In this document: positions 1 to 38,814 of the stretch, in pieces | How positions within the stretch are numbered: the first letter of the stretch is position 1 | Layout of the letters: each line of letters opens with the position of its first letter | From: Nitrospirota bacterium | GTDB lineage: Bacteria > Nitrospirota > Thermodesulfovibrionia > Thermodesulfovibrionales > Dissulfurispiraceae | Assembly: GCA_040754455.1 (NCBI GenBank) | Contig: JBFMCP010000032.1 | Coordinates: 1-38,814, forward strand | Length of the DNA: 38,814 nucleotides | Direction of reading: 5' to 3' | Position numbers and translations under genes: made by a program | Notes under the pieces: generated by a model | Databases searched by the model: none | What the model was told of the DNA's origin: nothing | What the model saw: only the letters and a program-made list of their open reading frames with translations

Positions 1-110
1 GCAAGCACTTTCGTGATTGCCGCCGTCAAGGTCGTCTTGCCGTGGTCCACATGCCCGATCGTACCTACATTCACATGCGGCTTTACTCTCTCAAATTTTG
101 CCTTGGCCAT
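1..110 (-). CDS. tuf: Elongation factor Tu, 5' part (runs off the window)
   Basis: Manual translation from ATG at 110 gives [36 protein letters not shown]. An AGGAGGAG RBS lies upstream, and the gene follows fusA. Confidence 0.97.
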
Positions 111-161
111 ATCTCCTCCTTACGTAACTCATATAACTTAGTAGAACTTTATAAATCGAAT

Positions 162-2240
162 CTATTCGCCTTTTACCTTTGCAACAATGGCGTCCATAAT
201 GTTCTTCGGTACATCCTCGTAGTGCGAGAACTGCATGGTATAGTTGGCCCTACCCTGCGTCTTTGATCTGAGGTCGGTGGCATAGCCGAACATCTCGGAA
301 AGCGGCACCATCGCCTTGATAACCTGCGAGTTCGCACGCTTTTCCATGGACTGTATCTTGCCGCGCCGTGAGTTCAGGTCACCGATGACATCGCCCATGT
401 ATTCTTCAGGGGTCACGACCTCTACGCTCATGATCGGCTCGAGCAGCGCAAGCTGCGCCTTCTTCGCCCCCTCTTTCAGCGCCATCGATCCCGCAATTTT
501 AAAGGCCATTTCCGAAGAGTCGACTTCATGGTAGGACCCGTCGATGAGCGTTACCTTGGCATCAACGAGCGGATAACCGGCAAGCACGCCGCCTTCCATC
601 GCCTCCTTCACTCCCTTTTCCACGGCAGGGACATACTCTTTTGGGATAGCACCGCCGACGATCTTGTTGACAAATTCAAATCCCTTTCCCCTTTCAAGGG
701 GCTCTATATCGATCCAGACATGTCCATACTGACCACGGCCGCCGGACTGCCGTACAAACTTTCCTTCCACCTTCGCGGGCTTCTTGATCGTCTCCTTGTA
801 GGCAACCTGGGGCTTGCCCACATTTGCGCCAACCTTGAACTCCCTCAGGAGCCGGTCGACAATGATTTCAAGATGGAGCTCACCCATTCCCGCTATGATC
901 GTCTGTCCTGTTTCTTCGTTATAGGAGACCCTGAACGAGGGGTCTTCCTGCGCAAGCTTTGCAAGGGAGAGCGAAAGCTTCTCCTGATCGGCTTTGGTCT
1001 TCGGCTCAATCGCAACCGATATAACAGGCTCGGGGAACTCGATGGACTCGAGAACAACGGGATTATTTTCATCGCAGAGGGTATCTCCGGTCAGGGTGCT
1101 CTTCAAGCCGACAATTGCGGCAATATCACCTGCCCTGACCTCCTTGATTTCCTCACGCTTGTTCGCGTGCATCTTGAGAAGCCTGCCGATTCTTTCCTTA
1201 ACATCCTTCTTTGAGTTGTAGACATAGGAACCGGCACTCAATACGCCAGAATACACTCTCACAAAGGTGAGCTGCCCGACAAAGGGATCGGTCATGATCT
1301 TGAAGGCGAGAGCAGCAAAGGGCTCATCGTCCGATGCCCTCCGCTCAACTTCGGTATTGTCTACGGGATTGATCCCCTTAATCGGGGGAACATCCAGTGG
1401 AGAGGGAAGGTAATCAACAACTGCATCGAGCAGGAGTTGAACGCCTTTGTTCTTGAAGGCCGATCCGCACAGTACAGGGGTGATTTGCAGCGATACGGTC
1501 CCCTTCCGCAGGGCCTTTTTTATTTCATCTGCCGAGATCGGCTCGCCGGAGAGATATTTCTCCATAATCGTCTCATCGACATCGGCAAGCGTCTCGAGCA
1601 TTTTTTCTCTATATTCCTTGGCCTTGTCGACTAGCTCGGCCGGGATATCGTCTTCGACATATTTTGCACCGAGGGTCTCATCATCAAAGAAGAAGCCCCG
1701 CATGGTGATCAGGTCAATGGAGCCCCTCAGCTTGTCCTCACTGCCGATAGGTATCTGGACCGGGACAGGTCGTGCACCCAGTTTCTCCACCATGCTGTTT
1801 ACCGCCATATAGAAATCGGCACCGACGCGGTCCATTTTATTCATAAAGGCGATCCTCGGCACGCCGTACTTGGTAGCCTGCCTCCAGACCGTTTCGGACT
1901 GGGGCTCAACACCGGCAACGGCATCAAACACGGCAACCGCGCCGTCAAGCACTCTCAGCGACCGCTCCACCTCGATGGTAAAGTCAACGTGGCCGGGAGT
2001 ATCTATAATATTGATGCGGTGGTCCTTCCATGAGCAGGTGGTTGCAGCCGAGGTTATGGTGATGCCTCTTTCCTGCTCCTGGACCATCCAGTCCATGACC
2101 GCCGTGCCGTCATGGACCTCGCCGATCTTGTACGTAACACCTGTATAATAGAGTATGCGCTCGGTCGTCGTTGTCTTACCGGCATCGATATGCGCCATAA
2201 TGCCGATATTGCGCGTTTTTTCTAATGGGAATCGTGACAT
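162..2240 (-). CDS. fusA: Elongation factor G
   Basis: [29 protein letters not shown] and NKMD GTPase motifs; 692 aa; str operon position. Confidence 0.99.
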
Positions 2241-2255
2241 CAGACCTAAATCTCC

Positions 2256-2726
2256 TTACCACCTGTAGTGAGCAAAAGCCCTGTTCGCTTCCGCCATTTT
2301 ATGAGTATCTTCTCTCTTTTTTACTGAAGTTCCGGTATTGTTGTAAGCGTCCAGCAGCTCGCCCGCTATCCGCTCTTTCATCGTATTTTCCTTGCGCGCC
2401 CGCGCATAGGTGACAATCCATCTCAGGGCAAGAGCAATCTTCCGCTGGGGCCTGACTTCCATGGGGACCTGGTAGGTAGCGCCACCCACCCTCCGCGGCT
2501 TCACTTCAAGGACAGGCTTGACGTTCTCTACTGCCTGCTTAAAGACCTTCAACGGGTCTGCACCCGTCTTATCCTTGAGTATGTCAAAGGCGCCGTAGCA
2601 TATTTTCTCCGCGGTGGACATCTTGCCGTCCTTTAAAAGGACGCTCACGAATCTGCTCACCAGCTTGCTGTTGTATTTGGGATCGGGTAATATCTCCCTT
2701 TTTTCCGCTACTCTTCTTCTTGCCAT
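2256..2726 (-). CDS. rpsG: 30S ribosomal protein S7
   Basis: [11 protein letters not shown] and [15 protein letters not shown] signatures. Confidence 0.99.
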
Positions 2727-2762
2727 GTACTCTGCTCCAGTATCCTTGTTTTTCGCCGGTTA

Positions 2763-3134
2763 CTATTTCGGCCTCTTGGCACCATACTTGGATCTTCCCT
2801 GCTTCCTGTCGGCAACACCCGCACAATCGAGCGCGCCTCTCAGAATGTGGTACCTGACACCGGGAAGGTCCTTGACCCTGCCGCCTCTGATTAATACGAT
2901 CGAATGCTCCTGAAGGTTGTGCCCCACGCCCGGAATGTATGCGGTGACTTCCATTCCGTTGGTAAGCCTTACCCTCGCCACCTTTCTCAATGCAGAGTTC
3001 GGTTTCTTCGGGGTGGTGGTATACACCCTCGTACACACTCCGCGTTTCTGCGGACAGCTCTTCAAGGCCGGGCTCTTCGTCTTGTGCTCGGCCTGTTTAC
3101 GCCCGTTTCTCACTAATTGTGCAATTGTCGGCAC
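2763..3134 (-). CDS. rpsL: 30S ribosomal protein S12
   Basis: [10 protein letters not shown] and [12 protein letters not shown]. Start reset to GTG at 3134 (MPTIAQLV), which has a GGAGGA RBS just upstream. Confidence 0.99.
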
Positions 3135-3200
3135 TGTTCCTCCAAAACACACTCAACAGTTATTTGCTCAAAAAACTCCGATTTATCGGAAAACCTGTAA

Positions 3201-3229
3201 AGCTTACCAGAGAATTTGTTTTTTGTCAA
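3201..3229 (-). promoter_or_regulatory. Sigma70-type promoter of the str operon
   Basis: TTGACA (3229-3224), 17-nt spacer ending in TGG (extended -10), TAAGCT (3206-3201). Confidence 0.7.
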
Positions 3230-3322
3230 GCATATCCGTGTGGTGACGTGGAATCTCGCCTGACAAGCCAGGAAAGGAAAATATAACACATATGTTTAAA
3301 AAAATAAAGGGATAAGTTTCTG

Positions 3323-3331
3323 TGATATAAT
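3323..3331 (+). promoter_or_regulatory. Possible extended -10 promoter for the birA operon
   Basis: TGaTATAAT in an AT-rich divergent intergenic region; no good -35. Confidence 0.4.
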
Positions 3332-3401
3332 CATGAACAAGACAGCGGGAGAATCTTGCTCCTAACGTTATATTATATCCGTTTTTTGCGTGGCTGTCAC
3401 T

Positions 3402-3530
3402 CAGTGTCGAACAGTGTCAGTGATTTGCGTCGATGCCGGCGTCAATGCCGGCAAGAAACAAGATATGGGTTAAATGCTGATTTCTGACACAATTACTGAC
3501 ACTAAAAACCGACACTGTTTTGCCGACACT
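3402..3530. repeat. Short inverted repeat cluster (CAGTGTC x2 against CYGACAC(T) x4) upstream of birA
   Basis: CAGTGTC at 3402 and 3412; ctgacac/ccgacact at 3484, 3496, 3509 and 3523. Confidence 0.6.
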
Positions 3531-3535
3531 AAACT

Positions 3536-4528
3536 ATGCACGACAAGATAAAAAATGAAGAGCTCATCAAACTTTTGAAGCTGGACAGCGACTTCATTTC
3601 CGGGGCTGAAATCGCCAGGGCCCTCGGCGTCACCAGAGCTGCGATATGGAAAAAGATCAAGCTTCTCAAAAAGAGCGGTTATCGCATCGAAACCTCCTAT
3701 TCGAAAGGATACCGCCTCACCCACTCACCCGATCTGTCCATAGAGGAGGTCAGGAATGCACTCTCGGATTCCGGACAGGTGATCGGACGCGAGATACTCT
3801 TCTTTGATACGATCGGTTCCACCAACACGCTGGCATCGGAATACGCGGGCAAAGACTGTCCCGAGGGCACGGTGATCATAGCGGAGCACCAGACCGGCGG
3901 CAGAGGAAGGCGCGGGCGGGTGTGGGCATCCCCTCCGGGAGCGAATATTTACATGAGTATCATTGTGCGGCCTTCCCTTTGCCCTCGTGACGCCTCGCTC
4001 CTTACGCTCATGACTGCCGTCGCCTGCGCCGCGGCCGTACGAAAGCTCTCTCCAATTCCCGTCTCGATAAAATGGCCCAACGACATCATGGTCACCGACA
4101 AAAAGCTGGGAGGGATCCTTACCGAAATGAAAGCGGATATGGAGCGGATATCGTATGCCGTGTTAGGGATCGGCCTCAACATTAATCTCGACCGTGCCGA
4201 TATGCCCGATGAGATCAAGGCACTCGCAACTTCTGTCAAAAGCGAGACCGGCAATGCCGCTTCGAGAACGTCCTTTATTATTGAAATATTGAAGGAGCTT
4301 GAACATTGGTATGCACTGCTGCTGAGAGAGGGAAGAGCCCCGGTTATAAAGGAGTGGCTGCGTCTTTCCTCCACCATAGGGAGAACCGTTACGGTATCGA
4401 CAAATGCCGACCGGTTCACCGGTATTGCCGAGGGGATCGATGACGAAGGCATGCTCATCCTGAGGCTCCCCGACCAGTCGACAAGGACCATAAACTCAGG
4501 GGATGTCGTCTATGCCCGCAGCTCATAG
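3536..4528 (+). CDS. birA: Bifunctional biotin--[acetyl-CoA carboxylase] ligase / biotin repressor
   Basis: N-terminal HTH (SGAEIARALGVTRAAIWKKI), QTGGRGRRGRVW, KWPND, KLGGIL. Confidence 0.96.
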   Translation: MHDKIKNEELIKLLKLDSDFISGAEIARALGVTRAAIWKKIKLLKKSGYRIETSYSKGYRLTHSPDLSIEEVRNALSDSGQVIGREILFFDTIGSTNTLASEYAGKDCPEGTVIIAEHQTGGRGRRGRVWASPPGANIYMSIIVRPSLCPRDASLLTLMTAVACAAAVRKLSPIPVSIKWPNDIMVTDKKLGGILTEMKADMERISYAVLGIGLNINLDRADMPDEIKALATSVKSETGNAASRTSFIIEILKELEHWYALLLREGRAPVIKEWLRLSSTIGRTVTVSTNADRFTGIAEGIDDEGMLILRLPDQSTRTINSGDVVYARSS

Positions 4529-4577
4529 CTGACGGCTCATTGCATGCTCACCACTTCTTCATCATGAGCCATCAGTC

Positions 4578-5408
4578 ATGAATTGCGAGCTGAAGAAAAT
4601 TCTTCTCACGATTGATATCGGGAACTCTACGATCGGGCTCGGTCTTTTCCCCGAGCCGGAGAAGGACGGCAATATCTTTATAAAGAAAATACCAGCCTAT
4701 CCAGCCAGAACAGCAGCACATTACAAAAAGGTTATCACTGCCTTCATCAAGAAGAACATCGCCATCAGCCATGAGCCATCAGTGTTCATCGATGCGGTCA
4801 TCTCATCCGTTGTCACCGCCCTCACCGGGCCGATAAGAGAGGCGGTCAGAGATATCTGCGGAAAGCGGCCGCTCACAGTGAGCCATAAAATAAAGAGCGG
4901 GCTGACCTTTGAGGTGCTGCAGCCCGGAAAAGTCGGCGCCGACAGGATCGCCAATGCCGTGGGAGGTTACCATGCTGCCGGCGGACCGGCGGCAGTCGTG
5001 GACTTCGGCACGGCAACGACCATGACTGTCGTCGGGGAAAATGCACGGTTCCTCGGAGGGGTCATTATGCCGGGACTCCAGCTCATGCAGAAAGCCCTTG
5101 CGCAGGAGACCGCGAGACTGCCCCGGGTTCCCCTTACCGCTCAGCAGGCGGTCCTCGGCAGGGATACGGCATCTGCCATACGCTCGGGCATCATCCACGG
5201 CACGGCAGGCGCTGTGGAGACACTCCTCAAAAAAATAGAGAAAGAGCTCGGCTATAAAGTACAATTAGTGCTGACGGGGGGAAATGCGAAATTACTGTCC
5301 CCCTTGATGGAAAGAAGACATTTGTTTATCCCCCCACTTACCTTTCAGGGGCTCAGATTGATATACTTAAGTAACCGGGGGCTTCGCCCTTCGCTTCATA
5401 AACCATAG
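4578..5408 (+). CDS. coaX: Type III pantothenate kinase
   Basis: IDIGNS, GADR, VVDFGTATT, GGVIMPG and TGG motifs; usual position after birA. Confidence 0.95.
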   Translation: MNCELKKILLTIDIGNSTIGLGLFPEPEKDGNIFIKKIPAYPARTAAHYKKVITAFIKKNIAISHEPSVFIDAVISSVVTALTGPIREAVRDICGKRPLTVSHKIKSGLTFEVLQPGKVGADRIANAVGGYHAAGGPAAVVDFGTATTMTVVGENARFLGGVIMPGLQLMQKALAQETARLPRVPLTAQQAVLGRDTASAIRSGIIHGTAGAVETLLKKIEKELGYKVQLVLTGGNAKLLSPLMERRHLFIPPLTFQGLRLIYLSNRGLRPSLHKP

Positions 5409-5471
5409 GGAATAGAGGGGGTTGTGTTCTCTGAGAAGATTCCCGAACCTTTTTAAGGAGGCCTGCTTCTT

Positions 5472-5912
5472 ATGCTGATCAAGAAAATTCTTTTCCCGAC
5501 CGATTTTTCCGAAGGCGCACGGAGTGCGCTCCCCTATGCCGTCGATTTCGCAAAGAGCTGCAGTGCAAAGCTCTACATGCTGCATGTCATTTATGATATC
5601 GCCACCGCTTCAGGCCTCTATGTGCCCCACGTTTCGGTCGACGAGATGTACAAGGAGCTCGAGGCAGGCGCCCGTAAAGAGCTCGAGAAGTTCGGCGCCG
5701 AGGAACGGATGGACATCAGAAACATCGAGTACGCTGTGCTTCGTGGCGTTCCCTATGATGAGATTCTGAAATACGCAAAAGAGCAGGCAATCGATCTCAT
5801 CGTCATCGGCACCCACGGCAGAAAGGGCCTCGATCGCTTTCTCTTCGGCAGCACCGCAGAAAAGGTCGTCCGGTATGCGCCGTGCCCCGTGTTGACCGTA
5901 CGGGGGCAGTAG
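5472..5912 (+). CDS. Universal stress protein (UspA family)
   Basis: ILFPTDFS, DLIVIGTHGRKG, FGSTAEKVVRYAPCPVLTV. Confidence 0.95.
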   Translation: MLIKKILFPTDFSEGARSALPYAVDFAKSCSAKLYMLHVIYDIATASGLYVPHVSVDEMYKELEAGARKELEKFGAEERMDIRNIEYAVLRGVPYDEILKYAKEQAIDLIVIGTHGRKGLDRFLFGSTAEKVVRYAPCPVLTVRGQ

Positions 5913-5926
5913 TCGAGGCAACAGAC

Positions 5927-5964
5927 TACAAGAGAGACTCCTTTATCTTCGAGTCTCTCTTGTA
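5927..5964. terminator. Perfect 14-bp stem-loop after usp (terminator or processing/stability hairpin)
   Basis: TACAAGAGAGACTC (5927-5940), 10-nt loop, GAGTCTCTCTTGTA (5951-5964); no strong U-tract. Confidence 0.5.
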
Positions 5965-5979
5965 TCGATCTCCCCCATC

Positions 5980-7116
5980 ATGCTGAGCACCAATGTCCTC
6001 ATTATAGGCGGCGGGCCTGCCGGAGCTACCGCCGCACGGTTTCTTGCTGAAAACGGCATCGAAACCATTCTTCTGGAAAGAGACCTGTCGTATAAGAAGC
6101 CCTGCGGTGGCGGCATTCCCTCCTCTGCATTCGACGAGCTGGATATCCCCCGCAGCATCATCAAAAAAGAGATCCGGAAGATCAGAATTATCTCTCCCGG
6201 CGGAGATGATTTCGAGATCGCATTGAAAGGCGGCTGCATTGCTATCACGGACAGGGGAGACCTCGACTCTGCTCTCAGGGCAATGGCCCACGGCAGAGGG
6301 GCCGAACTGATCGAGGGGACCTTCGTCAGGTTTACCGCAACGGGGAGGAAAGTCATCTCTCTCATAAGGAACAGAGTAACAAACGAAGAGACGACGATAC
6401 AGTCCGATTACGTTATTGCCGCTGATGGTATCACCTCACGGGCGGGCTCCCAGCTCAAGGCGCCGTCACCCCATCATATCTTTACAATAAGCGCACATAT
6501 ACCACCCGCCGGTTTCGACTGCTGCGAATTCTGGTTCGGCTCAGGTCACGCCTCCCGCTTTTATTCCTGGGTCTTTCCCTCCTCGGAGTTCGCTTCGATA
6601 GGAACGGGCAGTAGCCGTTCCCGTGAGCTTACCCGGCTGCTGGATCGCTTCATCAGGAGGCGGTTTAATAGCTCTCTGAGGAATTTTGCTGCAGATACTC
6701 GTATGGAAAAACCGAGGGCCTTTAAAATACCAGTGTGGAATAAAACGCTTTTTAATAGAGATAATGTCCTCTTTGCCGGCGATACAGCGGGCACGGTCAT
6801 GCCCGTAACCTATGAAGGCATTTACTACGCCATGAAGTCAGGTGAATTCGCTGCGCAGGCGCTCATCGAAAAAAAACCTGAAAATTACAAACGGCTCTGG
6901 AACAGCAGATTTCGCACACGTTTTCTTCTCATGAGCAAAATCAACCACCTTCTGTTCAAGGACGATGAGACCATCGAGAAATGGGTGCAGCTCCACAAAA
7001 AGCCCGAGGTGCAGGAGATCGCGATGAAATTATGGCTCGAGAAGAAAAAGGGGAACGCGTACCTCCTTCCGTATGTAAATGTCTTCAAGCATATTTTGAA
7101 ATTCAAGTTGACCTGA
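5980..7116 (+). CDS. Geranylgeranyl reductase family FAD oxidoreductase (ChlP/BchP-like)
   Basis: GGGPAG FAD motif, KPCGGGIP, IAADG, FYSWVFP, EGIYYAMKSG. Confidence 0.88.
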   Translation: MLSTNVLIIGGGPAGATAARFLAENGIETILLERDLSYKKPCGGGIPSSAFDELDIPRSIIKKEIRKIRIISPGGDDFEIALKGGCIAITDRGDLDSALRAMAHGRGAELIEGTFVRFTATGRKVISLIRNRVTNEETTIQSDYVIAADGITSRAGSQLKAPSPHHIFTISAHIPPAGFDCCEFWFGSGHASRFYSWVFPSSEFASIGTGSSRSRELTRLLDRFIRRRFNSSLRNFAADTRMEKPRAFKIPVWNKTLFNRDNVLFAGDTAGTVMPVTYEGIYYAMKSGEFAAQALIEKKPENYKRLWNSRFRTRFLLMSKINHLLFKDDETIEKWVQLHKKPEVQEIAMKLWLEKKKGNAYLLPYVNVFKHILKFKLT

Positions 7117-7892
7117 TGGCGAAAAAACATCTCGGACAAAATTTCCTCTTTGACCCCTCGATCCTGACAAGAATCGTAGAAGCAGCAGGCATCAGTGCGG
7201 AGGATACGGTGGTTGAAATCGGTCCCGGCCACGGCAGTCTGACCAAGCTGCTGGCCCTTGCAGCTCGCAAGGTGATCGCCATAGAGCTCGATCCCGAGCT
7301 CTATCAGAAGCTGAGCGAAGACCCCCTCCTCCCCAACAATGTTACACTCGTCTTCAATGATGCCCTCAAATATCGCTATGAGGAGCTGGAATCGTTCAAG
7401 GTCGTCGCCAACATTCCTTACTATATAACCACTCCCCTCATCTTCAGGCTCCTCGATGCAAAAAAGCACATCACCTCCATGACGTTTACCATACAACGGG
7501 AAGTAGCCGAGCGTATCGTTGCCTCTCCGGGCACAAAAGATTACGGAGCGCTCTCCATAGGCGTACAGTTTTATGCGACTCCCCGTATTGAATTTATCGT
7601 TCCCCGCGGCGCCTTCAGACCGATTCCCAAAGTCGATTCCGCAGTGGTCCATATACAGATCCTCGATAAGCCGAGGGTCGAGGTAAGAGATGAGAAGCTC
7701 TTCTTCAAAGTTGTAAAGACCGCCTTTGCACAGCGAAGGAAGACCCTATCTAATGCATTGAAGCCGCTCTCGAAGGACATACGGGAAATGCTCGCTGAGG
7801 CAGGGATAGATCCCATCAGGAGGGCTGAAACGCTGAGCATCGAGGAGTTTGCGAAGCTCGCAGATCATCTCTCAAAGAGACTGTCACAATAG
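7116..7892 (+). CDS. rsmA: 16S rRNA m6,2A1518/1519 dimethyltransferase
   Basis: KKHLGQNFL, VVEIGPGHG, VVANIPYYIT, PKVDSAV, FAQRRKTL. The start ATG at 7116 overlaps the upstream TGA. Confidence 0.97.
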   Translation: MAKKHLGQNFLFDPSILTRIVEAAGISAEDTVVEIGPGHGSLTKLLALAARKVIAIELDPELYQKLSEDPLLPNNVTLVFNDALKYRYEELESFKVVANIPYYITTPLIFRLLDAKKHITSMTFTIQREVAERIVASPGTKDYGALSIGVQFYATPRIEFIVPRGAFRPIPKVDSAVVHIQILDKPRVEVRDEKLFFKVVKTAFAQRRKTLSNALKPLSKDIREMLAEAGIDPIRRAETLSIEEFAKLADHLSKRLSQ

Positions 7893-7893
7893 G

Positions 7894-7960
7894 GAGTCAG
7901 AGCGTCAAAGTACCGATTATTTATATCTTTTCGACCTTTGACTCTTTGACGCTCTGACTC
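7894..7960. terminator. 17-bp perfect inverted repeat between the convergent rsmA and cytochrome genes
   Basis: GAGTCAGAGCGTCAAAG (7894-7910) and CTTTGACGCTCTGACTC (7944-7960), with extra degenerate octamer units. Confidence 0.6.
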
Positions 7961-7980
7961 TTTCTGACCTCACAAAACAG

Positions 7981-9186
7981 CTAACGCTCTAATGTCACCC
8001 GCTTCGTCACCTTGTGGATCGGCACCTTATTTTCAGGCACCTGGAGCTCATAGTTAAGGTCGACGGTGACATCGACGGTCGTGACGCCCTCGGGAAGCTT
8101 GATCTGGAAGGTCTCGTCCTTCGATGCGTACGGTTGAAGCGCTGTGTCCCTTACATACGATGCCTTGTTCTGGGCGCCGTAGACCATCTTCGAATCCAGG
8201 CAGGTCGTTGCCTGGGTATGATAATGCCGCTCATCCTTAAAAATTTCTTTACCGTCCGGCGTCTTTGCGGTCACTTCCATGACCACTCTGTTGTGGGACG
8301 GTCAACCGTCGGGGATTCTGTGTCCGCCGGTATGGCTGATCTTCGTATTCACCACCACCATCGGGTGAAGGTCTTTCGCCTTTCTCAGCCAGGAATAGCC
8401 CAGCGTCTGCACGTCGAGAGTCACTGCTTTCTTGAGCAGCTCAGAGGAGTGTGCTTTATCATCCCAGTTCGGGGCGATGAGGTGGTCGGCCTTGCCTTTG
8501 ACCTTGGGCATATGGCATTCCTGGCACGACTGGAACCCTCCGTGGGAGAGATAATTGTGCTGGTAGCTCCCGTAGAGCGTCGCGCACTGCACCGGGTTCT
8601 CAAATTCGAAATTGGGCCCCGTTCCATGGCACTGGCCGCAGAAGATGGACTGGTCCATCACCGTACTCTTCTTCACTTTTGTAAAGACTTTATCCGGATG
8701 CGAGGGAATATCCTTCGTACTGTAGATCACATCCTTTTCGGGCTTGCCGAGCTGCATCCGGTGGATAATCGCCTTCTCGTTGTGGCAGACGAGACAGGTA
8801 ATCTGAAGTTTGCCGACCTTCCCCTTATCCCCGGCCAGCAACGCCTCGGTCAACTCGACGGCAAAAGAATCCTCGGCAGAAGTTAATGCCTGCGGAAGAT
8901 GGCACTTGAAGCAAGGGAAGTTCTTCATTGTCGCCTGCTTCGGGTCCTTCGGAGCAAAGGGGCTGCCCTTCACCACAGGAACAAGCATCAGGCCGCCAGC
9001 GACCCCCATGAGCGGGCGGGCGTGGTGCGACTTCTCCCATTGAGCATAGATTTCCGCATGGCAGGCCTTGCACCGAGACGAATCGTACATCTTCGCCAGT
9101 TCATCGATCGACTTCGCCTTCTCCGCGTTCACCGCCAAAGGCAAAGCGATGAGAAGGACAGCAAGAATCACAACAACTGCTCTCAT
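7981..9186 (-). CDS. Periplasmic pentaheme c-type cytochrome selenoprotein (ExtKL/MccSep-like), 401 aa with Sec at codon 295
   Basis: Signal peptide and five CxxCH motifs (CKACH, CFKCH, CLVCH, CGQCH, CQECH). ORF 8302-9186 ends HRIPDG-TGA and continues in frame (PSHNR) into ORF 7981-8286. A SECIS-like hairpin directly follows the TGA. Confidence 0.88.
8267..8286 (-). promoter_or_regulatory. Bacterial SECIS-like hairpin
   Basis: mRNA GUGGUCAU-GGAA-GUGACCGC forms an 8-bp stem (two G-U pairs) with a G-initiated loop that begins after 23 nt downstream of the UGA at 8304-8302. Confidence 0.78.
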
Positions 9187-9266
9187 ACCTCCTCCTTTCG
9201 ATATACCTTGTTTCTGACAACTTCCCCGGTCCGAATGTCTGAAGGAACTACTTAGCTTGTAAAAGA

Positions 9267-9295
9267 ATTATCCCACTCTTTGGACCGACTTTCAA
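9267..9295 (-). promoter_or_regulatory. Putative sigma70 promoter of the cytochrome gene
   Basis: TTGAAA (9295-9290), 17 nt ending in TGG, GATAAT (9272-9267). A strong GGAGGAGG RBS precedes the ATG at 9186. Confidence 0.5.
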
Positions 9296-9385
9296 GATGT
9301 TTTCTGAAATAACGTTTTCTTATAATCGGACTTACGCGTTTGGCACCAACAGGCACAGACAGGGGAAAGGATGCCAGGGGTGTTC

Positions 9386-10078
9386 TTAACCTTGCTGCAG
9401 ACTTTTGAGCTGACCGCTGCTCATGCTCATCCGGCGTCCGGCCTCCGCAGCGAGCTCGGTATTGTGGGTAACCATGATAAAGGTAGTTCCCCTTTCATGA
9501 TTCATTTGTTTGAAAAACCGGATCATTTCCGCTTCGGTTACTTCATCCAGGTCGCCCGTGGGCTCATCGGCAAGGATAATCGCCGGATCGTTCATGAAAG
9601 CGCGGGCAATGGCCACCCGTCGCTGCTGCCCCCCGGAGAGCTGCGAGGGATAGGCATCGATTCTGTCGCCCAAACCGACCATGTTGAGCAACTCACTTGC
9701 CTTCATGTCACGGTCCTTTGCCGAGCTGTTTTCCTTCGCCGTAAACAATCCGGGCAGCAGAAGGTTCTCCTTTGCCGTAAGCATGGGCAGCAGGCTGGCA
9801 AACTGGAACATGAACCCCACCCGCTCGCAACGGTATGCAGCAAGTGCGTTACTGTCGAGAGTGTAAACATCGGTGTCCTCGAAGAGTATTCTGCCCGAGG
9901 TAGGTTTCACTATGCCCCCGATAAGGGAGAGCAGGGTGGTCTTTCCCGACCCTGAATGGCCGATTATGGAGACGAATTCGCCCTTGTTGACTTCGAGCGA
10001 CACGGCATCAACGGCGGTGACTACCGCATCCCCGATGACGTACTGTTTCGTTACCTTTTCCAGAAGCACCTGGGGCAT
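9386..10078 (-). CDS. ABC transporter ATP-binding protein, LolD/MacB type
   Basis: [31 protein letters not shown]. Confidence 0.95.
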
Positions 10079-10079
10079 A

Positions 10080-11276
10080 CTACTCTCCTTTTATCGCCGC
10101 CAGCGGCTCCATCCGCTTGATGCGCTGGAGCGGCGAGAGGGCGCCGACGAGGCAGATCCCTGTGCCTATCACAAAACCTGCAAGGGCAACCATGGCGCGC
10201 TCCGTAAGACCCAGGTCCGACGACACACTCTTCAAGATAGTGAAGCTCTTTGCGAGCACCAGCGAGAGTGCCGTGCCCAGGGCGATTCCCAGTATACTGC
10301 CTGCGGCCCCTACCAGCACCACCTCAAAAATAAAGAGCCGCGCAACATGGGCCTCCTTTGCACCGATGGCCCTCATGATCCCCACTTCCCTCGCTCTCTC
10401 GTTTGCGATGGCGGAGAATATGGCCCAGACGAGAAAAGCGGCAAGCACCGAGGCAAGGCCTACCGTGAGGGCGAAGATCTGATTAATATCCCTGAGCGCG
10501 CTAACGAGATTCTTCCCGATGTCCTTTCTCGCGATGGTGTCCACCTCTATTATGGAATTCTCGATCTCGCCGGCTATCCTGTAGGGATCATAGCCTCTCT
10601 TCACCTTTGCGAACATGACCGAAATCTGCCCGGGCTTTATGCCCGATCGGCCTTTCCTTATGATGTCGTCGATATTGCCTTCATCGATAAAGAGGGCAGT
10701 ATCAAGGCCCGTTCCCGTTTTATCGAGCACGCCGACCATCTTGAACACGGTCCCGAACAGTACGCTGTCGACGTCCACAAGCCCCACGCTGATATTGAAG
10801 GCCGACTCGTTACCGACAATCGCCTCCCCTCTTTGGAGCTTTCTTCCCAGCTTCTTGATGAGCCAGGGCTTAATGACAAAGTCGGTATCCTGGTTGAAGG
10901 CGACAACAACCGTTTCGGGGACATCGCAGCAGAGTCCTGCCATGGTGATAAGATAGGTCTGATATGTCACCGCATCAACACCTTCGACCTTCTTTACCCG
11001 TTCCACAAGACCTTTATCCATGTAGAACGATTTCGTCCTGCTCTCGAGCAGCACATCCTCTGCAGCCCCTCTGGCACCCGAGGGCACGATGAGAATATCG
11101 GCACCCAGCCGGTCGGAAGTAAGCTTGATGCTCGCATCGACACGCCTGACAAAGGAAAGGGCAAAGACGAGGGAGGAAACAAACAGACCTATGGCGATTA
11201 TCAGGATCCCGGTCCTGAGCGGCTTTCTCCTGAGGTTCCTGAGCGCAAGCGAAAAGAGGGTGAATTCTTTCGACAT
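10080..11276 (-). CDS. ABC transporter permease, FtsX/MacB/LolC type, with a periplasmic Cys-Cys motif
   Basis: LALRNLRRKPLRT start, one N-terminal TM, a large periplasmic domain containing GLCCD, ERAREVGIMRAIGA, three C-terminal TMs. Confidence 0.92.
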   Translation of the reverse strand: MSKEFTLFSLALRNLRRKPLRTGILIIAIGLFVSSLVFALSFVRRVDASIKLTSDRLGADILIVPSGARGAAEDVLLESRTKSFYMDKGLVERVKKVEGVDAVTYQTYLITMAGLCCDVPETVVVAFNQDTDFVIKPWLIKKLGRKLQRGEAIVGNESAFNISVGLVDVDSVLFGTVFKMVGVLDKTGTGLDTALFIDEGNIDDIIRKGRSGIKPGQISVMFAKVKRGYDPYRIAGEIENSIIEVDTIARKDIGKNLVSALRDINQIFALTVGLASVLAAFLVWAIFSAIANERAREVGIMRAIGAKEAHVARLFIFEVVLVGAAGSILGIALGTALSLVLAKSFTILKSVSSDLGLTERAMVALAGFVIGTGICLVGALSPLQRIKRMEPLAAIKGE

Positions 11277-11352
11277 GATCGGATTATTATAACGGATTTA
11301 GACTCTTCTTTCTATGCGGCTTTCGCCGCATAGAAAGAAGAGTGAATGGAAT

Positions 11353-12495
11353 CTATTTCTTGTACACGCCGTCAAGGCCGCAGAGGATGGAGCTCTTGTC
11401 GCCGAGCCCCATGCCTTTATGACAGGCGAAACAGACCGAGGAAGTCTTGCCGACAACCTTTTTTGCCTCGACATCGTAAAGCTGGAGGGTGCCGTCGGTG
11501 ATCTTCTTGCCGGGAATCGGCTTCCCTTCACCGTCGCAGCCGTCGACATCGGACGTCCTCAGTGTCATAACGACATATTTGCTGTCAGGGGTAGGCATGG
11601 CGTCGTGGTTTTCTCCCCCGATGTTCGTCTTCTCATCTACCATCTTTAGGGTCTTGCCGTCGAGCACCCAGAGCCTGTCGCCGGCGGACTGGAAGATCAG
11701 TTTGTCGTCATGACTGAAGAACTCTCTGAAGGTGATGGTTTTACCCGGAACGCCGGTATGCGTGGCCCTTGCGAGCTCCTTGAACTTGCCTTTCTCAAGG
11801 GCCGCCATGTCGACCAGAATGAAATCCACCTTCCCGTTCGCCTTTCCATCTTCGCCCTTCATGACAACGGTGAGGAGGAATTTTTTCATATCGTTGGAAT
11901 TGATGCCGTGCAGGAATACATAGGTCCCGGACTTATACCCCAGATCACTGATAAACACCCTGTGCTTGTGCGTCAGGGTCGCCTTATCGAACACATCGAC
12001 ATATGCCTCATTGCCCATAAACACCGGCATGAAGTATTTCTTGGTCTGTCCTGATGCACAGTAGAGCGGCATCTTCTTCTCACCGCCAGTAGACCTCGGG
12101 TCAGGGGCCATCGCGACATCCTTGATCACATTGCCGGTCCTCAGGTCGGTCTTGCCGACATGCTGTTTGCCGTTCGGATCGATCTTGTACGTCGACCAGA
12201 ACATGATATTGGGATCATTAACATCGATCCGCGCATCATGGGTAGGATGTGTATTCTTATCGCCGATCACCACCCTGTCGAGACCCGCGACTTTTATCGG
12301 ATTGTCGGCATTGTTCGGATCGATGGTTATGTCCGCCTTTGCAAAGTGGCCGCCCATCCCTGCAATATACAGCGTGCCTGAATACGTTTTTTTGCCTGCC
12401 GCTGCAACAGGTGTCTTGGCGTCAACAACACTGAACACGAGATAGCCGACAAGCGCAACAACCATTACCCCCACTACGATAAAGCTTTTTCTCAT
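11353..12495 (-). CDS. Secreted or membrane-anchored His-rich putative beta-propeller protein with one C-terminal CxxCH
   Basis: Hydrophobic N-terminus; propeller-like repeats (VDVFDKATL, FSHDDKLIF, LWVLDGKTLKMV, PTPDSKYVV, LYDVEAKKVV); CFACH near the C-terminus. The fold is inferred. Confidence 0.65.
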   Translation of the reverse strand: MRKSFIVVGVMVVALVGYLVFSVVDAKTPVAAAGKKTYSGTLYIAGMGGHFAKADITIDPNNADNPIKVAGLDRVVIGDKNTHPTHDARIDVNDPNIMFWSTYKIDPNGKQHVGKTDLRTGNVIKDVAMAPDPRSTGGEKKMPLYCASGQTKKYFMPVFMGNEAYVDVFDKATLTHKHRVFISDLGYKSGTYVFLHGINSNDMKKFLLTVVMKGEDGKANGKVDFILVDMAALEKGKFKELARATHTGVPGKTITFREFFSHDDKLIFQSAGDRLWVLDGKTLKMVDEKTNIGGENHDAMPTPDSKYVVMTLRTSDVDGCDGEGKPIPGKKITDGTLQLYDVEAKKVVGKTSSVCFACHKGMGLGDKSSILCGLDGVYKK

Positions 12496-12654
12496 ATCTC
12501 CTCCTCCCCTGGTTTTAGATGCTTAAATTATGGACAAATCTCTGCACGTGCATTATTGGTAGGTGATTTCTTCAGGACCTCCTTTCACTGTAAATAACTT
12601 ACCTTTTTTAACATACGTCTAAACTCAAGTCAACTTGAAATTTTAAATGTAGTC

Positions 12655-13149
12655 CTAATAGTGATACGGCTTGTCAGGGGCCTTTGTAACCTGCACCCGT
12701 ACCAGCCTCTCGCCTGACCGCTCAAAAATCAGGATAAGGGGTAGTTCAGCACCCTTTTTAATATCCTTGGGAAGCTTGAAAATCATTATATGCATCCCCC
12801 CGGGCTTGAGTTCCACCGTACTGCCCGAAGGTATAGGTAGCCGCTCCTTTTTAATCATTTTCCCGTCCCTGGTGTCGTGCAGCTCAGCAAAGGCGCCCTG
12901 AATGCCTGCCCGCACTCCGACGAGAGCGTCACTGCCATTTCCCGTATTATGGACGCTCATAAATACCGATCCGACGCCGAGCATGGCCGCCGATATCCAG
13001 GCCTCCTGTCCGTCAATAGTGATCTGAGGCTCTCCCCCTGCTCCGCACGCGTTCAGGAAGGTCACCGCCAGAAGAGCGACCAACGCTCCAAGAACGCGAA
13101 TCCATGGTGCACGGGATTTTTTTTGTGGGACAGGCAACAGAAAGCGCAT
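12655..13149 (-). CDS. Copper chaperone PCu(A)C family lipoprotein
   Basis: LNAC lipobox; H-x6-M-x21-H-x-M Cu motif (ELHDTRDGKM...LKPGGMHIM). Confidence 0.92.
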   Translation of the reverse strand: MRFLLPVPQKKSRAPWIRVLGALVALLAVTFLNACGAGGEPQITIDGQEAWISAAMLGVGSVFMSVHNTGNGSDALVGVRAGIQGAFAELHDTRDGKMIKKERLPIPSGSTVELKPGGMHIMIFKLPKDIKKGAELPLILIFERSGERLVRVQVTKAPDKPYHY

Positions 13150-13164
13150 ATATTCCTTAGTCTG

Positions 13165-13626
13165 CTATTTCCGTTTTGGCACAGAGAGCTTGCTATAGGG
13201 AACAACATTTCCCTTACCCGCCTCTGCGACAAAACGCTCGGCGCTCTGCTTGTCCTTGAATGCGATAATGTCGTAGCCCATCGGTGTCTTGACCCCTGAT
13301 TCGACCACAAAAGAGGCGTTTTCGATAGCGACAGACTCTGCGGTGTTGTAATCGAACACCTCCGCATTACTTTCGAAACTCATCAGCTTTGATGCGCACA
13401 GTTCCTCTCTCCAGATGAGGGCGCAGCCGATATCGTCAAATGCGGCCTTTTCGTTGCTTTTTGCATCGACGACCGAAAACCGCTTATTGCTTTCTTCGAT
13501 GTTCATGTTGCATACGCTGCAGACTGCTGGCGGTGCAGCTTCAGCCCTTGCCGGATAGAGCATAATGGGACTACATGATAGGACCGCCGCTAAAAGCAGC
13601 CCGGTGAAAAGATAATATCTTTTCAT
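13165..13626 (-). CDS. NosL-family copper chaperone
   Basis: Signal peptide, CSVCNM, FDDIGC, TPMGYDIIAF...AERF. Confidence 0.88.
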   Translation of the reverse strand: MKRYYLFTGLLLAAVLSCSPIMLYPARAEAAPPAVCSVCNMNIEESNKRFSVVDAKSNEKAAFDDIGCALIWREELCASKLMSFESNAEVFDYNTAESVAIENASFVVESGVKTPMGYDIIAFKDKQSAERFVAEAGKGNVVPYSKLSVPKRK

Positions 13627-13697
13627 AAACGCCTCCCCTCGTTTGTTTTATTTTAATTCATAATGCAGCGCCGGGATTTTTGCTCCTATTCTATATA

Positions 13698-14120
13698 TTA
13701 TGGTTCCTTGAGGACAAGCCGGAGCCTGAAACCAGCATCGGCATACGCATCACGCCGCTTTATCAGAAGCCACTCCTTCTCCTTGTCTTTCATCCTCGTC
13801 AGCACAAAAGCGCCCTTCAGCTTCTTTCCTTTTAACTGAAATTCGATTTTTCCGGCAGCAATGCTTCCGCTTATCAGGGTAAATGAGCCGGTGTCCCATA
13901 TGGCGACCTCCCCGGCGCCGTATAAGCCCTCGGGGATAGTGCCCTCGAAAAAACCGTACTCGAGGGGATGGTCCTCGACCATGACAGCAAGCCGCTTGTC
14001 AGCAGGGTTCATCGAGGGGCCTTTGGGGACGGCCCAGGATTTGAGCACCCCCTCCATCTCGAGCCTGAAGTCAAAATGGAGGTGGCGGGCATGGTGTTCA
14101 TGGACAACAAACTTCGGCAT
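13698..14120 (-). CDS. Standalone LigD-type 3'-phosphoesterase domain protein
   Basis: FVVHEHHARHLHFDFRLE, LKSWAVPKGP, KRLAVMVEDHPLEY, YGAG, IWDTG. Start reset to ATG at 14120. Confidence 0.92.
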   Translation of the reverse strand: MPKFVVHEHHARHLHFDFRLEMEGVLKSWAVPKGPSMNPADKRLAVMVEDHPLEYGFFEGTIPEGLYGAGEVAIWDTGSFTLISGSIAAGKIEFQLKGKKLKGAFVLTRMKDKEKEWLLIKRRDAYADAGFRLRLVLKEP

Positions 14121-14298
14121 ATCATGAGCATACCGAAAAAACGAGGGGGAATGCAAAATTTTCTCATCATAGATAAATGAATGAGGCGTTTGGGACATAT
14201 AATAACCACCACCAGAGGCGGGAACGGATTTCATATCTTATTGTTAACTGTTTTTATTATGTTTTTTATCAAGAATAGTTTAATAGTTTAGAAATCTC

Positions 14299-14328
14299 TT
14301 GACAATCCATCGTATAATCGTATATAAA
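14299..14328 (+). promoter_or_regulatory. Promoter of the ArsR operon, probably giving a leaderless transcript
   Basis: TTGACA (14299-14304), 18 nt, TATAAA (14323-14328). A tandem ATCGTATA repeat overlaps the spacer and -10, and no SD precedes the ATGs at 14330/14336. Confidence 0.55.
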
Positions 14329-14329
14329 T

Positions 14330-14758
14330 ATGTTTATGCAAGAAATGCTCGAAATTCTCAAGCTCCTCTCCGATGAATCGCGGCTCAGGATCCTCATGCT
14401 TCTGGAGAAAAAGGAACTCTGTGTCTGCCAGATCATGGGTGTCCTCAATATTTCACAGCCGCTGGTTTCCCGGAACCTCTCCCTCCTGGCAAAAGCCGGC
14501 TTTCTCAAAGACCGGAGGGAAGGCAAGTTGATGTTCTACAGCGTCAAAAAAAAGCTTCCCCTGAAGCACAATCTCGTCCTGTCGGTCTTGAAAGAGACTT
14601 TAAAGGATGATAAAGTTGCATTGAAAGATGCGGCTTCGCTGAAGGACTGCGAGGAGTTCCAGAAAATTACCGGCAAGTGCGGGATGGAGACGTTCCGCGC
14701 ATACATAGAGCATAAAGAGAAAATGAAAAGGAGACAGAAAAGTGTTGTTGGAATTTAA
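14330..14758 (+). CDS. ArsR/SmtB-family transcriptional regulator
   Basis: LSDESRLRIL, ELCVC, SQPLVSRNL, RREGK..FY, plus two further C-terminal Cys. The true start may be 14336. Confidence 0.93.
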   Translation: MFMQEMLEILKLLSDESRLRILMLLEKKELCVCQIMGVLNISQPLVSRNLSLLAKAGFLKDRREGKLMFYSVKKKLPLKHNLVLSVLKETLKDDKVALKDAASLKDCEEFQKITGKCGMETFRAYIEHKEKMKRRQKSVVGI

Positions 14759-15410
14759 AAAGAAAAGGAGCAGGCTCCAGGCCTATACATGGTATGGACT
14801 CCCCCTGGTCATCATCGGCGGATGGATATACCCGAAGCTCGGATACTTTCTCCTTGCCTGCATGTTCGGCGCCATCGGCATTGCCTTTTACAAAGGCAGG
14901 GCATGGTGTGACTGGATGTGCCCGCGCGGAAGTTTCTACGACCTCTTCTTGCAGAAGATCAGTGCACAGAAAACCATACCACCGCTCTTCAGAAAAAAGA
15001 GCTTCCGCATCTTCGTGCTCGCGACAATGTTGAGCGTTCTCGGCTCCCAGATCTATTTTGCCTGGCCTGATATAGACGGTATAGGCATGGCGATGGTCAA
15101 GCTGCTCACCGTTACGACCATCATAGGCATCATCCTCGGCGCACTCTACCAGCAGCGCGTTTGGTGCCATATCTGTCCCATGGGCACGCTGGGCAACTAT
15201 ATCGCCGACGGCAAAAAGCCGCTCATGATCGACAACTCCTGCATCAGCTGCAAGACATGCTCAAAAGCCTGCCCCATGCAGCTGGCACCCTATCGGTTCA
15301 AAGAGAAGGGCATGATGGGCGACAATGACTGCATCAAGTGCTCCTCCTGTGTCGCCGTCTGCCCGAAAAAGGCGCTTGTTTTCGACGGGTCGATAAAGAA
15401 GGCCGCATAA
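14742..15410 (+). CDS. Membrane 4Fe-4S-binding protein (NapH/MauN-like polyferredoxin)
   Basis: TM helices, CDWMCP and CHICP motifs, two CxxCxxCxxxCP motifs; GTG start after AAGGAG. Confidence 0.88.
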   Translation: MLLEFKKKRSRLQAYTWYGLPLVIIGGWIYPKLGYFLLACMFGAIGIAFYKGRAWCDWMCPRGSFYDLFLQKISAQKTIPPLFRKKSFRIFVLATMLSVLGSQIYFAWPDIDGIGMAMVKLLTVTTIIGIILGALYQQRVWCHICPMGTLGNYIADGKKPLMIDNSCISCKTCSKACPMQLAPYRFKEKGMMGDNDCIKCSSCVAVCPKKALVFDGSIKKAA

Positions 15411-15434
15411 AGAGGTCAGGAGGTTGGTTGAGCG

Positions 15435-16772
15435 ATGATGAAATACGGAATAGTTGCCCTCATGGTGGTCGCCCTGTTTTCAGGCACCGGGTCCTGCGCT
15501 GAAAACAAAGTTACGCTTGCCGAAGCGATCAAGATCGCCCTTGAACGCAACCATGAAATAAAGGCACATCAGCATGCACTCTCGGCACAGTACCAGGACA
15601 TCGGTATCGCCCGGAGCTTTCTGCTTCCGAAAGTAATCTTTGAAGAGCGGTTTCTGCGCACGAATAACCCCACCTATTCTTTTATGGCAAAGCTGAACCA
15701 GGAGCGATTTACGACCGACGATTTTGCCATTGGCTCTCTGAATAACCCGAAGCCTCTGAGCGATTTTCAGACATCCCTCTCCTTTGAGCAACTGCTTTTT
15801 GTCCCCAAGGCAAACGTCGGCCTCGGAATGGCAAAGCTCGAATACGCTGCGCAGGATAATGATTACCGGAGGAAAAGAGAAGAGATTGCTTTTAAAGTAT
15901 CACGGACGTTCCTCATGGTAACTACCGCACAGGAATATGTGAAAGCCGCCCGTCAAACCGTTGAGGATACCAAAGAGCACTTGAGGATAGCGGAATTGAG
16001 GTACGATTCAGGCCTCGGTCTCTATTCCGATGTCTTACGGGCATCGACAGCAGTCACTGATGCAGAGCAGCGACTGGTTAGCGCTCAAAAAAATCTGGAC
16101 GTGGCAAAAAGGGCATTGGGCCTGCTGCTCGGCATGACCGAAGCAGTTGAAGCAGCTGAAGAGACGGTCATGGTACCCCTCATGGACCTCTCCTACTACA
16201 ATAATGCCTCACTCTCGAGAAACGATGTCCGGGCACTCACGGCCCGGTTTGAGAATACAAAGAAGAGCGTGAAACTCGCTGAGGCGGGATACCTTCCCAC
16301 AGTAGGCATCGGCGGCACCTACCAGCTCAACGATCACCGGAAGCCGATCGGATCAGAGGGCGACAGCTGGCAGCTTATGGCATTTCTGAGATGGGAACTC
16401 TTCGACGGAACGAAACGGGAACATGAACGGGCCAAGGCGAAATCACGGGTCGCCGAGACCCAGGAATATCTGGAAGGGCTCAGGGATGCAGTTTCATTCC
16501 AGGTCTATGAATCCTATCTCGGCGTGAACGAGGCAAAAAAAAACGCCGAACTCTCTCAATCAGCGCTCAAAACCGCTGAAGAGGGGAGGCGGCTGGTGCA
16601 GGTGCGTTACGAGAATTCTTTATCTCCACTGATCGACCTTCTGGATGCGCAGACAAGCCTCGACCACGCACGGGCCAGCGCCGTTGCACGGGAGAATGAG
16701 TATACTACCGCTGTTCTCAATCTGAGCTACCAAAGCGGAACGATTCTCAAAGATCTGAAGATAGAGGAATGA
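15435..16772 (+). CDS. TolC-family outer membrane efflux protein
   Basis: TLAEAIKIALERN, duplicated OEP repeats (RYDSGL, RYENSL, DLLDAQ). Confidence 0.92.
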   Translation: MMKYGIVALMVVALFSGTGSCAENKVTLAEAIKIALERNHEIKAHQHALSAQYQDIGIARSFLLPKVIFEERFLRTNNPTYSFMAKLNQERFTTDDFAIGSLNNPKPLSDFQTSLSFEQLLFVPKANVGLGMAKLEYAAQDNDYRRKREEIAFKVSRTFLMVTTAQEYVKAARQTVEDTKEHLRIAELRYDSGLGLYSDVLRASTAVTDAEQRLVSAQKNLDVAKRALGLLLGMTEAVEAAEETVMVPLMDLSYYNNASLSRNDVRALTARFENTKKSVKLAEAGYLPTVGIGGTYQLNDHRKPIGSEGDSWQLMAFLRWELFDGTKREHERAKAKSRVAETQEYLEGLRDAVSFQVYESYLGVNEAKKNAELSQSALKTAEEGRRLVQVRYENSLSPLIDLLDAQTSLDHARASAVARENEYTTAVLNLSYQSGTILKDLKIEE

Positions 16773-16783
16773 TGGAGGAAAGA

Positions 16784-18007
16784 ATGAAAAGGAGTCAGAA
16801 TTCAGAATTCAGAATTCAGAATTCAAAAGCCGTCCCCGACGAAAAACGTCAGAGAGCGCCGCTTCCCTTAAAAGCTCATTCCAGGAATTCAAAAAGTCTT
16901 CTCTTTTTTGTTTTATTCTGGCTTCTGACTTCTGTGATGTCCGGTTGTTCGGACAAGATCAAGCCCGGTAGTGCAGAAGTAAAGCGGCCGGTCGTCACCG
17001 GCATTACCGTCACCGAAGTCAACCCGGCACTGATCGACGATTATTACGAAACATCGGGAACAATCAAGGCAAGAACCATAAGCATGGTCGCCAGCAGGGT
17101 AATGGGGACCGTCACCACGATCAAGGTGCGGGAAGGCGACAGGGTCCGTGCAGGGCAGGTGCTGATGACCATCGACGACAGGGACAGCGCGCAGCGGGTC
17201 CGTGCTGCTGAAAAGGCCCTCGAGGCGGCGGAGCAGCAGCGGTCGCTTACCGATATCACCTACCAGCGATATAAAAAGCTGTATGACGGCAGGGCAGTAT
17301 CCCGGCAGGAGCTCGATCAGATCGAAACCGGGAAAAAGGTCGCCGAGAGCGAGTACGAACGGGCAAAAGCGATGCTCGCCGAAATGCGGATCAACCACGG
17401 CTTTTCGCGGATCACTGCCCCGACATCGGGTGTGGTGACCGAGAAAAGAATAGAAACCGGCAGCATGGCGGTGCCGGGGACGCCGCTCCTCGTTGTCGAA
17501 GACACTTCCTCATATCAACTTGAGGCACACCTCGACGAGAGCATCCTGAACAGGATCAGCATGGGAATGCCCGTTACGGTCATCATCGAATCGATAGGAA
17601 AACAGATCGAAGGCAGGGTTGTGGAAATCGTCCCCTCTGTTGATCCTATGTCACGGACCTTTCTGGTGAAAATAAGTGTTGCGGGACCGCTCCTGAAAAC
17701 AGGACTCTATGCAAAAGCACGGGTACCAGTGGGAAAAAAAGAGGCGATAGTCGTGCCTGAGCGCGCCGTGGTCGAAAAAGGGCAGCTCACCGGCGTCTAT
17801 GTCGTCGATTCGCAGGGAATCATTTCCTACCGGCTGGTGCGATTAGGCAGGAATTATAACGGCGTTACTGAGATCGTATCCGGATTGAATCCCCGTGACA
17901 GCGTCATCATCGATGGTACGAACAGGGCAATCGACGGCGGCATCGCACGCAATGTTCAGCGCATAGCCTCCGGGAACACTGCGCCTTCCGCTGCACCGCA
18001 GAGGTAA
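16784..18007 (+). CDS. RND efflux periplasmic adaptor (MFP) lipoprotein
   Basis: MSGC lipobox, V.EGD.V.AGQ.L lipoyl half-motifs, ITAPTSGVV, VDPMSRTF. ATG at 16784 follows GGAGG (alternative start 16769). Confidence 0.92.
   Translation: MKRSQNSEFRIQNSKAVPDEKRQRAPLPLKAHSRNSKSLLFFVLFWLLTSVMSGCSDKIKPGSAEVKRPVVTGITVTEVNPALIDDYYETSGTIKARTISMVASRVMGTVTTIKVREGDRVRAGQVLMTIDDRDSAQRVRAAEKALEAAEQQRSLTDITYQRYKKLYDGRAVSRQELDQIETGKKVAESEYERAKAMLAEMRINHGFSRITAPTSGVVTEKRIETGSMAVPGTPLLVVEDTSSYQLEAHLDESILNRISMGMPVTVIIESIGKQIEGRVVEIVPSVDPMSRTFLVKISVAGPLLKTGLYAKARVPVGKKEAIVVPERAVVEKGQLTGVYVVDSQGIISYRLVRLGRNYNGVTEIVSGLNPRDSVIIDGTNRAIDGGIARNVQRIASGNTAPSAAPQR
16795..16934. repeat. Heptamer tandem repeat (TCAGAAT x4) with an inverted degenerate counterpart, inside the 5' end of the MFP gene
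   Basis: TCAGAAT x4 at 16795-16822; ATTCTG GCTTCTG ACTTCTG at 16915-16934. Confidence 0.8.
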
Positions 18008-18013
18008 TCATCG

Positions 18014-21000
18014 ATGAGCGTTGTCGGCATCGCAGGCAAAATAGCAAAGACGTTCATCAAATCCAAGCTCACCCCGCTGATCGTCATCGCATCGCTCATT
18101 CTCGGCGTATTTGCCGTCATCGTTACCCCCCGTGAAGAGGAGCCGCAGATCGTCGTGCCGATGATCGATGTGATGGTCGCCTATCCCGGCGCCTCAGCAA
18201 AAGAGGTGGAGGAACGGGTCACGAAGCCGATGGAGAAGTTCCTCTGGGAGATCAAGGGCGTAGAGTATGTTTACACCATCTCCAAACCCGGCATGAGCAT
18301 GGCGATCGTCAGGTTCTATGTCGGCGAGGACATGGAGGACAGCATCGTCAAGCTCTACAACAAACTGATGTCCCATTACGATAGGATACCTCCCGGCGTG
18401 TCCCAGCCGCTGGTGCGCCCGAAGTCGATCGATGATGTTCCCATACTGACGTTTACTCTCTGGAGTCAGCGCTACAACGGGTATGAGCTGAGGAGAATTG
18501 CGACCGAGGTCTGTGATGAATTGAAAAAAGACCAGGACATCTCGGAGTTTACGGTAATGGGGGGCCAGAAACGCCAGGTCCGCATCGATATCGACCCCGT
18601 GCGCCTCAGGGCTTATTCTCTGGCTCCCCTGCAGATCGCAGGAATGCTGCAAAAGGCCAATTTCATGCTGCCGTCAGGCGCCTTCTTCAACAAGAACAAG
18701 GAATTTCTCGTCGAGACCGGCGCATTCCTCAAAAACGCCCAGGAAGTAGGAAATGTGGTTGTCGGCATCTCAAACAGCAGGCCTGTCTACCTGAGGGATG
18801 TGGCAAAGATCAGCGACGGTCCCGAAGAGCCGTCGAATTATGTGTTCATGGGCTTTGGCCCTGCCTCACTAAAAAGCAGCGAGTATGCCTCTCCGCAAAA
18901 CAGCACCGGACAGTATGAGGCGGTTACCATCGCCATCGCAAAGAAGAAGGGGACGAATGCCACCCACATCGCCGAGAGAACGCTGAAAAAGATCGAAGCC
19001 ATCAAAGGGACTATTATCCCCTCAGGAGTCGAGATAACCACAACGCGGAACTACGGCGATACGGCAAAGGAGAAGTCCGATGAGCTCCTCGAGCACATGC
19101 TCATCGCCGCCATATCAGTAACTATTCTTATCGCCCTTGCCCTCGGCTGGCGGGAATCCATTGTCGTTGCCGTCGCAGTGCCCGTCACCCTTGCGCTTAC
19201 TATCCTTGTAAATTACCTGTACGGCTACACGCTGAACAGGGTGACGCTCTTCGCGTTGATCTTTTCGATCGGCATTCTTGTCGATGACGCCATTGTGGTG
19301 GTCGAGAATATCCACCGCCACTTCAAGATGGGCAGCATCGATACCGAAACAGCGGTGAAGGCGGTCGATGAAGTGGGCAATCCGACCATATTGGCGACCT
19401 TCACGGTCATCGCCGCGCTGCTGCCCATGGCATTTGTCTCAGGACTTATGGGTCCTTACATGCGTCCCATCCCTGTCGGCGCCTCTGCGGCAATGCTGCT
19501 TTCACTGCTCATCGCCTTCATCATCAGTCCGTGGTTGAGCTACATCGTCTTAAAGGGAACAAAGAAGGAGGAGGGCGACAACAACGCCAAGGATGAAAGC
19601 AAAATCATCGGTGCGCTGAACCACCTCTATGAAAAAAATCTCAGGGGTCTCCTTGAGAGCAAGAGGAAGCGGCTCATGGGGCTCCTGCTCGTTCTTCTGC
19701 TCCTGGGAGGAGCAATGGCCCTGGTGCCGTTGAAGCTCGTTACCGTAAAGATGCTCCCTTTTGATAACAAAAGCGAGCTGCAGGTCATTATCGATATGCC
19801 CGAGGGGACAACGCTCGAGGAGACAGCGGCATTGACCCGCCAGGTCGGCGACTATCTCACAACCGTTCCTGAGGTTACCAACTATCAATCGTACGTCGGA
19901 ACTGCAGCTCCCTTTAACTTCAACGGCCTCGTCCGCCACTATTTCATGCGGTCGGGGAGCAATTCGGCGGATATCCAGGTCAATTTCGTCGCGAAAGATA
20001 AACGGAAGGCCCAGAGCCACGATATCGCCAAGCGACTGAGATCCGAGATCAAGAAGATCGGCGACCGTTACCATGCACGCATCAAGGTGGTCGAAATTCC
20101 TCCGGGTCCTCCGGTGCTGAGCACACTCGTTGCCGAGGTCTACGGGCCGGACTTTACGAGACAGATCGAGATAGCGCAGCAGATCAAGGAGGTATTCGAA
20201 AAAACCGGCGGTGTTGTTGACGTCGACTGGTACGTCGAAGACGATCAGAAAAAATTCTGGTTCGATGTCGACAAGGAAAAAGCCGCCTATAACGGGATAA
20301 GTACCGATACCGTTGCGCAGACCCTCAGGACAGCCATCGGCGGCAGTAGTGCCGGACTGGCCCATGTGGAAAAAGACAAGGAGCCGGTGGAGCTGTTTAT
20401 GCGGATGCCGTTCTCCGAGCGAACGAGTGTTGCGGACCTGCAAGAGGTAACGATTCCCTCGAGCTCAGGCGCTCTTGTCCCCCTCTCCGAGCTGGTCACC
20501 ATGAAGGAGCGCATCGAGGACAAGACCATCTACCGGAAGAATCTCAAACGGGTGGTCTATGTGACCGGCGATGTGGCGGGCACTGAGGAGAGCCCGGTCT
20601 ATGCCATTCTGAAAATGAAGGAGATGATCAAGAACCTCAGGCTGCCCGAGGGATACGAGCTAAAGCAATACTCAGCGGTCCAGCCGTGGCTCGAAGATAA
20701 ATATTCGATGAAGTGGGATGGCGAGTGGCATATCACTTATGAGGTCTTCAGGGATCTCGGTATCGCCTTCGCAGCGGTGCTGATATTGATTTACATAATG
20801 GTCGTCGGCTGGTTCAGGTCCTTCATCATCCCGATCGTTATTATGGCGCCGATTCCCCTGTCGCTCGTCGGCATCCTGCCGGGGCATGCAATCATGGGAG
20901 CCTTCTTTACCGCAACCTCGATGATCGGATTCATTGCGGGAGCAGGCATTGTCGTGAGGAATTCCATTATTCTCGTTGATTTCATAGAGCTCAAGCTCTC

Positions 21001-21298
21001 CGAAGGCATGGAGCTGAAGGAGGCGGTGGTGCAGGCAGGTATCATCCGGTTCAGGCCCATGTTGCTGACTGCGGCGGCAGTCGTGGTAGGTTCATCGGTC
21101 ATACTGTTCGATCCCATATTCCAGGGTATGGCGATCTCCCTGATGGCCGGAGAGGTCGCATCAACGCTGCTCTCGCGGACCATGGTGCCCGTTCTCTATT
21201 ACATATACAAAGATTGGGAAATAAACAAGAAACGGAAAGAAGAGGAACGCGCTCAAACGGCTGCTTACTGCGGCATCAGCCGATCAGAGCAGCCCTGA
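18014..21298 (+). CDS. RND efflux permease (AcrB/CusA superfamily)
   Basis: 1094 aa; [34 protein letters not shown]. Confidence 0.96.
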
Positions 21299-21333
21299 TC
21301 GCCGCTGCTGATGCATTTCTAAAGGAGGATGTC

Positions 21334-21561
21334 ATGTTATACATAGCGAAAACCGACAGCTGGTATCTGGAAAGAATCATTTGGCTTATAGCAGGAGTAT
21401 TCACGCTCGCAAGCGCCGTATTGGCATGGGTGCATAGCCCCTACTGGCTGATTCTGACCGCGCTGGTCGGCATCAACCTTCTTATATTCGCTTTGACGGG
21501 ATTCTGTCTCATGGCAAACATCTTGTATAAACTGGGAGCAAAACCGAGACTACAAAAATAA
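21334..21561 (+). CDS. DUF2892 (YgaP-like) small membrane protein
   Basis: ATG at 21334 after AAGGAGG; ERIIWLIAG...ALVGINL...ALTGFC-MANIL.KLG. Confidence 0.85.
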   Translation: MLYIAKTDSWYLERIIWLIAGVFTLASAVLAWVHSPYWLILTALVGINLLIFALTGFCLMANILYKLGAKPRLQK

Positions 21562-21598
21562 AAGAATTCTATCTTCTATTTACATCAAAGGAGGAAGA

Positions 21599-21784
21599 AT
21601 GGCAACGGTCGAGTACATCTGTCTTGCGTGCGGAAACCATTTTACGGCAGCCGCATGCACCAGCAGCAACAAGGACGAGCAGCAGTGCCCTCAATGCAGA
21701 AGCACCACTATTTACAAACTGAATCCCCAAAACCTCTTCGGTTTCTTTTCAGGAGGGGGCTGAAACCCGAGCGGCTGCTGCTAG
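21599..21784 (+). CDS. FmdB-family zinc-ribbon protein with probable Sec at codon 55 (missing from the ORF track)
   Basis: AAGGAGG RBS; MATVEYICLACGNHF...CPQCRS...FSGGG-TGA(21761-21763)-NPSGCC-TAG. 54 aa if TGA terminates, 61 aa with Sec. The CDS itself is well supported; Sec readthrough is less certain. Confidence 0.75.
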
Positions 21785-21808
21785 AGACCGGTTCGGTCGA
21801 ACAAAAAT

Positions 21809-21855
21809 AAAAGAGAGCCGGTGCAATGCGTGTCCATTGCACCGGCTCTCTTTTT
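21809..21855 (+). terminator. Intrinsic, probably bidirectional, terminator of the ArsR-RND operon
   Basis: AAAAGAGAGCCGGTGCAATG, loop CGTGTC, CATTGCACCGGCTCTCTTTTT. Confidence 0.9.
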
Positions 21856-21958
21856 GAGGTTGCGCATCACAGAAAGCACCACTGCGTCCCCGCCCCGCAC
21901 TCCTCCTGAGCGTATCGCCCTAAATGATTCTCACCTCGATTGGTGATAGAATCTAACT

Positions 21959-23302
21959 ATGTGGGGCAGCATAAATGATGTTATCGTCAGATTTTTATGG
22001 GAGAGAGATCTCTCATCCTACAGCAGGCACGGCGTTTTTGCCGTCAAACTGCTGCGGCTGTTGTATGTGGCGCTGCAGGAGATCTCGGGAGGGCAGCTCA
22101 CGCTGAGGGCGATGAGCCTCGTCTACACCACTCTGCTCTCGCTGGCGCCGCTCATTGCCGTGAGCTTTTCGGTGCTCAAGGCCTTCGGTGTACATAACCA
22201 GGTACGTCCCCTGCTTTTCAACTTCTTTGAGCCGATCGGCCCGAAAGGTGAAGAGCTCACCAACCGCATCATCGGGTTCGTCGAGAACATCAATGTCGGC
22301 GTCCTCGGTACGATAGGTCTTGTCACCTTGATCTATACCGTTGTGACGATGATCCAGAAGGTCGAGGAATCATTCAATTATATATGGAAAGTAAACAGGC
22401 CGCGCGGTTTCCTGCGGCGGTTCAGCGATTACCTGAGCGTGCTGCTCATCGGTCCTGTCCTCATCTTCTCTGCAATGGGCATCACCGCCTCCATCATGAG
22501 CACGCACCTCGTGCAAAAAATCATAGCCCTCGAGCCCTTCGGGACCGCCGTATACATTGCCGGGGCTATCGTTCCCTATTTTATTGTCTGCGCCGCCTTC
22601 ACCTTCATCTATATTTTTATTCCCAATGTCAAAGTGCAGCTCAGGTCGGCGCTCACCGGGGGCGTCTTTGCAGGCATCCTCTGGGAGGCATCAGGGTGGG
22701 CCTTTGCCTCCTTTGTTGCAACCTCCACGAGGTATCCCGCAATCTATTCGGGGTTTGCCATTGTCATTCTCTTTATGATGTGGATTTACCTGAGCTGGCT
22801 CATTCTCCTTACCGGTGCGGCGGTCTCTTTTTATCATCAGTATCCGCAATTGCTCACCCGCCGAAGGGAGCCGTTCATCATGAGCAGCAGGCTCAGAGAG
22901 CGGATATCCCTGCTGATTATGTTCCATATCGGTTACCACTTTTACCATAACCTCCCGCCCTGGACATTCGAGGGATTGATGGGACACATCAAACTTCCCT
23001 TCGAGCCTATCCTGGAAATACTCACGCTGCTGAAAGGAAAATCGCTGGTCTTCGAGACCGGCGACGACCCGCCCCTTTATCTCCCTGCCCGTGATATCGA
23101 AACCATACTGCTCAAAGAGATTCTGGATGCGGTCCGGACCGCCGGCGAAGACTCATATCATCCTTCCGAGGGATGCATCTCCGAATCCGAGATCGACCGT
23201 ACCCTCAAGCGAATAGATGAAGCGATCGACAGCGCACTCGGCGAGAGCACCTTGAAGTCCGTTGTCCTTGCCTGTAACGCCGTGAATCAAAAACAGACGT
23301 AG
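21959..23302 (+). CDS. YihY/BrkB-family inner membrane protein with a C-terminal winged-helix-like extension
   Basis: RAMSLVYTTLLSLAP, IYSGFA, WIYLSWLILLTGA; soluble C-terminal region with YLPAR. Confidence 0.88.
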   Translation: MWGSINDVIVRFLWERDLSSYSRHGVFAVKLLRLLYVALQEISGGQLTLRAMSLVYTTLLSLAPLIAVSFSVLKAFGVHNQVRPLLFNFFEPIGPKGEELTNRIIGFVENINVGVLGTIGLVTLIYTVVTMIQKVEESFNYIWKVNRPRGFLRRFSDYLSVLLIGPVLIFSAMGITASIMSTHLVQKIIALEPFGTAVYIAGAIVPYFIVCAAFTFIYIFIPNVKVQLRSALTGGVFAGILWEASGWAFASFVATSTRYPAIYSGFAIVILFMMWIYLSWLILLTGAAVSFYHQYPQLLTRRREPFIMSSRLRERISLLIMFHIGYHFYHNLPPWTFEGLMGHIKLPFEPILEILTLLKGKSLVFETGDDPPLYLPARDIETILLKEILDAVRTAGEDSYHPSEGCISESEIDRTLKRIDEAIDSALGESTLKSVVLACNAVNQKQT

Positions 23303-23384
23303 TGTCGTTCCTTGAAAATTCCGCCTACTTTCCGAAATAATATAAATTACCATCATTTTCTTTTGAAATAACGAAAGCTTAACG

Positions 23385-25517
23385 ATGAATGATAGAGACA
23401 AGTCAAAGGAGCAGCTTATAGAAGAGCTGCTCGAGACACGCCGGCGGTACCGCAACATCATCGACACCGCCCAGGAAGGTATCATCATGACCGATGCCCG
23501 GGCGCACCTTGTTTTTGCAAATCAGCACATCGCGCGGATGCTCGGTCTCACACCTGAAGAAATGCTCGGACGTCCGGTCTTCGATTTCATGGACGATCTC
23601 TCGCGTACTGTGGCCGAGCACTGTATGCTGCAACTGAGAGAGGGGAAATCATTACAGCACGATTTCCGCTTCCGCAGGAAGGATGGGACGAATCTCTGGG
23701 CAATCGTATCCTCCAGCCCCGTCTTTGATGAGGGAAACGCCTACATGGGCTCCCTCTGCATGATCACCGATATTACGGAGAGGAAAAAAATGGAGCAGGC
23801 GCTCATCAGAGCGGAGACCAAGTTCCGCACGCTCGTCGAGTACTCCCTGACCGGCATTTACCTTATCCAGGGCGGGAAATTTCAGTATGTTAATCCGAAG
23901 CTTGCCGAGATTTTCGGGTACACTCAGGAAGAAATCATCGCCCTACCCTCGGTTCTCGACCTCGTTGCCGCAAACAGCCGTGACCTCGTTGCCGAAAATA
24001 TCCGCAAGCGCATGGAAGGCGAAGCTCAAAGTATACAGTATATCTTTCAGGGGAGGAAAAGGGACGGCTCCATTATCGATGTCGAGGCGCTCGGGACCCG
24101 CATCGATTTTGACGGCAGACCGGCGATCATCGGAAACCTCCATGATATTACCGAGCGGAAGAGGATGGAAGAGACCATCAAGCACCAGGCCTACTATGAT
24201 CTGCTGACCGATCTGCCGAACAAGACCCTCTTCATCGACCGCCTTAATCTCGCGCTCACCCAGGCCCACCGGAACCGGCAGATGCTCGCCGTGCTGTTCC
24301 TCGACCTCGACCGTTTCAAGAACATCAACGACTCCCTCGGACATGCCGCCGGCGATCTGCTCCTTAAAGCGGTTGCTGACAGGCTCAAATCCTGTGTCCG
24401 CGAAACCGATACCGTCGCCCGCATCGGGGGAGACGAATACGCCATCATTCTCTCACAGATCAGCCGTGAGGAGGATATCACCGTCATAGCAAAAAAGGTG
24501 ATCGCCTCTTTCAAAGAGCCTTACGCCATCGATGACCACCTGCTCCACAGTACGGTGAGCATCGGCATCAGCCTGTACCCGAACGACGGCGAGTATGCTG
24601 GCACGCTCCTGAAGAACGCCGATCTCGCCATGTACCACGCCAAAGAGCTGGGAAGGAACAACTATCAATTCTATAGTCCGGCGCTGAACATCAGGACACT
24701 GGAACGCATCATCCTCGAAAACGCACTCCGCCGGACATTGGAACGTGGCGAACTGGTGGTGTATTACCAGCCGCAGGTGGATATAGCGACCAGACGCATT
24801 CTCTGCGTCGAGGCGCTGGTGCGCTGGCAGCATCCTGACCTGGGTCTGCTCAACCCGCTGCAGTTTATCCCTCTCGCCGAGGAGACCGGCTTTATTGTAT
24901 CGCTCGATGAATGGGTGCTCCGCACCGCCTGTGCACAGAGCAAGGCATGGCAGAACGCAGGGCTCCCGCCGGTCTGCATCACGGTAAACCTTTCAAGCCG
25001 CCAGTTCCAGCAGCAGAACCTCGTTGAAATGGTGATGCAGGTAGTGCGGGAGACCGAGCTCGATCCCTCACTCCTGAACCTCGAGATCACCGAGAGCACC
25101 GCCATGCAGCAGATCGAGCGCGCGATCCCGCGGCTTGCCGAGTTGAGCGCAAAGGGAATCCACTTCTCCATCGATGACTTCGGCACCGGTTATTCATCAT
25201 TGAGCTATCTGAAGCGGTTGCCTGTCAGGAAGATAAAAATCGATAAATCCTTCATCACCGATGTCCCGCACAACCCCGACGATATGGCCATCATCACCGC
25301 CATTATCGCCATGGCCCACAAAATGAAACTCTTTGTCATTGCCGAGGGAGTCGAGACCGAGGAGCAGCTTTCCTTCCTCCGGTCGAGCGAATGCGACGGT
25401 ATCCAGGGGTACCTCGTGAGCGAGCCCCTGCCTGCCGAGGAGTTCGAAGCACTCGTATTGTCAAACGTACAATATCACCAACCCCTCCCTTTTGCCCCTC
25501 GTAAAAATCGCCTATAA
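23385..25517 (+). CDS. PAS-PAS-GGDEF-EAL diguanylate cyclase/phosphodiesterase
   Basis: Two PAS domains ending in DITERK, RxxD I-site (RETD), GGDEY, EAL, DDFGTGYSS. Confidence 0.96.
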   Translation: MNDRDKSKEQLIEELLETRRRYRNIIDTAQEGIIMTDARAHLVFANQHIARMLGLTPEEMLGRPVFDFMDDLSRTVAEHCMLQLREGKSLQHDFRFRRKDGTNLWAIVSSSPVFDEGNAYMGSLCMITDITERKKMEQALIRAETKFRTLVEYSLTGIYLIQGGKFQYVNPKLAEIFGYTQEEIIALPSVLDLVAANSRDLVAENIRKRMEGEAQSIQYIFQGRKRDGSIIDVEALGTRIDFDGRPAIIGNLHDITERKRMEETIKHQAYYDLLTDLPNKTLFIDRLNLALTQAHRNRQMLAVLFLDLDRFKNINDSLGHAAGDLLLKAVADRLKSCVRETDTVARIGGDEYAIILSQISREEDITVIAKKVIASFKEPYAIDDHLLHSTVSIGISLYPNDGEYAGTLLKNADLAMYHAKELGRNNYQFYSPALNIRTLERIILENALRRTLERGELVVYYQPQVDIATRRILCVEALVRWQHPDLGLLNPLQFIPLAEETGFIVSLDEWVLRTACAQSKAWQNAGLPPVCITVNLSSRQFQQQNLVEMVMQVVRETELDPSLLNLEITESTAMQQIERAIPRLAELSAKGIHFSIDDFGTGYSSLSYLKRLPVRKIKIDKSFITDVPHNPDDMAIITAIIAMAHKMKLFVIAEGVETEEQLSFLRSSECDGIQGYLVSEPLPAEEFEALVLSNVQYHQPLPFAPRKNRL

Positions 25518-25615
25518 TTAGGGTATATCCTCTTTCGTTTGTTGCCCGTAAAGTTTCGTTGCCACAAACGGGCTGGTTTCGTATCAACTCCATCCAGCAT
25601 AACAAGGAGAATCTC

Positions 25616-28600
25616 ATGGGCAGAAAGATCATCACCGTCGACGGCTGCACTGCCTGCGCTCATGTCGTCCACGCCACCAATGAAATCATTACCATTTATC
25701 CCATCACCCCGTCCACGCCGATCGCCCAGATCTGCGATGAGAAAACAGCCGTGGGCAAGACGAACATATGGGGAACCGTTCCGATAGTAAGCCAGATGCA
25801 GTCAGAGGCAGGCGTAGCAGGGGCGGTGCATGGCTCGCTGACCACCGGCGCCCTGGCGACAACAGTCTCGGCCTCGCAGGGTCTGCTCCTGATCATCCCC
25901 GTCATGTACAAGATCGCCGGTGAACTGACGCCGACCGTCTTCCATGTCACCGCCCGCGCACTGGCCTGTCAGGGATTATCAATATTCGGCGACCATTCCG
26001 ATGTCATGGCAGCACGGGCAACAGGATTCGCCATGCTCTGCTCAAGGGATGTTCAGGAAGCGATGGATTTCGCCCTTATCGCCCAGGCAGCGACACTCGA
26101 ATCCCGGGTACCGTTCCTGCATTTCTTTGACGGCTTCAGAACATCACACGAGATACGAAAGATAGAGGAACTGAGCTTTGACGATATGCGTGCACTGCTG
26201 GATGACGGCCTCATCATGGCCCACCGCATGCGTGGACTCAGCCCCGACCGCCCCGCCATCCGCGGCACTGCCCAGGACCCCGATGTCTATTTCCAGGGAA
26301 GAGAAACGGTAAACAAGTTTTATCAGGCCACGCCGTCGATCGTCCAGAAGACGATGGACAAATTCGCAAGCATTGTCAGCAGACACTATAAGCTCTTCGA
26401 ATATTACGGCCATCCCGAAGCAGAGCGCGTTGCGGTCATTATGGGCTCCGCCGGCGAAACCATGGCAGTTACTGTAGATGAATTGAATGCCCGCGGCGAA
26501 CGGGTCGGCCTCGTACAGGTCAGGCTCTTCCGCCCTTTCTCTGCCGATGCCTTTGTCGGCGCCCTTCCGGCAAGTGTTAAGGCGATTGCCGTGCTAGACC
26601 GCACCAAGGAGCCTGGCGCGCTCGGCGAGCCGCTTTATCTCGATGTACGAACCGCGATTGGAGAAGCAATGGACAAGCATTCTGCGAAGTTCACGCACTA
26701 CCCGAAAGTTGTCGGCGGACGTTACGGGCTGGGATCAAAAGAGTTCACTCCTGCCATGGCAAAGGCAGTCTATGACAACCTCACCGAAAGCATCCCGAAG
26801 AACCACTTTACCATCGGCATCGACGATGATGTCATCCACTCCAGTCTTGCCTTTGATGAATCCTTCCGCATCGAGGGGAAAAAAGTCTATCGCGCCATGT
26901 TCTACGGCCTCGGCGCAGACGGCACCGTAGGCGCGAACAAGGATGCCATAAAGATCATCGGCACCGAGACAGACAATTATGCACAGGCCTATTTCATCTA
27001 CGATTCAAAAAAGTCAGGCTCGGTCACTGTGTCACATCTGCGCTTCGGCAAGGAACGGATACGTAGTCCCTATCTCCTTCCGAACGCCAACTTTATCGCC
27101 TGCCACAATCCGTCATTCCTCGAACGGATCGACATGCTCTCGCAGGCTGACGATGGTGCGATATTCCTGCTCACGACGCCGTACAAAAAAGACGAGGTGT
27201 GGGATACGCTGCCCCTGGAGGTTCAAGAGCAGCTCATTGCGAAAAAGATGAGGCTTTTTGTTATTGATGCCTTCTCCCTCGCCGAAGAGATAGGATTGGG
27301 GACAAAGATCAATATTCTCATGCAGACCGCCTTCTTCATCATCTCGGGATTCATTCAGAAAGAAAAGGCGATTGCTTCGATAAAGGACCAGATCAAGAAG
27401 ACCTACGGGAAAAAAGGAGACATTGTCGTCAACATGAATTATAAGGCAGTGGACAAGGCGCTGGAGAGCGTCGTTGAAGTCCCCGTACCCGCTCAGGCCA
27501 CCAGTACGAAGAGAATGCGGCCTGCCGTACCCGGAGATGCGCCCGAGTTTGTAAAAAAGGTGACCGCAACAATGCTCGCGCGCAAGGGCAATTTACTCCC
27601 TGTCTCCGCCATCCCTCCTGACGGCACCTGGCCCCCGGGCACGACGAAGTACGAGAAGCGCAATATCGGTGTTCACATTCCCATATGGGAGCCCTCTATC
27701 TGCATCCAGTGCGGCCTCTGCTCCTTTGTCTGCCCCCATGCAACGATCAGGCTTAAGGCGTATGATCCCTCGTTATTAAAAGATGCGCCGCCCCGTTTCA
27801 AATCCGTCGATGCAACAGGAAAAGAGTTGAAGGGATTGAAGTTCACCGTCCAGGTCGCCCCCGAAGACTGCACCGGGTGCGGTTCCTGCGTCTTTGTCTG
27901 TCCCGCTTACGGGAAGGATGCGGAAGGGAAGAAGATACCCGATCTGAAGGCGATCAATATGAAATTTCAGACAGAGAGACGGCAAGAGGAGGCTGAGAAC
28001 TATAAATTCTTCCTCAGTATCCCTGATCTTGATCTGTCCCGCTACAATCCGGGAACAGTAAAGGGAAGCCAGTTCAGGAGGCCGCTCTTCGAATATCACA
28101 GCGCCTGCGCCGGGTGCGGCGAGACGCCTTATATCCGGCTCCTTACGCAGCTCTTCGGCGACCGCCTGCTGATCGCCAATGCCACTGGGTGTACCTCCAT
28201 TTACGGCGGGAATCTACCGACGACTCCCTATACCACGAGAGATGACGGGAGGGGACCGGCGTGGTCGAACTCCCTCTTCGAGAACAACGCCGAGTTTGCC
28301 TATGGAATGCGACAGACGATCGATCTTTTCAGCGAAGAGGCAAAGGGGCTGGTGCAGCGGTTTCTCGAAAACCCCTCGTACGCAGATGCCCGACATCTCT
28401 TCGACGCCGTGCTCAGTGCCGATCAATCGACATATGAAAAGATCGAGGAGCAGAGGGACCGAATAGAGCAGCTGAAGAAGAGACTCGGCGGGGATCACAC
28501 ACCTGAAGCACAACGGCTTATGTTCCTCGCTGATTATCTGGTGAAGAAATCGGTCTGGGCGATCGGCGGCGACGGATGGGCCTATGACATCGGCTACGGC

Positions 28601-29200
28601 GGGGTTGACCATGTACTCGCATCAGGACTGAATGTCAATCTCCTGATACTCGACACCGAAGTATACTCGAATACCGGCGGCCAGACATCGAAGGCAACGC
28701 CGCTTTCGGCAGTCGCTCAATTCGCCGCAGGAGGCAAAAGGACACCCAAAAAGGCCATCGGCATGATCATGTCCACCTACGGCAGTATCTACATAGCGCA
28801 AGTGGCCTTCGGCGCCAACCCTGCGCAGACCGTCAAAGCGTTCATTGAAGCCGAGGCATTCAACGGCCCGTCGCTGATCATTGCCTACTCGACCTGCATC
28901 GCCCAGGGCATCGATATGGCAAAAGGGACGGAAGAGAACAAAAAAGCCGTTGCCAGCGGACACTGGCCGCTCTACCGCTTTAACCCCGACCTCGAAAAGG
29001 AGGGCAAGAGCCCACTCGTCATCGACAGCGGCGAGCCCACCATCTCCTTCGCTGAATACGCTTACAACGAGAACCGCTACCGCATGCTGAGGGCCATGAA
29101 CCCCGCCCTCGCCGCACAACTCATGGAGCAGGCCGAGGCGAATGTCAAGAGGAAATGGAACTATCTGAAACATCTCGCAGCTTGGAAACCGGGAGAATAA
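25616..29200 (+). CDS. nifJ: Pyruvate:ferredoxin (flavodoxin) oxidoreductase, single-chain type
   Basis: YPITPS, QSEAG, GGRYGLGSKEF, two ferredoxin motifs, ACAGCGET, GGDGWAYDIG, YSNTGGQ. Start reset to ATG at 25616 after AAGGAG. Confidence 0.97.
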   Translation: MGRKIITVDGCTACAHVVHATNEIITIYPITPSTPIAQICDEKTAVGKTNIWGTVPIVSQMQSEAGVAGAVHGSLTTGALATTVSASQGLLLIIPVMYKIAGELTPTVFHVTARALACQGLSIFGDHSDVMAARATGFAMLCSRDVQEAMDFALIAQAATLESRVPFLHFFDGFRTSHEIRKIEELSFDDMRALLDDGLIMAHRMRGLSPDRPAIRGTAQDPDVYFQGRETVNKFYQATPSIVQKTMDKFASIVSRHYKLFEYYGHPEAERVAVIMGSAGETMAVTVDELNARGERVGLVQVRLFRPFSADAFVGALPASVKAIAVLDRTKEPGALGEPLYLDVRTAIGEAMDKHSAKFTHYPKVVGGRYGLGSKEFTPAMAKAVYDNLTESIPKNHFTIGIDDDVIHSSLAFDESFRIEGKKVYRAMFYGLGADGTVGANKDAIKIIGTETDNYAQAYFIYDSKKSGSVTVSHLRFGKERIRSPYLLPNANFIACHNPSFLERIDMLSQADDGAIFLLTTPYKKDEVWDTLPLEVQEQLIAKKMRLFVIDAFSLAEEIGLGTKINILMQTAFFIISGFIQKEKAIASIKDQIKKTYGKKGDIVVNMNYKAVDKALESVVEVPVPAQATSTKRMRPAVPGDAPEFVKKVTATMLARKGNLLPVSAIPPDGTWPPGTTKYEKRNIGVHIPIWEPSICIQCGLCSFVCPHATIRLKAYDPSLLKDAPPRFKSVDATGKELKGLKFTVQVAPEDCTGCGSCVFVCPAYGKDAEGKKIPDLKAINMKFQTERRQEEAENYKFFLSIPDLDLSRYNPGTVKGSQFRRPLFEYHSACAGCGETPYIRLLTQLFGDRLLIANATGCTSIYGGNLPTTPYTTRDDGRGPAWSNSLFENNAEFAYGMRQTIDLFSEEAKGLVQRFLENPSYADARHLFDAVLSADQSTYEKIEEQRDRIEQLKKRLGGDHTPEAQRLMFLADYLVKKSVWAIGGDGWAYDIGYGGVDHVLASGLNVNLLILDTEVYSNTGGQTSKATPLSAVAQFAAGGKRTPKKAIGMIMSTYGSIYIAQVAFGANPAQTVKAFIEAEAFNGPSLIIAYSTCIAQGIDMAKGTEENKKAVASGHWPLYRFNPDLEKEGKSPLVIDSGEPTISFAEYAYNENRYRMLRAMNPALAAQLMEQAEANVKRKWNYLKHLAAWKPGE

Positions 29201-29224
29201 ACCGAATCCTAAATCCCAAACTCT

Positions 29225-29454
29225 AAATCCGAAGCATTTTAGAATTTGGAGCCTCTAACGAAATGAAAGAGCCCGGAGTCGGGCAGGGTAGAGTATGAGA
29301 GCGGTTTAGACAGCCTACGCGTAACCAGGGATGGTGAAGCAGGCTGTCTCCCTCGGAGGAATATGTGGATGCATTCCGAGAATGAGCGATCATGCTCTGC
29401 CTTCTCTGACTCCCTCTTCCACATTCCGCTAGACGCTCTTAGTGTTTCGGATTT
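29225..29454 (+). ncRNA. Candidate structured RNA or non-coding element between nifJ and lctP
   Basis: Nested helices 29225-36/29443-54, 29275-83/29405-13, 29285-98/29390-403, 29308-16/29341-49 and 29352-57/29375-80. Non-Watson-Crick positions are G-U on the + strand. Confidence 0.5.
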
Positions 29455-29480
29455 CGAGCTTGTCGTTCGTTGAGGTGATT

Positions 29481-31247
29481 ATGACGTGGCACATGGAAAC
29501 CGACCCCTTAAACAGTACACTATTCTCTGCATTATTGGCGGCAGTCCCCATAGCCGTCATGTTCTGGGCGCTTGCAATAAAACGCACCAAAGGACATGTT
29601 GCTGCACTGTATGCGGTCATCTCCGCCTTTCTGGTAGCAGTCATCGGCTACGGCATGCCCGTTTATCTCGCGGCACTGGCCACACTCTATGGCATGCTCT
29701 TCGGCATCTTCCCCATCGTCTGGATCGTGGTGACCGCGGTCTTTCTGTTCAATGTAACGGTGAAGGCAGGGCAGTTCGATATCATCAAAAACTCCATTGC
29801 TTCCATCACTGACGACCGCCGTCTGCAGGCCCTGCTCATTGCTTTCTCCTTCGGCTCTTTTCTCGAGGGGGCAGCCGGTTTCGGAGCGCCGGTGGCGATC
29901 ACCGCTGCCATGCTGGGGGGACTGGGATTCGATCCGCTCTACGCTGCCGGCATCTGCCTGCTCGCCAATACCGCACCCGTTGCGTTCGGCGCTATCGGCA
30001 TTCCCATCGTTGTTGCAGGGCAGGTTTCAGGTATCGATGTCATGGCGATCAGTGAGCTCGTGGGATTCAACCTCCTCTTTCTCTCGGTCATCATTCCCTT
30101 TTATCTCGTTACGCTGATGGCAGGATGGCGCAAAATGGTCGAGATATGGCCGGCGATTTTGGTAAGCGGGCTCTCCTTCGGCATTGCCCAATGGTGGACT
30201 GCCGCAACCCTCGGCCCGTTTCTGCCGGATATCATCGCTTCGGCGGCATCGATTATTCTACTGACTGTTTTTTTAAGGCTCTGGCGTCCTGCCACGAGTT
30301 GGCGTTTTGCTCGCGAACCAGCGGGAACCGGCACAACCGGATTGCAGTATACCGGAAGACAGATATTCAGGGCCTGGGCTCCTTTCATTATTCTCATCCT
30401 CTTTGTTGCTGCCTGGGGCATGACGCCGGTGAAGCAGACCCTCGATTATATCGCATCGGCAACATTCGAAATCCCCGGTCTGCACCATACGGTCATCAAA
30501 GAAGGCAGACCCATGCCGGCGGTATTCACCTTCAATTATCTCAGCGCTGCGGGCACGGCCATCCTTCTCTCCGCGCTCGTCACCATGCTCATGCTCAAGG
30601 TTCCTCTTTTTGAAGGGAGAAAAGTCTTTGCCGATACGGTCAGGGCGATGCGCCTCCCCATTATCACCATTGCAGGCGTCCTCGGGTTTGCCTATCTCTC
30701 GAACTTCTCAGGCATCTCCATTACCCTCGGTAATGCCTTTGCCGGGACCGGTGCGCTCTTTCCCTTCTTCTCTCCGTTCATCGGCTGGCTCGGCGTCTTC
30801 ATCACCGGTTCAGACACCTCTGCAAATGCGCTCTTCGGAAAGCTGCAGCAGGTGACGGCATCACGGATACCGATCGATCCCGTTGTTGCCGTTGCAGCCA
30901 ACAGCACCGGCGGTGTCACCGCAAAGATGATCTCTCCGCAATCCATCGCCGTTGCAACTGCGGCAGTGGACCTCTCAGGACGCGAAGCGGATATCTTCCG
31001 CTTCACCCTCAAGCATTCCATCATTCTCGCGTTGGCCGTCGGCATCATGACCGTTCTGGAGGCTTACGTGTTTACCGGGGTGCTGCCTGATTATGCACGG
31101 ACTGCAGCAACCACAAAAGCAACAACAACAGAGCCGGCGCTCAACGTGGCGGGGGTTGTCTATCTCGGCATCGCCCTGCTGCTCATTCTCCTGACATTCT
31201 TCACGGTCAGGGCAATAGGAAGAAAAGGCTACATCAGATATCGTTGA
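29481..31247 (+). CDS. lctP: L-lactate/glycolate permease
   Basis: DRRLQALLIAF, FLEGAAGFGAP, ANTAPVAFGAIG, GSDTSANALF, KMISPQSI. ATG at 29481 follows GAGGTG. Confidence 0.95.
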   Translation: MTWHMETDPLNSTLFSALLAAVPIAVMFWALAIKRTKGHVAALYAVISAFLVAVIGYGMPVYLAALATLYGMLFGIFPIVWIVVTAVFLFNVTVKAGQFDIIKNSIASITDDRRLQALLIAFSFGSFLEGAAGFGAPVAITAAMLGGLGFDPLYAAGICLLANTAPVAFGAIGIPIVVAGQVSGIDVMAISELVGFNLLFLSVIIPFYLVTLMAGWRKMVEIWPAILVSGLSFGIAQWWTAATLGPFLPDIIASAASIILLTVFLRLWRPATSWRFAREPAGTGTTGLQYTGRQIFRAWAPFIILILFVAAWGMTPVKQTLDYIASATFEIPGLHHTVIKEGRPMPAVFTFNYLSAAGTAILLSALVTMLMLKVPLFEGRKVFADTVRAMRLPIITIAGVLGFAYLSNFSGISITLGNAFAGTGALFPFFSPFIGWLGVFITGSDTSANALFGKLQQVTASRIPIDPVVAVAANSTGGVTAKMISPQSIAVATAAVDLSGREADIFRFTLKHSIILALAVGIMTVLEAYVFTGVLPDYARTAATTKATTTEPALNVAGVVYLGIALLLILLTFFTVRAIGRKGYIRYR

Positions 31248-31446
31248 TGTTGCGTAGTACGCACTTCCAAGGGGAGAGATGGCACGAAGCCTTTATCAGC
31301 GACACCTCAGAAGATTTTCATACCACCTCATTGTAATCATGACGAGGATTACAATTCAGATGAACGCTTCAATTTCCCCACTGAATACGGTATCCTGTCG
31401 CTTTTAAAGGCTTTGGGGCAGCTCTCCCCTCCCCTTATCTGTGACG

Positions 31447-31854
31447 TCAGCTCACACCCTTTGAGGGACGGGCAAGCTCGGGCTCTACATAAGCGTTCAT
31501 GACTTCGAGCCTGCTCACGATTCCCGCGAGTTTTTTCCCGTCACGCACAACGGGAATGACCGTGAAGTGGTTGTGGAGCATTGTCTCAATGATTTCCCTT
31601 TCAGCGGTATCAAGATCGGCAGCGACAACCGACTTCGACATTATCTCTTCAGCAGTAACCGTATCAATATCCCTGCCGTCCCATAATGCCTCGAGAATAT
31701 CGAATTCAGTGACAATGCCGATGATCTCGGATTGATCGTTGACGACCGGGAGTCCCGGATACCCTTCCTCCATAAGCTTTAAAATGATCTCCCTCGCCGT
31801 TGCCTGAGCCTTTATGGCGCTCGCCTTCCGCATCAGATGCCGTGCCTGTGTCAT
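31447..31854 (-). CDS. CBS-pair domain protein
   Basis: GLPVVN...GIVTEFDI and IPVV...GIVSRLEV. Confidence 0.92.
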   Translation of the reverse strand: MTQARHLMRKASAIKAQATAREIILKLMEEGYPGLPVVNDQSEIIGIVTEFDILEALWDGRDIDTVTAEEIMSKSVVAADLDTAEREIIETMLHNHFTVIPVVRDGKKLAGIVSRLEVMNAYVEPELARPSKGVS

Positions 31855-31880
31855 CTCCGCCCTCCTTGGTAGTGCAGTCG

Positions 31881-32366
31881 TTAATATTCCTCAAGATGGT
31901 ACCACTCCGCATTTTCGAGCCAGTTGAACGGCCGTGCGACAAAATCGATGATATTTTCGAGAATGAAGTAGTGCTTGTTTTCTTCCTCTGCAACCTTCAG
32001 GAAGATCTCTTTCTGGTGGGGCTCTCCTACCTTGCCGGCCTGCTCGCGATAATAGTCGCGCGTTTTTACCTCGATCTCCTGTGCCCTGCTGTAGAGGTCT
32101 ATCTCGGAGGCGTCGGCAGTGATGACGTCGCCCTCTTCGCTCATCCGGACAAATATATTCTTCACATCCTTGAGGATCGTTACATCAGGGACCTCGACCG
32201 GCTCATCGCTCCTCATCTTCCGAAATATGTTGTAATGCCTCACTTCGGCGTCGGCGAGCATGGTCAATATATTTTTCAGGCCGGGATTCACAACCTTTCC
32301 CGCCAATTCACGATAATAGTGCTCGCCGTCCTTCTCCAACTGCATCGCGTATTCATAGATATCCAT
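31881..32366 (-). CDS. Rubrerythrin-type ferritin-like diiron protein (no rubredoxin domain)
   Basis: AMQLEKDGEHYY...AEVRH and AQEIE...YY...EENKH repeats. Confidence 0.9.
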   Translation of the reverse strand: MDIYEYAMQLEKDGEHYYRELAGKVVNPGLKNILTMLADAEVRHYNIFRKMRSDEPVEVPDVTILKDVKNIFVRMSEEGDVITADASEIDLYSRAQEIEVKTRDYYREQAGKVGEPHQKEIFLKVAEEENKHYFILENIIDFVARPFNWLENAEWYHLEEY

Positions 32367-32557
32367 ATGGTCACCTCCGGGTATATTGAGGCTCCAAGGC
32401 GTGAATGCAAACTATTTTCTACTGGACCGGCTGCACAGTGCCCGCTCGGCCTCATGACAAATACAGTTTGTGCTCACACCCTAAAAAGATTATATCAGAC
32501 AATTGCTCAAGTGGCTTGCGTTAAAAGCAACGGGGGAATGGTGAGATGGCGTACCGG

Positions 32558-33781
32558 CTACGGCACTGTTCTGAAATTTTTCTCTCTCCGTATCAGATCG
32601 TTCGGCCTCACGCCGGGAGGGACATTCATGAAAATAATATCCTCGTTCCGTGCGGAAGTAATGCTCGCGCCGTCCGCATCGTGCATTGCTTCGACGGCAA
32701 AGCGCCGCTCCTCAAAGCCGGGAGAAAGGTACTCGACCTCATCACCGAGATCGAGCCTGTTCCTCAAGCCGATCTTTGCGCGGTCGCCGCTGACCTCGAG
32801 GACAACGCCGACCAACTCATGGCTCATACGGTAACTCTCCCCGTCGAAGTTGTAGTCGCTGTCGGGCTGTCTGCCGAAGAACATGCCGGTCGTATACCCC
32901 CTGCTGCTGAACATGGAAAGCTCTTTCAGCCAGCGGGGATTCACCCTGTACGGCACACCTTCTTTCATCGCATCAATAGCCTCGCGGTAGGTCTTTACGA
33001 CTCCGGCGATGTAGTTGATGCCCTTCATCCTGCCCTCGATTTTGAAGCTGTCGATGCCTGCATCCGCAAGGAGAGGAAGATGTTCGATCATGCAGAGGTC
33101 CTTTGAGCTCATAACATAGGTCCCCCGGTCATCCTCGAATACCGGGAAATACTCTCCCTGCCGTTTCTCTTCCATAAGGGTATAATTCCACCGGCAGGAA
33201 TTGGTGCATTCTCCCCTGTTCGCACCACGCGACGCAAGAAAGCTGCTGATATAGCATCTTCCGGAATAGGAGATACAGAGAGAGCCGTGGACAAAAACCT
33301 CGAGTTCGATGCCGACGCTCTGCCGTATTTCCCTTATTTCATCGACCGACAGCTCCCGTGCAAGAATAAGCCTCTTTGCGCCCAGCTCCTCCCAGAAGCG
33401 TGCTGCCTCGCGATTGGTGATGTTTGCTTGTGTACTGATATGAATGTCGAGATCAGGGATGCGCTTTTTTATCAGGGAATACACCCCGGGATCGGAGAGG
33501 ATCACCGCATCCGGCCTGACCTCTTTGAGCACCTCGAGATGCTCCTCGATCTCAGGAATATCCCTGTTGTGCGGAAAGATGTTGACCGTCACATACACCT
33601 TTACACCCCGCCCCCGGGCATAATCGACCGCCCGTTGTAGCTCCCCGGGATAAAAGTTCCGCGCCTTGCCCCTCAGGCTGAAACGAGAATCGCCGAGATA
33701 CACTGCGTCAGCGCCGTAATGAATGGCGGTAACGAGCTTTTCAAAATCTCCCGCAGGAGCAAGCAGCTCAGGCTTCTTCAC
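32558..33781 (-). CDS. Peptidase U32 family protein (TrhP/YegQ-like tRNA hydroxylation protein)
   Basis: [53 protein letters not shown]. Confidence 0.92.
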
Positions 33782-34239
33782 TTATTCCTCCCTCTGCATT
33801 CCCCGATCGCCTGGCGTGCGAGCCGGTCGCAGCGCTCGTTTTCAGGATGTCCGTCGTGCCCCTTGATCCAGACCCACTCAATCTCGTGGGGCCTGGACGC
33901 ATTAAGAAGCCGCTCCCATAAGTCCCTGTTGAGCACATCCTTCTTCTGGGAGTTCTTCCAGTCCTTTTTTATCCAGCCGGCCATCCACTCGGACATGCCT
34001 TTCACCACATAATTCGAATCGGTCGTGACTCTGACCCTGCACGGCCTTTTCAGCCGTTCGAGCGCAGAGATCACCCCGAGCAGTTCCATTCTGTTATTGG
34101 TGGTCATCGGCTCGCATCCTGATAATTCGGCAACTTTCTCACCCGAGCGCAGGATCGCCCCATAGCCGCCGGGGCCGGGATTTCCGCTGCACGCGCCGTC
34201 CGCATAGATTTCGACAAAAGGTTTCCGATCGTTTTTCAT
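33778..34239 (-). CDS. rnhA: Ribonuclease HI
   Basis: [35 protein letters not shown]. Confidence 0.98.
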
Positions 34240-34352
34240 ACAATAGTTATATTACCCTTTTTCGCCTCTTGATGCCAAAAAAACCCATTGCTATTTTCAC
34301 TGCCGTCGTTTAAAATCTTCTTCAAAGCCTTTACCAGGCTGCACGCGAGGCC

Positions 34353-34559
34353 ATGGAAAAATACTTTAACATCCAGCAGCTTGCCAAGTACCTGAAGATG
34401 ACCGAGAGCGCGGTACAAGATCTCGTAAAAGGGAACAAAATACCTTTAATCAATACCCCTTCCGGCATCGTTATCTTTAAGAAGAATGACATCGATCACT
34501 GGCTCGAAGAAAAAAGAGCGAAAGTGAAGACCATCCTGACAGGCGACGAGATCATCTGA
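34353..34559 (+). CDS. Small excisionase-like (HTH_17) DNA-binding protein
   Basis: YFNIQQLAKYLKM...V..LV...KIP...IFKKNDIDHWL. Confidence 0.8.
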   Translation: MEKYFNIQQLAKYLKMTESAVQDLVKGNKIPLINTPSGIVIFKKNDIDHWLEEKRAKVKTILTGDEII

Positions 34560-34566
34560 AAAGACA

Positions 34567-34658
34567 AGAATTCAGAATTCAGAAGCCAGAATTCAGAATA
34601 AAAGCTTCGAATAGAATTTCTTTAATTCTGGATCCTGACTCCTGGATTCTGAGTTCTG
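34567..34658. repeat. Inverted heptamer tandem repeat between convergent genes, probably acting as a terminator
   Basis: AGAATTC/AGAAGCC units at 34567-34599 against ATTCTG GATCCTG ACTCCTG GATTCTG AGTTCTG at 34625-34658. Confidence 0.8.
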
Positions 34659-34662
34659 TTTT

Positions 34663-36009
34663 TTACTTTGGAAGAATAAAATAGAAGTTGTTTCCGTACT
34701 GAGTCGCCTCATAACCTACCACGCCGCCGTGCAGCTCGATGACATTCTTGATAAAGGCGAGGCCGTGTCCGGTACCGGGCTTGTCCTTGGCATTCGAGGC
34801 GCGGTACTCCTCTTCGAAGAGCCTGCCCCGCTCATCGGGACTGATATGCGGTCCGGTGCTGTAGACATTGTACTTTACCCCGTCTTTTCCCGGGCCGAAG
34901 AAATCCTTGATGATCTCCCTGCCATAGGCAACGTACTTTATCCTTTCACCGGAATGGGTGGTGACCTCCTGGGTATATTTGAGGGCGTTGGAAAAGAGGT
35001 TTGCGTAGACCTGTGCGATCAACCCCACATCCACCACACTGATGACCTCCTCATCGGGCACGCCGCTCAATCTGTTGTCGATAGTGATCCCCATATCCCT
35101 GAACTGTTCGGCATAGCGCTCCAACTGCGGCTGTATAACGTCCCGCTTCATGTTGCAGGTTTGGGTACGCAGGGTAAGCCTTCCCTGGTCGAAGTGGCTC
35201 CGCCGCAGGAGCGTCTCCAGAAAGAGGCTCATATTCCTGTAATGCTTCTCAATATTTTCAAAATCCTCGGTCAATCCCTGATTGGCCTCGCTCAGCTCGG
35301 CATAAATGCGCTCTATACAGCCAGTATCGCAGGGCCCTTCGGACACAAGCTTGGCGATGAGCTGTTCTATTTCCCTGTTCTTGGCGATCTTGCCCTTCAG
35401 CCGGCGCAAAAAGAGCTTATATACCATATTCGGTACGATGATGTTGTGCTCGATATCGGTGACAAGGGTGCGGATAAAGCGCAGGTGCTCGATATTCTTT
35501 TCATCCAGATAGCGGTTGTGGATGTTGAAGCCGATACGGTTGGCGTATTTCTCGAAGAAGAGCTCACGATGCGGGTCCCGCTCTTTCAGGGGATACACTT
35601 CGAGCAGGCCGAGCACGTCATCCAATGTCTTGAACGGGAGCTGGTCGATAAGAAAGCTTTTACCACGGATCGTCAGTACCAGGCTGTCGGCAGCGGTGTA
35701 GTACGGAGAGTCCTCAGGATGTACATCCGCAGGAGGAGGAGCATGCAGCCCCTCGTCGGGCTGTTCGGTCTTTGCAACGAGCGAAAAGCTGTTATGTCTC
35801 GGCTCAATGAGATAGAGACGGGCATCCAGGTTGAAAAATACCTTCGGAATGAATACGCAGATCGCATAGAAATCCGTGATCTGATCGAATTCCTGGGATA
35901 GGTCGAAGAAGGCCTTCAGGGCATTGTTCTCGGTCTGCGTAAAATTGTAATGGAGATAGTGCTGTCTCTTGGTCTCGATGCGTTCGATTATATAATGTAG
36001 TGTTGACAT
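34663..36009 (-). CDS. Cytoplasmic orphan sensor histidine kinase with atypical H-box and G1 box
   Basis: DIEHNIIVPN (H-box-like), NLFSNALKY (N box), STGPHI (G1 without Asp), GTGHGL (G2), LHGG. Confidence 0.82.
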   Translation of the reverse strand: MSTLHYIIERIETKRQHYLHYNFTQTENNALKAFFDLSQEFDQITDFYAICVFIPKVFFNLDARLYLIEPRHNSFSLVAKTEQPDEGLHAPPPADVHPEDSPYYTAADSLVLTIRGKSFLIDQLPFKTLDDVLGLLEVYPLKERDPHRELFFEKYANRIGFNIHNRYLDEKNIEHLRFIRTLVTDIEHNIIVPNMVYKLFLRRLKGKIAKNREIEQLIAKLVSEGPCDTGCIERIYAELSEANQGLTEDFENIEKHYRNMSLFLETLLRRSHFDQGRLTLRTQTCNMKRDVIQPQLERYAEQFRDMGITIDNRLSGVPDEEVISVVDVGLIAQVYANLFSNALKYTQEVTTHSGERIKYVAYGREIIKDFFGPGKDGVKYNVYSTGPHISPDERGRLFEEEYRASNAKDKPGTGHGLAFIKNVIELHGGVVGYEATQYGNNFYFILPK

Positions 36010-36086
36010 AACCGCAGGTAGTACCGTAGGTTCACCACCCTATTATATCAAACTTTCTTTTGCTCCATGCGACGATAAAACAGCAA

Positions 36087-36165
36087 AACGGTGAATAGGT
36101 GAATAGGTGAATAGGCAATTTGGAAGATACTTCTTTCCGGTTCACCGATTTGCCGACTCACCGTT
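36087..36165. repeat. Inverted octamer tandem repeat
   Basis: GGTGAATA x3 plus GGCAA (36090-36118) against TTCACCG ATTTGCCG ACTCACCGTT (36141-36165). Confidence 0.78.
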
Positions 36166-36169
36166 CGTC

Positions 36170-36207
36170 AAAAAAAAGGCCTGCCCAGTGGGGGGAACTG
36201 AGCAGGC
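36170..36207 (-). terminator. Intrinsic terminator
   Basis: RNA GCCUGCUCAGU, loop UCCCCCC, ACUGGGCAGGC, then CUUUUUUUU. Confidence 0.88.
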
Positions 36208-36362
36208 TGCAGACCGGGCCCCGAGAGGCCAGCGCCTTTCAGGGCTCTCTTGAGGAGGCCAGGATAGCTGGAGACTACCGAGGCCCGTTCGTCCCCCAGG
36301 AGGAAGTGGGGGACAGGGGGAAGAGCCGTTATGTAAAATAAATGCGCCTCATTACTTCTCTT
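36170..36362 (-). ncRNA. Candidate ~190-nt small RNA with C-rich/anti-SD loops
   Basis: Bounded by a near-consensus promoter and an intrinsic terminator. Hairpin GUCCCCCA-CUUCCUCC-UGGGGGAC; helix 36278-87/36215-24 closes a multiloop. Confidence 0.62.
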
Positions 36363-36368
36363 AGGCAA

Positions 36369-36397
36369 AGTATAGAGCAGAAGTAAATAGCTGTCAA
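36369..36397 (-). promoter_or_regulatory. Near-consensus sigma70 promoter
   Basis: TTGACA (36397-36392), 17 nt, TATACT (36374-36369). Confidence 0.85.
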
Positions 36398-36456
36398 ATA
36401 TCTGACGATCTACAAGGAAGGTATATACAAGGAGATAGCTATAGACAGGAACGACG

Positions 36457-38157
36457 CTACCATTTCATCGAAAGGAAAACATCAACGACCTTCGGGTCCA
36501 GATGCGACCCAGCAAGAGAACGGATATGCTCGCGCGCCTGCTCTTCAGACCACGAGGGATGATAGGGCCTGTCTGAACGCAGGGCATCCCATACGTCGAC
36601 CACGGCAAAGACGCGTGCCGCAAGAGGAATACTCTCGCCCTTCAGGCCGCGCGGATAGCCGGTGCCGTCCCACCGTTCGTGATGGCAGTAGGGGATATCG
36701 ATGGCAGGTCTCAGGTACGGGATGTGCATCAATAATTCATAGGCATACACTGGATGGAGACGCATAGTGTTCCACTCCTCTTCGGTGAGGGAGCCTCTCT
36801 TGAGGAGAATGCGGTCGGGGATACCGATCTTGCCGATATCATGGAGGAAGGCGCCCCGGCGGATATTGACCAGGTCCTGCCCCCTCACCCCGAGCGCGCC
36901 CGCGAGGCGTACCGTCATATCCGTGACTCTCCGCGTATGGCCCTCGGTCACCACATCACGCAATTCGAGCGTGCGGCCCCAACCTTCGAGCGTTGCATCG
37001 TAGGCGAGATTCAGATCCGTGACGGCCCGCTGCAGATCTTCATACAGCTCTGCATTATCGATGGCGATCGATGCCTGGGAGGCAAGGGCATCGAGAAAAT
37101 CGAGCCATTCCTTTGCCGGATCGAGCGGAGAGCGGTGAAAAACTTCGAGCACCCCCTTGACCTGCCCCTTCGCGATAAGCGGAACGCCCAAATAGGCGAC
37201 GAACCCCTCACGGGCGATAAGAGGGAAGCGCTTGAGCCGCTGCTGTATCTCGACCGGATTCAGGATACTGACAGTGCGCCGCTCCAACGCAGCCTTTCCC
37301 GCCGTCCCTTCCCCAAGGAGAAGCCGCGACTGTTCAATGTCCGGGTAGCGAAATCCCCTGCCCGCAGCGTATTCGAGTTCCTGCACCTCATTCAACAGCA
37401 GCACGCAGGCGGCATCCACATTCAGCTGCGTAACGACCTGATCGAGGAAAACACTGAGCGTAATGCGCAGATCGAGGCTCGTGCTGATCGCCATATCGAT
37501 GGTCCTGAGTGCATCGAGGCGCTGGACATGGCGCCGGATCTGCGCCTCGGCCCACTTCTGCTCGGTAATGTCTTCTCCCGAGCTGAGGGTGCCGGTAATA
37601 GCACCCCTCTCATCGGTAATTATGGTATTCCGCCAGGCGATCATCCTTTCTTCGCCGCTTCTGGTAGTGACAGGGCTTTCGAAATACACGGACAGCTCGA
37701 CATCCCCTGACATCAGCCGTTGAAAACCTGCTTTGTGCCTCTCCCTGAACCGTTCGGGAACAACAGTATCGAACCAATTCCTGCCGATAAGCTCATCCTC
37801 ACGGTAGCCCAGGACCTCGCATCCGTATTTGTTGATGAGGCTTACCTTCTGATCAGCATCAACGACAACGAGAATGACCCCGGCTATGTCGAGATACTTC
37901 TGCGCCTTTTCTTTCTCCCGTATGATCGATTCCTCAGCACGCTCTCTCTTCTTCAGTTCGCGGCTTAGCAAGACGTAGAGCAGCAAGGTGCTGAGGACGA
38001 CGAACACCTCTCCTTTGTACGTCTGGAACATGGTTATTTTGTAAGGATCGGTGAAAAGCGCGAATAGGAGGCGGTCAGAGAGTGCGACCCATAAGCTCCC
38101 GAAAACAGCATACAACAGCGAAATATGCAGGACTGAATAGAGGCTTGTTCGTTTCAT
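36457..38157 (-). CDS. Membrane-anchored PAS-GAF-HD-GYP c-di-GMP phosphodiesterase
   Basis: Two N-terminal TMs, PAS ending in DITEQK, GAF (GVPLIAKGQVKGVL), LHDIGK, HHERWDGTGYP. Confidence 0.95.
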   Translation of the reverse strand: MKRTSLYSVLHISLLYAVFGSLWVALSDRLLFALFTDPYKITMFQTYKGEVFVVLSTLLLYVLLSRELKKRERAEESIIREKEKAQKYLDIAGVILVVVDADQKVSLINKYGCEVLGYREDELIGRNWFDTVVPERFRERHKAGFQRLMSGDVELSVYFESPVTTRSGEERMIAWRNTIITDERGAITGTLSSGEDITEQKWAEAQIRRHVQRLDALRTIDMAISTSLDLRITLSVFLDQVVTQLNVDAACVLLLNEVQELEYAAGRGFRYPDIEQSRLLLGEGTAGKAALERRTVSILNPVEIQQRLKRFPLIAREGFVAYLGVPLIAKGQVKGVLEVFHRSPLDPAKEWLDFLDALASQASIAIDNAELYEDLQRAVTDLNLAYDATLEGWGRTLELRDVVTEGHTRRVTDMTVRLAGALGVRGQDLVNIRRGAFLHDIGKIGIPDRILLKRGSLTEEEWNTMRLHPVYAYELLMHIPYLRPAIDIPYCHHERWDGTGYPRGLKGESIPLAARVFAVVDVWDALRSDRPYHPSWSEEQAREHIRSLAGSHLDPKVVDVFLSMKW

Positions 38158-38328
38158 GAGTTAGGGCGTGTATACAACCGAGAAGTGATGGAACCATACC
38201 CTTCCCTTGATGTACTGTTTTATCCGCATTTTTAACAACCCGTCTTGCAACGGGAATGGATAGAGCAATGGAATATGGAATGTGATACCCGGTCAGATGC
38301 CCTGTCGGGAGCCGGGCACCACGCTCTC

Positions 38329-38613
38329 TTACTCTCCTGTCAGCTCCTTGACTTCCTCTTTGCCGTGCTCCAGCTCCCGTACCTGTTCCTGATCCAGCCG
38401 AAGCAGGAGTGTCTGGAACTCTCCCACATGGGTCTTCTCTTCCTTTGCGACATCCATGAGGATCGTTTTAAGATGGGCGCTCTCGGTCAATGCCGCCATC
38501 TGCTCATAAAGGTTGATAGCGTCGAGCTCGGCAATAATGGCAGCGCGCAGGATCTCCTTGTCAAGGTTGTTCTTGTTCACCGCGTTAAGATTGATCGGTA
38601 TTTGCGACAGCAT
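38329..38613 (-). CDS. Small ferritin-like protein (encapsulated-ferritin/Flp-like half bundle)
   Basis: AIIAELDAINLYEQ...EEKTHVGEF. ATG at 38613 follows AGAGGGGG (alternative start 38631). Confidence 0.85.
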   Translation of the reverse strand: MLSQIPINLNAVNKNNLDKEILRAAIIAELDAINLYEQMAALTESAHLKTILMDVAKEEKTHVGEFQTLLLRLDQEQVRELEHGKEEVKELTGE

Positions 38614-38688
38614 AGCGTCCCCCTCTTTCAATGAATTTGATTAGATTGTATCACTCCCTGCAGAAAATTCAACCGCCTGATGCATAGT

Positions 38689-38814
38689 TGTCAAGCCAAT
38701 TTAGAAATGTCCTGTTTTTACCAAAATAGAAATGTCCGGTTTATGCCGCCGCCGTCTGCGGGGCTTTTCGCTTGTCGCGGTTGATGTTGAACTTCCGCCA
38801 AGGATGATCCTTAG
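38689..38814 (-). mobile_element. Right end of an IS1202-group (ISNCY) insertion sequence
   Basis: Terminal TGTCAAG at 38689; TAGAAATGTCC direct repeats at 38702-38712 and 38727-38737; transposase C-terminus ends just inside. Confidence 0.75.
38741..38814 (-). CDS. Transposase C-terminal fragment (rest lies beyond the window)
   Basis: Manual translation KDHPWRKFNINRDKRKAPQTAAA*. DHPWR is a C-terminal motif I recall as typical of IS1202/ISNCY transposases. Confidence 0.7.
   Translation of the reverse strand, partial: KDHPWRKFNINRDKRKAPQTAAA

Follow-up and report, generated by a model that had tools for sequence, protein, structure and literature searches.

The propeller of NosZ has seven blades and provides seven His ligands for CuZ; in addition, the enzyme has a CuA cupredoxin domain. 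A different arrangement is found in the octahaem sulfite reductase MccA, where a Cys-bound Cu(I) is adjacent to a haem c and a NosL-type chaperone is present. MccA is listed as a haem c-copper enzyme in the references of PMC13510729. Clade III nosZ clusters, as described in part of PMC13685413, are without nosDFYL and encode a MacB-type ABC transporter. Thiocyanate dehydrogenase (TcDH) is a propeller enzyme with three coppers. According to the abstract of PMC9456337, it passes its electrons to a c-type cytochrome. The ExtKL/MccSep family is a characterised polysulfide reductase whose solved structure contains five haems and one selenocysteine (Sec), and the Results and Discussion of PMC13510729 report no copper in it.

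Here we analyse a locus in a 38,814-nt stretch of DNA (the window) from a Nitrospirota bacterium, whose genome assembly comprises 92 contigs and is estimated to be 100% complete with 2.05% contamination. The locus encodes a NosL-like protein, a PCuAC protein, a secreted propeller protein (PROP), an FtsX-type permease, an ABC ATPase and a Sec-containing cytochrome (Table 1). We propose that these genes represent two units: a PROP/ABC/copper-chaperone cassette, which would be a periplasmic haem/copper enzyme together with its assembly proteins, and a selenocytochrome of the ExtKL family. We give this explanation about an even chance of being right.

Table 1. Features of the locus, in the order of reading on the minus strand (positions in the window)
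Feature	Position	Strand	Product length	Remarks
NosL-like	13165-13626	minus	153 aa	PF05573, 46.4 bits (cut-off 24)
PCuAC	12655-13149	minus	164 aa	PF04314, 82.9 bits (cut-off 29.4)
PROP	11353-12495	minus	380 aa	secreted; single CxxCH
FtsX permease	10080-11276	minus	398 aa	PF02687, 66.8 bits
ABC ATPase	9386-10078	minus	230 aa	PF00005, 123.5 bits
Promoter-like site	9267-9295	minus		10/12 consensus plus TG extension; consensus scan alone
Sec cytochrome	7981-9186	minus	401 aa	U295; NF040886; TGA in frame at 8302-8304
SECIS-like hairpin	8251-8302	minus		begins at the UGA; GGAA loop in an apical stem-loop at 8267-8286

The conserved cassette and its ABC transporter

The six co-oriented genes of the original prediction were all recovered at their positions, with gaps of 15, 159, 76, 1 and 199 nt from the NosL-like gene to the cytochrome gene, the 1-nt spacing being that between permease and ATPase. 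The prediction had also noted that the window holds neither nosZ nor a CuA oxidase subunit, and this extends to the whole genome: no COX2/CuA domain was detected on any of the 92 contigs, and nothing in them matched the NosZ models TIGR04244 or TIGR04246. NosZ above the model's cut-off is absent from three other carrier genomes too.

We collected 80 PROP-related loci, of which 69 have at least 1.5 kb of downstream sequence and 56 are flanked by 3 kb or more on each side. In 58 of the 69, PROP is followed immediately, within 400 nt and on the same strand, by an FtsX gene, and PROP-FtsX-ABC is the conserved unit. Of the 56 well-flanked loci, 37 have a copper-chaperone-like gene no more than 6 kb away (NosL in 19, PCuAC in 17, Trx/Sco-like in 11), and the other 19 have none. 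No locus among the 80 has both NosL and PCuAC, which fits a role as alternative suppliers. Of ten solitary PROP copies, eight retain all 15 of the residues checked and the remaining two retain 13 or 14; at least four such copies come from assemblies that also contain a full cassette (L021/L037, L025/L013, L043/L038 and L047/L016).

The permease and the ATPase constitute a type VII (MacB/FtsX) ABC transporter. The AF2 model of the permease has long helices at residues 19-57, 255-293, 308-344 and 357-387; a mixed alpha/beta domain separates the first of these from the second. The best fold matches of the model are LolCDE, MacB and HrtBA, and it also matches YbbAP. The best NCBIfam match of the ATPase is LolD, at 224 bits, which is under that model's cut-off of 307.75. 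A periplasmic Cys116-Cys117 pair in the permease is kept in 98% of 55 PROP-adjacent permease homologues and is invariant in alignment A3. Copper delivery may be one option among several for this transporter, as the cargoes of type VII systems also include lipoproteins, haem and peptides. Identity with NosDFY was rejected: the six genes include no match to a NosD beta-helix or an ABC-2-type NosY, and the permease is of the FtsX type.

The propeller protein and its candidate copper supply

PROP belongs to an undescribed family of haem-binding propeller proteins. It matched nothing in Pfam or NCBIfam at E<=0.01, nor any PDB sequence, and it has 1089 homologues at E<=1e-3; among the 120 of these that were listed, every source name is 'hypothetical' or 'uncharacterized', and identity is at least 63% across the best 120. 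The AF2 model (pLDDT 90.8) is a six-bladed beta-propeller of 24 strands with no cupredoxin domain. Its best fold matches are six-bladed YWTD propellers, which are metal-free (Z 26.5). TcDH (Z 21.0, 288 residues aligned, 15% identity) and NosZ (Z 18.7, 285 residues aligned) rank with the propellers that align over the greatest lengths, although in this search the copper propellers are not distinct from the remaining propeller matches, and a profile search of PROP against TcDH was not significant (E 0.46-0.61). That PROP might itself be a NosZ was considered and rejected, given its six blades, the lack of a cupredoxin domain and the absence of TIGR04244/TIGR04246 matches genome-wide, PROP included.

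The only CxxCH of PROP is CFACH at residues 355-359, and the protein has 11 His in total. Across 30 members the invariant residues are H50, H83, H86, H112, C146, M160, H196, H297, C355, C358, H359 and C372; that is, six His, two Cys (C146 and C372) and one Met beyond the haem motif itself. We propose that PROP is tethered to the inner membrane on its periplasmic side and bears one c-type haem on a blade 6 loop. The invariant His, Cys and Met would share the face of the propeller that carries the haem, a placement based on blade topology alone.

Both putative chaperones retain their Cys/Met or His/Met signatures. In the NosL-like protein the CxxCxM motif is conserved, with C36, C39, M41 and M116 each kept in 85% or more of 20 homologues linked to a cassette, and a lipobox-like VLSC can be read; no NCBIfam model matched, and the protein is probably a Cu(I) chaperone-like lipoprotein. 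In PCuAC, H91, M98, H120 and M122, which we take to be the copper ligands, are conserved in 19 homologues, and this protein is the single PF04314 match in the whole genome. Which proteins might these chaperones serve? A multicopper-oxidase-like gene and a small cupredoxin are encoded elsewhere in the genome and could be clients. PROP is the best candidate, because such chaperones recur beside it in different phyla. The original prediction had sought the copper client inside the cluster, in the propeller, the selenocytochrome or both. For the propeller this idea gains support from its recurrence with the chaperones and from a genome devoid of NosZ and CuA. The selenocytochrome is not a likely client, because the structure of its family is described with five haems and one Sec.

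PROP could instead bind haem without copper, as a sulfur-handling cytochrome or carrier, the chaperone-like neighbours serving other clients or binding another thiophilic species, and the type VII ABC supplying or removing a substrate that is hydrophobic or membrane-associated (for example sulfur or polysulfide) or mechanically switching PROP. We find this unlikely. Three unrelated copper-chaperone families recur by the cassette in different lineages, the six invariant His exceed the needs of a haem pocket, and the usual PCuAC clients are absent from the genome. On the other hand, the invariant C372 and C146, close to the haem motif, could give His/Cys haem ligation, which the Discussion of PMC13510729 presents as a feature of sulfur-converting cytochromes, and lipoproteins and haem are among the substrates of type VII ABCs. 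The 19 of 56 loci that have no nearby chaperone-like gene also speak for a protein without copper, as do the rhodanese gene found within 6 kb of PROP in five of the 80 loci and the named carriers, Desulfurivibrio dismutans, Caldimicrobium and Candidatus Sulfobium, which are sulfur-cycling anaerobes.

Alternatively, the cassette might be a device for copper detoxification, sequestration or acquisition in a sulfidic periplasm, in which PROP binds or redox-converts copper and the ABC moves it. In the family of the window the cassette does adjoin an ArsR/SmtB-type regulator and an OEP-MFP-RND efflux system, but this synteny is seen only in close relatives and is a property of the ExtKL locus, where it is present without the cassette. 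The Cys-Cys and His-rich motifs are of a kind that could bind metal, and a second cluster, NosL-NosL-FtsX-ABC-SCO1, is found on contig C8 of the same genome. However, a covalent haem c and very high conservation suit an enzyme more than a buffer, and the cassette is without an outer-membrane partner. We regard a copper-handling device as quite improbable.

We return to the cassette as a proposed haem/copper enzyme with its assembly proteins. The haem-bearing face of PROP would hold a copper-containing redox site, either haem/Cu or multi-Cu. The lipoprotein chaperones would pass Cu(I) to the MacB-type ABC, at a periplasmic domain in which the invariant Cys-Cys pair is a candidate Cu(I) binding site, and the ATP-driven motion of this domain would then load or activate PROP. 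Such a route would parallel that from NosL through NosDFY to NosZ. The carriers and the gene neighbours point to periplasmic sulfur chemistry as a possible setting for PROP.

The selenocytochrome as a neighbour of the cassette

Judged from its sequence, the cytochrome is a member of the ExtKL/MccSep family (NF040886, 461.4 bits against a cut-off of 250, or 454.9 bits in the genome scan; E 1.4e-69 with PDB 9wt9/9wt8, MccSep), and probably a polysulfide-type reductase. It has five CxxCH motifs and a signal peptide, and U295 lies within GHRIPDGUP, in agreement with the published Sec peptide of MccSep. C201 aligns to C239, the ligand of haem 2, and the Lys of an NKAS motif aligns to K372, the catalytic Lys. 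The column of R83, an Arg at the anion site, is occupied by Gly in the window cytochrome and the same-genus copy and by Arg in nine other aligned copies; the R83A substitution lowers MccSep activity, and the part of PMC13510729 that describes it does not list R83 as family-defining. The window cytochrome is 47-48% identical to syntenic copies of other genera. The SECIS-like hairpin (MFE -23.9 kcal/mol, z -3.0) was equalled by none of 200 shuffles and matched no Rfam family, and the genome has a tRNA-Sec at C31:38631-38728. The other ExtKL copy of the genome, on C49, has a porin-like neighbour. Family scans across the window found no porin, rhodanese or cytochrome b genes, as had been noted in the original prediction.

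Could all six genes be one obligate haem/Cu/Se redox system, in which selenocytochrome and propeller cooperate and one or both receive copper? The same six-gene order is found in a genome of the same genus (G202), shorter versions ending in ExtKL are found in others (G181, G090 and G384, and also L013, L020, L022 and L028), and a Caldimicrobium genome, which belongs to another phylum, has a different order in which PROP-FtsX-NosL-ABC is immediately preceded by two ExtKL copies. Moreover, 42 of 56 genomes with PROP encode ExtKL at some position, compared with 90 of 345 without PROP, an excess confounded by kinship within related groups. Yet only five of the 80 loci have ExtKL at 6 kb or less from PROP, and among the 150 ExtKL matches listed of 173 none is adjacent to PROP outside family f1. 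At E<=1e-30, ExtKL is lacking from 14 of the 56 PROP-bearing genomes. Furthermore, in all four genomes of the window's own family that were examined and lack the cassette (G178, G214, G055 and G150), ExtKL keeps the place between ArsR and RsmA that it also has where the cassette is present. The MccSep structure, described in PMC13510729 with haems and Sec only, also tells against a copper site in the cytochrome, and in the window the 199-nt gap with its promoter-like match, which our consensus scan found as predicted, separates ExtKL from the ABC genes; ExtKL probably has its own promoter. These observations speak against the idea of a single obligate six-gene system, which we consider quite improbable. 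The expected recurrence of the gene set across genomes was borne out for PROP-FtsX-ABC, whereas the linkage to ExtKL is mostly absent. ExtKL is a facultative neighbour of the cassette, has a position of its own and does not belong to the cassette's core. The two may still be linked more loosely in function, and ExtKL is possibly a redox partner of the cassette.

Comparison with known systems

The cassette resembles the NosZ/NosDFY-NosL system in encoding together a periplasmic propeller with a His-lined hub, a dedicated ABC transporter and a NosL-type Cu(I) chaperone. PROP differs from NosZ in having six blades instead of seven and a haem c instead of a CuA cupredoxin domain. The ABC is of type VII (FtsX), unlike NosFY with its NosD beta-helix, and copper in PROP is only inferred; the resemblance to NosDFY is one of functional analogy only. 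TcDH is likewise a periplasmic propeller, alignable to PROP over the 288 residues given above, but it has seven blades and no covalent haem, and it comes from aerobic sulfur oxidisers. MccA offers a precedent for haem c combined with Cu(I), and the two invariant non-haem Cys of PROP (C146 and C372) may be seen in this light; by description, however, MccA is an all-helical multihaem protein, set apart from a mono-haem propeller. As for the selenocytochrome, it shares with MccSep of Geobacter sulfurreducens (ExtKL, GSU2937-2936) the five CxxCH motifs, the IPDGUP motif, the C201/C239 correspondence, the K372-equivalent Lys and the signal peptide, along with the SECIS-like hairpin. It differs from MccSep in the Gly at the R83 position, common only to the same-genus copy, and in standing without porin or rhodanese neighbours.

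The conserved cassette

Gene calls and family scans bear out the observation of six co-oriented minus-strand genes, the Sec cytochrome among them, at 7981-13626 of the window. They follow one another, in the order of the table, with gaps of 15, 159, 76, 1 and 199 nt. We use PROP for the secreted protein with a single CxxCH motif, cassette for PROP-FtsX-ABC with or without copper chaperones (the Cu(I) chaperone families NosL and PCuAC), and ExtKL for the family of the Sec cytochrome, of which MccSep is the Geobacter sulfurreducens member.

Features of the window and of related loci
Feature	Location	Strand	Family match or remarks
NosL-family protein	window, within 7981-13626	-	PF05573, 46.4 bits
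PCuAC	window, within 7981-13626	-	PF04314, 82.9 bits
PROP, 380 aa	window, 11353-12495	-	secreted; single CFACH and 11 His; no Pfam or NCBIfam match
FtsX permease	window, within 7981-13626	-	PF02687
LolD-like ABC ATPase	window, within 7981-13626	-	
Five-haem cytochrome (ExtKL)	window, 7981-9186	-	reading frame continues through TGA 8302-8304
LigD 3'-phosphoesterase, stand-alone, 178 aa	window, 13698-14234		between ArsR block and cassette
ArsR/SmtB-type regulator, NapH-like polyferredoxin membrane protein, OEP-MFP-RND efflux system	window, 14330-21298		transcribed divergently
Second copper-type cluster of the window's genome (G000), outside the window	contig C8:8486-15244 (L009:3487-10245)	-	two NosL, FtsX/MacB_PCD permease, ABC ATPase, 336-aa membrane protein without family, SCO1/SenC protein, 591-aa protein (one CxxCH, weak periplasmic-binding-protein match)
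Second ExtKL locus of the window's genome	C49:11504-14974 (L010)		ExtKL beside two small secreted proteins and a porin-like 453-aa protein (PF07396, weak); Crp-family regulator on the opposite side
Tandem PROP-FtsX-ABC duplicate, then ExtKL	L022:5913-15030		
ExtKL-ExtKL-PROP-FtsX-NosL-ABC, Caldimicrobium assembly	L062:6798-14038		one strand; ExtKL pair directly upstream of PROP
Frame matching the NosL HMM, G378	L105:3184-4347 (contig C87)		adjoins one of two ExtKL copies; PROP on another contig
PROP-like frame, 45% identity	G251:C32:118444-119493		seven in-frame TGA codons; possible pseudogene, assembly artefact or recoding anomaly

The PROP family is tightly conserved, yet it has no name, domain model or structure. 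At E<=1e-3 we found 1089 homologues, the best 120 of which are 63-100% identical to PROP over nearly the full length; all source-given names among these 120 are "hypothetical" or "uncharacterized". A library of 1.84 billion representative proteins contains no more than 124 matching clusters at 50% identity. The literature searched yielded no description of the family or of the cassette, which is thus undescribed there. PROP occurs in 56 of the 401 genomes sampled from the window's phylum; beyond that phylum, Desulfobulbales, Caldimicrobium and some archaeal assemblies also carry it.

With one genome scanned per species, we confirmed 138 PROP loci and retained the best 80 for annotation with HMMs built from our own BLAST clusters, each cluster being named via the Pfam matches of one representative or via the window gene. 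Among the carriers is the cultured Desulfurivibrio dismutans AMeS2. Of the 69 loci whose sequence extends 1.5 kb or more downstream, 58 have a same-strand FtsX gene no further than 400 nt downstream of PROP. Of the 56 loci with 3 kb or more on each side, 37 have a NosL, PCuAC or thioredoxin/Sco-like gene within 6 kb (NosL 19, PCuAC 17, Trx/Sco 11; an FtrD-like membrane protein was found in 11). NosL and PCuAC occur together at none of the best 80 of 138 loci, and both were seen solely in the window and in the same-genus genome G202. ExtKL was found within 6 kb of PROP at five of the best 80. The conserved unit is PROP-FtsX-ABC.

Ten PROP genes stand without an adjacent FtsX; eight of these retain all 15 residues checked and the other two retain 13 or 14. 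At least four solitary copies belong to assemblies that also carry a full cassette. PROP and FtsX pairwise identities are correlated (r 0.92; Mantel 0/999), a result to which we give no weight as evidence of a PROP-FtsX relationship, since any two vertically inherited genes correlate likewise. Some longer homologues (P0122, P0125, P0164, P0206, P0208 and P0209) carry an N-terminal fn3 or Big_2 domain, or a caspase domain, and these fusions offered no functional clue. Several further homologues, of 700-950 aa, contain three stretches matching PROP.

Position of the cytochrome relative to the cassette

ExtKL is more widespread than PROP, with 132 of the 401 genomes carrying it. It is present in 42 of the 56 PROP genomes versus 90 of the 345 others, a hand count in which related genomes overstate the association. 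In the window's family (f1), PROP and ExtKL are adjacent in five of the seven PROP-bearing genomes (G000, G202, G090, G181 and G384); G013 lacks ExtKL, and G378 carries the two genes on separate contigs. No adjacency was seen outside this family among the 150 of 173 ExtKL matches listed.

The loci of this family share a common frame: RND-MFP-OEP, sometimes a NapH-like gene, ArsR, the LigD phosphoesterase, the cassette or nothing, ExtKL and RsmA. We examined four PROP-negative genomes (G178, G214, G055 and G150), picked because their ExtKL match looked to be of the same subtype, and in all four ExtKL occupies the identical frame position without the cassette. This indicates that ExtKL is the resident of the locus and that the cassette was inserted or deleted beside it. 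The ArsR-to-RND block may belong with the cytochrome, as it keeps its place beside ExtKL in relatives even where the cassette is absent. The LigD phosphoesterase gene is found at the same spot in relatives, with only a remnant in G178.

Are the six genes then one obligate heme/Cu/Se redox system, as first envisaged? Adjacency does recur in other settings. Locus L028 reads PCuAC-PROP-FtsX-ABC-ExtKL with none of the searched-for frame markers, L022 ends its duplicated cassette with ExtKL, and the Caldimicrobium arrangement is an independent juxtaposition in another phylum, all of which count against pure coincidence. With ExtKL near so few PROP loci and staying in place where the cassette is missing, an obligate system is distinctly improbable, and we read ExtKL and the cassette as a facultative functional association.

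Fold, transporter and copper context of PROP

The AlphaFold2 model of PROP (29-sequence alignment; pLDDT 90.8, pTM 0.86) has an N-terminal helix at residues 3-23, and its 24 strands make up six four-stranded blades. In the last blade, two strands are separated by a short helix (355-362) that holds the CxxCH. PROP appears to be membrane-tethered, by this N-terminal helix or, in distant homologues, by the lipobox Cys that replaces it. The protein atlas model is likewise a propeller, with a TM of about 0.6 to YncE-like proteins. The residues invariant in 30 cassette-linked PROPs include H50, H83, H86, H112, C146, M160, K171, H196, R257, H297, R313, C355, C358, H359 and C372. Assuming the usual propeller topology, with blade 6 closed by the N-terminal strand, and reading positions from the secondary-structure string, most invariant residues would lie at A- or C-strand starts or D-strand ends, the face predicted to bear the haem loop.

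A profile search with PROP gave no significant match, and comparison with the PDB by sequence returned only a chance WD40 match (E 0.26). Foldseek against the PDB retrieved generic propellers. A wide fold search (VIA) retrieved propellers of every kind, six-bladed YWTD domains scoring best (Z 26.5). Among the longest alignments are those with thiocyanate dehydrogenase (Z 21.0, 288 aligned) and NosZ (Z 18.7, 285 aligned), yet neither stands out from other propellers, so that the fold alone cannot assign the cofactor. Given the chaperone-like genes that recur beside PROP, we consider a sulfur protein with haem as its only cofactor unlikely.

The permease model matches LolCDE, MacB, HrtBA, YbbAP, BceAB and FtsEX, and the cassette transporter is of type VII, the mechanotransmission type. 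Its periplasmic domain carries a Cys116-Cys117 pair between strands 100-112 and 122-127. Of 55 permeases encoded next to PROP, 98% have this pair, and the 30-sequence alignment shows no exception to it. According to a passage in a review (PMC13685413), nosDFYL is missing from clade III nosZ clusters; these encode a MacB-type ABC as its possible substitute, which sets a precedent for the proposed arrangement.

Tracking of nosZ or cox genes by the chaperones would have counted against the original prediction; the genomes searched show no such tracking, and the prediction is not refuted on this point. Genome-wide searches detected neither COX2/CuA nor NosZ in the window's genome, where the window PCuAC is the only one, and no NosZ above cut-off was found in three other carriers (an Anaeromyxobacteraceae assembly, Desulfurivibrio dismutans and a Caldimicrobium). 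Elsewhere the genome encodes a multicopper-oxidase-like gene and a small cupredoxin, so other chaperone clients are possible. The invariant CxxCH of PROP fits less readily with a cassette devoted to copper handling, which we regard as improbable. In Desulfobulbales loci, a module similar to the second copper-type cluster adjoins PROP (NosL, Trx/Sco-like, FtsX, ABC and a membrane protein of ~340 aa).

The gene content, conservation, fold and synteny are established; beyond these we favour, with moderate confidence, a reading of the cassette as a putative haem/copper enzyme, PROP, accompanied by its chaperones and a maturation ABC. In the mechanism that we infer, PROP would contain a copper site adjoining the haem, to which NosL or PCuAC would supply Cu(I). 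The periplasmic domain of the transporter, via its Cys-Cys pair, would hand on Cu(I) or open PROP in an ATP-dependent manner, by analogy with NosDFY, the assembly ABC of NosZ. The haem would link this site to periplasmic cytochromes, possibly MccSep, for which the electron donor is yet to be identified according to PMC13510729. The carriers, the rhodanese neighbours at five of the 80 loci and the ExtKL association point to a substrate in sulfur chemistry.

A bolder version, which we think quite unlikely, would make PROP the founder of a previously undescribed class of periplasmic enzymes with haem c and copper in anaerobic sulfur-cycling bacteria and archaea. Receiving copper through the invariant Cys-Cys of a MacB-type mechanotransmission ABC, PROP would act on small sulfur species (sulfide, polysulfide or similar, or N2O where nosZ is absent), exchange electrons with MccSep and so provide a missing periplasmic step of sulfur disproportionation or respiration.

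If PROP is a copper/haem enzyme, it would be the second case, after NosZ, of ABC-driven assembly of a periplasmic metallocentre, and a MacB-type machine, known for efflux, lipoprotein extraction and cell-wall signalling, would serve as an assembly motor. It would also explain the role of copper chaperones in strict anaerobes and single out a candidate for redox steps of sulfur (or nitrogen) in the periplasm that have yet to be assigned in organisms reducing or disproportionating sulfur.

The Sec cytochrome and MccSep

Decoding of the cytochrome TGA as Sec is consistent with a hairpin that starts at this codon (z -3.0; none of 200 shuffles folds equally well) and with the tRNA-Sec gene found in the genome; an Rfam scan of window 7800-13800 matched no family. 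The protein scores 461 bits against NF040886, "multiheme c-type cytochrome (seleno)protein ExtKL" (cut-off 250), and matches the solved MccSep chains 9wt9 and 9wt8 with an E of 1.4e-69. A second, more canonical copy (600.7 bits) lies on contig C49, in a setting closer to the Geobacter ext arrangement.

According to PMC13510729, MccSep is a periplasmic homotetramer with five haems and one Sec per subunit, which reduces polysulfide and, less well, selenite, and is required for S0 respiration; the Results and Discussion of that paper report no copper. The window cytochrome is a new member of this known family with a variant anion site. The analysis places it in a newly characterised polysulfide reductase family and flags a genus-level variant that has lost the anion-site arginine. 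Among 11 aligned copies, the Gly at the R83 position is found in the window and same-genus copies only, the nine others having Arg, and these two also share a shorter C-terminal Ig-like domain. Like MccSep, the window cytochrome has the haem-2 motif, a Cys that ligates haem (C201, equivalent to C239), the Sec (U295, equivalent to U325) inside GHRIPDGUP and the Lys equivalent to K372. Unlike MccSep, it has the Gly in place of the anion-site R83 (around residues 60-70 of the cytochrome), a sequence difference that may mark a shift in substrate.

Follow-up and report, generated by a model that had tools for sequence, protein, structure and literature searches.

A pentaheme cytochrome c gene divided by an in-frame UGA codon in a Nitrospirota bacterium: a probable selenocysteine-containing orthologue of MccSep (ExtKL)

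Does the TGA triplet lying between two neighboring open reading frames of a Nitrospirota contig (JBFMCP010000032.1) end one gene, or does it encode selenocysteine (Sec) within a single longer gene? On the minus strand of the window, namely the whole 38,814-nucleotide stretch of DNA analyzed here, ORF calling returns a 294-codon frame at 9186..8305 (9186..8302 with its stop) and a frame of 101 amino acids at 8286..7981, which starts with the GTG at 8286. The former terminates in ...GGHRIPDG just before TGA 8304..8302, after which the same frame continues with CCG TCC CAC AAC AGA GTG GTC ATG and stays open for 106 codons up to TAG 7983..7981; the read-through translation has 401 amino acids, with U at residue 295 and five CxxCH motifs. 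An earlier note, based on the sequence alone, had described this junction, the ends of both ORFs and the TGA as their sole interruption, all of which we found as described, and had proposed that the two ORFs form one gene for a pentaheme cytochrome selenoprotein. The results of our analysis agree with this proposal and indicate, with high confidence, that 9186..7981 (-) is a single gene, orthologous to that of MccSep (ExtKL), which is a selenoenzyme of the periplasm and a pentaheme c-type cytochrome (table 1).

Table 1. Features of the mccSep/extKL locus, in window coordinates
Feature	Coordinates	Strand	Basis
Complete mccSep/extKL CDS, 401 codons including UGA-295, TAG 7983..7981	7981..9186	(-)	ORFs, NF040886, PDB match
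Promoter-like site: TTGAAA, 17-nt spacer, GATAAT, TG in front; 10/12 matches	9267..9295	(-)	Motif search
Shine-Dalgarno-like GGAGGAGG, just 5' of ATG 9186	9188..9195	(-)	By eye
Likely Sec-type signal peptide, residues 1-21: basic N-terminus, hydrophobic core, VNA before EK	9124..9186	(-)	By eye
Heme motif 1 CKACH, residues 39-43	9058..9072	(-)	Translation; invariant 73/73
Heme motif 2 CFKCH, residues 92-96	8899..8913	(-)	Translation, PDB alignment; invariant 73/73
Heme motif 3 CLVCH, residues 131-135	8782..8796	(-)	Translation; invariant 73/73
Heme motif 4 CGQCH, residues 183-187	8626..8640	(-)	Translation; invariant 73/73
C201 (QCATLY), equivalent of Geobacter C239	8584..8586	(-)	PDB alignment; invariant 73/73; role from PMC13510729
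Heme motif 5 CQECH, residues 221-225	8512..8526	(-)	Translation; invariant 73/73
UGA read as U295	8302..8304	(-)	PDB alignment, codon census, ends of database homologues
SECIS-like element	8251..8304	(-)	Folding, alignment, covariation
106 codons 3' of UGA, remainder of C-terminal beta-sandwich domain	7984..8301	(-)	Codon-position differences, model strands, fold search
K341, equivalent of Geobacter K372, catalytic-support lysine	8164..8166	(-)	PDB alignment; invariant 73/73; role from PMC13510729

MccSep of Geobacter sulfurreducens PCA (ExtKL, GSU2937-2936) is a periplasmic homotetrameric pentaheme selenoenzyme functioning as polysulfide reductase in sulfur respiration, the structure of which is available under PDB 9wt8, 9wt9 and 9wta-c (PMC13510729). 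It is one 49-kDa Sec-containing polypeptide from which the signal peptide is cleaved, contains ~1 Se and 5 Fe in each subunit, reduces both polysulfide and selenite, and has its residue U325 established as Sec by mass spectrometry and selenium measurement, the five CxxCH motifs being the hallmark of its family (PMC13510729). The mention, in the earlier note, of a five-heme Geobacter selenoprotein of sulfur or chalcogen reduction is in agreement with these data.

The window protein scores 461.4 bits (E 2.2e-138; curated cutoff 250) with the model NF040886, "multiheme c-type cytochrome (seleno)protein ExtKL", its residues 18-399 being aligned without a break across the UGA to positions 27-422 of the 423 in the model, so that the match is a full-length one. 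Nothing substantive distinguishes it from the Nitrospirota/Thermodesulfovibrionales proteins to which the NF040886 annotation has already been given. Residues 19-366 also match the G. sulfurreducens enzyme in PDB 9wt8/9wt9 (E 1.4e-69), with U295 placed on U325 (9wt9 being the U325A mutant), C201 on C239, K341 on K372 and H96 on H122; the site aligned with our UGA is thus occupied by Sec in a homologue of solved structure. In tblastn searches, query residues 1-401 are covered in most of 80 related genomic loci, with 47-81% identity, so homologues do span the junction as anticipated. TGA occupies the Sec codon in 80 of these 80 loci, which belong to several phyla, and the frame remains open for 104-112 codons after it in 78 of them, the other two being interrupted by the end of a contig in one case and by an upstream disruption of the locus in the other. 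None of the 80 loci has a non-Cys sense codon at the Sec site, nor two independent genes in place of one, the two findings that would have spoken against the initial proposal.

The nearest relatives, 79-81% identical, are proteins of Nitrospirota metagenome-assembled genomes, and since the copy in the closest species-representative genome is 81% identical, the window gene can be regarded as the orthologue of another species. Among the best 120 database homologues, 119 stop after ...P[D/N]G, where the Sec codon follows, and the remaining one is cut earlier, which bears out the expectation that standard annotation would split the gene. (Of note, the database protein P0002 is identical to the 294-residue ORF and is cut at the same codon, and may derive from the same genome or sample.) The main importance of the locus lies in this annotation problem, as gene callers divide it into a 294-residue "cytochrome c" and a hypothetical protein of 101 residues, thereby hiding a selenoenzyme from which, by homology, the reduction of sulfur or polysulfide can be presumed likely for the organism. 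With its recognition, an uncultured Nitrospirota-type bacterium gains one predicted trait, and its genome can be expected to carry Sec machinery. The gene is nevertheless no discovery, but a common representative of a family already described, whose genes are divided by gene callers. The ExtKL name already stands on some database entries, and the window sequence might already be among the 637 homologues in data S1/S2 of PMC13510729. No new question arises from it, as the family with its Sec site, the SECIS-like hairpin, the structure, the mechanism and the spread in Nitrospirota had all appeared in print in 2026 (PMC13510729).

Were the TGA a true stop, the locus would encode either a truncated pentaheme cytochrome of 294 residues plus a separate 101-residue protein initiated at GTG 8286, or a pseudogene produced by a nonsense mutation. 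ORF calling yields exactly these two ORFs, public databases hold the 294-residue form, and TGA normally ends 6 of the 29 genes in the window, which also shows that the genetic code has undergone no general reassignment. Moreover, some bacterial ribosomes terminate at Sec codons, and a truncated by-product could arise by such partial termination. However, a nonsense mutation would not persist at the same codon in every one of the 80 loci across several phyla, and neither the family model nor the crystal structure is interrupted at the junction. Sequence divergence downstream of the TGA provides a further argument against a stop, since differences from the window at first, second and third codon positions amount to 1509, 1002 and 3003 (51 ungapped loci), and the comparison with the single locus L008 gives 56 codon changes that are synonymous and 12 that are not. 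Purifying selection therefore acts in this frame on the part that follows the UGA. The 101-residue piece alone has no Pfam match, and reading the sequence by eye we found nothing purine-rich before GTG 8286, consistent with the lack of a ribosome binding site remarked upon previously. Considering also that the predicted strands of the beta-sandwich lie on both sides of the TGA and that the Geobacter product is a single polypeptide, a true stop is very improbable.

An error of sequencing or assembly is a general possibility with any single assembled sequence, yet nothing specific speaks for it and the identical codon is found in all 80 independently assembled relatives, as well as at the end of P0002 (with the reservation on its origin given above); we consider it extremely unlikely.

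If the UGA is to be read as Sec, it should be followed by a suitable RNA signal. In bacteria, Sec is inserted by SelB carrying Sec-tRNA(Sec), which is recruited by an in-frame hairpin. The hairpin previously noticed downstream of the UGA, with a stem of 8 bp and a GGAA loop, was found at 8286..8267, 15 nt after the UGA. It is extended by a lower, outer helix of 7 bp that pairs 8302..8296 with 8257..8251 and starts with the final base of the UGA codon. The two helices together have an MFE of -25.2 kcal/mol (z = -2.08), and 7 of 200 shuffled sequences fold as well, so the hairpin of the single sequence is modestly better than chance. It becomes convincing because the TGA is present in 80/80 loci and the 6-bp core of the upper stem is paired in 75/75 distinct sequences. 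Within the upper stem, G-C pairs are replaced by A-U pairs at two positions (in 5 rows and 1 row, respectively), and two pairs of the lower helix also covary (11 and 9 rows). The 5-row swap introduces a Val to Ile and a Thr to Ile substitution together, indicating that the RNA pair is maintained at the cost of amino acid changes. The covariation score was reached by none of 500 shuffles, and 83.9% of cells are paired versus 25-49% for slid partners. The G that starts the loop (alignment column 33) is invariant in 81/81 sequences, as a bacterial Sec element was expected to have, and lies 23 nt from the UGA; the bSECISearch program reportedly accepts distances of ~16-37 nt. Scanning the whole window against Rfam at the gathering score gave 0 matches, and a permissive scan of 8150..8400 gave two, with E ~5, to unrelated viral elements, which we rejected as chance level.

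It is also conceivable that the UGA is read through with another amino acid, for example Cys or Trp through near-cognate suppression, or Cys after loss of the Sec pathway, giving a functional substituted MccSep. Cys-type MccSep homologues do occur in nature (PMC13510729), and Sec machinery was not found within the window: selA, selB and selD are missing among the 30 ORFs scanned, and the tRNA scan of the 38.8 kb returned no tRNA, hence no tRNA-Sec. This result covers 38.8 kb only and is uninformative on the remaining genome. Furthermore, lineages that abandon Sec exchange TGA for TGC or TGT, whereas here the TGA and a covarying hairpin are both kept, and in Geobacter the change U325C deprived the enzyme of most of its activity (PMC13510729). 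A non-Sec read-through is consequently hardly probable, and Sec is the residue we assign to position 295.

The assignment to the MccSep family can be correlated with specific residues of the catalytic regions, which we compared in 73 rows of aligned full-length read-through sequences. The five CxxCH motifs, including H96, as well as C201, U295 and K341, are invariant in 73/73 rows, and so is the context H-R-x-P-D-G-U-P-S around the Sec residue. The translation contains the five heme motifs and the two additional cysteines, in QCATLY and TTCLD, to which attention had been drawn earlier; only the first of these, C201, is conserved throughout and would by homology be the distal ligand of heme 2, whereas the second, C329, is Cys in only 46/73 rows and lies outside the known active site. 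In Geobacter MccSep, the catalytic heme 2 has H122 as proximal ligand and the strictly conserved C239 as distal Cys ligand (PMC13510729), which suggests that H96 and C201 perform the same roles in the window protein.

The likeness with the Geobacter enzyme thus extends to the five CxxCH motifs in the same order, the distal Cys of heme 2, the D-G-U-P loop of the Sec residue, the lysine K341 corresponding to K372, an N-terminal signal peptide (recognized here by eye) and the in-frame UGA, with a stem-loop after it, that divides the gene. Conversely, the window protein is ~49 residues shorter (401 vs 450 in the deposited chain) because of several deletions in the heme domain, and has no clear counterpart of R83; this anion-binding arginine of Geobacter lies within a gap of 2 residues in the pairwise alignment, and position 63 of the window protein is Ala, with Lys or Arg in many relatives. 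The non-conserved C240 of Geobacter is also replaced by Ala.

The fold of the protein was evaluated with an AlphaFold (AF2) model built on a 14-row alignment, which has a mean pLDDT of 66.3. Residues 1-254 are predicted to be mainly helical and residues 255-398 to form seven strands, distributed on both sides of the UGA (255-285 and 300-398), with means of ~74-93 for 10-residue blocks over most strands. The Foldseek matches to the C-terminal part are Ig-like sandwiches such as ApaG (TM by target 0.53-0.59). With moderate confidence, the model therefore presents the helical heme 'cap' and, at the C-terminus, the Ig-like beta-sandwich 'stem' of MccSep/ExtKL. The pLDDT falls below 50 at the active-site loops (182-222, 287-297 and 324-348), so the vicinity of U295 to C201 is derived from homology only. 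The top structural match in the fold library (to April 2026, from which the MccSep entries were not returned) is PDB 5ze8 (E 5.6e-11, TMq 0.47), the cytochrome c552 of Thermochromatium tepidum, which is likewise pentaheme and of similar size; with a weak sequence match (E 2.1e-9) and 18% identity, it is a distant relative only. A mechanistic likeness, drawn from the same published study as above, concerns TsdA and SoxAX, enzymes of thiosulfate metabolism with His/Cys-ligated heme, in which a Cys-ligated catalytic c-heme works on S-S chemistry (PMC13510729); these proteins lack Sec and no sequence relationship with the window protein was detected.

On these grounds we propose that the UGA at 8304..8302 would be decoded as selenocysteine during translation, SelB with Sec-tRNA(Sec) being recruited by the in-frame hairpin 15 nt downstream, as presumed from the established bacterial mechanism. 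The signal peptide of the product would be cleaved off, its N-terminal domain would be helical and carry five covalent hemes, and a C-terminal beta-sandwich would present U295 on the invariant D-G-U-P loop. As judged from the homologous G. sulfurreducens enzyme, U295 would sit beside heme 2, with C201 as its distal ligand. The selenolate may then attack polysulfide (or, less efficiently, selenite) and hand the bound chalcogen to C201, after which electrons from the heme chain would cleave the Se-S/S-S adduct and sulfide would be released. The physiological role in this Nitrospirota bacterium would probably be sulfur or polysulfide respiration, or a related sulfur conversion.

We finally considered the genomic neighborhood. 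The mccSep gene is flanked by rsmA on one side and, on the other, by genes for an ABC ATPase, an FtsX permease, a beta-propeller protein, PCuAC and a NosL-like protein. The promoter-like site lies ~80 nt upstream of the start, in the 199-nt gap that follows the ABC ATPase gene; the search found 1 such site versus a mean of 0.9 in shuffled sequences, and the evidence for it is weak. In Geobacter, the ext cluster includes rhodanese ExtH, porin ExtI, multiheme ExtM/N/S and the Rieske/cytochrome b proteins ExtO/P (PMC5877670). No partner genes of this type were found among the neighbors of the window gene, which, unlike its Geobacter counterpart, stands alone outside any extHIJKLMNOPQS cluster. 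The cluster is not a defining feature of the MccSep/ExtKL family, and the electron donor and route of substrate entry known or proposed for Geobacter are consequently not transferable.

The isolation of the gene from ext partners (porin, rhodanese and bc-type module), together with the lack of a clear equivalent of Arg83 and the position of the gene, in a subset of relatives, directly downstream of the copper-chaperone/beta-propeller/ABC-exporter cluster, leaves some room for a physiological role different from that of Geobacter MccSep, which we regard as rather unlikely. Such a role could involve another electron donor, and sulfur disproportionation or a different chalcogen substrate instead of respiratory polysulfide reduction.

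The window was also examined for other split selenoprotein genes. There are 23 in-frame TGAs with long open frames on both sides, and family support is confined to that at 8304..8302. The TGA at 31893..31891, upstream of a CBS gene, was rejected, as the frame preceding it has no Pfam match and a rubrerythrin-like gene occupies another frame; the remaining ones were judged, by position only, to be off-frame or antisense shadows. An antisense ORF of 290 residues at 8014..8886 (+) has no family match and was treated as a shadow ORF. The upstream ABC/copper-chaperone cluster was likewise rejected as a conserved partner of mccSep, its components being adjacent in only 4 to 8 of the 80 loci; in L008, L014 and L019, LigD-PE takes its place.

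Opening at ATG 9186 on the minus strand, with GGAGGAGG directly ahead of it (9195..9188), an ORF of 294 codons runs to a TGA stop at 8304..8302, beyond which the same frame contains 106 further open codons up to the TAG at 7983..7981. ORF calling reports this tail as an ORF of its own, 101 aa long and starting at GTG 8286, the upstream sequence of which shows no Shine-Dalgarno-like stretch. Translated with TGA as selenocysteine (U), the continuous frame gives 401 residues with U at position 295. The earlier note had described two ORFs in one frame separated by this TGA, the second lacking a ribosome binding site, together with five CxxCH motifs, two extra cysteines and a hairpin with a GGAA loop after the UGA, and this description is accurate in all details (see the table).

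Its interpretation of the two ORFs as one gene, encoding a pentaheme selenoprotein of the ExtKL/MccSep kind, is also supported by sequence comparison. The read-through protein matches NCBIfam NF040886 ('multiheme c-type cytochrome (seleno)protein ExtKL') with 461.4 bits (E 2.2e-138; curated cutoff 250 bits), and the match, which covers residues 18-399 (model positions 27-422 of 423) without a break, thus crosses the UGA. Pfam returned generic multiheme signals only. The best sequence matches in PDB are the structures of MccSep from Geobacter sulfurreducens (9wt8, 9wt9 and 9wta-c; E 1.4e-69, residues 19-366), in which U295 aligns with the X (Sec) of the wild-type chain, U325, and with the Ala of the U325A mutant. 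In the same alignment C201 corresponds to C239, K341 to K372 and H96, from the second CxxCH motif, to H122.

MccSep is found in the periplasm as a homotetramer, each subunit of which has five c-hemes and one Sec; the Sec was established by selenium measurement and by mass spectrometry of a peptide that shares the IPDG-U-P context seen here (PMC13510729, Sci Adv 2026). The enzyme reduces polysulfide and, less well, selenite; its heme 2 has the His/Cys ligands H122/C239 and adjoins U325, which lies on a mobile D-G-U-P loop, and activity is lost in the variants U325A, U325C and C239H, while deletion of mccSep impairs S0 respiration (PMC13510729). The earlier note had likewise linked a five-heme Geobacter selenoprotein to sulfur/chalcogen reduction. 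The same study reported 637 homologues, 394 of them found only via UGA read-through, mainly from Desulfobacterota and Nitrospirota (class Thermodesulfovibrionia), with SECIS-like stem-loops predicted within 30 nt of the UGA (PMC13510729). An earlier study proposed gsu2937-2936 in 2018 as a Sec-containing cytochrome within the extHIJKLMNOPQS cluster (PMC5877670), and a 2026 review names ExtKL/NF040886 among prokaryotic selenoproteins. Thus the family has been published before, together with its selenocysteine, hairpin and occurrence in Nitrospirota, and it has a curated annotation model; the present gene is an ordinary member, and the value of the finding lies in the correction of a split annotation. 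Such splitting, which the earlier note had anticipated, is the rule in a clustered protein database: among the best 120 of 1067 matches (284-346 aa, about 67-73% query coverage), 119 finish in P[D/N]G at the codon before the UGA, the remaining one ending earlier.

In nucleotide data from one genome per species, 152 relatives were found and 80 loci kept (47-81% identity), mostly MAGs under the labels Nitrospirota, Thermodesulfovibrionales, Desulfobulbales, Desulfurivibrio or Desulfomonile. Homologues do extend across the junction, a check that the earlier note had suggested: tblastn matches usually span query residues 1-401, and TGA occupies the homologous codon in 80/80 loci, within an invariant G-H-R-x-P-D-G-*-P-S context. 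Second matches to this pattern in two loci (L010, L025) were unrelated sequences elsewhere in them. Since the codon recurs in 80 independently assembled relatives, a sequencing error is a very unlikely origin of the TGA. The frame stays open for 104-112 codons past it in 78 of the 80 loci, the exceptions being L064, at a contig end, and L077, disrupted upstream. The latter (DOHC01000288.1) keeps the TGA and a 106-codon tail with just 94 open codons before the TGA, its N-terminal part being broken by a frameshift or assembly error.

When the window's 106 tail codons were compared with the 51 loci having exactly that number, the differences summed to 1509, 1002 and 3003 at codon positions 1, 2 and 3, respectively; against one close relative (L008), 56 codon changes are synonymous and 12 non-synonymous. 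The excess at third positions and the predominance of synonymous changes indicate that the tail is translated in this frame. Three findings exclude a true stop at the TGA and a pseudogene: the codon is conserved, the tail is under selection, and the family match forms a single stretch. A global reassignment of TGA in this organism is likewise excluded, because TGA terminates 6 of the 29 window genes, including those for TolC, the RND permease and RNase HI. No tRNA was detected within the 38.8-kb window, and none of its 30 scanned ORFs matched sel genes.

In a full-length alignment of 73 rows (the window and the 72 loci that start with a clean ATG), the five CxxCH motifs, C201, U295 and K341 are invariant, as are five additional histidines (H55, H142, H210, H235 and H289); C329 is Cys in only 46 rows. 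In several single genomes or MAGs, two MccSep paralogues occur on separate contigs, and each has its TGA (L011/L021, L049/L054, L004/L006, L060/L072 and L040/L053), and in the first pair the sequence around the UGA is identical. Compared with Geobacter MccSep, the window protein is shorter, its gene has a different genomic context, and R83 has no clear counterpart, falling in a gap of the pairwise alignment; the window protein has Ala at position 63, which is Lys or Arg in many relatives. These differences leave some room for another donor, substrate preference or physiological role, but are minor against the conserved catalytic core.

Coordinates of features in the read-through protein, the SECIS-like element and the upstream cluster
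Feature	Position	Strand	Remark
CxxCH motifs (five)	residues 39-43, 92-96, 131-135, 183-187, 221-225		read-through translation
Other cysteines (two)	C201, C329		read-through translation
Upper hairpin	8286..8267	minus	8 bp, GGAA loop, 15 nt past UGA
Outer helix around hairpin	8302..8296 with 8257..8251	minus	7 bp; starts at last UGA base
LolD/MacB-like ABC ATPase	9386-10078	minus	upstream cluster
FtsX-type permease	10080-11276	minus	upstream cluster
380-aa protein	11353-12495	minus	resembles YncE-type 7-bladed beta-propellers (ESM Atlas), lead only
PCuAC copper chaperone	12655-13149	minus	upstream cluster
NosL-like protein	13165-13626	minus	upstream cluster

Taken as a single sequence, the hairpin is only modestly unusual (-25.2 kcal/mol for a 91-nt segment, z = -2.08, with 7 of 200 shuffles equally good). 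A gap-free alignment of 69 nt around the UGA in 81 sequences (75 distinct) shows the upper stem with all six core pairs in 75/75 distinct rows. One of these upper pairs (columns 28/41) switches from G-C to A-U in five rows (L007, L023, L024, L028, L029) and another does so in one (L060), while in the lower helix two wobble-position pairs covary, in 11 and 9 rows. Paired cells amount to 83.9%, versus 25-49% with the partners slid by 1-3 columns. The observed covariation score was reached by 0/500 column shuffles, a test that related sequences can beat even without structure, so that the weight rests on the slid-partner control and on the changes affecting both sides. The five-row swap replaces Val by Ile on one arm and Thr by Ile on the other; RNA pairing is thus retained at the cost of two amino acid changes, a clear example of a protein sequence constrained by RNA structure within a coding region. 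The first loop base is G in 81/81 sequences. Roughly half of the relatives lack the window's seventh stem pair owing to a Met-to-Leu codon change, so that their stem has 6 bp and their loop 8 nt.

An AlphaFold model based on 14 aligned rows has only moderate confidence (mean pLDDT 66.3, pTM 0.61). Since pLDDT falls below 50 at residues 182-222, 287-297 and 324-348, the loops that should form the active site, the model was not used for testing active-site geometry. The predicted N-terminal part is mainly helical and followed by a seven-stranded beta domain, the strands of which flank the UGA on both sides (255-285 and 300-398), in agreement with the 'cap and Ig-like stem' seen in the MccSep crystal structure. 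In a PDB fold library up to April 2026, where MccSep entries were not among the matches, the top match was pentaheme cytochrome c552 from Thermochromatium tepidum (5ze8, TMq 0.47), with Ig-like sandwiches ranking next.

The window resembles ordinary chromosomal DNA, with 49-56% G+C throughout and genes for EF-G, S7, S12, BirA, CoaX, RsmA, PFOR, an RND efflux system and signalling proteins; Geobacter ext neighbours are absent from its genes. The mccSep gene is convergent with rsmA, its neighbour in 15/80 loci, and is separated by 199 nt, containing one promoter-like site (weak evidence), from a co-directional upstream cluster that may serve copper-related export or assembly (9386-13626); its 380-aa protein has no Pfam or NCBIfam match. 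A conserved functional partnership with the ABC/propeller/PCuAC components can be ruled out, because they adjoin mccSep in only 4-8/80 loci and are missing in close relatives such as L008; their adjacency thus reflects lineage synteny. The closest synteny is with two Nitrospirota MAGs (L001, L003), which makes a Nitrospirota bacterium the most likely source; among the nearest relatives, several bear the label Thermodesulfovibrionales.

The rsmA ORF as listed (6981-7892, plus) begins 46 codons too early and overlaps a geranylgeranyl-reductase-family gene; its family model match begins at residue 47, hence the likely start is ATG 7119, just past a TGA stop (7114-7116). Between CBS-domain and U32-family genes lies a rubrerythrin-like gene (31881-32366, minus; 161 aa; Pfam PF02915, E 6e-16), overlapped by a 344-aa ORF (31800-32834, plus) that matches no family and probably represents a shadow ORF. 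An ArsR/SmtB-type regulator directly precedes a NapH/MauN-like membrane ferredoxin (14330-15410, plus), after which follows a TolC/MFP/RND efflux operon (15435-21298).

Follow-up and report, generated by a model that had tools for sequence, protein, structure and literature searches.

Does a TGA triplet that follows a run of glycine codons end a small zinc-ribbon gene, or does it encode selenocysteine (Sec) and leave a short cysteine-containing tail still to be read? This question is raised by the last gene of an apparent operon in a Nitrospirota bacterium, located in a stretch of 38,814 nt (assembly GCA_040754455.1, contig JBFMCP010000032.1, positions 1 to 38,814), hereafter referred to as the window. 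A reading of this DNA made from the letters alone (the sequence-only reading) had proposed the TGA as a probable second Sec codon in the window, a proposal that is supported by the recurrence of the TGA, of an N-P-x-x-C tail, of a closing stop codon and of a hairpin in two related loci, and by a known selenoprotein gene, ExtKL, in the same host. We consider it probable that the gene encodes a 61-residue selenoprotein with the tail U-N-P-S-G-C-C and with a SECIS hairpin just past its stop codon.

A zinc-ribbon gene with an in-frame TGA

The gene lies on the forward strand and starts with an ATG at 21599, behind the ribosome-binding site AAGGAGG (21588–21594), whose GGAGG ends 4 nt before the ATG; GGAGG is also found upstream of the start codon in the two related loci, L001 and L002. 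In the N-terminal part of its product two CxxC zinc knuckles are spaced by about 20 residues, C8-L-A-C11 (21620–21631) and C30-P-Q-C33 (21686–21697), and an alignment of 31 sequences shows all four cysteines in every one of them; in the DNA alignment of the three loci the first knuckle is the best-conserved stretch of the gene body (18 of 24 columns). Three glycine codons, GGA GGG GGC (G52–G54, 21752–21760), lead to the in-frame TGA (21761–21763), the proposed codon of Sec-55, which is followed by AAC CCG AGC GGC TGC TGC (N56-P57-S58-G59-C60-C61, 21764–21781) and by TAG (21782–21784). If UGA-55 is read as Sec, the full frame (21599–21784) comprises 61 residues plus TAG. One base 3' of this stop codon the RNA is predicted to fold into a short hairpin, GACCG-GUU-CGGUC (21786–21798), the candidate apical hairpin of a SECIS element, and farther downstream a strong terminator hairpin (about 20 bp; 21809–21854, no strand assigned; z -4.57), preceded by an A run and followed by a T run, marks the end of the operon. 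All features that the sequence-only reading had listed, from the ribosome-binding site to the terminator, are present in the DNA where it had placed them. Its description of the gene as uncalled does not hold, since databases already contain a 54-aa short form that ends at 21763.

The AlphaFold2 model of the protein is of moderate confidence (mean pLDDT 67.9), with a core of three strands (block-mean pLDDT 78–84) and with residues 51–55 below 50. When the collected proteins were compared by tblastn with the window and the recovered loci, a second copy was not found.

A distinct subfamily of FmdB-type zinc ribbons

The assignment of the protein to the FmdB type, as given by the sequence-only reading, is upheld by one family model and falls short in another: NCBIfam TIGR02605 (FmdB family zinc ribbon, CxxC_CxxC_SSSS) matches the window protein with 35.2 bits, above its cutoff of 31.3, whereas Pfam PF09723 (Zn_ribbon_8) reaches 31.8 bits, under its cutoff of 34.4. 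The TIGR02605 scores of L001 (22.8 bits) and L002 (16.7 bits) are under 31.3, and those of the proteins P0037 and P0004 lie within 16.7–22.8 bits. With the FmdB family the subfamily shares the N-terminal pattern M-x3-(E/D)-Y-x-C-x2-C-G-x2-F, a second CPxC knuckle, a short chain and a Cys-containing tail attached through a linker of glycine or serine. It differs from other FmdB proteins in its own signature, (I/V)CL(A/S)CG ... KLNP..LFGF-GGG, in the TGA at the start of the tail and in scores at or under the family cutoffs; a model matching this subfamily was not found among the family models searched.

The glycine run is the exact end of 37 of the 41 database relatives (28 of 30 in the first set and 9 of 11 in an additional set), the outcome to be anticipated if they have the UGA in common and gene callers treat it as a stop. 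In other FmdB proteins (L004, L005 and P0046) a Cys-rich tail follows the glycine or serine linker, in agreement with the Gly/Cys-rich tails that had been attributed to this family, and such a tail is therefore the family norm. A word-indexed protein search with the read-through protein returned as its sole match the window's own 54-aa entry, and tblastn against plasmids gave no match. Look-alikes from the ESM Atlas were rejected as evidence, all of them scoring below 0.9 and being unrelated small zinc proteins.

Conservation beyond the TGA

L001 and L002 are loci of the same subfamily in Nitrospirota metagenome-assembled genomes and were obtained by a genome-contig locus search with a 9-sequence alignment, which left out members with other knuckle spellings. 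The DNA comparison comprises three sequences of one phylum, and the L001 and L002 proteins are 70% identical. In all three subfamily genes with DNA, the TGA follows the glycine run at the same aligned position, and GGCTGAAACCC is invariant at the TGA region. As in the window, the TGA is followed in L001 and L002 by AAC CCN nnn nnn TGC, a stop codon and then the hairpin GACCGGUnnGGUC; the tails read N-P-W-G-C in L001 and N-P-F-S-C in L002, each closed by a TGA. Across the three loci the codons past the first TGA are AAC in every case, a Pro codon that varies synonymously (CCG, CCC and CCC), two variable codons, TGC in every case and a stop, a coding-like pattern. The conserved tail is U-N-P-x-x-C, and only 5–6 codons lie past the UGA for this comparison. 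Two observations had been named beforehand as speaking against a Sec codon, homologues whose GGG is closed by TAA or TAG and a lack of conservation in the post-UGA codons; neither was found, both L001 and L002 having a TGA that is followed by Asn-Pro-x-x-Cys and a stop.

Of the 44 columns that run from the final glycine codons to the end of the hairpin (21755–21798), 31 (70%) are invariant in the three loci, compared with 61 of 156 (39%) in the gene body, 12 of 77 (16%) past the hairpin and 3 of 32 upstream. Pairwise DNA identities are 74, 77 and 86% over 21752–21798, 53, 44 and 70% in the gene body and 32, 27 and 39% past the hairpin. The signal beyond chance emerges only through the comparison with related loci and not in the window alone, where six sense codons up to the next in-frame stop are ordinary.

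The window differs from both relatives in a 4-nt insertion, GCTA, which adds C61 and changes the stop codon. Of the Sec-x4-Cys-Cys tail put forward by the sequence-only reading, the part U-N-P-x-x-C is conserved, whereas the second Cys was brought by the insertion, which neither relative has. The second TGA of L001 and L002 abuts the hairpin or falls inside it, too near for Sec decoding, which fits a true stop. A second Sec at this place, aligned with Cys-61 of the window, was rejected because the frame stays open over more than 30 codons and crosses the terminator.

The conserved stretch could also be accounted for if the TGA were an ordinary stop, so that the protein would have 54 residues and a free Gly-Gly-Gly carboxyl terminus, and the DNA downstream would encode a non-coding RNA element that has nothing to do with Sec, for instance a pair of hairpins with a part in stability, processing or protein binding. 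All database entries are of the short form, two of them being named 'hypothetical protein' by NCBI, and RNAalifold draws a first hairpin, in which the glycine codons pair with GCUGCU of the tail, plus a second small hairpin, so that constraint at the RNA level alone could explain part of the conservation. However, the first of these helices is mismatched in two of the three sequences and shows no compensatory change. An ordinary stop moreover leaves unexplained the use of TGA by all three genes (among the 32 other ORF ends tabulated in the window, TGA closes just 6), the synonymous change of the Pro codon and the in-frame stop right after the Cys codon, which is maintained despite the 4-nt insertion, and with a conserved Gly3 end the protein would forgo the Cys-rich tail that is typical of the family. 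Even with the weak hairpin and the lack of Cys homologues described below, which speak in its favor, we regard an ordinary stop as unlikely.

Since TGA and TGC are one base apart, the triplet could in principle have arisen through misassembly, through a sequencing mistake or as a recent nonsense change in a Cys codon (TGC/TGT), but the identical TGA is seen in other organisms, in two assemblies obtained independently. Reading of TGA as a standard amino acid conflicts with the well-supported genes of the window that end with this triplet (the RND permease gene ending at 21298 and the gene at 5980–7116), which indicates that TGA is a stop in this host. We hold these explanations to be exceedingly improbable.

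Selenocysteine use by the host

The host decodes Sec, as indicated by the gene of the multiheme cytochrome selenoprotein ExtKL on the reverse strand of the window (7981–9186; NF040886, E 2.2e-138, 461 bits against a cutoff of 250), which contains an in-frame TGA at 8302–8304. The SECIS element of ExtKL is located inside the coding region and has an 8-bp stem and a GGAA loop that starts at G27 (U of UGA = 1), and its whole 60-nt fold has a z of -5.07. ExtKL belongs to a known selenoprotein family and, as a protein of the same organism, would depend on the same SelB as the zinc-ribbon protein; its loop starts at nt 27, as does the loop G-U in L001 and L002. It differs from the zinc-ribbon hairpin in the stronger stem, in the GGAA loop and in the position within the coding region. 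Within the 38.8-kb window none of selA, selB, selC and selD was found, nor any tRNA gene, tRNA-Sec included.

A candidate SECIS hairpin past the stop codon

In the window, 27 nt lie between the UGA and the G that opens the hairpin loop, as the sequence-only reading had stated, and the stem starts 22 nt after the UGA, where a hairpin is expected to stand outside the ribosome. The hairpin core, GAGACCGGU..GGUC (GACCGGU..GGUC), is invariant in all three loci, and conservation drops straight after it. Two downstream folds had been suggested: the short GACCG/CGGUC hairpin is conserved, whereas the outer stem CCGAGC/GUUCGG, although it is the minimum-energy fold in the window, is not kept in L001 or L002. 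The hairpin abuts the true stop in L001, and its stem overlaps the true stop in L002.

bSECISearch accepts 16–37 nt between the UGA and the loop. By loose criteria modelled on this program (loop start 16–37 nt after the UGA), the short hairpin fits in the window, in L002 and, with a 4-bp stem, in L001; however, of the 1406 TGA triplets in the window, 115 (8.2%) have a similar loop-G hairpin behind them, the rate at which such a fit is reached by chance. The hairpins of the three loci are short (4–8 bp; z -0.35, -0.60 and -2.13), the fold of the RNA past the window UGA does not surpass that of shuffled sequences (z -0.57, -0.35 and -1.10), and no compensatory base-pair changes were found among the three loci. 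This weakness, in a kind of hairpin that is common by chance, speaks for an ordinary stop. Rfam gave no SECIS match near the zinc-ribbon gene, a result that is uninformative because the known SECIS of ExtKL was equally missed. The Rfam matches lie on or overlap the terminator hairpin, except for one weak upstream match to a snoRNA.

In E. coli, the conserved contact of SelB is with a G located in the apical loop of a short upper hairpin (PMC8659212). One canonical SECIS example has a 5-bp stem and a 3-nt loop that begins with G (PMC13326102). Counting the U of the UGA as 1, the loop G-U of L001 and L002 stands at nt 27–28, the same place as the loop start of ExtKL, whereas the loop G of the window is found at nt 31, a shift that results from the 4-nt insertion. 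It is conceivable that the family is one of selenoproteins in which the window copy is impaired, its hairpin having been displaced by the GCTA that L001 and L002 do not have, so that UGA-55 would mostly terminate and yield 54 residues. The set distance of 11 nt between the UGA and the upper hairpin in E. coli (PMC8659212) agrees with such an effect. However, the insertion adds one Cys, is followed at once by TAG and leaves the hairpin intact, and thus looks like a tolerated variant and not like decay. The range of 16–37 nt given above also argues against impairment, which we consider very unlikely.

Cysteine homologues and known selenoprotein families

Selenoproteins are usually recognized by homologues that have Cys in place of Sec. 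The search for homologues with TGC or TGT at the Sec codon that the sequence-only reading had suggested gave a negative answer, as none of the 41 database relatives has a Cys aligned to Sec-55. The nearest case is a single GGGC-Q-P in P0027, a distant FmdB protein, within a low-complexity part of the sequence where the alignment is loose, and a word-indexed protein search from P0027 returned only P0027 itself. The 'Cys-like position' ascribed to the UGA thus derives from the family architecture and not from a Cys/Sec pair, and the lack of a Cys homologue is a further point on the side of an ordinary stop.

Selenoproteins of the FmdB family ('Putative regulatory protein, FmdB family') have been predicted from ocean metagenomes (Zhang & Gladyshev, 2008, PMC2398784) and also figure in reviews of 2022 and 2026 (PMC9312934, PMC13188914). 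They belong to the same broad domain family (COG2331 / TIGR02605) as the window protein and likewise have a predicted Sec. In the two ocean sequences the Sec is described as lying inside a knuckle, given as CxxU (PMC2398784), as U/CxxU (PMC9312934) or as UxxU with two Sec (PMC13188914), whereas in the window subfamily both knuckles are all-Cys (TGT/TGC codons) and the proposed Sec is in the C-terminal tail. The 2008 table lists 807 Cys homologues for the ocean FmdB selenoprotein family (PMC2398784), in contrast to the window subfamily, for which none was found.

By its description, the dual CXXC motif small (seleno)protein NF041197 (OS_HP3 or 'hypothetical protein DW'), with the motif RxU or GxU (PMC13188914), resembles the window protein in being small and in having two CxxC motifs and one Sec. 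This model gave no match at E values up to 10 with the window protein, L001, L002 and two further members. In the KCU-star, UXX-star and SaoC families the Sec is the last residue or has two residues after it (PMC13188914) and is thus, as here, within a few residues of the carboxyl end; the SECIS elements of these proteins would be at or beyond the stop codon. The window subfamily differs from them in that its Sec would be 6 residues (window) or 5 residues (L001 and L002) from the end, within U-N-P-x-x-C. The C-terminal Cys-Cys of the window recalls the name SaoC. Searches with the models NF033934, NF041114, NF041211 and NF040734 gave no match to the zinc-ribbon proteins, and the window subfamily was not found among the families listed in the 2026 inventory.

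Operon context and proposed mechanism

The zinc-ribbon gene is the last of a tightly packed row of genes on the forward strand (14330–21784) that is read as one operon and is preceded by a promoter-like site at 14289–14318. In order, the operon encodes an ArsR/SmtB regulator, a NapH-like 4Fe-4S membrane protein, a TolC-like outer-membrane protein, an HlyD adaptor, an AcrB-type RND permease, a YgaP-like TM protein and the zinc-ribbon protein. The order adaptor, RND, zinc ribbon recurs in L001, the RND permease of which is 74% identical, and the neighborhood of L002 differs, so that the neighborhood basis for a function consists of two of the three loci. A double-glycine leader with a RiPP core was also considered for the small protein and was rejected by inference, as neither a maturase nor an exporter of the peptidase type is present and a zinc ribbon that folds would be unusual as a leader.

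In the mechanism that we propose, residues 1–41 would form a four-cysteine zinc ribbon of the FmdB type, followed by a short helix (residues 44–49), the Gly3 hinge and a flexible seven-residue tail, Sec55-Asn-Pro-Ser-Gly-Cys60-Cys61. UGA-55 would be decoded as Sec by SelB carrying Sec-tRNA(Sec), and SelB would be recruited by the small G-loop hairpin at 21786–21798, which would lie directly behind the true stop codon and so belong to the 3' untranslated region. The selenol/thiol tail may act as a claw on a structural zinc module, either to bind soft metals or metalloids or as a selenenylsulfide redox claw. The protein would be made together with the ArsR-controlled RND efflux system, and this co-production suggests that its probable role is to bind, sense or pass on a thiophilic substrate of the RND system. 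A more specific version of this proposal, which we put forward only tentatively and regard as doubtful, is that of a Sec-only zinc-ribbon family of Nitrospirota without Cys orthologues, whose SECIS would be wholly outside the frame, a natural case of bacterial Sec recoding from the 3' untranslated region, and whose U-N-P-x-x-C tail would serve in the cytoplasm specifically as a selenol/thiol ligand or relay, handling a thiophilic metal or metalloid in concert with the co-transcribed RND exporter under ArsR regulation.

Significance

If the gene is indeed a selenoprotein gene, about 40 database entries would be truncated at their Sec codon and would lack their only likely reactive residues. A selenoprotein subfamily would be added to the 119 compiled in 2026 (PMC13188914), with a new position of Sec for the FmdB fold. 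The rule given in the 2026 review is that bacterial SECIS elements lie inside coding regions (PMC13188914), against which the hairpin described here would be a natural bacterial SECIS past the stop codon. Since Cys homologues seem to be absent, families of this kind would presumably escape methods that rely on Cys/Sec pairs. For the FmdB family itself, the association with an RND operon under ArsR control would open a testable route to what its zinc ribbons do.

A zinc-ribbon gene behind an RND efflux system

The gene of the FmdB-type zinc-ribbon mini-protein starts with an ATG at 21599(+), behind an AAGGAGG ribosome-binding site (21588-21594, +), and encodes MATVEYICLACGNHF...CPQC...LNPQNLFGFFSGGG, followed by an in-frame TGA at 21761-21763 (codon 55). 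Beyond this triplet the same frame continues with AAC CCG AGC GGC TGC TGC (N-P-S-G-C-C) to a TAG at 21782-21784, and one base past the TAG lies a small hairpin, GACCG-GUU-CGGUC (21786-21798, +). This confirms, base for base, the sequence described in a sequence-only reading, which had proposed a selenocysteine (Sec)-containing tail, GGG-U-NPSGCC. A terminator hairpin of about 20 bp follows at 21809-21854; since an A run precedes it and a T run follows it, it could stop transcription from both directions. The next gene, on the same strand, is BrkB/YihY-like (21959-23302).

The ribbon gene closes a row of closely spaced genes on the plus strand. Behind a promoter-like site (14289-14318), this row encodes an ArsR/SmtB metalloregulator (14330-14758), a NapH-like ferredoxin-type membrane protein with two 4Fe-4S motifs (14742-15410), a TolC-like outer-membrane protein (15435-16772), an HlyD-type adaptor (16769-18007), an AcrB-type RND permease (18014-21298) and a YgaP-like transmembrane protein (within 21214-21561; PF11127, E 2.6e-9). 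The true start of the YgaP-like gene is probably later than listed, because the listed TTG overlaps the end of the RND gene. The end of the ArsR/SmtB gene overlaps the NapH-like gene, whose product is unusual next to an RND efflux system.

The window protein scores just above the cutoff of TIGR02605 (FmdB family zinc ribbon; 35.2 vs 31.3 bits) and just below that of Pfam Zn_ribbon_8 (31.8 vs 34.4 bits). In an AlphaFold2 model built from 31 aligned sequences (mean pLDDT 67.9), three strands make up the ribbon core, and a short helix (residues 44-49) and a disordered tail come after it. One or two additional cysteines lie between the knuckles in many family members, as C20 in the window (21656-21658), 'CGC' in the database relatives P0004 and P0006, and 'DC' in P0037, P0039 and P0042. 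These could be partners for a Sec or Cys of the tail; the two closest loci discussed below, L001 and L002, have none.

Signals in the window and selenocysteine use by the host

The evidence from the window sequence alone is not beyond chance. Downstream of the UGA, the RNA is no more stably folded than shuffled versions of itself (z -0.57, -0.35 and -1.10), and six open codons beyond a stop are ordinary. A hairpin scan modelled on bSECISearch (5 bp or more of stem, at least three of them G-C, and a loop of 3-6 nt that has G in its first two positions and starts 16-37 nt past the TGA) is passed by 115 of the 1406 TGA triplets in the window (8.2%). Rfam gives no SECIS match at the ribbon gene, a silence that carries no information because the SECIS of the known selenoprotein in the window is missed too.

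This selenoprotein is a multiheme cytochrome whose gene (7981-9186, minus strand), when read through a TGA at 8302-8304, matches NF040886 ('multiheme c-type cytochrome (seleno)protein ExtKL') (E 2.2e-138; 461 bits, cutoff 250). ORF callers split the gene into 8302-9186 and 7981-8286, around the motif GGHRIPDG-U-PSHNR. Its hairpin starts 15 nt after the TGA and has an 8-bp stem and a GGAA loop that begins at nt 27 (numbered from the U of UGA as 1). Judged from this gene, the host is a user of selenocysteine.

Relatives of the protein and conservation of the DNA

Scanned in full with HMMER, 1.84 billion representative proteins yielded 31 matches at E up to 0.001, 30 of which were examined (P0014, an 820-aa multi-domain protein, was left out). 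Twenty-eight of them are 47-82 residues long and have their C-terminus exactly in the glycine-rich run aligned with G52-G54; P0027 and P0030, more distant FmdB proteins, extend past it. Eleven new proteins came from the 21 matches of a profile search of a 5.8-billion-protein set, nine ending in the glycine run and two (P0045, P0046) elsewhere, which brings the relatives that end at this spot to 37 of 41. A sense codon leading into a tail past the run was found in none of them. Two of them, from a Thermodesulfovibrionales and a Nitrospirae MAG, bear the NCBI name 'hypothetical protein'. By itself, the shared ending would suit a natural Gly3 terminus as well as a UGA common to these genes, and only the DNA separates the two.

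Species-representative genomes were scanned with the pattern Y[IV]CL[ASD]CG[NS]x[FY], giving 33 matches, 10 confirmed relatives and 6 distinct loci. Two of the six belong to the subfamily, L001 (Nitrospirae MAG) and L002 (uncultured Nitrospiraceae MAG); L003-L006 match over the ribbon only, are mostly FmdB-type and have unrelated C-termini. Both subfamily loci read ...GGC GGC TGA AAC CCC nnn nnn TGC TGA with a hairpin directly after, the tail of L001 being U-N-P-W-G-C, stop, then GACCGGTCAGGTC, and that of L002 U-N-P-F-S-C, stop, then GACCGGTCCGGTC. An attribution of the in-frame TGA to sequencing error or to an altered genetic code is contradicted by its presence in both loci and by other ORFs of the window that TGA closes.

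Columns invariant in all three loci number 3 of 32 upstream of the start codon, 61 of 156 (39%) in the gene body, 18 of 24 (75%) in the first zinc knuckle, 31 of 44 (70%) from the last glycine codons through the hairpin (21755-21798) and 12 of 77 (16%) after it. Pairwise DNA identity over the gene body, the segment from the glycine run and TGA through the hairpin (21752-21798) and the sequence after the hairpin is 53, 74 and 32% for the window and L001, 44, 77 and 27% for the window and L002, and 70, 86 and 39% for L001 and L002. The stretch that would be untranslated if the TGA were a stop is thus under as much constraint as the zinc-binding knuckle, and this constraint breaks off precisely where the 3' side of the hairpin ends.

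Part of this constraint could also arise if the TGA were an ordinary stop and a non-coding 3' element behind it were conserved. The codons past the TGA, however, look like coding sequence: AAC is fixed, proline is CCG or CCC (a synonymous change), two codons vary, and TGC is fixed before the stop. Moreover, TGA closes only 6 of the 32 other tabulated ORFs of the window, so its occurrence in all three loci is mildly unexpected for an ordinary stop. We consider the ordinary stop rather unlikely. The best-supported reading is that UGA-55 probably encodes selenocysteine; the interpretation of the sequence-only reading has thereby gained comparative support from L001, L002 and their conservation, and is still unproven.

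L003 (4001-4177, Geomonas sp. MAG) encodes a different FmdB-type ribbon that ends ...DCCTPKG-TGA-AGG-TTT-TAA, with a hairpin (CGCC-AGUUC-GGCG) that begins 12 nt past the TGA. It matches no NCBIfam selenoprotein model and could represent a Sec-x-x-stop tail in another Sec-using lineage.

A candidate SECIS element past the stop codon

On the Sec reading, the hairpin just past the stop codon would act as a minimal SECIS element for UGA-55. It folds as GACCG-GUU-CGGUC in the window, as GACC-GGUCA-GGUC in L001 and, in L002, as an 8-bp stem that takes in the stop codon and carries a GUC loop. The loop G-U lies at nt 27-28 from the UGA in L001 and L002, a position that coincides with the loop start of the ExtKL SECIS. 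In E. coli, SelB makes its conserved contacts with a bulged U and with G23/U24 in the apical loop of an upper hairpin of 17 nt, located 11 nt from the UGA (PMC8659212). The candidate stem is short, and no compensatory changes occur in it among the three sequences; the BSepDB paper (PMC13326102) shows a stem of 5 bp with a 3-nt G-first loop as an example of a canonical SECIS.

Relative to L001 and L002, the window contains a 4-nt insertion, GCTA (21779-21782), that turns C-stop (TGA) into C-C-stop (TAG), adding a second Cys codon and leaving the hairpin intact, 4 nt further from the candidate Sec codon, with the loop G at nt 31. A real selenoprotein family in which this spacing shift has weakened the window copy is a quite improbable alternative. 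In L001 and L002 the hairpin touches the second TGA and hence cannot serve it, as would be expected of a true stop; as a Sec codon this TGA would moreover lengthen the frame by over 30 codons, through the terminator.

Relation to known selenoproteins and possible function

FmdB-family selenoproteins go back to a single prediction, made from two ocean-metagenome reads, which places Sec within the knuckle motif (CxxU or UxxU; PMC2398784, PMC9312934, PMC13188914). In the window protein, in contrast, both knuckles are all-Cys and the proposed Sec lies in the tail. No zinc-ribbon family with a C-terminal G-G-G-U tail is among the 119 families in Table 1 of PMC13188914. NF041197 ('dual CXXC motif small protein') has no match among five tested members, not even with E allowed up to 10, and the other selenoprotein models of NCBIfam release 20 match none either. 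A search of full-text literature on zinc-ribbon selenoproteins with SECIS found nothing related, and the deep-Sep and BSepDB papers make no mention of zinc, FmdB or Nitrospir. Among the papers that a full-text search on FmdB selenoproteins returned, none describes a ribbon with Sec in its tail; an earlier description elsewhere is possible. The '-star' selenoprotein families have Sec at or near the last residue (PMC13188914), from which their SECIS is inferred to lie past the stop too, and the 3'-UTR placement is thus unusual, not new in kind.

The predicted product is a 61-residue protein in which a zinc ribbon would be joined by a Gly3 hinge to the tail U-N-P-S-G-C-C, placing a selenol on a flexible arm, four residues away from one or two thiols. 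An HlyD adaptor and an RND permease also precede the ribbon gene of L001; this permease is 74% identical to that of the window, and between it and the ribbon gene lie about 100 nt and no YgaP-like gene. L002 differs, with a cNMP/GAF regulator upstream and DUF2064, a VTT/DedA protein and a pyridine-nucleotide disulfide oxidoreductase downstream, so that the efflux link holds in two of three loci. Sequence comparison supports a new Sec position and a new subfamily within FmdB-type ribbons, Sec itself being unproven. Such a tail would be suited to chelating thiophilic metals or metalloids, or to selenenylsulfide redox switching, and an RND operon headed by an ArsR gene suggests a role in handling metals or metalloids.
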